This document shows positions 1 to 56,760 of a DNA stretch of 56,760 nt, in pieces. A program made the translations under genes and the position numbers. Source of the stretch: Phoronis australis (lineage: Eukaryota > Animalia > Phoronida); contig NMRA01000293.1 in assembly GCA_002633005.1 (NCBI GenBank), positions 489,860 to 546,619 on the forward strand, in the 5' to 3' direction. Every line of letters begins with the position of its first letter. The first letter of the stretch is position 1. Under the pieces are notes generated by a model, which was given only the letters and a program-made list of their open reading frames with translations, was not told the DNA's origin and did no database searches.

Positions 1-1129
1 AAGTAGAAAAGTACGCAGCCGGAAGCACATTAAACTTGTTCTCGCTTTCGTGCAACCCCATTTCCTCATCCTGGCCACCATTGCCGTACGTTTCTTCATA
101 GTATTTGTTCAATTCTTGCTCATAATCGTCGTCGCTTTCAAATTCCCTGCTCTCCGCTATTGTTCAATGCTAGTCACTGATCTCTTGTGTTCAACCCATG
201 ACGTCACAAGGCGGCAAATGTGAAAATTGGCAAAATTGAAAGAAAAATCAAAATTTCGAGCTAATTACACAAAATAAACATGGGTCTAGCTAAATTTTAC
301 GTCATACATTTAGTCTGTGGCCACCGGTAATTCAAAATGTGCAAAAGTCCATGGTGTGTACTGTTTAAGGCAGAAGTTGTTGCTCTGTGCATGACAATGA
401 ATACCTAATGCGAGTACGGCGTGAAAAAGACAACCTGTATTTATATAACCGCAGCTGATAATTATACACCGGTGACCTAAAGTCGTGAATATAAGCATAA
501 TAAGCAGTTGATTATCATACTACCCAATGTCCGTTAGCAACTGCTCATGTGATGTCATGGACATATATCAGCCTTCACAAATATACGTGTTTTGACAATC
601 TTAATCCTTGTTTGTATCCGAATGTAGAGTTTTAAAACGGTTGCTGATATCGCCGGCCATTTTAAATGAGGTACTAAAGTCGTGAACGTTTCGTTTGGAC
701 GGAAATGCACGAACTTAGTATGACCACACAAGTCAACTACAGTGCTTACAGTTACTCTAGATGACATAAAAATGCATTGCATTGTTTATTAATTCAGTTT
801 CAATTGAAATAAATTGTTATATGTTTTGCACCCAACTTTGATGTGCACAGACATTTTCAATGAGATTGTTCACGTAAAATGCTAATAACCCAGCATCAAT
901 TATCGCTCTGTATTTTATTGCTTTGGCCTTACAAAACTTGATCGACCCTGGGACATTTTGATACATTGTTCAAGTTACCCCTGGAGCTCGTGTTTGAGTA
1001 AATCTGATCGATAAATATTTTCGAAAATATATCCCAAAAATGCACAAAAAAGTGAATTAGTGAAATATGTTGTTTTTAAGATACATTTGAAAAAAGAAGC
1101 CACTCACTCACTGTTTGTTATCATATTGT

Positions 1130-1480
1130 GAATACGAACACGTCCGGGTATTCGTTTGACGTTCGTAAGCAGACGAACGCTGGAAACTTCAACGCCAGAT
1201 GTCGCAAGACCGCGCAGAAGAGGAAATAAGATCGTTCACGACTTTAGGGCACTCACGACTTTAGGACCTCTGACGGTACTTCCGCCCCACCCTACTTTTG
1301 CCACCACACAGCGATTTCGAGTGGCGCAAGTTACCCGAGAACAAGTTACCCCACCTCGATAATGTGGAGTAAGTTGTCACAAGTGTGGTATGTTGTGCTA
1401 GTTTACATAGCATCCAGACAGCCTTCAAACCTAGCAACAATTTAAGTTCCAGGAGTAGTAACTTGTTCAAGGATAAGTAT
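1130..1480 (+). promoter_or_regulatory. Candidate HMGXB4 promoter / non-coding first-exon region
   Basis: Locally CpG-rich segment upstream of the ATG exon; a further strong donor AAG|gtaagg lies at 2044. Inference only. Confidence 0.35.
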
Positions 1481-2280
1481 GTGTGCTGACAGCACTTTTA
1501 GGGAGGCTTTATACGGCTAAACGTGACACCCGGAAGTTATCTGTCACATTAAACCGTGTCACTGTTGCAGCCCAAAGTGATGCCTGCACCAAACTGATTT
1601 GGCACTCTTTAGTTTGGTGTGGGGTTGGTGAGCCAAACTGGTTTATAGGGTTTTTAACAATTATCAGATCTGAAAATGATGACAAGGACTGCGAGGTGGC
1701 GCGTAATAGTTTCTCAGGACACTTCCCTCTTGTGTTTATATGACTTGCATATGTTAGCTAAGAAACAAAAATTGCATTTCAGTTTGTCTTCAAAGTACTA
1801 AAACATAAGAGAAGACATGTTGTTTTTAGAGTTCAAAGACTCGACCTAATAAACACTTACCAATGCTTGTGTCTGTGAGGTTGCATACATACTCTGGTGG
1901 TGCGTATTTCACCGATTTTGACCGAATAATTCTGACTTGTGTCTGTTTATTTCCTCTTGTGATCTACATGTGTTTGATGTGCACTGGCTGATGTGGCAAG
2001 TGCACTGATTTCACGATGTAAAAAGAATAGTTGTGAATCAAAGGTAAGGAATTGGAAAACTGTTAGTAATTTAAAGTTTGGAAGTGAACACAACTTTGAA
2101 ACGAATTTAGGGGGAATTATTGTCTGCTGCTACTCGCAGTGGTGACTTCAGATTTTTCCCATGTCGCCAAACACAATCTGAGGTCGCATTGTTCACCTGC
2201 AGGTTGCCAAATTGAGAGGTGTAGGGTTGATATCTCTCTTGTGTTGTTCCAGATTGTGTTTGTGACGGACTTTACTAATC

Positions 2281-2302
2281 ATGGCCTCTTCAGAAGAAAT
2301 TG
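2281..2302 (+). CDS. HMGXB4: HMGXB4 coding exon 1 (MASSEEI)
   Basis: Acceptor ttccag ends 2252, ATG at 2281, donor G|gtaagt at 2303; phase 1 fits the next exon. Confidence 0.8.
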
Positions 2303-5300
2303 GTAAGTACTTTATTTATTAAGAAATTGAGCTAGTAGACTGTTCTTATTTTATGATTATGAAGAGACACATCGACAGTAAAATTGCCAACTAGTTAATT
2401 GAAAGTCCATTTCTCTTCTGTGTGGAGGGTTTGTATATAAAGTCTGTGAACGTGTGTATTGAAATGGTGCCCAAATTCAATAAATGCTGTGCCATACGTA
2501 ACAAATCACTAAACCCCCATGTTGTCAAAGTCATCTCATTCTTCTCCAAACTCATCACAGGAGAGCCCCACTAATCACTGCAAAATTGAGACATGTTATT
2601 GTTGCTGCATCAAGTGTGGAGAGGTTGTAAAGAAAGCTGTAAAGGTTAAGAAGGAATATTTTTATATGTTACTTATTGGAAGGTTTTCAATGAAAACATA
2701 ACTTTCAGTCACATATTATTATTGGTATGTAGTCACTGTAGTGCCTTATCGACTTGTTGGTGTATTGAGCCAAATACCTACAAACTCAGTGAAAGTGTAT
2801 TTTCTGAAAGTACAATTCTGTAAAATGTGATGTTTTACTTTATATCAATCTGCTATTATTTGGGTCACATGACCTTGTCTTTTTTATAAAATTTAGCGAA
2901 AAGAAAACTAAATCCATAGCAAAACGACGGTATCTATGGCATGACCAAATTTCGTTCGATATGTATGTTTCAAGATGAAATCTCAAAAAATGCTGTTATG
3001 GTTTTCTTAATAAATCATTTGTTTTCGTTTGATGCAACTTTTGAGGTTTTTTAATCAAAGTAATATTTTTGATGGCCCCTCATGAAGAAGTGGAAATGTT
3101 AGAAAACAATTCTTAACAGCGTTCTGGAGAACGGTGCACAAACTATGGTATACGGAGAGCGGTGCACAAACCATGGTATACGGAGAGCGGTGCACAAACC
3201 ATGGTATACGGAGAGCGGTGCACAAACCATGGTATACGGAGAACGGTGCACAAACTATGGTATACGGAGAGCGATGCACAAACCATGGTATACGGAGAAC
3301 GGTGCACAAACTATGGTATACGGAGAGCGGTGCACAAACCATGGTATACGGAGAGCGGTGCACAAACCATGGTATACGGAGAGCGGTGCACAAACCATGG
3401 TATCTGAAAGTTTCATATGAATCCAATCAGTCATTTCTGAGACATGAAGTTCCGAAAGTTGCTAAATTTTGACATTTTTCGAGGGTCCTACATAACTAAG
3501 TATAGCAGTGTTTGTTTTGTACAGCTATATGTAATTAAAATCAATTCCATTACCTGATAAATGTTGTTAAATTCTTGGAACAAACATACTCGAAAGGAGG
3601 ACTCACTAGGAGATTTTTATGAAAATTGTTTAGTTATCATTAGGCCTTAGAATGTAATAATCCTTTCACAAACAGTGGATATTCCTTCAGTCTTCTCCCT
3701 TGCTTTGATAACTCATTTTAATTTGCAAACTTTTTGTGCAGTATCTTCAGAAATGTTGTTTAACTTTTTGCTAACCATTGCTGTGCCACTAGCTGAGCTT
3801 GGTGTGTCGCGCTCTGGCCGTGTGCGTAAGAAGTCGTCACGTCTTCTAGAGGTTGAAGATGAAAATGAGACTAATGAGGACATTCAGCAGGCAGACTCAT
3901 CGAAGACTTCCAAGGTATGTCAATATGATATAACTGTAGATCATTATATTGAAGTGGGTGACTGAAATGGATTTTAGGTGTCATATGTTAGGTTCTCAGC
4001 AAATTTCCATTTATTGACTTGCATTGGTCAAGTTATAATGCAGTAGACAATCCGCACCATTCTCATGTGTTTGTTCTTCATTTTGAGTTGCAAACTACCC
4101 TTCATGATTAGCCACTTAATAAAATCTCAACAATTTAGGATGCAATTTTGTTTTCTCATTTTTCTTATAAAAATATATTGCACTGAATTAGTGCTTTGTC
4201 TTGTTCAAGTTTTGTATGACATTACCATAACACAAAATTTTGAAAAATTTTGGGCATTCACAACAACTTAAATTCTTGAAAAATGAGAAAAGGGAAACAT
4301 CTGCAATTATTTTTGTCCAAAATTGGTGGGATATAACTGTATCTATGATAAACTTGAACAAATTGAGTAAATCATATACTAACTCTTCATGAAATGTTGT
4401 AACTGTCACAAGGTCACATGTTGCATGATACTCAATACACAGATAAGTGTGTCCATTTAGTGGTAAGATTATTGCTTTCAAATACAACTGTTTGGAACTA
4501 GTTTTATCCTGGTTTCATCACTCTTTTCATGTATCTGGGTAAATTTGAACCATGTTGCTCTGCTTAGATGCTTGCTATTTTTCCATAGGCTCGCAGAAAG
4601 TCAAAAGCAGATGTGCCGTCAGTTCCTACTAGTCCAACCACGTCACAAACTTCTAACCCAGTTCTGTCAACTACCCCAACTGGTGAGATGACTTGATAAC
4701 ATTGAAGCGTTGTTGTTTTCAGTAATGTTAGTCGCTGATAACTGAAAGCTAGTCAGATCATGTAATCCACTTGATATCTTGTGGGTACTTACCTGATCTT
4801 GTCTAAGTCATAAGGTTGAAGTGTTATAACTTAACATGCCCCTGGTTGGTTGCATTTTAACTACAGTCGGATATGTGGTAGTGTAACCATCTTAAACATG
4901 GTGAATCAGTATTCTAAATTTAGCAACAATTAAATTAAACAAAAATGTCAAAAATGTGGAAATGAGCACAAAGTTTCAAAATAAATTGGACAGCGTTGAA
5001 ATTCGCCAAACTTTTGATGCACAAAACTACTACTAAATATCTACTACTTTTTGACTAGAATGCACTTCAGTAACTTCTAAATCTTGACAAAACTTCAACA
5101 GGTGTTGCAAGTTGAGTTTTCTTCGTGTATACCTCGGTATTTACCAACAAGTTAGTTAACATGTCTTCTTAAAATTTTGCAAATGAGCTTCTATGAAGGA
5201 AATGATGAACTGCCGTGATTCAGATGGATTTGACCTCGTGGCCATTTTTGTTATTTTTGTGTCAGTGTTTTTGTCGTCTGCCTTACTATCTGCCAAGTCA

Positions 5301-8300
5301 CTTAAAAATCGTCATGAAAGTTGGGAGATGGGTTTCTATTTGGTGAGAGCATGTCCAACTTTAATTGATGGACATATCTTCTGTGGTGCCACTTGTGACT
5401 ATTTATAGGCATATCTGCAGTCATGGTGCCCGNAACTTTTGATGCACAAAAGTACTACTAAATATCTACTACTTTTTGACTAGAATGCACTTCAGTAACT
5501 TCTAAATCTTGACAAAACTTCAACAGGTGTTGCAAGTTGAGTTTTCTTCGTGTATACCTCGGTATCTACCAACAAGTTAGTTAACATGTCTTCTTAAAAT
5601 TTTGCAAATGAGCTTCTATGAAGGAAATGATGAACTGCCGTGATTCAGATGGATTTGACCTCGTGGCCATTTTTATTATTTTTGTGTCAGTGTTTTTGTC
5701 GTCTGCCTTACTATCTGCCAAGTCACTTAAAAATCGTCATGAAAGTTGGGAGATGGGTTTCTATTTGGTGAGAGCATGTCCAACTTTAATTGATGGACAT
5801 ATCTTCTGTGGTGCCACTTGTGACTATTTATAGGCATATCTGCAGTCATGGTGCCCGCTGGTGACAGTTTAAATTACTTTTTTTGCCTGTGCCTCAATAA
5901 CTGCTAGGTTCTTTGGTGGATCCTTATGTTGAAATGTGTCTCACGATCCTATTGAGGTAAGAATGCCTGCTTTGATTTTTATACAGATCCTACTACTGGG
6001 TAGTGTCAGTTTCAGTACTTTCCTGAACTGAAAACTCAAATGTGTTGAAGTGGCAAACACCAATAAATGTACCACAGCACTTGGCACAGGCAAAAATGCT
6101 TGCTCGATAATACAAGTGACAGTGTATTCTGCTCTCGTATTTCCAGATTTACTAACTCACAAAAGTGACAACCAAAAAACCAAATATCCGCTCTGCACCT
6201 GTTCGAATAATTTGCAACACCTATTTTAGTTTTTTTTACTCTGACATGTTTTTGAGTGTGTGCTCGCTTATGTTCCAGAAGTGAGCAGCAATTGATGTTC
6301 TCTGTAGTACACATTTAGGCCTCCTTGTCTTGTTAACTACTTGGCATTTGCTCTTAATTAGGAATACAAAAGTAATGTTGATGTTTGAGTTCGTCTGACT
6401 ATCATGGAAATATTAAAAAAACAACCGCCCCTTTATCTTTACCACTAGATTTGCAATGCACATGGTGGGCACTTTTCAAGGCTGTGCTATTCTTGTTGAA
6501 CCTTTCCCTCACAGGTTTGATGGTTGATAGGAACAATTCGTTTTGAATCTCCATATTTGTTTTCACAGTAGAAGAAACACCCTCAAGGAAGTCTCGCAAA
6601 CGAAAGATGGACTCCGATTCATTACCTTTGGAAACATCTGAAGTTGAAGACTGTGGTCCTAGCACCAATAAGAAGTCAAAGAAAAAAACAACAGAAGACC
6701 TGAAGATCAAGCTACACTTAGGTGCTTCTCCTCATGTCGAGAAAGTAAGTCATGCCCACAAACCTGGAAAAATCACACTTGAAGCCCTGTGCAGTGCTGT
6801 CTTTTGGAAACCGTTTTGGTTCGTGTTGTGGGGTGGAAGTCTTTGTTCTGGTATTTAATTCGGAGGTTTAGAGTAAGTGTTGCTAATTAGACGTGACAAA
6901 ACCATGCACTGAATGGAGATCATTGGTTGCTTCAACAGGGTTTATTTGAGTGTGAAGTTTGCGATTGTGGGTTTAGCTAATTAGTGCTGCGTGAGACTCT
7001 AAGCTCAGAGATACAGTACTAGTAATCATATAAAATACCATTTTCTGTCATGATAACTTATTCTGCTAACAGTGAAATGACTGGTAATAATTGCTGTTAT
7101 TCTGCTAACAGTGAAATGACTGGTAATAATTGTTGCCATTTCATGACAACTTATTCTGCTAACAGTGAAATGACTGGTAATAATTGTTGTTATTCTGCTA
7201 ACAGTGAAATGACTGGTAATAATTGTTGTTATTCTGCTAACAGTGAAATGACTGGTAATAATTGTTGCAGAATGGCTTAGCCACCTTAATAACTTTCCAC
7301 TTCATTCTCAGTCTTGAAAGGAGACTACTCTAAGAATGAATTTGGCTTCCACCCATCTGTCATGACGATGAATTCCGGGACATTTCGTCTGAATACGTTT
7401 TGGCTTGAGTTCTTAGTACTTAATTGCCGATTTTCCTTATGACGTTCAGAGGTGCCAGTTCTGTTTTTAACGCAAATTTTACAGTTTCTTCTGATTACAT
7501 TTTGTTGAATGTGATTGTAGGATATACTCATGCGTTGCACAATAACATGTTGCAACATTATTTCCCATTATGATATCTTATCCTATTGGGATTGTTGCTA
7601 GGTAACATCCCCTACAGTGCCAACGACACCAAAGTCTTCTGGAAAGAAGAACAAAAAGCCAGTTGTCCAGTCATCTGACCAGGAGTCACAGAAGGAAGGA
7701 ACACTGAAGCTGAAATTACTGTTGTCTCCGAACAAACCAACGACAGAACCTGAGTTAGAGATTATCTCTGAGCCAGCTCCTCAGGATGGGAAGGTTAGCA
7801 AGAAGTCTGAGAAAAAGAAGAAAAAGACGAAAAAAGAGTTGGCAGCGGAAGCTGAAATGGCAAAGAATCTGACTGTTGATGAAATGCCAGGTTCACCTGT
7901 GGAGATGTCGTATGAGCAGTTCGGTACGTTTTTATGAGCTTGGAATTACTTTGACCATTACTTCAATAACAACCATCAAAAGATACTTATCCGTACACTG
8001 ATGCCATTGTTTCTTCTAATGATACTGAATGTGCAATATTGTTTACACGTTGTGTGCTGATCTTGAAAGGGTCTGAATTGTGTACTTAAACCCGATTGAA
8101 CCAAATATAATTATTTTTTCCTTTTATCTTCAGTTCTTGAGGTCTTATACTTCAGTGATAATTACAAATTCCTTGTAATATATTTCTCTTTTATTTCAAG
8201 TCGAAGCTATTGAAGAAGAAAACAATCAGAAGGCGTCTGCTAAAAAGAAAAAGGAAAAACCAGAAGAACTTCCAGTCCCAAAAGTGAAGAAAAGCAAAAA

Positions 8301-11300
8301 ATCTAAGCAAGCAACAAATACAATTGTAGAGGTATAGACGTGTTCAATTTCTGGACATAGTTGGTAGTTGATACAAATATTGAATTTGTACACAGCATCA
8401 ATGATCTGATAACAAGTCACAAATTTACCTTTTCTACTCATGGTTGAAACGTGCAGATCATGAGATATGCTGCAGATTAACTCTTAAGGAATTGGTCTCT
8501 AAGTTATCCTTGCCATGAAACCCTTAGGTTTCTGTCATTACAATCAATTGACAAATCACCAGCAGTTGGGAAGAGTTAGCTATATTAAAACAGCTTGTTT
8601 TTCCACACTTATTACTTGGTGATGCCCAGAGTAACCGTCATGGTATAGAAAATTTTGTGATTCATGTTCAGGGTAGCAAGTACGAACGAAATGTCGTTTC
8701 AACTTTCTCTTGTTTAGTGCAACTGCTTTCATTTATGTTAGCCAGGGGTAATTATCAAAGAAACAAAAAGTCAAGTGGCTGAGGTCGTAAACAATAGCAT
8801 GAAGTTAACCAATCGTACACAATTAAGCCGCCCGCTACTGAACCACTTGTTTATTATTATGCTATTGGAGACGACAGGTGAGGCTGAACAAAAGAAATTT
8901 GTAATGAATGTCCGTTTACTGTGTTCTCGTGACAAGTCTTTGTCTATACATCAGACTTCCTGGTTTTGAAGAGTCTGACTCATGACAGTTCTCACTAGTG
9001 TAATGAACAAGCTGGTAATGTACAACAAGTGTTCAGGTTCTAAAGATACAATCTGTTTATAACTGTCCTTTTGCTATGTTCAGGTTCCAAAGTTGTATAT
9101 ACAATCTGTTTAAGGCTGTCCCGTTGCTTTGTCCAGGCTTCAAAGTTGTATATTCAGTCTGTTTTTAACTACCCTGTTCCTGTGTTATTTCATTGACTAT
9201 ATTTAAGACAAGGTAGTTAAATTTGATCAGCATTGCAATGCCACTGTAATCCATACACATCTAATTGCCAAAAAAATCAGTTTGCGTGTCAAATCAGTAC
9301 GTGACAGTAATCAGCTTTGGGAGTGGTCATACTTTTCATCCAATAAATATCTTGCACTACTTTGTATGGCTAAAGCAGCTTTAAACAGCTGTCTTCACGT
9401 GTTTATCTTATGTTTAAAGTGAACTTGGTTATAATAAAGTGCCTGGATTTCCCCTGACGGCCACACTTTCATTTTTGATATTAAGTCACCTTGATAAGCA
9501 ACTTAACGAACCTGATCTGAAGCAATATTGAACCTCTAAGTTTTCTCAACATTAAGATGAGAGTAAGGACCTTGATGAGACAGACCTAATAACAATGAGG
9601 GACCTAAATATAAAGTTGTCTGTTTGACACAAATGCAAGTTTGCTACACCTGTAACCTAGTAAGCACTTTACTCGTCTCACCATTCACATGTTTATTGCA
9701 GGCTCCTGTTCACGAAGATTCTTGGATTGATTCAGGAGACAGCAAACACTTCCTGAACCAGGATGATCTAGATGTTTCTATGGAGACAAATGGTGAATTT
9801 TGAAATTTGTTTAAAATCCTTTCTCTTCGGTACATTTAAGTAGTGTAAAACAATAATGCAATGAGTTTCAAGAGGCAGTGAGCTTGCTGAAAACAGTGGC
9901 ATGCCTGAAGTCTTTTGACGTTTTCAGTAAAATAATTTTAACAGATTCTTAAGTTTTAAGAACTTAATACTGGAAAGTTTAGATTGGAAGAGAGTAAACT
10001 GATGGCGATTCGGTTTGGAAAATATGTTACCTTGTGAAATAGATGTATCAAGTGGCTACAGTGGTAGATTCACAAAGCTCAGTGGGTCAGTATGCAATTT
10101 TGGTTGAGTTTTAATAAGTTCAAGTTGGTGTTTTCTACTAAAAAGCGAACAAGTGCTAGTTGGGAGAAAAGGAGGTCGTGGCTAATTTTAAAAGGCTTAT
10201 AAAAATTTTCATAGGCATGAGCAATTTTTTTAATTAAAATTACGTGGATGGAAACATAATGTAAGCAGTTTGTCTGTTATGTAGAACTTAAAATAATACT
10301 TGCTTCATTTTCTTATCAAACTGGGTAGACTGAGTACACAACAGAAGTTATGTGAACTTAGTAATTGATTATTAATTGTTTATTTATGTGGATTTAAAGA
10401 AATCAGCTGCATTCATTGTCAGGTAAATAAACCATAGTCTGTTAAAAATGCACCAGCTGTACAAATCTAATTACTCTGCGCGTGGGCTTTTTTCAATTCA
10501 ACTGTTGCTGTTAACAAGTGGAAGTACTCTATCTAAATTGATATAAAATAGTTTTTTGGGTTCCATTCTCCTTTAAACTTACCTTAATTGAAAACCAGAG
10601 AATATTTTACATTTCCTCATTCTTAGGGAATTTGAAAAATGACCTCCCGAAGCATATTTTTCTGTTATTGCGGCAGTTAATATTTACACAATGTTGGCCA
10701 GAGTGGCTATGCGACTTGGCAGGAGCTGAAAGGTTTAACACTTTCTAGCCCAGGTAGGCACTAGGAGGGCATGTGCTTGAGCCAAGGCAGTTCAGAATAC
10801 TCGAGTTTTTACTCTTCCCCAGTCCAAACTTTTTGATGTTATAAATGATGTTTCTGATGACATTAAAGAAATATTAATACCCTGCAGAGCTTTTTTAATA
10901 TTGATATGTTGTTTTGTGTCTTTATCAGGTGTCTTTGTCAACTTTCATTTTCCGTTATGAAAATTCGGGGAAGAACTGATTGTTTACATGACTGTGTGTT
11001 TTTCTATCTGTTCAGATCTGGAACCAGATTTTGGTCAGGACGAGTCGTCAATGTCAGCAAATGATGCTGCTAAGGCTGCACAGAATTTCTTCCAAAACAA
11101 GTCGGGAAAGAAGAAGAAAGTAAAGGGAGAAAAGATTACAAAAGAGAGAAAGGTTTGCTTGGACCATTTTTGGCTCGTTCTTGTTTTATGCTTGTTCTTG
11201 TGTTACCAGTAATAATCAGTGCCTAAGGTAGGTGTAATATTTATCACTGCTTTTTGGATGGTATGTCTGTGTTATGATAAGTAATTCAGGCTTAGAATTT

Positions 11301-14300
11301 TCCTCTTTTAAGAGAATTTTCGCTTTTTTGGTTTCGATTTCCTCTTATTTGATATCGAATTTCCTTTTTTCATGTCTCTTTTATCATGATTTTTACTTTA
11401 TTCATGCAAACACGTTTATTTATGAGTTAAATTTTACAACACAAAAATATTTCTATCTCACAAGCCTAGTATTTATTTGTGGAACGGTGCGTCACCTGAA
11501 AAATTTCCTCTTTTTGTCATTGGTCATTCCAAGCCTACAATTTGTGGTCTTAGTACATTATTTTGCATCTGTCATATGTTGATTGATGTAAGAAAGATAT
11601 GCTTTGCCGGTGTGTTAGACAGTATTATTATTCAAATTGCTTGTTCTCACCTGCAGCAAAGGTCACGTGCCCCCACAGCATACACGCTGTGGTGCAACAC
11701 ATACCGGGTAAAGGTAGTGGCGCAGAATCCTGGCATTGATTTTGCCCAGACTAGCAAGCGACTCGGAGAAATCTGGCAGTCATTGCCTGAAAAGGAAAAA
11801 GTGGTGAGTAAAAAAAGTTTCTAAGTCGTAGGTTCTTCGTATATACTGGTCATGCACTCTCAGTGCACATCTAGTGGTATTCATGCTTTCATTTCAGTTG
11901 ACTTTACACTTCAAACTTCCGACGTGCTTCAAAAAGATTGCAGAAGTTTTGTTGATCTTGCGAGGAATGTGTCCCACTATTGTCAGGCCTTTCAGAACAG
12001 ACGCAGCGTACTGGTCAGTGGGACTGTATTGTATCTTTCCCGTACAGATCTTCTCCCTCAACAGGAATCCAAATTTCTTTGTACATGTGAAAACTGTGAA
12101 TCAAAGAATAATAAAAAACTTGACCAGTGTTATAAGCACGTGGCCAGGAAGTGCGCGCTACATTATATATATATAGGCCTACCTGTCATTGCAGATATTA
12201 GTTATTGGGAATTATCTATTCATGAAACAGGTAGCATAGCATTGGCAAGAAATAAATATTGGCACTAACTTCCGAAAGTTTTTAATGCCGTAAAAGCTTT
12301 TACATTGTTTTTAAGAGGAACTATTTAATTAAATAATTGGTGTTTTTATAAAGTCATATATCTGATGGAATGACCCACTCATAGTGAACACTTCCACACC
12401 CTTACACCTGAATATCCGGGAAAATAACTGTTGGACTGTTACGCAAACAGTCACGTGGCGACTCAATATTTAATATTGGTCTTATCGAGAAAGTTCTCGA
12501 ACGTTTTTTAGCAGATGAGAATAGCAAGTTCTAAATAAAACATGTTCTGCTTTACTGCTTGAGTTAATTTCTTTAGTTACAATGCACTCCTAGATCACTA
12601 CATTGCATTTACTCTGGCAAATGAACTCTGATGACACTCAATCACTCGCTCACTCACATACACACAGACAAACTTCAAAACAAACGTCATGCGACAACAA
12701 CATCTGTGTTCGACCAATTTTTTCTCGTGTTATGGGGTGCAATCTAGTGCAGATTTGGACTTAATCTGCGGTTAATCCAGACTCCACAGGAACTCAAAAA
12801 TCGTAGGAATGCTATTTGGAAAACTTAACCTGGATTTCAGGTAATTTTTTGGGTCAAAACTATTTTTGTTCAAGAAAAGTTGCCCTATCAACGATCGCGA
12901 GGCAGCGACACATCAGTCGACGAGTTTTCGCAATGGGATTTCCGCAAAATTTTCAGAAAAAGGATCGTAATATAACAACGAACTTTGATACCAATGCACC
13001 ACAATTTTGTGGAAAATCTGTCATAGGTTACAGATACGTCACTGAGCGTAAATTTGATGAATCCTAGCTTCCGTTTTCACCCGTTTCGGAGACTGAGTTT
13101 CAACCGCTTTAGGCCACAATAAGCACCCCCCTCAAATATATTTTTCTAAGCGCCCTCAGCACTTATTAGGGCAAATACGGCACAAGATTTTTGTGGAAAA
13201 GTCGAAAGTTGCATAAATATAAAAACGAAATGAAAATTTAGAAACTAAAAGCAATTCTGAGATTTCATCTTGAACATTTATGTCCGACAAAATTTGGCCT
13301 TGTTATTGATATCATTGAGTAGGTATGAAATGTACCTGGCTTCTACTAAATTTTACTAACATGACAAAAATTCTACAGGCTTTCTACTTCCAGAAACTAT
13401 TTGTTTTCTAGATATTGGGGCTAAATACAGACACTTGTCTATAAGATCATACATAACCTCAAGGTTTTTATCAGCCCAACTAATACTATCGCAAATACAT
13501 TATTTTACAATTATAGTTCTTGATAAGTTCATCTTGTTTGTGTCTGTTTCCTATAACAATTGAACATTAAGATTTTGTATTTCAGTCATGGAGAAAGAAG
13601 GCAAAAAAGCAGCTCACACTAACGGTCTCATCTAAGGGCTCTAATCTCATCACAACTGGCAAGAAGATGTCTGGATCAAAACTATTGTTAACGAAGAATA
13701 AAGATTCATCGTCAACATCTAAACCTGCCGTGGCTAAACCCTCTGTGGCACCTACTAATCAGGTGTCAACTACTCAGGTATTTGGCAAGTCCTTAGGATC
13801 AGCCAGCTTTGCTCCGACATCAGTTCAGAGCAGAAAGGCTTTGCTGTTCTTCAGTTCATGTTGCTATTTTGAGTGTGGTAGAACATGTTTTTGGTGGCCG
13901 TGTGTTTGATACATACTCGGACAGAGACTTGGGCTTCTCTTTGTTTGTCTTGTGGCCTAATCCATATTTTAATTGTAGATGGAGCTTTGTTGGTGGAGCT
14001 TTATGGGTGGGGCTTTGTAGGTGGAACTCTTTCATGTGGTTGCGTGTCCACTTATCACACTTTTTGCATTGTAACAGTTATATTTCTTGTATTTTGTTCA
14101 AGTTAATCAGTTGAAGAATGAAAAATGGAAATCTGGTTAAATATGCTTCCAGGTATTTTATACTTTTGCTGTTAATGCAATGTAGTAATAAAGTTTTGGT
14201 TTGAAGTACTGAATTATGTTATTCTAATTCGTAGTAGAATTCTGCTTGAAGGAATTTTTAAGAATGTTATTGAACTATAATGACCCACTGATGATCAGAT

Positions 14301-15320
14301 ATAGCGTTGCAAATCACTAGTAGTAAAATACATTTCAATTTTGCATCACTATTAACCCAGTGAATTCATGAGGTAATGCTTTCAAGTGACACTTCACCAC
14401 TCAATCTATTTGCGCACATCAGGTTGTTATTAAAGTAAATCACCGAGCTTAATTTGATATCTTACAGGTGATTGACACTTCCCCTTTGAATGCTGCTGCT
14501 CACCTCAAGTTACTGGGTGAATCACTGAGCTTGATTGGATCTCGACTGACTGAACACAGGGTAAATCATTTACACAAAGTCCGTTAGGCTCACAGTTTTT
14601 CAAGATACGTAATAAAAACATTGACACAAGCATCACGTAAACCCATTCACCTTAAATTCTGTTTTCATAACAGGCAAGTTATAAATGTCATACGACTAAT
14701 TTTGCTCTTGGGGCAAAAGGACCAGATGGCATTTTCTAATTGCTCTCATACATGTAATAGTGATCAAATTTATCCTATTTATGTTTTCCCTATTGTTTAT
14801 TTGACGTATGCATTCATGCCTCATCATACAAAGTTATGATGGGACGTATTAATGTGTTTCATGATCACTTTGTAAAATGTTATGATCTGTGCCAGTTTAA
14901 TGTGTTCATTCAAGATAATAGAACACAAATTGAATTACACCATGTGCAGAAACTTAGTTGGTAGATGTTCTGGTTACAATACTGTATCGTTCCTTTGGTC
15001 TTGAAAAAATGAACACATTATTAACCAATATGTGAAGCTTCCATGGAGAAACCACCAGTTTAAGAAGTGATGATTATCCCCATTATCTTCTTAAATATGT
15101 TAGATGGTATTTTTAAGTGTATGACACTTTATCATACTTTGTATTGTAGGGCCATATAGCTGTGCAGGGTAGTCTATCAGTCCTGTTGGATTCTATGCTA
15201 TGTGCACTGGGGCCTCTAATGACACTGTGTGAACAGGTGCCTGAACTAACCACAGAAAATGCATCAGAGGTGAATGGTAGGACATTGGACCATCTGGCGT
15301 ATATCATGCCTGGATTGTGA
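2281..15320 (+). CDS. HMGXB4: HMG box domain-containing protein 4 (HMGXB4-like), 12 coding exons, about 565 aa
   Basis: Exons 2281-2302, 3793-3914, 4589-4682, 6569-6744, 7602-7923, 8201-8331, 9702-9792, 11016-11152, 11657-11803, 13586-13777, 14468-14560 and 15150-15320 are all GT-AG, phase-consistent and total 1698 nt. The protein has a Lys-rich low-complexity N-half and an HMG box ([51 protein letters not shown]). Its C-terminus ([16 protein letters not shown]...[19 protein letters not shown]...[11 protein letters not shown]) matches the recalled HMGXB4 C-terminus. The exon 10 donor is the least certain boundary. Confidence 0.93.
2800..3498 (-). mobile_element. Degenerate Kolobok-type element carrying a minisatellite
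   Basis: 3400-3497 is the reverse complement of about 28547-28650 and ends GGTCCTACATAAC. 2845-2990 is the reverse complement of about 27905-28040. The left boundary is approximate. Confidence 0.6.
3126..3403. repeat. 28-bp minisatellite, about 10 copies
   Basis: Unit GGAGAGCGGTGCACAAACCATGGTATAC with A/G and C/T variants. Confidence 0.97.
3793..3914 (+). CDS. HMGXB4: HMGXB4 coding exon 2
   Basis: ctag|...AAG|gtatgt; encodes [23 protein letters not shown]... Confidence 0.88.
4589..4682 (+). CDS. HMGXB4: HMGXB4 coding exon 3
   Basis: ttccatag|...G|gtgaga; encodes [20 protein letters not shown]... Confidence 0.8.
5009..5857. repeat. 424-bp direct duplication around a single N (probably two haplotypes or a contig overlap)
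   Basis: 5009-5432 versus 5434-5857, with three visible substitutions and an N at 5433. Confidence 0.9.
6569..6744 (+). CDS. HMGXB4: HMGXB4 coding exon 4
   Basis: tttcacag|...AAA|gtaagt; encodes [16 protein letters not shown]... Confidence 0.85.
7058..7267. repeat. 39-bp minisatellite, 5 copies
   Basis: Unit TTATTCTGCTAACAGTGAAATGACTGGTAATAATTGTTG, with a 15-bp spacer after copy 2. Confidence 0.95.
7602..7923 (+). CDS. HMGXB4: HMGXB4 coding exon 5
   Basis: gctag|...G|gtacgt; encodes [12 protein letters not shown] and a Lys-rich tract. Confidence 0.85.
8201..8331 (+). CDS. HMGXB4: HMGXB4 coding exon 6
   Basis: tttcaag|...GAG|gtatag; Lys/Glu-rich. Confidence 0.82.
9031..9186. repeat. Degenerate ~50-bp tandem repeat, 3 copies
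   Basis: GTTCAGGTTC.AAAG...ATACAATCTGTTTA...CTGTCC recurs with divergence. Confidence 0.65.
9702..9792 (+). CDS. HMGXB4: HMGXB4 coding exon 7
   Basis: ttgcag|...G|gtgaat; encodes [14 protein letters not shown]... Confidence 0.8.
11016..11152 (+). CDS. HMGXB4: HMGXB4 coding exon 8
   Basis: ttcag|...AAG|gtttgc; encodes LEPDFGQDE...[15 protein letters not shown]. Confidence 0.85.
11657..11803 (+). CDS. HMGXB4: HMGXB4 coding exon 9 (HMG box)
   Basis: ctgcag|...GTG|gtgagt; encodes HMG-box helices 1-3. Confidence 0.93.
13586..13777 (+). CDS. HMGXB4: HMGXB4 coding exon 10
   Basis: tttcag|TCATGG (SWRKKAKK, end of the HMG box); donor CAG|gtattt. Another in-phase donor exists after 13762. Confidence 0.75.
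14468..14560 (+). CDS. HMGXB4: HMGXB4 coding exon 11
   Basis: ttacag|...AGG|gtaaat; encodes [31 protein letters not shown]. Confidence 0.92.
15150..15320 (+). CDS. HMGXB4: HMGXB4 last coding exon
   Basis: ttgtag|GGC...; ends AYIMPGL followed by TGA at 15318-15320. Confidence 0.93.
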
Positions 15321-15698
15321 ACAATCGCAAAGGCGGATTACTCATTGTGTGCCGTCATTGGTTCAACGTAACAAAAAGGCATAACCACAGAACAGACATA
15401 AGAAGTGAATTGGCAAATACCGGATTATCTGACTCGCATCACAACAAACTTGTGAAGTGCTTGAGAAGAACAATTGGTAGTGAATTTTAATTTCAACATG
15501 TCTCTGTCCTAACCAATAAGGAGCATTTGTACCCAGGAATGGCATTTATAGCTATCCTTCAGAAGATCGATAGATACATGTCCCAATACAAAATGTTTAG
15601 TCCCTGATAGGGCTTTCAATTATGGACTTGCTCCAGGAGGGAGTCTGTTTTGATGTCAGAAAGTGGTTATTACAAAATCAGCAGGAGTAGTCAGTAAC

Positions 15699-16462
15699 TT
15701 TTTTATGCGCCCACATATTTATATGTGGACACATTATACCATCATCCCCGTCCCTCCAGCTGTCCGTCCGGTGTGCGCTGCTCTATCTCCAAAACCGTTC
15801 AATGTATGTTCATGAAATTTTGCAAACATGTTCCCTTCATACATTGGACGGATCCCTAGTGACAATTTTAGTTTTTTACACTTAAACTGTATCTTCAAAG
15901 GTCCTCAACATATTTTCATAAAATTTGGCAATACAGGCCTCTATGAGCACCTTCACGGATTTTTATGAAACTTGGTAAATAGCTTTCTGTTGAGAAAATG
16001 ACATGTTCCATTTTTGGATGGATTTGATGTATTTGTGCCATCTAGTGGCCATTTTTACTGTTTTGTAGTCTGTTTTTTTGCATCCGCCACTCTATCAACC
16101 AAATCACTCTCATTGTGGAAATTGGCAAGCCATGTATGTTGTTGGCGTGAAGAGGACAGTTTATGATTTTCCAATGACTGACTACTGTGGTTCCTCGCAG
16201 TTCCATTTATGTTTGTTGCACCCATAGCCTCCTAGTGGCATTTTTCCGTTTTCCTCTATTTCTCTGAAGTTCTTTGACATATTTTTATACTTGGTAAATA
16301 GTTTTCTATCAAAGAAACGATGACAAGTTCCAGTTTTCGGATGGATTCGACTTATTTTGCATCATCTAGTGGCCAATTCTGTGATATGAATAAACACCCT
16401 TGGAGGCGCACCATTTGCGGTGCCTTCGTGGGCGCATTTCAAAGCTCCGCGTTGCTCTTGTT
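15699..16462 (+). mobile_element. Helentron-associated non-autonomous element (HINE/DINE-like)
   Basis: Starts in a T-run. SubTIR ATGCGCCCAC (15705) / GTGGGCGCAT (16428). Has a 5' palindrome CCACATATTTATATGTGG, a GTCC micro-repeat, internal diverged repeats (CTTGGTAAATAG...CATCTAGTGGCCA x2) and ends GCTCTTGTT. Confidence 0.68.
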
Positions 16463-16615
16463 GTTTACTGTAACACATTAAAGTGACGTTCAAAGTTACA
16501 CATGGCAGTTATATTTTTTGTACAGAATATTTAAATTAAAAAATTCAAGCCGACTTGTAGCTTGGATTAAAATGACGTCTTTGTTAACAAACTCAATTTG
16601 TATTAATAATTATTA

Positions 16616-16621
16616 AATAAA
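16616..16621 (+). terminator. Candidate poly(A) signal of HMGXB4
   Basis: AATAAA about 1.3 kb downstream of the stop codon. Confidence 0.35.
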
Positions 16622-17644
16622 CATGTTCAAACAGAAACAATATACACAATGTCAATCCAGGCTCCTGTCCGAATTGTACATTAACATCTCCATTTCAGAG
16701 TATGATAATTAATATACTTAGTCTGAAATTCAACAGAGAACAACCATTCCAAGACACAGCATTCCCATACACACATTGGTCAATTTTGATTAATACTGGA
16801 CCCTGCATACAATTTTGTACCCTGTATTTTGGTTCACTCCACAGCCAAAGAATCTAACAGATGTGACTTGATAGGCAATGACCACCTCACTAAAGAGAAA
16901 ATTGTAATAATGACACTCTCTTGCCATTAACTAGATGAAATCTCAATTCTGTGTTTCATCTTATATGCCTTTGGAACAGTTTGGATGAGGTGTACAGCAC
17001 AATCAATACAATACTAGGGTATATTCCTAAGGGACAATTGAAACCTTTTTTCAAAACATTTCTATGACCACATTATGAAGCACATTAACATTGAGCACCT
17101 GGATCTTTCAGCACTTGTTAGTAAATTCAAGTGTATACATAGACAACTGCCTGTTGTTCCCTCCACTACACAGTCAATTGTTAAAGCCCCATGCAGTACC
17201 ATGTCTGAAGACAATTGTTCAGGTTCACTGTTTGGGGTGGAACCCTTTGTTTTTTTTTAATATGGTGAGTTAGCATTCCTAATTCACCTGATAAAACTAT
17301 GGTGAAGTTCTTTGATTGCTTCAGTGAGAAGATTCATCCCCACTCGGCATGATTTATTCCAGTTTGAAGATTGCAGTTTTGGTTTGGCCTAATTGGCACT
17401 GGATGAGACTTTAAAGTACCATGAATCTGCTGGTGTGTGACAAATGTAAAGAATGACCAACAACTTAACAATGCACACAACATATAACCAAAGTATATTG
17501 AACAGCGGTAAGTTAAGTAACTATGCAATTCTACATCATACACAAATCAATGTCAACCGAGATTCAGTTATGGCAAGTCCTAATAGAAATTTGGTATTTT
17601 TACTGAAATTATGAATATCCAGTCATTCAAGATGCATTTAATGA

Positions 17645-18471
17645 GGGCTGTTCCAGCAAAATCTGTATGGGAGGGGGGGAAGGCACTTTTATTTTGTACC
17701 CACCGCCCATGATTTTCATTTATTTCTCCAACCCATGACCCATAATTTTTTAATTATTTTTAATAGGTTAAAATATAAAATCCAACACTTGCAAACAAAT
17801 TGCCTCCAGGAGGACCTGTTAAGAACTTAGATGATTGACAGACAAGAACTAGTTGTCTTGACCAATATTGTCAAAAACTAAAGTAGCCTGTGAGCAATAC
17901 TTTTGGCAGCCACCAGGTGTCTCTGTTAACCATGTGTCTATAATTTCAATGAACATTTTTTCAATTATAAGGATCTATGAATCTCAAACTGTCTCCACAA
18001 ACTCTTTTATACTTCTATGTCAAGTGAATATTGGAACTTGTTTATCTTACTCCTCATACTTTTTATTTAAAAATCATCAATTTTCTTATATGTGTTAACA
18101 CCAGTTTAGTGTTGCATAACTTTTCAATTCAATAGGACTGCAGACAAACAGTTGGCTCAAATCAAGTTGCCCATGACTTGATTAATGGCTTAGTGAACAT
18201 ATTGCACTCTGTTCACTGGCAATATGGGCTTTTTTTGTATTGGGATAAGTTAGGATATATGCCAATTGCATTTTTTTTTTTAGTTTAGATGGCTGAAGTA
18301 ACCAACCTGTCAACATTAACAGGTCAAAAAATACCACCCATTTTTAATGCATCACTTGTTACAGGAACGACCACCCATAACTTGATTTTTTTTCTGAAGA
18401 CCACCACCCATGAATTTTTATTTCTACTGCCGTCCCCCCCCCCTCCCACATGGATTTTACTGGAACAGCCC
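17645..18471. mobile_element. PIF/Harbinger-type MITE, TGA TSD
   Basis: About 35-bp TIR: GGGCTGTTCCAGCAAAATCTGTATGGGAGGGG / CCCCTCCCACATGGATTTTACTGGAACAGCCC. TGA lies on both flanks. Confidence 0.85.
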
Positions 18472-19286
18472 TGACTTAAGCTATCTAAACTTTGAAAAAA
18501 ACTCGATGACTAAGCTGATATCAGATGCTGCCAGATCTATTCATGAACGAAGATGCAAGAAACAGAATACACACCAACTAACTGTTAGTTCAGGAATGTT
18601 GCATGCATGACTACCAAGGACACGGGATCAGCAGTCATTTAAACACATATACAAAACAAATGCACCGTACTCTTATACAGATAACATCAAAAACACGAGT
18701 TGGCTTCCCAATTGAAAGGCACCACAGCACACACATACAAAGACATTTAACTGTAACTAGGCACAGCCGTAGAGATGAAGTGAACATGGGACCCCTGATG
18801 GACCTTGTACATATAATAATATTGAATGAAGTACTCTATATGGAAGACCTAAAGGTTTAATATGGCATCATAGCTACCCAAATATCACACACACCATGTT
18901 TCCCGTTTATGATTTAATTATTTCAAACAAACCTATTTAACGCAATATAAATGTTAACATTAACAAGGACGGCATTAAACCAAAATTGTATCCACCAATT
19001 ATTTAATGAACAATATGCATTCTGCGAACCCAGTGTGAAATTTGATTTGTGGAAAATTGCTCCAAAAAGCATGTCACATCATGATACCTTACAAACAACA
19101 CAAAATATTTTTGTTTTGCATCATAACCAACAGATATCTGTGTGAATTCTGGTTCTGGAACACACTCAAAAAGTGAAATACCCTCTGTTACACACCCACA
19201 ACCAGTTTTTAATGTGAACCTTGGTAAATGCAAAACGGGGATTATTATAGAACAAAACTGTAGACAGTCAATAGACTAGGGGTGAA

Positions 19287-19482
19287 TCATTCATCACTAC
19301 TTATGGAATTGTTCTCACCAACATTGGGTGAGCCTGTCTTTTTGAACAAAGCTGTCTTGATGTTCTGCATGTGTTCGTTGATTCTACTGCGATTGACTGG
19401 TGACGGCCCATTGGATGGAGGGTGTTTCCCTGATGATTCATGACTAGAGTTGAGAGACTGTTGACTCGTGGAATGTGTGGAA
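19287..19482 (-). CDS. SSX2IP: SSX2IP last coding exon
   Basis: ttgcag|T TCC...; phase 2 fits the previous exon; Ser-rich tail ends with TGA at 19289-19287. Confidence 0.75.
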
Positions 19483-22400
19483 CTGCAATTGTTAGAGATG
19501 GGTAACACATAGAAGACATTACTATTTCTTTAACATTACGATGTTAGTCAACATGCAGTTTGTTTGAATAAATTTGCTTGGACCATTAACAAAGGACAAG
19601 GATTGAATTCTGAGTGACAATGGCAAGGCAAACTACAAAAACAATGAAGTCACTAATTAGCTGTCCTTGAACAAACTTTATGACGTTTATGTCCATACCA
19701 GCCCCACAAAAACTCAGAGAATACAATCATCACTTATACACACTAAATTGGACGATTTACTACAAGTTTGTATTCTCCAGAGTCAGACTTCTCACAGACG
19801 TAGCACGTGCTTTGAAACTAGGTCAGCAAAGCCTATCCAGCCAATTACAAAAAAAATGAAATTGCTTTAAGTGAACAAAGTTGAACAATGAAACCAATTT
19901 ATGCCCAGGTGGCTCTTTCATGAAATTTTTTGGTCTCGGCTGATCTCAAAACCCTGGTAACAACATTAGGCTGAAACGTTCCATCTTCATACGACTGATT
20001 GAAGACAAGACAAATCTCACGAAAAAGTCCCAAGGCTAAATATTGATGGTTAGGTGAACCTGTCACCATCTCTACAGTGGCGGATCTACGGGGGGGTTCA
20101 GGGGGTTTAAACCCTCCCCTCGGGCCAGGACCCAAAAATTAAGAAAAACAAAAGCGTCTCCAGCAAAACAAAAAACGGCACCGCCAGCTTGTGTAAACCC
20201 CAAGTAAACCAACTTGGAAAAAATTGAGGGGGGGGTTCACTCTGAAAATATAGTTTTTTGCATTGTGAATTGCTGAGTCTGTGGCTCATCGGCAAAACGC
20301 GCGGGGAATTATTGTGCGTGCGCTTCCGTCGACACTTCTGAAGTAGCCAAGCATTTTAGATGGATTCACCGCTGAAAGAGCAGTTCTATAGCTGATTTCT
20401 TTAGGTAACTAGCTTCTTTACTCTAAGATATATTTTGATTTGATTAGGGGAAATACTGCGGTGCCGCAACCCTGATATTCAGGCGAATTGACGTGCAANN
20501 NNNNNNNNNNNNNNNNNNNNNNNNNNNNNNNNNNNNNNNNNNNNNNNNNNNNNNNNNNNNNNNNNNNNNNNNNNNNNNNNNNNNNNNNNNNNNNNNNNNN
20601 NNNNNNNNNNNNNNNNNNNNNNNNNNNNNNNNNNNNNNNNNNNNNNNNNNNNNNNNNNNNNNNNNNNNNNNNNNNNNNNNNNNNNNNNNNNNNNNNNNNN
20701 NNNNNNNNNNNNNNNNNNNNNNNNNNNNNNNNNNNNNNNNNNNNNNNNNNNNNNNNNNNNNNNNNNNNNNNNNNNNNNNNNNNNNNNNNNNNNNNNNNNN
20801 NNNNNNNNNNNNNNNNNNNNNNNNNNNNNNNNNNNNNNNNNNNNNNNNNNNNNNNNNNNNNNNNNNNNNNNNNNNNNNNNNNNNNNNNNNNNNNNNNNNN
20901 NNNNNNNNNNNNNNNNNNNNNNNNNNNNNNNNNNNNNNNNNNNNNNNNNNNNNNNNNNNNNNNNNNNNNNNNNNNNNNNNNNNNNNNNNNNNNNNNNNNN
21001 NNNNNNNNNNNNNNNNNNNNNNNNNNNNNNNNNNNNNNNNNNNNNNNNNNNNNNNNNNNNNNNNNNNNNNNNNNNNNNNNNNNNNNNNNNNNNNNNNNNN
21101 NNNNNNNNNNNNNNNNNNNNNNNNNNNNNNNNNNNNNNGATATACAAATTCCTCGGCAGTCTAGACAACAGAAGGATAGGACTAACGTATGAGTAACCAC
21201 TGGAGATTAAAATTTTAGAGAGAAGTTTTCAATTCAAAATTTTTTGCATAGTACACTTTAGGTCTCGCGACGGACCAGGCCAGCTTGATTTGTGAAGATG
21301 TTGAGTTTCAGTGTACTTCTGGTCCCTCGGCGAACTAGTCTTGTGATTTTTTTACCAAAGTGTGCTTTGTAAAACTATTTATCTCAGCCAGTACTGTTTG
21401 GTCCCGCGACAGATCGACTATTTTTATAGGGATAATAAGCACAGGTCAGTGTACTCTTGGTCTCGTGACGGACCAGGTCAGCTTTTTGTGTACTCTCAGT
21501 GTACATCTGGTCCCTCTGCAAACTAGTCCAGTGTATCTTTTCACCACTGTGCACAGGATGTTTTGGTTTTGTGAAACTGTTTTCAGATGATTTGTTTCCT
21601 GGTAGATTTGACAACGTGATTCAGCTTAATAAAGTGATACCTAATTATTTATTGTCGCTTTTTATAATAGACTATATGAGTTGAGAGCACCATCGTTCGC
21701 CAGTTTTTCTCGTAACGAGACAGAACACATGTTTATTTCTGGACTAACAGTACAGGTCTTCGTTCTTAAACAACTTGAGGCTGCTGTTACGCGATCATCC
21801 GATATTCAAGTTTTTACGCCCTGTCGGTGCTCCTTAATTATGCTCTTGAATATTTGGAAATTGTCTAAATCCCTGTATACACACCAAACTTTTTCGTATT
21901 CGACTTTTCGTATGCTAAAAAAGGTGTGTGTAAGCAGATGTCCCAACACAAATTTTTGCTGGTGGCGTGACTCATACCCAGATGTGCACAATATGGTTTC
22001 ACGAAACTTATGTGCCAAGTTCATGTGACGAAATCGAGAACGGTTTTTAATTATCTTAAGAAAAACTCCAGAGACATGTTAAGCGACAGAAACTTACCAG
22101 GATGCATGGGAATTTCACTATTTGGCTACAAAAACAAAAAATATCTTACACGGGAGGGGAAACCCCCTCCCGACCTCCCCGCGCTACGCGCCTAGGATTC
22201 GACCTTGGTGGGAATCCTAAACCCCCCCTTACTGAAAACGTAGATCCGCCACTGCTCTATACTCACTCCTGTTCATCCTTGTAGTGTAGACCCAAAGTTC
22301 TGTACAGTTCACCCGTTGCTGGAGTGCACACCTTTGTGTCACTGTTAGACGGGGCAGCGGAAAATGAGGGGATCACTGTAGTCAGTCGGCCGGACTCTGC

Positions 22401-25400
22401 AGTTAAAAAGATACCACCGATTCATTGTTTCAGAATAGGTACTGTGAGTAATTACTAAATCGACCTGGGTGACAACATGTACATGCCAAATTCAATTCGG
22501 GTACTTTCACCTCTGGCGCTGCTACCATATTTCAAATCTATTGTGGGCTATTAGTAGGCTCATAAACATCCAGTGACACCCCAGAAAACTTGTGAGCATG
22601 AAGGCACATTCATGATTTGCACTTTAGGTGGTGAGATTTGACTTCAGGGTGACCGGATGGCCTTGAGAATCCTTTGTGCAAAAGACATGCTAACCTGGGA
22701 TGAATGTGATGCATTTTGAGGCTCCCTTTAAATCTTTTATTTTCTATGATAGTTACTATGCCGTACTCACACCAAAAAGCATGTTGCAGTGCAACTATGA
22801 TTTTGATTTTGATTGTTGTGTACACAAGCGACAAGTATTGCCGTAGTTATCTATGATGTCAACAGATATTTACCAGCTGGCAACCATCCCAAAAGGCATT
22901 TGAAAAATGTCAGCAGCACTATAAATGAAACCTCCCAAATTATATAGCTCTTTTTAAGGGAATGAGATAACTCCAAATCATCAGCACTGTTTTGTGGATT
23001 TGAGAGTTAGATACATTAAACTAGTATGGTGGTTTGCAGTGTCTGACAGTTGTAACGATTTAAACAAATCATACACAAATAAAAACAAGTAGATCTTGTC
23101 ATACGCCCAATAAAACAATTGCACATCTGAGCTGTAGGACTGTGCTGAACCTCACAGATTCCATGTGACATAACTTCAGCAAAAAAACATTACCTCGCCG
23201 CAAAAATGGTGTCATTTGCATAAACTGTTTGCTAAGTATGGAAGCCTTCTCCTCTTCAAATGCCTTTCTCTGAAAAATAACGACTCATGTATCAGTTGTC
23301 AAGACTAATGAGCATAGATTAGGAGACTGGAGTTTGGCTGAAGATTGGGGCTATGTACCATAGTCCTAAAGTATATTTACAGAAAGTTTACCCCTCCACC
23401 AGTCAGCACCACCAAAATATTTCATTGCTGCCCCCTTTTGGGAATTCTGGTAGTACCATACCTACAGTAATTCTTCACTTTTTAGCACATAATATGGTGG
23501 ATAAGAGAAATTTTATTCTGTCAAACTCCAAACTAAAATAGTGCTCGACGTGGCTCTACTGTATACATGTCAAAACAATACCATCTGTTCACTAAAGTTC
23601 CCATTATTTGTAGCAAGGTTGTCAAATTTTGAAAAAATAGAACAACGGAAAGCTTTGCGATTTTTTGTGCCAAACAAGTGAAGAAGTAATGTGCAATGAT
23701 CAAAAGGAATTGCATAATAAAATTCTTATGACAAAATAAATGAAACAAATTCAATTGACTTCACATTAAAACACACGACGTAAAGCATGAATTTCACAAA
23801 AATGTTACCTATTGCCTCTTTTACCAGTTTTTCAAGTTACTGCCAAGTTAAGTCACTGTAAAAAGTCAATTAGCTTAAAGATAATTGAGATATTGTAGCT
23901 TGAATTTTCCAACTTTAGAAAACCACCCACCGGAAAGAAAGTCACAGTATGCATATGGGGTGAAGCATATTATTTTCAATCTTAGTTTCAAAAAATGCTA
24001 ACGTGAAAAAAGTCATTCTCAAAACCAGCAATTTCTAGTTTTAAAAGTTCATAGTTTACCAGCAGTCAACACCCCACTTTCTATCAACAGCAAGATTTTT
24101 AAAGCTCAAATGTCAAGGCATCATTCAATCTGATTGGCCAAAAGGGGAGATGCATTCAATGTGGGTAAACTCAAGCTACTAAAAATCTTAAAATGCCACA
24201 GCAGGGTAAATGTGAGAAAAGTTATGGTTTCAAGTATGGTACTAAAATGCTACAAGTGCACAGGAAAATGAAATTGAATGTCATTTCATTAGAATTACGT
24301 CCTTAGACAGAATAACCATTAAAGGTATATTTGACCAGGTATAGTTATAAAGTTAATTGCCACATCAGCAGACACTGCTATTGTTAAACTTCTTCTTGGT
24401 TTTTATAACTGCACGGAAAATATTATGAGATACAGTATAGGTTCAGTTGAGCAAAAGACCCCATTTCAGAAAGCTAGGTCTCTACATGTAAGCATTAGGA
24501 GCGACAGGTGTTAACAGTTTAGCAATTACCACTTCTAGGTTGCAGTCCGAAACACAGTCGTCCTAATTAAAGAATATACAGCAACAGGGTAACAGTAATT
24601 AATAATAAGCTTGCCATGATTACTTGTAAACTGCAAATTGTTAATTAGTTTTGTGAATGCTGCCAGCAGTTCCTGTAACAAACTGTAACAAATAGCACAC
24701 TTGTCTTGATAATTATCACAAGCAACAAAAAAAACAATATAAAAATATGGATGGTCAAGTTCTATTGAAAGCTGAATGTGATCTTTAGGCATCTTATTAC
24801 AAGAAAATCAGTGGCAGTAACCACCTAGAATTATATGGAGACAATTGGTGACCAGTCAAAGAGCTAACCTTAGCTTTAACCTAGTATTCTTGAGCTCAGG
24901 TACCAAACAGTGATAGTCTTAGTACAAAGCTTATAAACATACAGCTTAGGACTGATCAGGGTGAAACAGGTCTGGAGTGAAATGAACTTAAATAAATTTG
25001 TATCTTCTTAATACACTTTCCTTTTATAAATCTGTTTGATTATTGGAGCTAAAATTGCCATTACTCCACTATTCTACTCCTAAATTATCTTGCTGAGCGC
25101 ATCATGACAGCTAATTTCATGTTGCTGATTCTTCAATACATTGCTGTCTGTTCAAAAGTTTAAGTTCAATTCAAAATAACCAAAATACCTGAACTGCTTC
25201 CATGTGACAGTAATTTTTAGTTGCAATTAATTACCAGTAAACTGTCAATCTAAGCAACTTTTACTTCAGTGAAGTTACCAGTTTACCCGACACATTTCAC
25301 TATAACAAGACAAAAACATCTAGCAAAAGGGAACATGCATGTGTCAGGCAAGAAACTCTTCAAAGTTGACCATGATTTTTTTACACAACCGGGAGATTGT

Positions 25401-28400
25401 TAGAAGTATAGTGGTGTTTAACAAATTGGGTTTCTTTTAGACAGTCATAACAGAAAAGGGTGTCATTTGAATACTGGGTTATGAAAAGTATGGGTAGTTG
25501 GCCGCTCTATATTTTGAGATTAATTTTTTTGCAAGACGACCCCAAATCGAGTTTCAGTGGAGTGAAAAAAAATCACCTACTTTGCCAATTTTTTATCCAC
25601 ATTAAGTTCTTTAACTGTGTTTTGACGTAGTACACAGCTAGCTGGCTGGTAAGTCAGTGCACAGCTACTGCATCGGAACAGTAACAACCACTCGTGTTGC
25701 ACTCAATAAGCCTAGTGCATTACCAGGTTGGTAAGATCATACAACATCAAGGGTGTGACTTACGACTGAAGACAGACTTTGATCTTATGCTCACACTTCA
25801 CAATTGCTGAATGAAGTTTTAACCATGTCATAACAGTCGAGGAATTATCAATAGTTGTTATCTAGTAGTTATGTGTATATTCTCAAATTAATTGTATATT
25901 TGCTAAAGTGCTAAGGGCTGTTCCAGCAAAATCTGTATGGGAGGGGGGGGAAGGCACTTTTATTTCGTACCCACCGCCCATATTTTTCATTTATTTCTCC
26001 AACCCATGACCCATAATTTTTTAATTATTTTTAATAGGTTAAAATATAAAATCCAACACTTGCAAACAAATTGCCTCCAGGAGGACCTGTTAAGAACTTA
26101 GATGATTGACAGACAAGAACTAGTTGTCTTGTCCAANCTGGGTTATGAAAAGTATGGGTAGTTGGCCGCTCTATATTTTGAGATTAATTTTTTTGCAAGA
26201 CGACCCCAAATTGAGTTTCAGTGGAGTGAAAAAAAATCACCTACTTTGCCAATTTTTTATCCACATTAAGTTCTTTAACTGTGTTTTGACATAGTACACA
26301 GCTAGCTGGCTGGTAAGTCAGTGCACAGGTACTGCATCGGAACAGTAACAACCACTCGTGTTGCACTCAATAAGCCTAGTGCATTACCAGGTTGGTAAGA
26401 TCATACAACATCAAGGGTGTGACTTAAGACTGAAGACAGACTTTGATCTTATGCTCACACTTCACAATTGCTGAATGAAGTTTTAACCATGTCATAACAG
26501 TCGAGGAATTATCAATAGTTGTTATCTAGTAGTTATGTGTATATTCTCAAATTAATTGTATTTTCGCTAAAGTGCTAAAGTATTTTTCAATAATAGTTGT
26601 GTGGAGCGCAAGACCAAATTTGTGACTTAAGGCATATTCTAAGTTACTCTCAGTGCAACATCTCACAGACTGTTAGCTGAGTAAGCATGCAAAATGCATA
26701 TCACTAAAGAGTGATTGGACAGCTTCTGACACAGCTGAATTTTGTCAATATCTGATAATCATAAAAACTTGTGATCTCATTACTGGTAAAGTGCTGATTA
26801 TATAACTGTCCAAATCTTGTGTGAAAAAGGCAAAACGCCACTCATGGGATGGTTGTCTGCAAAAAGTATCTGCACAGACATCAAGTCCTCAGCAGCTCAG
26901 TAGTAAAAGCACTAGACCGGCAATCTAGATACCTGTGATTTGATTCCCAGTTGGGGTTCCTGATCTGTCTCTGTTTATTTGCTTAATTAGATTCACTATT
27001 GGCCAACATTAATGTACATGTATTTACTATAAATATATAAAATTAAATCTAGTTACAAAATACCTGCATTTCCAGCATCTTACAGAATGACCAGACATAA
27101 CTCACGAAGTGCCCTCCAGATTAACATACCTCACGGTTGAGTTTCCTGGCCGCATCCTTGATGTAACGTCGTTCTTCCTCTACATGTACTTTCTGATCAT
27201 GAACTAGCTGCCTCTCGCGTGCCAGTGTCTCTTGGTCTTCAAGTAGGTCATCGTCAAGGAAACGGGGTGAGTTGCCTGGTGACTGGTGGAATGACTGCTG
27301 CAGAGATGACAATGATGAGTAATCGTGGCAACAAACCAAAATGGTGTTGCAATACAGAAAACAACAAAAAATGTTTAGAACGGATAATATTTAATAAGTT
27401 ATACAATCAAGTTGCTGAAAACGAAACCTGCCAGTCAGAAGAGCCAGAGCAATGTCTAATTTAGGAAGGCAGATTATACTGTGAGTGAATACGAACAAGC
27501 ATAACATTTTTAAAGAATTTTGTTTGGAAGAGCAAAGGGCTGGCTAACTACACAATTATTATGTGTAAACTATGAACTCTTTTGTGAGATACAACCTTCA
27601 AAAAATTACATCAGTAAAGCACTGAACATACTCATATGCAAGGCGTATCCAAAACATTTGGCCACTTGCACCTCTGGGGTAGTACAGTTAAAGGCTCAAA
27701 GCACAATATATCCATGATTTTAATTTCAGGATGCTTGATCGCAAGATGGCAGTTTGCAGGTTAAGAAAAAGGTTGGTTCCATGCCTGAACACCAGGAAGC
27801 GGTAGTGGTACATGAGCCTATGATAAGGTTAAGGTTATATAGGATCCTAGAAAACTGTCCAAGTTGCATAAAACAATGTAATAATGTGGCACAAACTCTT
27901 AGTGTTTTCGAGATTTCATCTTGAACATTTATATCAAAATTAAATTTGGTGATATCGATATTTTTGTTTTGCTATGAAATGTACCCTTCTGTTTTTCTAA
28001 AGAGACACAGTCATATGACCTAATCAATGGCAGACTGGTACAAGGCCAATATCAATTTCAAGAAATTCTAATTAAATCAGCTTTTGGCCACAATAAGATC
28101 AAAAAACCGGACGATCGCCACACAAATAAAAAAGTTCATGTTCAATTCAACGTTTCGTCTTTTCATTAGACGTCATCAAAAAAGAAATTCTACATTGATT
28201 TCTAAATATTTATGTTTTTGCATAGTAGTTTTGTGGATATACTTGTGGAAAAGACCCTACACAGCTTTGTTAAGCCACTTCCTACCTGAATCAGTTGCTG
28301 CTGCTGTTTAACTATGCCTTTGTAATACGAGATCTTCTTCATCAACTTGTCAACTTCCCCTTTACTGTCAGTTGGACTGGGTGTCTTGGAAAATGTCCTA

Positions 28401-31400
28401 TTGCATACTGGCCCATTGGAAGGTGTACTAGATGTGCTTTGTGTATCTGAAGCAAACATAATTAACACAGAAACTAAATTACATTATAAATTACAATTAG
28501 GCACATGCGCAACCAGCAAAGTGATGCATTCATTTTTGTAATTTAAGGTGATGTAGGACCACAGAAAAATTTCTAAATTTTTTGACTAACTTCGGAACAT
28601 CGTATCTCATTAATGGCTTAAAATTGCATTCATCTGAAACTTTCAAATGCCATGATTTTTACACTGTTCTCTAACACTGTTAAAAATGGGTTTCAAAATG
28701 TTCCGCTTTTGCAACAGGACTTTGTGATTTTCATTAAACAAATCTAAAGTTCGATAAAATGAAATTTTAGAGAATTGTAACAGTGTTTTTGAAATCTCAT
28801 CATTTACATGGAATGAAATTTGAACAGTCAATGTTACTGGTAACTTTGTTTCATTACCAAATAATATATGACCTTTCTCCTCTGCTAAGTTTTAATAAAA
28901 CAACATGGTCACGTTTCCCAAGTACTGGCCAATTAGTAAAAGTCAAAAATCAAATTCTACAGCCGTTCTACTTTCAAAAAATATATACTTTTACTGAGTT
29001 AAAATCCATAGTTTTCTAGATGTATGTATATAAGGTCCTACACACCCTTAACTCAAAACTGTTGCAGTTTAGAAAGCGCGTTCAAGTTTCCAAGGCCTAA
29101 CTTAGTCTACAAGTGGAACAAAAGTAGCAGCCTGAGGTATTAATAACATACATCCTGGCCTTGTGACAACCAAACCTTACTCATACCCTTAAATTACTGC
29201 AAACTGTACTAACTCAAGTAACTAAGTTAATGACATGCTCTGACACAAGAACTGTTCTCAGGTGGCTATGGAAATCTTTGGTGTGAAAAATAATATTATA
29301 GCACATTTTGAAATTGAGCGCCCTCTACTGTCAGTAAAGTGGCCCCGTAATGGAGGTGTGAGAAAGATCGTCGTCTGCAGATTTTTATAGTAAAACAGTG
29401 CAGGATTACAATTATGTACTTTGTAAATGGGATTTCACTATTCATAAATGTACAGGGCAGTCCACAATAAGCAATCAAATTGCACTATATACCAGTACCT
29501 TTTCCAAAATGCCACAAAGCAATCTTGAAATTGTTGTCAATTTTCCCAAATTTGCTCGATATTTCACTCCAGAACTTTTTTGCAGACATGTTTTCCTGGA
29601 GTACTAAGTTGGAAAATCCTTTAATCAGTGAAAATGTCAAGACAGTACGTTCGGTTATGAACATTTTTGTGTTCTCCAAAATATGAGAAATTACTCAGAG
29701 CATTTCAAGTTTCTAGTAATAAAATGGACTAACCTCGATTTGGTGATTTGGTGGTTGTACGCCCTGATCACAGGGTTACATAATGAGTGTTGGCTTAGAT
29801 GCTAAAAATTTTCATCGAAATTCAACTACTTTCGCCGGAGTTATGGTGGAATCTCAAAAGGAAATCTGATAAAAGATAGATGTTGGAATGCCGTGCACTG
29901 GTAGTTGCTATGTCTTGTAGTGTTCATATTGTTCAAGTTGTCTTTTGTATGTCACTATGTGGTCTCCTGTACAATTTTATTTTAGAACCATCTACATGTA
30001 CTCAGCAGTCTGTAGCACACACTTTACAAAGAGTGCATCGCTTGAAACATGGGGACATTCTATTATATATTTTAGTACCGACGTTTGTCGTTTTAGTTTT
30101 ACTAGTTTTACTATTTGATAAAAGATAACATGACTATTAAAATGATTTTAAAAATTAGGTGAAAATTTTTCCTGCAGATTTTCAATGAGAAAAAAATGAT
30201 GCTCACCTTTATTTTGAAAACTACCGTTTGTCCAGGAAACAGCAGGATGTGATCATTAATATTAAAATGTACCTACTGTCCTTCACTATCACATGGTTTA
30301 GTTGAGTGATTCATTCTTAATAATTAATTACATTCACTATAGTGTGAATAGGTTGAGAGATTCATCGATATTATCAAAACTTTTAGTACTTTCCGTAAAG
30401 CGCCATTTGGTAGAGAGTGATTCAATCATCACACTGTGTATAGGTTCACAACACATTATAACTATAGCCTAAGTGTGCTCTGTTGTTAACAACTTCAGGA
30501 GAAAAACTGTGAGTAATAACATTTCATTCATTACACAAACTAAAAGTTAACTGTGATGCCAGCAGAAAACAACTGGACACAGTGTGAAGGGAAATTAATT
30601 AGCAGAATATAACACTGTCCCTAGACAGCCTCAAGACACAAAGTTAAGTGAAAAACATCAATTGATAAAACTTTACCATGGTTAACACAATTTGACTTTC
30701 TCATGCGCTCTTTCAGTAGCTTCTTTTTCTCATTAAAACTTCTGTGTATGGGATCTCTAACCATCGTATAAGGCATTTGGAAGTGACCTGGAAAAATAAT
30801 ACATTATTAATAATAGAAAGATGGACCTACCATGAGCTCTGTTGCACCAAGGTTATTCTGTGTTTTGAATTTTGAAACAATGTGATTAAACTGTGAGGGA
30901 GCTGCATAAACTTCGAGAATTTTCGTTACAATCTTGGCAAGAGCGTTGGTGCATTTCTAGCCTGTTTTTTAACATAAATTACCCCTACTGAAAACTACCT
31001 CTGTGTACCAGTGGCTGGTTGCATGAAACAATCCCAAATAATTACTCGACTAAGTTCGCTATATCTTTTGCATTAATTGTTATTTCCTCACAGCCGTATC
31101 ATTATCTTTACTTTGAGCTCCTCTTTGACTGATGACACTTTCTAATAACTTAACTAAAAACTGTGCCCTCAATTCAATCGAAACAATTAGGGACATAGTC
31201 CTTAAATTAGGGGTGTTCCATACTTATTTTCAATAATATTGGGAATTCAGCACGGAGTTCACTCTCAATTTAGTAATGATACTCAAACAATAGAAGAAAG
31301 GACATTCAGTTTTTTCACAAGACCACAAACATGCAGATATTTTTAATTAGGAAACTTAGTAGAGTCCCTATTTGGGACTGTTTCATGCAACTGGGCACAG

Positions 31401-34400
31401 TATCCTATTGACTGGAGTTCATGTTAGGTCATCTACAATGTAATAATTACGATTCATGTGACAAAGAGTTGAACACTACAGCTCTGGATTGGTTCAGCCT
31501 AGAGGCCAAGTTGATAAAGTGTGTATTTTAGCAGCCTGCTCAGGAGCTCTTCACTATTTTCATTTCAAAATTTCACCTTATATGACAACACAATGAGAGT
31601 AGTTATGATATATGCAGTCTCAAAAACTGGTAGAGGTTAATGAATATTGTCATTAGATGTATATTTATGATTTCTACTAGACAAATTTATGTTTTCATCT
31701 TCCATGAGTTTTCTAGGATGTAATCTTCATTTACCATGAATTTTTCCATAAATATAAATGTTCTTACGATTAATACCTATCATGAATGCATAAAATCCCA
31801 GTATGAACTTACAAAATGGGTTCTTTTTTCCATCTTATCAAACTTTCCATTGCATGGAATTTTTGTAAACAACTTTCCAGTTTTTCAATGACGACGGTGA
31901 CATAAACTTATCTGTGTCATTTGTACCTTCAGACAAGTCATTGTAATCAGTAGGCGGTGTGGACGGAGATGACGACAGGTTTTCCTCGCTGCACAGTGAC
32001 ACATCATTTGTATCTGTTGTGCTGTTCAAAAGTTCAATCAACTCTCGCTGCATCTCGGCCAAGCTCTGTCGCAAGTCTGAATTCTCTATCATGATCACCT
32101 TCTGCTTTTCTTCATAACTGCTAATCAACAGACGATACATCTCTTCTTCATGTCTAAAAGGACAGCAGTCTTTACACTGACAAGCATACACTATCAGAAA
32201 TTCAGTCTGTATTAAAGACACAATTACAAATCATAACTTATCATTAAGCTTTTAAAAGCACTTTATAATGAAGCAAAGTTAAAGCTGCAAAACAGGTTTG
32301 TCATCAGCTTTCAGTCAAAAACGCTGGTCAATCTAGATCTAACCTAAGCCAATAGTTGGACACTCTCACATTATTGAAGGATAGCCTCAAAGCAGCTGCT
32401 ACAAGTCACAGGTCGATATATAGCTTGTCTACAATAAGGAGTGACCAGATGAATTGCGATGACATCATCAATGGAAATAATAAACAATTTGATACAAGAA
32501 TACAACACAAAAAGGCAGCTGTGGTGTCCAATACAATTAACAATCTTTATGGTAATAATACTGTTAGCGTACTTAGTGGAGCCATTAGTTCTCCATGTTC
32601 CTCGGCGACCATCAGACCTCTGTAAAGTATTCAGAATATCCAGACCTGCGACAAACATTAACACAGACCTCTGTAAAGTATTCAGAATATCCAGACCTGC
32701 GACAAACATTAACACAGACCTCTGTAAAGTATTCAGAATATCCAGACCTGCGACAAACATTAACACAGATCTCATTCAGTAACATCAACTAAGATACAAA
32801 TAGGATTTATGATTTATACTTTATTTGGGCAAAGCCAGGAGTGACCTTTTGATAATGCTTACATGTTCGTGCCAAGGGACAAAACAGCTAGTCTTAACAA
32901 AAATTACACAGAATATTTATTCAATACTGATAACTGTTAATTATCCTGAAATTATGATTTGCACTCAAAGTTTAACATTTTTTTTTTAATTTCCATGTGT
33001 TTACCAGGATACGAGATTAATTTTTTCCATGAATTAGGGAAAAAGCTGAAATGTACACATTAATAATAACGTATTTTGTTTAACAACTGTTGCTGGGCAT
33101 ACTCAATTGAATGAACAAACACCCAAAATGACAATATGACTTTCAGAACGAGCTTTCATATTTAATACCTTATTTTTGATATTCCAGGTTTTCAAGCTTT
33201 CGTGGTCATTTGAAACAACGAAACAAAATTGATAGATTTGAAGAACTAAATTGGCAGGTGTACCGGCCACGGTTTCAGTGTTGATGGAACAATAAATTGA
33301 GCAACACAGGGTAATGAAAGGTACACAACATTAAGATACTTACCCATCCTCCGATCTTGAGATTTATCAGTGAGCAGCTTGTGTAACCGTTCCTTAAGTT
33401 TACATGTCTCCCGTTCTTTCTTCTTTAGCTCGTGCTGAAATTGCATCGTTCTGTGCTGTATCACAGACTGCAATCTCTTGTTCTGCAACATTACAGGCAC
33501 AAATGCATTAGTCATGTCACTCTACATAATTATGATCACTCTTATAATAGAATGATGACCTTCATTTTTTACATTATTTCATAATGAGACAAAAAAGTGT
33601 GATCACTAAAAAATCACTGCTGGAATCAAAAATTTTATAATTTTTGATACCTGCAGTGACAATGGAGTGATGTCATCGTCAATCATGCGACCAAAAGGAC
33701 ACTGAAATGGACAAGAACATAAAATTTTGTTCAGACAAGTGTCAGACACCTTCATCCGTGACAACGGAGAGCAGTTCAGATGATCTGCCAATAGCAGTCA
33801 CTAAAAAGCAGCTGCAGAAAATAAATGCCAAGCAATTATCACAGACACTTTTGAAGGAGTTCAGTGATCTTGTATGTCCCATTCAAGAGCAAGAGGGGGG
33901 CAAGATACCGATAAGTATAACGCAATCTGAGGCGTCAACCAGCAATGAGAAGGACTCAAGGTTGCCTGTGGTTAAGCCAACAAGTTCAAACAACACTAAG
34001 CCAAAGGAAAGCATTGTGGAGAGACTGCTGAGATACATCACACCTAGGTCAGGACCACTTGTAACAAATGCAACAAAGAGCAGCTCTGCAATAGCTAAAG
34101 AACAGAAGAATAAACATAAACTGCCACTGAGTGAATCGGAAAAAACGGCTGATGAAAGCGCGATGAAAACGAAGCACCAGCTGAGTGTGTCGCCCAAGAC
34201 AAACAGGCGAATATCTCCAATAGCTCAAAGAGATAAACAGGTTTTTGATCAGCTTGCAAATGAACCAATAAGTGCAAACGGAGGCAAAATCAGTCCATGT
34301 CCATCTGTTAACATGGTGAATTCAGGTAGTTACATGGGCTCATTTGAGCTGGCGGGGGGCACGTGGACGGAAGAGTGTCTTAAGGATGTCATGCTGTTTA

Positions 34401-37400
34401 GTGGAGAAAAGAACACTAACAAGGGATCAAGGGCAACCATTGGGGTGGGTTCACCTGGGCTTATCACAAAAAACGAACAGGGTAGAGTACAGTCTGTACA
34501 CCATCTTGAGTCTGTAGTACACGTGATGGCAGTAGCAGAGAGAGGATTGTTTGTGTACATCAGGCAGTCACCACAAGAGGGTGTACATAAACTGAGGTGC
34601 CACGTCTACGTCATGGATCAAGCTTCAAATGCACAAAAACTGGTCGATAGCGTGATCACTTGGAAGCAAAAAGGGAAATTTTCAGTGTGACTAGTTTTGT
34701 TACAGCTATATGTATGATTACGTAAAGAGATTGTTGTAATGAAATGTGTTTATAGGACGGATTGGACTCTGATTGAGATTTGTAAAATGATTTTTCCAAG
34801 TAACAACTGAATGCATAATTATACTGATTTATATTGAATTAGATAACCTTTTTTAATATAGTTTAATACAGGAAGTATGCGACACAACTATAAACCTGGT
34901 GTAAACAAAATAATTTTCTTCACAATCATGTTACTTTGCTCTGACTTCTAAAGTAGCATTGAGCTCGCTTGAACTGAGATTAATTTCAACGAAACACCCA
35001 GCTTCATCAACCTGTCGCACAATGTATGTGAAATGGGCACGACAGCGACTATGGTAGATTCTGGCCAAATTTGGACAAAGCAATTGCCAAAATTGATCAT
35101 TCTTCAACTTTCAAAGTCTTCTAACAATGTTATGAATGCCTCTCCCCAAAAATTGCCAAAGACAAAGAACTTAAGAATGATGAAGCAATGAAGCAGTAAT
35201 TTGGCGCTAGTTATCTTTTATGAAAAGAAAAACATAAATTTCACTTCTCCACCATATTGCGTACCACATTTGAGATTTTACTGTACTATAATTATACCTC
35301 TTCTTTTTCACTTCTCAGTTTCATGCCAACAGCCTTTATTTTGTTAAGTAGTTGTCTCTCCTTCTCCTCCAACTGACTATAAGCTCTCTCAGACTGTTCC
35401 AGACTTTCTTTTAGTCTGCTCTGCGTCTTCTGCAAGTGGTTTCTGTCAGCTTCAGTTTTACGGAGTCTAAAAAACACAGCAAATTTGAACATCACAAGAC
35501 ATTTGATATCAAAACTACACCAGAATTATTTAAAACGCTCACAAAATTCCGCAAGCTTTCTTAACTTAAGTGTGATCTGCGACTCTCCTAAATGATACAT
35601 AAAAAGCAAAACAATATGAACGCACACGCACTTGAACACACACCTAGCTCCAAAAAATATTGGGGAAATGAGTTATTCATAAAAATTCCCATATCAAGGT
35701 GAAAATAGCAACTGGTTCCGGGTTTTTTGAGAATTGATGAGGTGATGTGGTACTTTTCCTTGTCCACATTTATAAAAAGAAAGTCACCAGATGCCACCTA
35801 AAATGGGTCATGATCATTTCTTTTTCAATACCAGTATCACCTGATATCAGGTGAAACATGCCAGGATCCTTCTTATTTACTCAGCGTCATCAGATGCCAG
35901 TTGTGAGACACAATGAGTCAGACCATAAACAACTACGGTGTTTTTGTTTGCCTTTACAGTTGAACAGTCATGCAGTGCATCAATTGGAAAATCTAATTAA
36001 AATTCAGTTTGTTAGTCATTAAACTATTGTATGTATCATATACTACTTATAATAACCAACTCCTTCACTAACCACATAATTTTAGCTACAAAATCTTGTG
36101 TGAAAGTGGGGTAGGTCTATTACCTACTCTGCTTCAAATCAAAGAATTTACAGTTACAAACAAAATGCTGTTAGACGTTTTCGATGAAGCTTCTCAAATT
36201 TCAAACAAGAAGAAAAGCCTAAAACAACCATTTTGCAAATTTCAAAGGCTTAGTAAAATGCTGAAATCTCTCAAGTCTTGTTATATACGACGACTGAAGA
36301 GCACACAGTAACTGTGATGTGAAGCTACCTCATAGCATTTTTATTTTTACGAGAACTTTTAACAGACACAAAATATTAAATCTCACTTTTCGACAATATC
36401 AGGTGCTACATTGAAAATTTCTGCCGAATCACCTGTTTTCAAGATCCTCGAAGGATCGCCTGCTGTTTTGGTGTCGCTGCAGCAAGTCATGCGTCACATT
36501 CACCAGGCGAGTGATGTCAAAAGTATCGGAAACATCGTGGAAAATTGACGAGAAACCAAGCACCGTAAGAGTCTGAAATATAGAAAAGTGCAAAATGACA
36601 AAAATATAATACCATGTGTAAATTCAACAAACAAAAACATTTTTGTGAGTTTGCATTTCAAATTTTTAGTAATTACACGTCTGCTGATTGACCTCATTGG
36701 TTACGTTTGTGGCACACTGTTCCTCTGATCACAGCTTTACATTACTTCCAGCTGCTTTCGAGTAATTTTTCAGTTTTTATCTTTTTACCCAACAGTAGAT
36801 ATTTCACATGTAGAGCATTCAACCCTGTGTGAAGCAAAGAGAGCCTAGACCGGCCATCGCCTGGCTTATAAGTGCTTCCTCAGAACAACTTCATTGCATA
36901 TCGTAATGATGAAACATATGCTAATTAATTTTGTACTATCTTGCGATCAAACTTTAGTCCATTACACGAGGACCTCAATTGTTTTTATTCGTCAAAGATT
37001 TCACAAAAAATCTTAAGTGTTCAAACTGTGTAGACAAGCCCCCAGACTAAGAAACAGGAGTGAAGCATATCTAAAGGAAACGTTTCCGTCTAAAACCATT
37101 TTGTTTTTGAAAGATTCTCAGAGTTTTTGATAGTTGTCAGCTGTAAAAGAACTGTTTGTTTGCTAACCATGTTATAACATAAAGAAGGCATATACAGGTG
37201 ATTCCAACCAATCTATGTCGACTAATGATGGATTAGAATTGCCAAAACTCCACCTGTGACTAATTTCAAGCAAAGTAGCATGACACTTGATGTTGACATC
37301 ACAAGTCCCAGGAATGTTAAGACATGGTTAGATTACTCAATACAAGTTTGAAATAACTACCACCAACATTTCTCGGCAACCATTCTGGTGTCTGTTTCAT

Positions 37401-39269
37401 AAAAAGTCTGATATAACATGCCCGCATTTTGAGAACCAGTTCATGCCCGTTATTCAGTGGAGAAAACTGGTTATCAAAATGCAGGCACGCTATGTCAGAC
37501 TATTACCATATCACGACTGTTACCGTAACACATCTGCATTAACAAACAATTTATAAGATTCTACACTTTGTACTTTGCTGAAAAGTGATTTTTTTTCTGA
37601 AATACTTCTTTGGAGAATAAGACAGAATTTCTGAATATGTCTTGCTTCTCGTTCACACACCAGACCCGTAGTTTTGATATTTGTTACATTTTATGCACGT
37701 TCACATTACTTTGAAGTCAATAAATATCAAAATATCAACTACTGGCAAGTAGTGTACAAGCTAGGGGAGAGGTTATACTAGTTTTGATTTTTGGAGCAAA
37801 TGTGTCACAGTTTCACTAAAACTTGCCAGAAAAATAGTTACAGTACCCATCAAAATAATGAGACAAAATGACCCAGAATTCCCTGTCATTATGGCCAAGT
37901 ACAAACGGAATTCATCACCATAGTAACTCTAATGAACAGTTCTCATATATAATGGTGGGTAATTGCCCGTGGGGGAGGGGGGGAGCGACATGGACTTTTG
38001 TAAGCTAACTTTTAGGATGTACTGTAGTGTGCAGAGTTGCAGTATGTACAATGTTGATAAACCAATGAGGAAAATTCTGGAAAGGTTACCATCCTAAAGA
38101 ACAACAACTCACTAAATATAGCTCTTGTAGACTTTGCTTGTTAACTTCTGTTTAAAATGTCATTGGGAACCAAGCACTTATTTATTTCCGCTGCATGAAC
38201 AGAACATTTCCACCTGAAGACTGATGTATGAAGACATCCTTCATGCTGTTGTGCGGCTCAACTTCCAAGTGCCAGCATGTTTACATAGCCTTGTGAAACT
38301 AAACATTCAAACTCGTATAACTCTTGTAGGTTTAGTCCACCAAAAGTGGCTTTGAACTTGTTATTATGATGATCCAGGAAACAGGCTTAACTCTGAACAC
38401 AGAGAACTTTGAACACAAAGTTTCGGTCACAGGTGAAACTAAACAGTTAAACTACACACAAAAGGCTATAACTTGGAAGTTTTTGAAGGTTTCATTAATC
38501 AATAAGTTGGTAAATGAATTGTCCATAAATTGCATGTTTTCAAAATCATACAAGACATGCTCTTTTAAGCATACAAAAGAGTACAAACATATTTTGAGTT
38601 CTTAACTACAGTGCAAAAACCAACAGCTGATGCAGTGTACCCACAGAAAGCGTTCATTATTGTGTCATGTGACTGGTCTATTTTTAATGGAATTCTCAGT
38701 CCCATATTCAAATTTCAGGGTTGGTTAACCCCAATAAAATTGATGATTTCCCGCTGTATTTCTTGACTGTTTAAGAGTTTGTGTGTTCTCCTTGACAACA
38801 TAAAATAAGTCTTACCATGGCAAGGCCATTTATGAAACCGATTTTTAAGTAAAAGGTCCATTTTCATTTTCAGCCATTCTGTACAGGCCCTCACTTTTCT
38901 AACCTTTAAGAAGACCTCCACAGACAAACCCAAGTGCCTCATTAAAAGTACCTCCAAAGTGTTGATTTCCTCTACCAAAGATGATTTCCATCAACCCTGT
39001 CTCCAACATATGTTTCTATGCTTTTGAAAATGCCAATAATTGATGTTCAAACCACAAACCTCATTTAAGTAGGACAGACACTGGTCCAGATTATCTTTTG
39101 AACAAAAGTTTTGATTCAAGTCCAGACCATCCAATTTCTTTGGTGATGGCGTAAACTGCAACTGGGTTGAATAGTCGCCACAGTGCCTCGGGGTGGCGCT
39201 CTTGGCAGTGTAGAGAGCAGCGAAGTCACAATATCCATCGTCATCATTGTGTTTGTTCCAATTAGACAT
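19287..39269 (-). CDS. SSX2IP: Afadin- and alpha-actinin-binding protein (SSX2IP/ADIP-like), 12 coding exons
   Basis: Exons in transcript order: 39269-39060, 36572-36433, 35466-35298, 33482-33344, 32645 (or 32696/32747)-32573, 32153-31927, 30787-30677, 28446-28286, 27297-27130, 23269-23194, 22396-22267, 19482-19287. All are GT-AG and phase-consistent, 1800 nt with the shortest exon 5. The coiled-coil protein carries recalled SSX2IP motifs: FCSKDNLDQCLSYLNETLTVLGFSS, QFQHELKKKERE..KLKERL, DGRRGTW, EEMYRLLISSYEEKQK..MIENSDLR, FQMPY and RKAFEEEKAS...QFMQMTPF. Confidence 0.92.
20075..22254. mobile_element. hAT-like non-autonomous DNA transposon spanning the N-gap, 5-bp TSD CTCTA
   Basis: Perfect 16-bp TIR CAGTGGCGGATCTACG (from 20075) / CGTAGATCCGCCACTG (to 22254), with G/C-rich subterminal regions. 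CTCTA flanks both ends (20070-20074 and 22255-22259). Confidence 0.8.
20499..21138. other. Assembly gap
   Basis: Run of N. Confidence 0.99.
22267..22396 (-). CDS. SSX2IP: SSX2IP coding exon 11
   Basis: ctgcag|...GA|gtgagt; encodes PSFSAAPS...TPATGELYRTLGL. Confidence 0.82.
23194..23269 (-). CDS. SSX2IP: SSX2IP coding exon 10
   Basis: tttcag|AGA...G|gtaatg; encodes RKAFEEEKASILSKQFMQMTPF. Confidence 0.9.
25474..26578. repeat. 441-bp allelic duplication around a single N
   Basis: 25474-25914 versus 26138-26578, with a few substitutions and an N at 26137. Confidence 0.9.
25915..26136. mobile_element. Second, near-identical copy (left end only, cut by an N) of the 17645-18471 MITE
   Basis: TAA followed by GGGCTGTTCCAGCAAAATC...; nearly identical to about 17645-17865. 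Confidence 0.88.
26885..26958 (+). mobile_element. Degenerate tRNA-derived (SINE-head-like) sequence
   Basis: A-box-like AGCTCAGTAGTA, a CTAGA/TCTAG stem with a 7-nt loop, and a decayed B-box GATTTGATTCCC. Confidence 0.4.
27130..27297 (-). CDS. SSX2IP: SSX2IP coding exon 9
   Basis: ctgcag|CAG (NAGNAG acceptor)...GAG|gtatgt; encodes FLDDDLLEDQETL...EEERRYIKDAARKLNRE. Confidence 0.88.
28286..28446 (-). CDS. SSX2IP: SSX2IP coding exon 8
   Basis: cttcag|...CAG|gtagga; encodes ...EVDKLMKKISYYKGIVKQQQQLIQ. Confidence 0.87.
28547..29047. mobile_element. Kolobok-type non-autonomous element, TTAA TSD
   Basis: TTAA|GGTGATGTAGGACC ... GGTCCTACACACCC|TTAA (imperfect 14-bp TIR). Related fragments lie at about 2800-3498, 13250-13462 and 27829-28080. 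Confidence 0.7.
30677..30787 (-). CDS. SSX2IP: SSX2IP coding exon 7
   Basis: ttccag|...G|gtaaag; encodes GHFQMPYTMVRDPIHRSFNEKKKLLKERM. Confidence 0.87.
31012..31397. mobile_element. Harbinger-type MITE, CAG TSD
   Basis: Imperfect ~45-bp TIR: ...GTTGCATGAAACAATCCCAAATA / TATTTGGGACTGTTTCATGCAACTGGGCA. CAG lies on both flanks. Confidence 0.72.
31927..32153 (-). CDS. SSX2IP: SSX2IP coding exon 6
   Basis: ttttag|A CAT GAA...G|gtacaa; encodes HEEEMYRLLISSYEEKQK... Confidence 0.9.
32573..32747 (-). CDS. SSX2IP: SSX2IP coding exon 5 (three possible in-frame acceptors: exon start 32645, 32696 or 32747)
   Basis: gtcgcag|GTCTGGAT occurs three times; the core encodes LDILNTLQRSDGRRGTWRTNGST; donor AA|gtacgc. 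Confidence 0.8.
32613..32769. repeat. Perfect 51-bp triplication spanning an intron/exon boundary
   Basis: Units start at 32613, 32664 and 32715. Confidence 0.97.
33344..33482 (-). CDS. SSX2IP: SSX2IP coding exon 4
   Basis: ttgcag|AAC...G|gtaagt; encodes NKRLQSVIQHRTMQFQHELKKKERE. Confidence 0.9.
33707..34690 (+). CDS. Intronless 327-aa protein with a C-terminal PTB/PID-like domain, nested antisense in an SSX2IP intron
   Basis: This is the longest real ORF in the window. It has a disordered S/T/K-rich N-terminus. The last ~120 aa show the PTB pattern YMGS...(helix)...IGVGSPGL...HHLESVVHV...LFVYI...LRCHVY...NAQKLVDSV. A candidate upstream acceptor (tttttgatacctgcag) ends at 33656. Confidence 0.75.
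   Translation: MDKNIKFCSDKCQTPSSVTTESSSDDLPIAVTKKQLQKINAKQLSQTLLKEFSDLVCPIQEQEGGKIPISITQSEASTSNEKDSRLPVVKPTSSNNTKPKESIVERLLRYITPRSGPLVTNATKSSSAIAKEQKNKHKLPLSESEKTADESAMKTKHQLSVSPKTNRRISPIAQRDKQVFDQLANEPISANGGKISPCPSVNMVNSGSYMGSFELAGGTWTEECLKDVMLFSGEKNTNKGSRATIGVGSPGLITKNEQGRVQSVHHLESVVHVMAVAERGLFVYIRQSPQEGVHKLRCHVYVMDQASNAQKLVDSVITWKQKGKFSV
35298..35466 (-). CDS. SSX2IP: SSX2IP coding exon 3
   Basis: ttttag|A...GAG|gtataa; coiled coil. Confidence 0.88.
36433..36572 (-). CDS. SSX2IP: SSX2IP coding exon 2
   Basis: tttcag|ACT...AG|gtgatt; encodes TLTVLGFSSIFHD...FEDLENR. Confidence 0.88.
37405..37501. repeat. Short palindromic element (37-bp arms), MITE-like
   Basis: AGTCTGATATAACATGCCCGCATTTTGAGAACCAGTT / AACTGGTTATCAAAATGCAGGCACGCTATGTCAGACT. 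Confidence 0.75.
39060..39269 (-). CDS. SSX2IP: SSX2IP coding exon 1
   Basis: Acceptor tttttctag places the exon start at 39281; ATG at 39269; donor GAG|gtttgt. Confidence 0.87.
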
Positions 39270-39897
39270 CTACGCAGCTACCTAGAAAAATACATAATAC
39301 ACTGGCATGAAGCATAATTATTGCAAAATCCAAAACAATTCAATAAAATCATGAAGTACTACTACTAAATATATTATTTGTTGGGGTTATTAGCGACATT
39401 GAAACCTATTGCAAGTATGGTAGTTATTTTAATATCCTTTTAGTCACTAAATTCTGCTCTTCTGATCATGTGCTCATATTTTCTCTAGTAGTCTGTAGAC
39501 GTGTCAACTCCTACAACCATTAATTAGAGATCTTCACACAATGCATACACCTTGTATGTCTAGTGTTTTCAAAGGCTAAAATGTTCACTGCTATTAATAT
39601 TACATGTCATTTGAATGAGCTTTAGCCAGTACAAGCTGACACACAGCTTGATATAACCTAATCACCTTGCTTTGCACTAAGAATGACTGCTTATGACCAC
39701 AGAATATGATATCTTTACCAAAATGTAATATAATTGTCCCTGTATCCATTCTAATCATCTCCTGGATGTTTTTTGAAAATCTCTTTGTGATATGGCTAAA
39801 GAAGTGGTAGCTAACTGACTGATCGAAGATTTAACATACAAAAAAGCCAAAACATAACCCTGACATTTCATAAATTTTATCTCATGTAGTGAGATAA

Positions 39898-40027
39898 TAA
39901 AACCATTATTAACTTTCACATTTGGTCAATATGTTGTTTTTCAGACCCCAAAATGTGGTAATGACTCCAGCTCTGCCTTCGTCTGAGAAACAACATATTG
40001 ACCAAAGGGAAAGTCAATAATTGTATA
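39898..40027. repeat. Short palindromic element (~45-bp arms)
   Basis: TTATTAACTTTCACATTTGGTCAATATGTTGTTTTTCAGAC / GTCTGAGAAACAACATATTGACCAAAGGGAAAGTCAATAA. Confidence 0.75.
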
Positions 40028-40072
40028 AAATTAAAACTTATGTTATTTGTTTTCTATGTAAATGAAATAAAA

Positions 40073-40143
40073 GTGATATTGATGAGATAAACCATAAGGC
40101 AGAGTGGGGTGATATTGATGAGATAAACCATAAGGCAGAGTGG
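40073..40143. repeat. Tandem duplication with a 36-bp period
   Basis: GTGATATTGATGAGATAAACCATAAGGCAGAGTGG occurs twice. Confidence 0.9.
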
Positions 40144-43100
40144 AAAATCATTTTCAAGGCAACACTTTTTACATTTGAGTCGAAATGGTTCTGAATGTTT
40201 AGTAAATGAATTGCTGCTACCGGTCAGTAAAACAATAAAAAATTAACATTAAAGGTAAAGATTATATTTTGGCAGTGCATAATCAACATATTTCAGTAGA
40301 ACAGGTCAATGCATATTAGTTTTTCTATTTACTTTCTTGGCTCTTTTAATGAAAAACGAATGAAATGAGATCTGACCACGTGAAAATTGTCTGAAATAAT
40401 CCCAGCATTTTAATCAGACAAATTAGTGCCTGGAATTTTTTTTGAAATCAGGCACATATTTGCCAGAACACTAAGTGCTATCAAATTTCGCAGGATCAAT
40501 TCCACATTTGTTTAATTAATAAACTGTGCAAGTCAAACTGATCTGACCAATAGGTGAGAGTATTGCAAGTTGTGCTCTGAAGCCTATTTATTCAGATTTC
40601 ACCAGTCCCAGACACAGATGTCTGATAAGGGTGTCTTCAAGGCCTGGTTATAGGGGCTACACAACTTGCTGTGGGATTCTTAATCACATGGAGTCACTAT
40701 AGATTAGCAGAAATAAGAAATAATTCCTATAAAAAGAATCCTGCATCATCTCAGTGATTTTGATATACATGGGAACACAGCAACTATCACCATCAACTAC
40801 TAATACGATACGACTAAACCTACTACATGTAACTCTAGGGCACAGGGTTAAGAATGGGTGAATAATGATGTCCTATCTTCTACTTAAGCTGATTTTACAC
40901 AGGGAACAGTTGTGATGGTACTCCACTTTAGTTGCATTTACATGACATTATATTGTAAACTGGATCAGCATGAGTCATTTACATGAAGACTGTCTGCGCA
41001 TGCTTGCATAATTAATAACTATAGCAAATGTCCAAACCAGGAGTAACGCTACGTAGGGGATCACCCGTATACATGCTACTGTGCAAGCATAACAGAGATG
41101 ATCCTTTCTGCCTTGTACCATTTTGTGTTAAGACGTGTTACTGCAACTGAAGCAACTGATGGAGTACAAGCTGCTCCATGCAACTTTGTGTCAGTGGTGT
41201 TTACACACAGTTGGCACCCAATCAGCTGTTCAGTGTTTGTTGCTCCGTGACAACTGTGTCCCATGTAAATGCGGCTTAAGAAAGGACACTCGTGCAGTCC
41301 ATGAAGAAGGAGGACTGTCTATCTTGTACCAGTTTGTATCACTGTTCTTTGGCCATGACATGACACTGACCATAGTGAAAACCAGTAAAACTCACGATCA
41401 CTTTGAAAACAGATAATGTAGTTCTCAAGGTATGAAAGAGTAACCAAAGTTGATCAGTCACAGTTCATCCTTAATGGTTAGGTATATCATTAAAACAACG
41501 TTCTTCATCATTAATGTATTGTGAAATGTCCTTCATCCTGTGACCTGTGACAACATCACAATGTTAAAGCACAAGCTGGGTTATTTTTGTCTTTCGTGCG
41601 TAATTCTGCTTTCCTTGTAGGTAGCGTGCGTGCGTAATGACAGGTGTTTACAGCAACAATGGAATTCTAATTAAAAAACAGTTTTTATGGTAGCGGTACC
41701 ATTCTCTTAATCAAGATTATGTGGTTTCTTGTACTGTTGTTTGCTGCATCACTGCAGGTGTTTTGAAAAATATGGTTGGTGACAGAGAAAGGGAAGGGGT
41801 TGTTTACAACAACAGTATTGGTTCCAAGTAAAAACAGTGTACTCACGGTAATGTATTTTTTGTATTGTTTGTTTCATCACTGCAGAGGGGAGGGTTTGAA
41901 AAGATGATGGATGATGACAGAGGGGGATAGGGTTGGACGTCGGGTGATGTCATCAATTGTTACAAATACATTAACAGTGCTGAAGTCAAAATTTTGAGAA
42001 TAAAGGCTTTAGTACTGCAAAAAATCTCAAATTTCGACAGTGAAATTTCCAGAAATAGGCAATTGGATGTCTCAAACTCAAAAATACTGGAATAGATGGC
42101 AAATTATCCATTCTGAAATTTTGGAATCTAACTGGTAGATTGTGGTTGTACTTTGCATATCGTCACCGGTCATCTGGAATCTTGTGTGAATTGGGAGTAA
42201 ATTGGTGATTAATTTACAACTTGGTTACGAATTTGAACAATGTGTGCAAAGCACCATTCGAGAGACCCATGAATTCCAATAGGGTGTGATCATTATCGAT
42301 TGTTTAATCATTCATGGTGAATGATTGGAGACATAGGTGTTGTCATAAAACAGTGATCTTTTTACTGATACTTAACGATCATCTCCTTCAATTATGAGAT
42401 GAAAAAACACTTAATTCCATGTCCACTTTCAGACTCTGTAGATTGGAAACACAGTGACTGAAGAGAAATATGGTGAACGCCAAAATCAACCTTGTTGTAA
42501 AAATAACAAAAAGAAAATTACAATTTTTGCAGGACTTTCCATTGCAGGAATTTCTATGTCCCTAATTCTAGAGACTGTCCCAAACAGGAAAATTTTTACC
42601 TGAAAAATTTACCTGTGGATTATAACTAACCTTGATTACGTAACTGCCAGGCTATTTTAAAGGAGGGTCCTTTTGTCATCCAAACAGAAAATCAAGTAAT
42701 GGGAACGTTTACTTAACCCTTTCAATATAAATACTGATAGTGGGGTGGGATGGTGGGGGTTAGGGCTAGGCCACAGCAGGTAATGACAAAGGTGGGTACA
42801 GGGCAAAGGTGGCAAATTTAAGATGATGTACTAACAATTTAAAATGTTCTTTTCCACATGGTGTCAGAATTTGCCTTTTTATTCCTTCACATTTCCAAGA
42901 TGTGAATTAAGTACACTAGTAGACAAAGCTGGTTGAATTTCCACACTCGATTGTATTAACACCAGCATTGAGATGCCTGAATTATTTCAAACATGAAGGC
43001 AACACATTTAAAAAGACATGGGTGAGTAGAGAGCATGTCACCACACCCCAATGCACCACAACATACTCTAACAATGACAGAGGTCCATTATAACAATAGA

Positions 43101-46100
43101 GGTCACAGGACACCTTGAAATGGGATCAAGGATAAGCTAATCCCTGCATTGATAGTTATTGATTTAATTGCAACCTTGTGATAACCTTTTGGAACATTAG
43201 CACATTATTGTACCATAATCCACATCTTCCTCACATAGGCTAAAAACACTATGAAACTTTAAACATAAGAAACCAGCTGTGAGATCTTAAATCTTTAAAA
43301 AGTCCATCCAGGAACCTTTACAGATACTGATAATGAATTATTATCAGCATTTGTTTAATTCTTAGGTGTAATGCTTATCTCTTCCACCAATGGCTCGAGA
43401 AGGCAAGAAATGATCAAAGTAACCACTTTCTGGACACTAACAGGTGCCGTGGTGTTGCAACTTTCTCATAAAGAAATATGTCTTTCTTTAAAAATGGAGT
43501 TGAGGAAAATCTCACCTTTTGCTGATAAGTTTCACTATCACTGATTGAAGAAACTGTTCAGAGCTCACCAACTGCAAACAATTCTTGACTACTAACACCT
43601 CTAGATTGATGATGTATGATAAACCCATGTGCACCTGTTGCCCACTAACCACAACACACCTGAATAAAATCACTGAAACCAGTCACCAGTGCACAAAAGA
43701 CAGAAGCACTTATACAGGTACCTCCAGTCACTCTGGTGGGACATTTCACAGTAGGGATTCATGCCCTGAAAAGGGTACAGCAATTAGGTAAAGGGGTAGG
43801 GTTACATTTGCCTTGTGCATGGAATAGAAAGCTTGAAGCCCCAGGGTTTAATGGCAATAACAAAAACTTCACCTGCCACACAATGAAAAAGGTTAGAGTT
43901 ACCAAGGCTGGAGTTTAGTTACCTTTTAAAAATAACAATAACACCATTACAAGTCACTGCCTTGAAGAGATAACCCCCAAAAGGTTTGTCATATTTATAG
44001 ACTTTCAAGAGGAGGTCTGAAAGTGGAAGTTTCTAAATGAGAATATTGGTTCCTGGTTCAAATGCACCAATAAGATACATACAGTGCTCCAATAAGACAT
44101 GTTCATAAAGTCTCAAGGCAGCTCCAACCCAGCCTTTAACCAATCACCAATAAGCTCAAAGCTGCTCACACAAGCAGAGAGGTCTATTTATTTGTTCTAC
44201 ATTAATGAACACATGTAATGGCACATACTATGTAACAGAAGCCCCAATCAAAACATCTACCTACAGCACATGATAGGGGGTAGCATGTGGTGGTAGAGTT
44301 GTTGCAGGTTCCAATCTAAACATCCACCCACAGGACTGGAGGCAGTGTTGTGCCCTTGTGGTAGAGTTGTTCCAAATCATATAGGAAAGTGGACCATGTA
44401 GGAATTCATACTTAGCGTAACAACATAGGAATTGTAAAGTGTGATATCAAAATAGTGTTCACCTTTGCAAGTTCAAATATCAACTGTATGTAAATATAAA
44501 TCGCTCATTAAGCATACGATGTTGTGGCATGATCACTAATATTCTACCGGAACTTGTTTAAATCTTGATTTTGAGTTCCGCCATGTAATCTGTATTAATG
44601 ATTGATCTTCGCAGTCAAAACAAAATGATACCTTTCAGAGTAAACACAATACACCAAAGTGATAAAAATGCAAAAAAGTAACATTCTCCTTCAGGACCTC
44701 TTTTAGTTCACTGGCAGTCAATCTAGTTTGGTGTTTGTTTAAAGTAAGACAACATCATAACAATAACACATTTCTGCCAGTTACAATGAGAAAGTACAAA
44801 CATCTTTCATTTTAACAGATGTTCAAAATGATTTTTATATCATACCCATAAAGATCATGACACCCCAAATTGTTGCGCTATGTAGAAATTACTGCATTGT
44901 TCTGAGCAATGTAAAAATACTCCTCTATCATGAAAATTCCTACATGGTTCAGAATAGAGTTGCTCCTGTCTCATCGTGGGCTCAAATCCCGCTAGACCAC
45001 ACTGTGGGACACTAGAGTAAGGCAACACCTACATGTATCATGTGTACGCTCCATAGCTCACTTGTGAGTTATTTCTCAAGCACAAAATGTATTGTTATGT
45101 AGGAGTACTGTTCAAACTAAAAATGAATTTAAACTACTATGGCTGTGAAGTATTATGATACAATTAGAGTACAAATAACACATGGTGAAACTTCACCCAT
45201 TTAGGACACTATATCATTATGGTGGACAGGTGAAATTGTATGTTCTCACATTTCCATTAAAGATAGATGGTGCCAAATTGATGCTTTGCCATATCCATGT
45301 TCTGCACCACAGATACCAACAGACAATATTATGAAAAAATGTTGTCATTCACAGCAATGCAAGAAGACCTTGAAAAGCGAAGAAAAAGCTATTATGGAAA
45401 TTATTTTTGTCTGAAATTGGTCAGGTTTTACCTCAGTCCTGCCTTCTGGAGCAGGGAAGGCTGTATATAGAGATGAAAATGAATAATTTTTCATGATGTT
45501 CTGGTAGAAAATTCAGTCACAGGTACAGTAGGTACACCAAGGATATCAGGAAATCCATCTTTTTAAATGGGATCCGCTCAAAAGACGGAACTTGGACTAC
45601 TAGAACAAAACTAAAGAGACTATCACCTTAGTAACACAAGCATGCTAACTGAAGGAACAAAGTACATGCCCTTTTTAAAACTTTTTGATCCCGAAAATGA
45701 ACCATTTTCAGCTGTATTGAATTAATGATGAAAAGACACACTTTTGTATGTAAATTGTGGTAAGTCACGCTCTACAACTTTAGAACCATGAATTACCAAT
45801 GCTCTGTACCAAACATACACATGTGGACATTCTTGGCAATGTTGGAAACCTTGAAAAATTAGAAAAGGAGTACGGGGGGGGGGGGTANATGTTGTCGGGC
45901 ATTGGTGAGAATTTACCATATGACCATTTAGGTCAATGAATTTTTGTCACAGATTCAAGATCCAAAATTAGCATAAAAAACAAGTTTTTCAGTTTCCATT
46001 ATGTCACCAGAGATATTACCGTTCAACCTTGAAACCATGGATATCGACCTTGAGACTATGGACATTGATAGGTTTCCCAAAGATAAAAATTCAATTAGAA

Positions 46101-49100
46101 CACATGTGTTTTGAGTTGCACTACATTGGACAGCTGTGTATATGGGCAACATCTCATTAGACCAGTTTGGCAGACAACTAATTACCCTTCTCAGACATTC
46201 TCATTGAATCTGCAAGGTTTAACAAACAAAGGGATAAAAATTATTCACCGTTGTCATAGCAACAGAATGCATCTAGTGAGAAGTCAATTCAAGTCATGCT
46301 TTAAAAGAACACAGGACAAGTAATAGATCTAGAAATAAAGAACACAACACAATAGCTTCAGTCTGCTAACAGTAGTACTTTGAGCATTGTACTAGTCAGA
46401 GTGCTAACATTAATTGAATGAATGGATTTGATACATAATAATGGGTCCAATCAATGGTTTGAAACTCTGAGCCAGAAGGACTTAATGATTTTATGATTTA
46501 TGAAGGTAGGTCAAGTTCCTATAATTTGTATTTGGTATTAAGGCTGATTAATAACCGAATTATCGTATTAGCTTCAATATCAGTTTTTGGACAATAAAAT
46601 TAATAGAAAATGACAACATTTCACAAAACATTCATACTTAGATACTGATTGTCAGACATTTAGTCGAAGTTCAGTCAAGCATCATCACTGAGTAACTCTT
46701 TACACAATGACTGCAATGATGATCATTTTTCAATTTTCAGTATGAACCCACAGTTGATTGTGTTCAATTAGAAAATAGTATAAACCCAGCCATTTTGTAA
46801 CAAAATTTTATAACCCACTAAAACTGGTTTCAACTTGTATCTTACTCAGATGAGCAAGGTTTTCACAGGGATATATGGAAAAAATGAAAGGTCGCCTGTG
46901 CTTGTGACCACGCTCAGCATAAAATGACCCAGAGTAGCAAGCCAACTTAACGAGCCTGGTCTCAAACAATAGCTGTGTAACGGAAATTTCTTCTCAAGCC
47001 TGGAAATTCACTCTAATATGAAGAAAGAACAAGTTGAGAATAGTTTTAAATAACGTTAAAATGTTTAAACCAACATTTTTGGGGGAAGGCACATTTATAA
47101 CCACTATATATTAACACAAGCCTTAGAATAATTTGGATGAAAATAAATTTCTGAGGTGTAAAAATGTTAATGCCCAGTAACTCTAGAGCTTTAGGCCTAG
47201 AGTAGTGAAAATTTACCATACTAACCTTGGTATGTATCACAGATGCTTCAAATTGTTGAATATATACGGTAAGTGCTCATAATGTATTCTACTGATCAAC
47301 ACACACAGCCATGTGTAGAATAACAATACAAGGATATACATATACAAACAAGGTAAATAACATAATTAGATACACACCACTCCCTGTTCCCCAGGGTTAG
47401 TGAACCAATAGAAGTACCATCTGATAACTCGTGCTCAAATTCTCTCCAACATCTTTCATCAGACAATTTTTTGTAAAGTGTACATTTTCAACGTTAGGAG
47501 ACATTGAAAATCTAAAAGGGCAATTTTGTAAATTATTTTTGTACGAAATTGGTCAGATTTTAGTGTACTGGACCCATTAAGTCTCGGTTTAGTGTCAGAT
47601 AAGGTAGCAGAATAGAACACAAAACGAAAGCACCACGCACTGGTCACCTCAAGTTCTTTGTAAACCATAGATTGGTTCATGTTTAGGGGTGGAAGCTTTT
47701 GGATTTTCCACACAGCTAAACTACATCTCTAATTACATATAAAATCAGACAAGGTTCATGGATTGATTCTGTCTGCAGGAAGATTCAGTGCATAGAAACA
47801 CATCTGTCAACTGTCATGAAGATCCTCTGGGGGATTTTGGAGAGACGGCAGAGGATGCCGGACAGAGACGATGGCATAGAGACAACATGTAAACATATGG
47901 GCTCATAAAATTAATATAATTTCAATTTCAACCCAGCCATGATGCACATATCTTTGATTAAAATAATGATACATGATGTCAGTGGTTAGTTAAGTTTATA
48001 GGTCTAGTTAATAAACAACTCTAATGCCAAAATACTTAACACCTTCCAAACTACAATGCACAGACCTCTGGTGACCAGTTAGCACTCTACCGTAATATAT
48101 TGTTCATGGTAAAGGTGCACTATCTGAATGCTGGTCAGCTTCAGCAGTAATAGGGTTCATTGTGTGAGCGACAAGTTTCTACTGTGCAAAATAAGTGTTT
48201 TGTACAGGGCAGTAAGGGTTCTGCTCCTTGGGAGGAGTTCTCCATATGGCCTGTAGTAAGACTTTGCTTTTCACTCCTGTTCCCTAAACATCAACTGCTC
48301 CAGAATCTGCAGCGATATGTCTGGTAGACTGCATACAGCATTCGTAAATAATTCAGCTTCTGCTTCCGTTTTGGACAATTGGTTATGGCGTTTGAAGCTT
48401 GTGACGGGTTAGCCATTTAAATTAACTGAAAGTCTGAGAACAAGTTACTTCCATAACACCAGGCATTATCCATAGGATGTAACTTGTTTCCACCACTTCT
48501 GGAAAATTTAGATGGCAAAAATGCAGGATTACCTATTTTTGTTATTCACATGATCTTTTAACACATTCGCCTCTTCTGTTTCACTGATTTGCAGATGATA
48601 GCCACGAGTGATATAAATTTCCAGTTCTTGGTGCAATATGTACAAGTCAAATAAATCATCTCTAAATTGCATGCTAATTTGGTTAACTGCTTCTTGGCTG
48701 AATGATTTGGACGTTCGACTCGCACACTGGTGGCAGAGTGAACAGGTAGATTTTTCTACATAGGAGCCTGACTTAGTTGAGATCCATGACCCGGAGAGGC
48801 ACACATAGGACTCAATATGGTGAAGGGTAGTTTCCGAACTCACAAACACACCCCCAAAAGCAGGACCGCCCTCCTATTTGCACTACATGATCAAGAGAAC
48901 TGCTATGAATTTTCGGTTCCACATGTGACTTAGTTAAAAAAATTGCTTAACAGAGAAGTGCCTATTAACTGATTGCTTTGGATGGTCAACTTATATGCTT
49001 GCAGCGCAGGTGCATTATATATTGACAATGGAGAAGTGGATTTTTCTACAAGAACCAGGGTAGGCAGAATAAAGATCAGATACACGCAGAGCAATTGGCA

Positions 49101-49407
49101 ACAAAAGTGACAACACTAAACAAGACAGTCAGAGTCAAAGGTCCTGACTGTCTCCTCTCAATTTTGACTCACTCTACTAACCGATTCAGATCACCAACCA
49201 CACTCGCTTACTTGTCTTAGTCACACAGAGCAATGATTAGTCCCTGCATGCTGATTTTGAGAACCAGGCAATAATATTCAGAGGAAGAACCTAACTCTTT
49301 AAGTCAATGGCTGCAATATCCTGCCCTACCAATGGGCGCTTAACTCCACCTTTTCAGAACAAACTTCTGCGTGTGTGAGGTATGTTATAAAAAGATAACG
49401 TCACCAG

Positions 49408-50816
49408 GGCCCAGTCTCCAATCTCCGTACTCAGACTCCTACTCATACTCGAGATTTCGTACTCAAAACCGTGCTCACTGGAGTCGTACTCAAAAAAGCG
49501 TATCTAATGTCGCATTTCGAGTAGACTCCAAACATACTCAAATCTGACACTCATACTCAAGTTGCTATGGAACTCTTTATTATGTGAAATGCAAAACCAC
49601 ACAAAGTCGCGCTGATTCATCGCTCCCTATTGGCATAGACCACCCCAGCACCTACATTATCGTCTGCTGTCACTACAACTAAAAGAGTATGACGTGGAAT
49701 TCTGAGTGTTCTGTAACTGTTATTCATTTTTTCAGTTTCAATACAATATTCTTATACCATTTCTTTGATACATTTGATAATTATTAAGCTTTACTTCTTG
49801 AGTTCCTCATGTCCCAACAATATCTTAAGAAATTTGTAACAGCTTAATTAAATCACATCAACGGACCCCTGTTCCATGTGTGTTCTCTCTTGCTACTTTA
49901 GTATTGACATAGAACCCATTGCTGTGTAGGCCTACGCTGATGTCAAAACTTTGATACTGTATCTTTGTATTTTACCCCGATGTATCAAGTTAGTTGACAT
50001 TTGGCATGTGAGTTAAAAAAACAACACATGTGCAGGCATTCAGAGTTCACCAGTGAACGGGACCTGCAGACTTAGAAATCAGAAAACAAAATCTGGAATA
50101 CCATTCGGGGATTGAGGAATTATAGATGACTAAACAATGATGTGAAATGTACCTGACAGGGAAGCAAACTGTTTCAACTTTCCTCGCCTCCTCGTCGTTT
50201 GGAAACCCTGAAAACCGTAGACACACCTACTGAAATAAGGGCAGCACAAACTTCTCACACAACTTTTCCCACAACTACTTTTGACACTTGTGATGACTCG
50301 TCGACAACGGATTAGAATGCACCTGTTGCCAGGAATCGTAGAGTAATGAGTTTATGAATTGGCGGCGATGACACGCAGTGATACGGCGGGTTAATAAGGT
50401 GAAGAATACGAAGATTTAAAATGAAAATTATTATCTCCGAACTGAAATTGAAGCGCTGAAATATATGGTAAGAAGACTTAGTTTTTTTAGACTTGCTGTG
50501 TCTGTCGGTGGCCTTTCGATATTTTGTTCTCTCGCTCGTATTTATTTTCGACGAGTAGGATTTCAAGCACACTGCCAGACCAAACTTGAAATTTGGAGCA
50601 TTATACTTGAAATTTTATGCAAAATCTTACTTAAAATATAGATGAGATACACTTCAGTTCGAGTATACTCGAAAACTGAGAACATGCTCGAAATTTGGAG
50701 AACAGATTTTTCGAGTATGACATTGAATACACAAAAGCTGAGTCTGTACTCGAGTTTAGAATGAAGTTTGAGTTTGAGCACGATTCGACTCTGAGTACGA
50801 GATTGGAGACCGGGCA
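49408..50816. mobile_element. Harbinger-type non-autonomous element, CAG TSD
   Basis: TIR GGCCCAGTCTCCAATCTCCGTACTCAGA / TCTGAGTACGAGATTGGAGACCGGGCA. Many subterminal TACTC/GAGTA repeats. CAG at 49405-49407 and 50817-50819. Confidence 0.78.
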
Positions 50817-50819
50817 CAG

Positions 50820-51260
50820 TCACACCTACCAGACTTCAACTAAACTACAGTCGCCTACTACCCTCTGAACTCGGACAGATCAACAGACACACTCAGTCAC
50901 TTATGCCACAGCTGCTCGAGCGTCATGACACTACATTCATTATAGTATATGCGTCTGGGGTCGAGTGGCTGTGAGAACTCGACGTGTCGTAAGGTAAACA
51001 GCAAACAAGTCAATAACATGTCGACATTGTCAATGACATCCCGTTATTCAACCCGTCTCGGGAAGATTACTGATTACTCGCATTCTTGTTAAGTGTGGGC
51101 ATCCAAATTATGAGAAATAATGGAAGCTGCACAGAGAAACAATAATGACATTTTATCCCGACACTTTACCTGCAGTTACCTGGTCGCCTGCTCCGGAAAC
51201 TGCACAACTGAATGATGCTGCCGCAGCAGTCAATTGGACGAGTTCAATTAAACGGGGACA
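50820..51260 (-). promoter_or_regulatory. Candidate SSX2IP promoter / non-coding first exon
   Basis: CpG-rich segment with two adjacent minus-strand donors (CAG|gtaact and CAG|gtaaag) at about 51163-51181. The ATG exon at 39281 has an acceptor, so an upstream exon is required. Confidence 0.4.
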
Positions 51261-54200
51261 CAAAGGATTTAAGTTTGTTAAAAAGTATAATAAGGTAATA
51301 TCATTGCGAATGGGCAGGCGTATTCTTAAAAATAAAACACTTCTTGATAGATTTCAGTATACAATAAATTGTATTTTACGACTTTATGACAGTTTTTTTA
51401 AATTGTAATCAGTGGGTAACGCCCTGAGAATTATTAGTTCACCCATAAATACTACAAAGCGACGTCTTTCGGGTTGCAGATAATGCGTATTGCGACTGTT
51501 ATGCGTGAACTTGGAATCGTGAGTGAACTTGGAATAAATTTCTACTCCGAGTTCACGCAAGTGATCTTGAGATTAAGCAAGCGTTTGCGACATCTAGTGT
51601 GCAACTGTTAAGTAAAATTTTGAATGGTCAGTCTCGTGGACACGAATTTGATAGCCATGAGTTATTGTTTGTGTTTAAATTATTTTTATTGCCCATTATG
51701 CATGTTATTCTGGTCTTGGCAATTGTTTCCATGAGGTGGCTTGACTGGGATATTTGGGTGAGTGACTGGCAACCTGGAACCTTTGCAATGAAAAGGATTA
51801 AGAGCTAGGTCGGAAACAATGAATAACTAGCGAGTACCTACCGCGGTACCGAGAGGGGTTTTGCATTGAAAAGTTTATCATGCCCCGTTGTACCTGTCAC
51901 CTCATCCCCCCGTGTATACGCCAGTGCTTAGAGCTCGCAATTTGCTAGTAATTGGTGGACGTGTTTTCATTTTATGTCTCACTATGACATCGTCAATCGT
52001 TAGCAGCAGGCCTCAAAAGCACGGGGATCTGGATCCTTTCTTAAGTCTGATTAAGAAGAATTTCAGATAACACTTGTTGAGTAAAGGTGTTATTTTTGGA
52101 AAATAAAGTGGAAATACTAATTTCGTTTTAAATGTGCAACTTAATGAATATTAATTTTTCATTGGTATTCTGTGTGATGTCATCAGGTCTAATGACAATC
52201 AGACACTCGCAATACAGAACACAACTCTCTGAGGAAAAAACACTTTCCTGGTAGAGGACAACCTTCAAAGACAATGACAACTGCATAAAAAAGCTGAAAA
52301 TCACCTATCTTGCATAACGAAAAAACAATATTAACACAACTTAGATATGTCATTACCTCTGTATGCTCCTCACTCACATGGGAACATTTTTATCAAATAT
52401 TACTGTATGCCACCATGTTTCAGTCCAGTTGTTAAATGTTATCAACTGTATTTAGAGATGTCGATAACCTGCAAAAGACGCATATGCATATGTTACCTCA
52501 CTCAGTCTAACACGGTTACTTTTCAAACAGCGAACTGCTGGGCAGTGGTTTGTAAGATATTGTGCCAAAGCAAGTGGTATGGACAGTATTATTTCACGGG
52601 GCACTTTTGTCTGCACATCATGAAGTCTTTACATAGGGCCTACATGTATTGTTATGTGGATCTGTACTGAGCAGAGAAAGGTAAAAATATCGTAGGGCAG
52701 AAAAATCTTATCATCTATATGAGAACATTCAAAACCTGTTAACAGTCAACTCATTCATTTATAGGTTGTAATTAGTTGTCTATAGCATAGGCGGGGACCC
52801 AGGGGGCCTGCCCCCAGCAAAATGAAGCAGAAGCAACGAGAAGCGCGAAGAAAAAGAACCAGGAGTTCAGTAACTATGACCGGTAGCGGATGGGGGGGGG
52901 CTCAGATCCCAGATTGTGACGGAATCGTATTCCCGTTTTTTTTTTAGTCCACCGATAGATTTTCTCACAAATTTCGGGCTCCCTGTGCACATAACTCGCG
53001 CTTTGCCCAATTCTCTGAGGCAACATGTTGGGCCGCTCCCTTATGGTATCCTAAATCCGCCACCACCCCGGCCAACCCGCGATCGAGAACGACCGGAAAG
53101 CGATCGAGAACGAAATTTGGGGCGAGAAGCGAAGCCAGGCAAGGTGAGTAAATTTGATGAATTTTCGTTGTTTTTTCTTCCAATGTGAAAACAGAGGCAT
53201 GACTTCAAGGCGTAACACATTTAGGACGGGCAGGTAGAGGTTTAGACTAGTGTCTCTCCCAATTGTAGGAAAAAAGTTACGTTTACCGAGGCATCGCTTA
53301 AGCCGAAGGTGATTTGTATGTCATTGGCAAATTGTCGTTATTTTTGGCTCTAAATCAATAAATTGACCATGGAGTTATGAAGAAATGACGTGTGAAAATA
53401 TAACGCAAAAAACGCTTGTTTTTTGTAGTTTTGTCAGGATCTCTGGTTTTTCGATGCTTTTCTTTTTAAAGATGCGATCGAGAACGCAACGATAAGCGAT
53501 CGGGAACGCAAATTTGTGTTTGTTTATGCGATCGGGAACGCATTGTGGTGTGTCGAACAGGAATGAACTTTTACTTATAAAACGTGAAAAAGGTTACAAA
53601 ATAAGTGTGGAGCAATGAATTATAGTTACTGTGTTACTTTCGTATCAAAACTGAACAACAACATAGCATATTTCCATTAAATGCCATGAACACTTAATGT
53701 ACATCAAGTATAATTTTAGTTTCACAAACGAATTTATTCTCATTTCAGGAAACAAGTTCACTGTTAATGTGAGGCGAGCTTCAATGAACACGTTACACAC
53801 GACGTGAAGGTACACTCGACCAGGGTTTTGAAAAGTACAGGCCAGACATGTACTTTTAGACCAAACCACTGAGAACAAGGGTTTCTAAACTGAAGACTCA
53901 CCCAGGAGTTGTTCCATGTGGCCTGTCAGCCAGGGGTAAACAAATTGTTGCAGCACCGAGGTGAAAGCGAGTGTAGAATCTTCTTGAAAAAATTATGACA
54001 GCAAAAGGAAAAAACAAATAGCCAATGAAGTCAAAGAATGATGATGAGCTTGCTCATGGGGAGCTGAGAGAGGGGAGTGCGGCAACACTTCACAAGATGA
54101 TCCAAAGATTCTCACTCTAACTCTTAAACGTGTGGGATCAAAAAATTAACCAGAAGTTGTGTAAACTGGTGTGCTGATAAAACAAGTTTAAGCGAGCCAC

Positions 54201-55657
54201 GCCCTTGCTTATACTTGGAATTGGGTAGAAAAAACTGAGAATGTGCTCAAAAGTGTTCCAAAATTAATAGAAAATGCATTTAAAATGTCTTGCAACCAGT
54301 TACCGAATGTTCGGTTTGCCATTTGATCTTTTGTAAAGCAGAAATTGAATTGTTCCAAGTTAAAGCAAGGGCGTATCTTGCTTAAACTTGGAATTTACGG
54401 GGTAGAATAAACTCGTCCAGAAGTCTTCCGAAATTAATAGAAAATGCATATAAAATGTATTGCAACCAGTTAGTGAGTGTTTAATTCACCTCTTGATCAA
54501 ACGTCAACCAGGCACTAATTTCAAACATCCAGCTTTATTTTTATATTGGAATAGGCAGCAACACAGAAATAATACGACTCAAATGGCCACCTTGAATGCC
54601 TCGTGCATTACTGAGAAACATGTAATCACAATACAGTCCTTAAATGATTCTTTATTCCAGTCCCTCGGTACTAAGCAGTATTCATCACCAGGCCACGGGA
54701 GCTTTATCTCGATTTTTTAGAAATCTTTTCTCTCCGTAGCCTACCGGTTCAGTAACGATTTCAGCCCAAGTGCCTTGTTCTGTGATTGTGTGCCAGGCAG
54801 CCGCTTTTAAAATTCCAAGTTCACGCAAGATTCCAAGTTAACGTTCGGGGTTTGGCAGTTTGCTTAATCACGCAAGTGATCTTGGAACTCCAAGTTCACG
54901 CAACACTCACCTCCGCTTATTCTTGAGATTAAGCAGGATCCAAGTTCACGTACAGCATGACATCTATCAGCAATACTGTAGTTTCACTCTGGAAACCAGT
55001 TGGCCAGTTAGATCGGTTGCAAAGAAAATAGCTTTATATATATGGCCTGTATATATATGTGTGTGTGTGAAACTATAGTACGGTCGACATCTAATACTAT
55101 TTGAAAGTCAAATAAAATGTTATCTATTCGTTATTTGCAACGTCGAGCAAATCTTACTCTCAATGGGAAGTAACGCACTGAGGCCCGCCGTTCCAAGAAA
55201 ACTGTGTTAGCTAGCGCAATTCTTAAATTTTAAGATAAAAATTCAATTTGTAAGAAATCCGTTCTAAGAAAGAAATCTTAAATGTGACTTAAGTTTCTGA
55301 TTTAAGTAATTAAAGGCGAAGGCAACCCTTTTTCATGTCTTCTTTAGCAAAAATAAGGTTCGTTGGTTATCCCAGACAAATTTTCCACTTAAAGGCGAAG
55401 GCAACCTTTTTCCATGTCATTTTGAGCTAAAATAGGGTTGGTTGGTTATCCTAGACATAATTTCCATTTAATTACAGGTTTTCGTAATTTTATTAATTAC
55501 TCGTCCGCTACTCCGGAAGTGACGTTTTAGGAGGCAAGCATTTCGCGCCAATTTCTTTTCATATGGTCTGACTGTAAGAGCTGCCGAGTCAGTCATTGTT
55601 CTACCTCGGTTGTGTTAAGTTCCATCGTCGTTTGCTTTCATTTACTAGTCAGTCAAC

Positions 55658-56458
55658 ATGCCACACTGTTGCTGCGTACCAGGATGTACTAATTATCGGT
55701 GCACGCGCGCTTTGGGAGTACCTTTGCATCGCTTTCCGATGGATGACACACTTCGCCGTACTTGGCTCGTTCGTGTGAAGAACGCAGCGTTACCCGTCCA
55801 CGCAACGTACAAACCAGTGGAGAATTACCGTGTGTGTGGCAAGCACTTTCTGCCGTCCGATTACGAAAGGGATTTGTACGCTGAACTGATGAAGGTCCCT
55901 GCGAAACAACGTCTGAAGAAGGGTGCCATTCCGTCTGTGTTGATTCCCGGCAGTGCCCCGTTACCACCCCCGAGAAGAGCGTTTTTGGAGCGAGAAGCCT
56001 CGCGAGCTGTGGCCAGTACAGTGACTGGAGCCAGTGGAGGCACTTCATCTACTGTCACCCGTGCCTCCGAACGTACCCCAGAGCGTGCAATTCCTGGAAC
56101 CAGTGGTGATTCGCCCTGTGCTGTTTTCTCCAGCCCAGAGCCTCTAAGCAACCCTGCAGCGATATTGAGTAGTGGGAGTGATTACAGGCTCAGTTCGACA
56201 CCCAGTGAAGAGGACAGTTCGTCGTCCAGTAAACAGATCGGTGAGTCAAACTTTGATAAGTTTATTGTGGACTTGTCTAAAGTGTTGGAGCTATTTAGAA
56301 GGTACCAGGTGTGTGACGAGGGAGTCACACGACACGATGTAAGCAGTTTGGGTGCTCAGGTCACCATCCAGTGGGAGTGTGTCGCGGGACACTGGCAAGT
56401 GGGACAGTTGTTCCTCTGTCCGTGGTATGCCGGAGGTCCACTTAACCTTGTCCAGTAG
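55658..56458 (+). pseudogene. THAP-domain transposase N-terminal part (frameshifted and truncated)
   Basis: THAP C2CH signature: CCVPGC...LHRFP...W...VCGKHF...LKKGAIPS. Downstream is KFIVDLSKVLELF..YQVC...WECVAGH. An apparent 2-bp loss at about 56390 shifts the continuation TGKWDSCSSVRGMPEVHL into another frame. No DDE core is present. Confidence 0.82.
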
Positions 56459-56749
56459 TGGCTTGGCCTCGTCGAACTCTGAACAGCACAAGCATTCCAT
56501 TGACGTAGGCATAACAACGCACACGGTGCATTTACACCAAGATGTGTCGCCACATCTGCCCTCAGTAACCACCTCGTTTCTCTCAATAGCTGCCTGTGCC
56601 TGTGCGTACTCTGCCTCGTTGTACTCGGGCTCTAACATGTACCCACCCACTGCATGTCCGTGAAAAAATTCCTCGTCACCACTGCTGTGAACAAGGTCTC
56701 CGTCACTCACACAACTGTCACTGTGATACGGGTCACCGACTCCAGCCAT
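56291..56749 (-). pseudogene. KolX / P2X7 cytoplasmic-tail (nanor-like) Cys-rich protein, C-terminally truncated
   Basis: Acidic N-terminus, GYMLEPEY, then RCGDTSWCKCTVCVVMPTSMECLCCSE. The motif pattern ends at about 56450; the remainder is antisense to the THAP ORF. Confidence 0.75.
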
Positions 56750-56760
56750 TTTCAGCTTAC

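What the first reader, a model, noticed from the sequence alone, without database searches (positions are those of the whole stretch)
33707..34690. Intact intronless PTB-domain gene hidden antisense inside a 1.8-kb SSX2IP intron
Seen: a stop-free 984-nt ORF fills over half of intron 33483-35297 on the opposite strand, with no TIRs or transposase motifs. Its C-terminal ~120 aa carry the PTB/PID pattern (YMGS, LFVYI, LRCHVY, AQKLV), preceded by about 200 aa of disordered S/T/K/P-rich sequence. Known: PTB-only adaptors such as PID1 and FAM43 exist, but this sequence is too divergent for me to name. Inference: a lineage-specific, possibly retroposed adaptor gene whose transcription overlaps SSX2IP in antisense.
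Basis: partly seen in the sequence, partly recalled or inferred. Interest (0 to 1): 0.8.

Follow-up and report, generated by a model that had tools for sequence, protein, structure and literature searches.

The report
Orphan PTB adaptor inside SSX2IP intron
An intron-free gene sits backwards inside an intron of the centrosome gene SSX2IP in an invertebrate, is transcribed from its own strand, and encodes a protein predicted to end in a PTB docking domain with no sequence relative found, so it is likely a far-diverged receptor-tail adaptor in a common kind of nested gene.

Summary
Confirmed. A stop-free 327-codon ORF (33707-34690, +) lies inside intron 33483-35297 of a minus-strand SSX2IP/ADIP gene; 17 spliced reads confirm that intron. 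Two of three stranded RNA runs cover the ORF on its own strand, unspliced, at about 17x and 11x, similar to the host exons. In the third run both genes are off. Read variants are 9 synonymous to 7 non-synonymous (p 0.009-0.024). Residues 202-327 give a low-confidence model (pLDDT 53) whose top 15 structural matches are all PTB domains (Z up to 12). Residues 1-201 are predicted disordered. No sequence relative was found among 1.84 billion protein representatives. The neighbouring HMGXB4 gene is closest to the brachiopod Lingula. Best reading: a real nested gene for a divergent Dab-like PTB-only adaptor that likely binds NPxY-type receptor tails. Retroposition, lineage restriction, copy number and ligand are untested, because no genome or orthologue was available. 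Extra: the strongest hairpin of the window sits just upstream of the RNA start. The scan's notes hold similar nested intronless genes in other genomes, with different domains. New member of a known kind.

The parts
33707..34690 (+). Intronless ORF, 327 aa, of the nested gene
   Evidence: unspliced stranded reads
33707..34309 (+). N-terminal arm, residues 1-201: predicted disordered, S/T/K/P-rich, with short predicted helices at 33-38, 46-53, 103-111 and 171-184
   Evidence: pLDDT under 50 throughout; synonymous excess p 0.01-0.03
34310..34687 (+). PTB/PID domain, residues 202-327 (core about 207-322): strand, helix, beta sandwich, long C-terminal helix
   Evidence: weak Pfam PID_2 (E 0.14)
33670..34840 (+). 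Approximate extent of the nested RNA. The 5' end lies between 33641 and 33686; the 3' end lies in 34761-34840. No AATAAA or ATTAAA follows the stop
   Evidence: (80-nt bins; reads cover 33686)
33670..33705 (+). Short upstream ORF (ATGs at 33670 and 33685) ending one base before the main ATG; the 33685 ATG is absent in 4 of 4 reads over it
33602..33671 (.). 70-nt imperfect palindrome (core hairpin 33614-33659) with a TATA-like AT-rich centre, directly upstream of the RNA start
   Evidence: z -7.5; strongest of 2791 windows
33483..35297 (-). SSX2IP intron (GT..AG, 1815 nt) that hosts the gene
   Evidence: 17 spliced reads; ends
33344..33482 (-). SSX2IP exon downstream of the host intron (end of the ADIP domain)
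35298..35466 (-). SSX2IP exon upstream of the host intron (middle of the ADIP domain)

Best explanation
This is a transcribed, single-exon gene nested on the opposite strand inside an SSX2IP intron, and its 327-residue product is predicted to be a PTB-only adaptor that likely docks on NPxY-type receptor tails. Shown: the ORF, the host intron, unspliced + strand RNA from about 33670 to 34800, and a synonymous excess among alleles. Predicted: a Dab-like PTB fold at residues 202-327 behind a disordered arm. Inferred from the PTB family: the groove between strand beta5 and the C-terminal helix binds an unphosphorylated NPxY/F-like peptide, possibly with membrane phosphoinositides. The Ser/Thr-rich arm would carry phosphorylation sites and short motifs that recruit a second partner, so the protein would act as a non-catalytic linker or competitor in receptor trafficking or signalling, like ICAP-1 or PID1. 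Inferred origin: an old copy of a PTB gene (retrocopy about 50%, DNA-level copy or relocation about 40%) that landed in the intron, survived because the opposite strand does not disturb host splicing, and took a local promoter, probably at the AT-centred palindrome. It has since diverged beyond recognition by sequence search.
For: ORF far beyond chance. Strand is set by an internal control: all 17 host junction reads have the first mate on +, while ORF reads have it on -. Mean depth over 33721-34680 is 16.5x (X1) and 10.7x (X2), against 0.7x for the other strand in X1. Coverage falls to zero before both host exons and there is no joint inside it. The 16 alleles in the ORF are 9 synonymous and 7 non-synonymous, against 4.2 synonymous expected from matched substitutions (p 0.009; 0.024 if the tri-allelic site counts once); 9 lie at codon position 3 and 1 at position 2; none is a stop or indel. 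Fold: all 32 Foldseek rows shown are PTB domains, best ARH 3so6 at E 9e-4, TM 0.64. In the unbiased search of 48,161 chains, rows 1-15 are PTB domains (ARH Z 11.9, rmsd 3.5, 123 aligned; APPL1 11.8; AIDA1 11.4), and FERM, IRS and PH domains follow at Z 8.3 or less. ESM Atlas: the first hit for the domain scores 0.90 (PID_2 49%, PID 29%), and 9 of the 10 listed clusters carry PTB-type Pfam families. Binding mode: PMC3507883 and PMC3938774, passages. Opposite-strand bias and fast evolution of nested genes: PMC3814207.
Against: The domain model is weak: pLDDT 52.9, pTM 0.55, single sequence, and the other four models score 33-38. The full-length model is under 50 almost throughout. Pfam gives no hit on the whole protein and only PID_2 at E 0.14, below cut-off, on the domain. 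The PDB sequence search finds no PTB domain. The full-length Atlas recognition value, 2253, is under the 2300 mark. The synonymous excess is not significant in the PTB part alone (3 of 6, p 0.23). Absence of stops among 16 variants is expected about half the time by chance. No protein-level evidence, and no ligand was tested. No retrocopy hallmark. In Drosophila only 16.67% of young opposite-strand nested duplicates are RNA-based (PMC3814207 section 5).
Confidence: 0.68

Rival explanations
1. The gene and PTB fold are real, but the groove has been repurposed. The protein binds a non-NPxY partner, for example a centrosome, cilium or germline protein, or acts as a decoy, and its extreme divergence reflects fast, tissue-restricted evolution.
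For: Identity to the solved PTB domains is at most 21%, and no sequence relatives were found. Numb and tensin2 PTBs are known to bind non-NPxY ligands (PMC3507883 passages). The nested gene is on and off with SSX2IP in 3 of 3 raw-read runs. Nested genes in flies are fast-evolving and testis-enriched (PMC3814207).
Against: No partner was identified. Three runs of one study cannot separate co-regulation from shared tissue or chromatin. Nested and host genes are usually functionally unrelated (PMC4394429 passage).
Confidence: 0.2
2. It is a transcribed retro-pseudogene or antisense non-coding RNA whose frame has not yet decayed.
For: Upstream ATGs could damp translation. No protein evidence. No homologs.
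Against: Synonymous excess over the ORF and within the arm. A copy young enough to be intact by chance should have a near-identical parent, yet lowering the read threshold from 93% to 90% adds no depth (17.3 against 17.0 in X1, 11.7 against 11.7 in X2). The ORF has exon-like GC, 0.445 against 0.33 in the flanks.
Confidence: 0.04
3. It is cargo of a transposon or virus, one of many dispersed copies, and the palindrome is a relic of the element's end.
For: A strong 70-nt palindrome lies at the 5' edge. Copy number could not be counted. Polymorphism in reads is about 1.5%, which could include near-identical paralogs.
Against: No matching arm at the 3' side and no TIR pair. No second copy in the window. 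No transposase Pfam hit. No viral fold match with E under 0.1 and no pattern match in viral contigs. Reads are strand-specific and lack the loose ends that pile up on the repeats elsewhere in 26000-44000.
Confidence: 0.05
4. The ORF is the last exon of a longer + strand or trans-spliced transcript, joined at the acceptor-like TTTTTGATACCTGCAG ending at 33657.
For: An acceptor-like sequence is present in the DNA. Coverage at the 5' end is low, so a very short leader could be missed.
Against: No joint or loose end there. In X1 the number of partly laid reads (16) equals the 16 at the host junction. Coverage tapers rather than ending sharply, and + strand RNA depth is near zero over 31409-33640. 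An in-frame stop precedes the ORF at 33668-33670, so the protein would be unchanged.
Confidence: 0.03

Closest known systems
Dab-like PTB domains: ARH/LDLRAP1 (PDB 3so6), APPL1 (2ej8, 2ela), AIDA1 (2m38), Fe65-PTB1 (3d8d), GULP1 (6itu), Numb (5njk)
   Same: Predicted fold over the whole domain: Z 11-12, rmsd 3.2-4.0, 113-123 residues aligned, including the N-terminal strand and helix. No catalytic domain.
   Different: Identity is only 12-21%, and no sequence search links them. The rows are tied, so no parent family can be named. ARH, Numb, Dab and GULP carry the PTB at the N-terminus with clathrin/AP-2 motifs behind it (recalled); here the PTB is C-terminal and no clathrin box, DPF/DPW, Yxxphi or dileucine motif was found.
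PTB-only adaptors with an N-terminal arm: ICAP-1/ITGB1BP1 (PF10480; PDB 4dx9) and PID1 (PF14719 PID_2)
   Same: Layout of a Ser/Thr-rich or disordered arm followed by a C-terminal PTB (their layout is recalled). ICAP-1 and PID_2 clusters appear in the Atlas lists. ICAP-1 aligns at Z 10.7. PID_2 is the only PTB-type Pfam hint. PID1 is an adaptor controlling LRP1 trafficking (PMC6771607 passages).
   Different: The arm is about 200 residues, longer than in ICAP-1 or PID1 (recalled). No Pfam threshold is met. Orthology is not shown.
Nested single-exon opposite-strand genes (e.g. OMG, EVI2A and EVI2B in NF1; Drosophila nested genes)
   Same: An independent transcription unit wholly within one host intron, on the opposite strand. 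About 10% of fly genes and 1% of human genes are nested, two-thirds of them antisense (PMC4394429 passage). In flies 71.27% are opposite-strand and 37.41% of those are single-exon (PMC3814207).
   Different: The host intron is small (1.8 kb) and about two-thirds of it is covered by the nested RNA. No paper holding SSX2IP, 'nested gene' and 'intron' together was found.

Membership tests
PTB/PID domain (PH superfold) | Beta sandwich of about seven strands packed on a long C-terminal helix | tested here: met
   The model has six strands of 3 or more residues and a C-terminal helix at 306-322. The top 15 of 48,161 chains are PTB domains. The model is of low confidence.
Dab-like PTB class | Long helix after the first strand, in contrast to IRS-like PTB and PH domains | tested here: met
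   Strand 207-215 then helix 220-231. Dab-like rows score Z 8.5-11.9, Shc 8.9, IRS-1 8.0, and PH domains 7.7 or less. Class definition from PMC3507883 and PMC3938774.
Dab-like PTB class | Binds unphosphorylated NPxY/F peptides in the beta5 / C-terminal helix groove | not testable with these tools
   No residue-level structural alignment or binding assay was available.
Pfam PID (PF00640) / PID_2 (PF14719) | Score above the gathering threshold | tested here: not met
   PID_2 scores 12.5 bits against a cut-off of 25.4; PID is not listed.
PID1, FAM43 or ICAP-1 orthologue | Significant reciprocal sequence similarity and grouping in a tree | tested here: inconclusive
   No hits, so no alignment or tree could be built. 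Atlas hits to these families score 0.81-0.90 and are leads only.
Nested gene | Own transcript lying wholly within one intron of a spliced host gene | tested here: met
Retrogene | No introns in the coding region | tested here: met
   Continuous reads and no joints.
Retrogene | Genomic poly(A) remnant and target-site duplication | tested here: inconclusive
   No A or T run of 7 or more in the intron, and the 10-nt flanking repeat is at chance level. Such marks decay in old retrogenes.
Retrogene | An intron-containing parent gene elsewhere in the genome | not testable with these tools
   No genome is held; no paralog in the window.
DNA transposon / MITE cargo | Paired terminal inverted repeats, a transposase, or many copies | tested here: inconclusive
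   No TIR pair or transposase; genome-wide copy number could not be tested.

The most novel reading that the evidence does not exclude
The gene founds an unrecognised, lophophorate-restricted PTB subfamily. It is switched on from a palindromic promoter inside the SSX2IP intron together with its host, and serves as a new adaptor for centrosomes, cilia or germ cells that binds something other than NPxY tails.
Probability: 0.12. Interest if true: 0.62.

Novelty: new member of a known kind. Interest (0 to 1): 0.36.

Why it matters
It is a real signalling-type gene that annotation misses: Pfam, PDB sequence search and 1.84 billion protein representatives give nothing, and only fold-level methods see the PTB domain. 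It shows that PTB repertoires of invertebrates are undercounted and that nested intronic genes are one hiding place. It also gives a compact test case for transcriptional interference, since the nested RNA and its host are at similar levels in the same samples. Both the architecture (nested, antisense, single exon) and the protein class (PTB-only adaptor) are already known, so no new mechanism is shown.

Tried and rejected
Homolog searches were blank. Residues 195-327 against 5.8 billion clusters: 26 candidates, none at E 1 or better, lengths 179-573 only. The domain against 1.84 billion representatives: 0 at E 0.001. Exact look-up: absent. Metagenome contigs: 0 of 205 pattern hits confirmed. 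Viral contigs: no pattern match. Earlier scan notes by sequence: none. These are single-sequence searches and do not prove the gene is an orphan. Orthologous intron: no genome is held; an SSX2IP exon found 0 of 56 protein candidates and 0 of 517 metagenome stretches. The PDB sequence hits to prenyltransferases (E about 0.5) and the Pfam lci and FAM153 hits were rejected as chance. Viral fold library: best E 0.11. Target-site duplication at 33549/35174 rejected as chance. Rfam: 5 sub-threshold matches, all on the palindrome, read as a generic hairpin. The run search listed no RNA holder by shared words; the four runs came by species label. X4 contigs show host exons but nothing on the nested gene; the tool warns that contigs can be filtered out, so this was not used. 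No complex prediction was run because no candidate partner was justified. Paper searches for a prior description were blank: SSX2IP + nested gene + intron, 0 papers; none of the 15 listed of 102 retrogene papers held 'PTB domain'; none of the 10 listed of 202 held FAM43A; none of the 10 listed of 424 phoronid/brachiopod papers held 'PTB domain'; Lingula + PTB domain gave 2 papers, the 1 listed being on Mint. No supplements were read; genome-paper gene tables could list this gene.
Full report
Observation. The frame at 33707-34690 (+) reads ATG to TGA, 327 codons, with no internal stop. It is the longest gap-free frame of the window. None of 2000 shuffles of the intron reached its length, and the seven other host introns examined reach at most 91 codons. 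GC is 0.445 in the ORF against 0.33 in the rest of the intron and 0.43 in the host exons. The host gene is SSX2IP: three minus-strand exons match Pfam ADIP in profile order, one of them above the curated cut-off. RNA reads give eight GT..AG host introns from 27295 to 39059, including 33483-35297.

Expression. Four runs with the same species label were laid: three stranded raw-read runs of one study (X1-X3) and one contig set (X4). All 17 reads across the host intron have the first mate on +, which fixes the library orientation. In X1 and X2 the ORF is covered by reads of the other orientation at a mean of 16.5x and 10.7x, against 10-16x for the flanking host exons. Coverage begins in the bin 33641-33720, ends in 34761-34840, contains no joint, and does not reach the host exons. 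X3 has 2 reads on the whole 2.4-kb stretch, so both genes are off there. With three runs of unknown tissue, this cannot separate co-regulation from shared tissue. X4 shows nothing on the ORF and was not counted. No AATAAA or ATTAAA follows the stop codon.

Coding constraint. The reads differ from the assembly by 16 alleles at 15 sites in the ORF, listed at 10% or more and 3 reads or more. Nine are synonymous and seven non-synonymous, mostly conservative. Placing the same substitution types at random gives 4.2 synonymous on average: p 0.009, or 0.024 if the tri-allelic site counts once. The N-terminal arm alone gives p 0.010 to 0.030; the PTB part alone, 3 of 6, is not significant. No stop or indel was listed, but that alone is weak, since random variants would include a stop about half the time. 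Lowering the read threshold from 93% to 90% did not add depth, so no expressed paralog at 90-93% identity is evident.

The protein. Residues 1-201 are polar and predicted disordered, with a few short helices. Pfam finds nothing on the whole protein and only PID_2 at E 0.14 on residues 202-327, and the PDB sequence search finds no PTB domain. A single-sequence AlphaFold model of 202-327 is of low confidence (pLDDT 52.9; the other four models 33-38) but has the order strand, helix, five strands, long helix. All 32 Foldseek rows shown are PTB domains. In an independent search of 48,161 chains, ranks 1-15 are PTB domains, led by ARH (Z 11.9, rmsd 3.5, 123 aligned), APPL1, AIDA1, Fe65 and GULP1; FERM, IRS and PH domains follow at Z 8.3 or less (second look). 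The ESM Atlas, a separate line of evidence, puts a PID_2/PID cluster first at 0.90, and 9 of its 10 listed clusters carry PTB-type families; the full-length query agrees at 0.87. I put the PTB fold at about 90%. The leading families are tied, so the parent cannot be named.

Relatives and host. No sequence relative was found. The neighbouring HMGXB4 gene is closest, among named proteins, to the brachiopod Lingula anatina (about 80% over the HMG box; 5 hits among 10 candidates). The animal is therefore probably a lophophorate or near relative; this rests on one small search. No genome is held and no orthologous intron could be fetched. 'Lineage-specific' thus means only 'not found by single-sequence search'.

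Origin. The coding region has no intron, but there is no poly(A) remnant, and the one 10-nt flanking repeat is at chance level. There is no TIR pair, transposase or viral fold. Retroposition stays plausible but unshown. In Drosophila 37.41% of opposite-strand nested genes are single-exon and only 16.67% of young opposite-strand duplicates arose through RNA (PMC3814207, section 5 read). A 70-nt palindrome at 33602-33671 lies directly before the RNA start. It is the strongest hairpin among 2791 windows, has a TATA-like centre (motif recalled), and has no copy in the window. A promoter role is inferred from position only. Short upstream ORFs lie in the leader, and one of their ATGs is absent from 4 of 4 reads.

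Mechanism. Dab-like PTB domains bind peptides, mostly unphosphorylated NPxY, in a groove between beta5 and the C-terminal helix, often also bind phosphoinositides, and occur in non-catalytic adaptors (PMC3507883 and PMC3938774, passages). I therefore commit to a PTB-only adaptor that docks on receptor tails and uses its long arm for regulation and a second partner, in the manner of ICAP-1 or PID1 (PMC6771607 passages for PID1; their layouts are recalled). No clathrin or AP-2 motif was found in the arm, so a classical endocytic role is not supported. The main rival is a repurposed groove, perhaps tied to the centrosome role of SSX2IP (PMC3704989 and PMC4472012, search listing and start of abstract only). 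Nested genes are, however, usually unrelated in function to their hosts (PMC4394429 passage).

Novelty and verdict. Nested antisense single-exon genes are common, and the scan's own unchecked notes hold three similar cases in other genomes with other domains. No description of this gene turned up. What is unusual is the depth of divergence and the upstream palindrome. Verdict: new member of a known kind, interest 0.36.

Noticed in passing
window 33602-33671: A 70-nt imperfect palindrome, the most stable DNA hairpin of 2791 60-nt windows. It folds at about -30 kcal/mol as RNA on either strand. It is pre-microRNA sized but has a 4-nt loop, and gives only sub-threshold Rfam hits. It could be a promoter element, an intronic pre-microRNA of SSX2IP, or a small transposon relic.
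   Followed up: partly
window 33685-33687: An upstream ATG of the assembled allele is absent in all 4 reads that cover it, so the leader's upstream ORFs differ between alleles.
   Followed up: partly
window 32613-32773: A 51-nt tandem repeat (3.2 copies, 99% alike) copies the splice acceptor and start of an SSX2IP exon. The listed joint uses only the copy at about 32645, so alternative acceptors are possible.
   Followed up: no
window about 3800-15317 (+): An HMGXB4 gene: HMG box at 11657-11803 and C-terminal exons at 14465-14560 and 15150-15317. The best named match is Lingula anatina (about 80% over the box), which suggests a lophotrochozoan, probably lophophorate, host.
   Followed up: partly
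window 55649-56458 (+): A THAP-domain ORF (Pfam E 3e-15) that runs into further frames near the window end; probably a THAP/P-element-type transposon or a derived gene.
   Followed up: no
window 37405-37490, also about 26000-26136, 27830-28180 and 31240-31400: High-copy repeats inside or near SSX2IP introns, with heavy pile-ups on both strands and many loose ends. The one at about 37420-37480 is palindromic, like a MITE.
   Followed up: no
window 5009-5857 and about 20500-21140: A 425-nt tandem duplication at 99% identity and an assembly gap of N; the duplication may be an assembly artefact.
   Followed up: no
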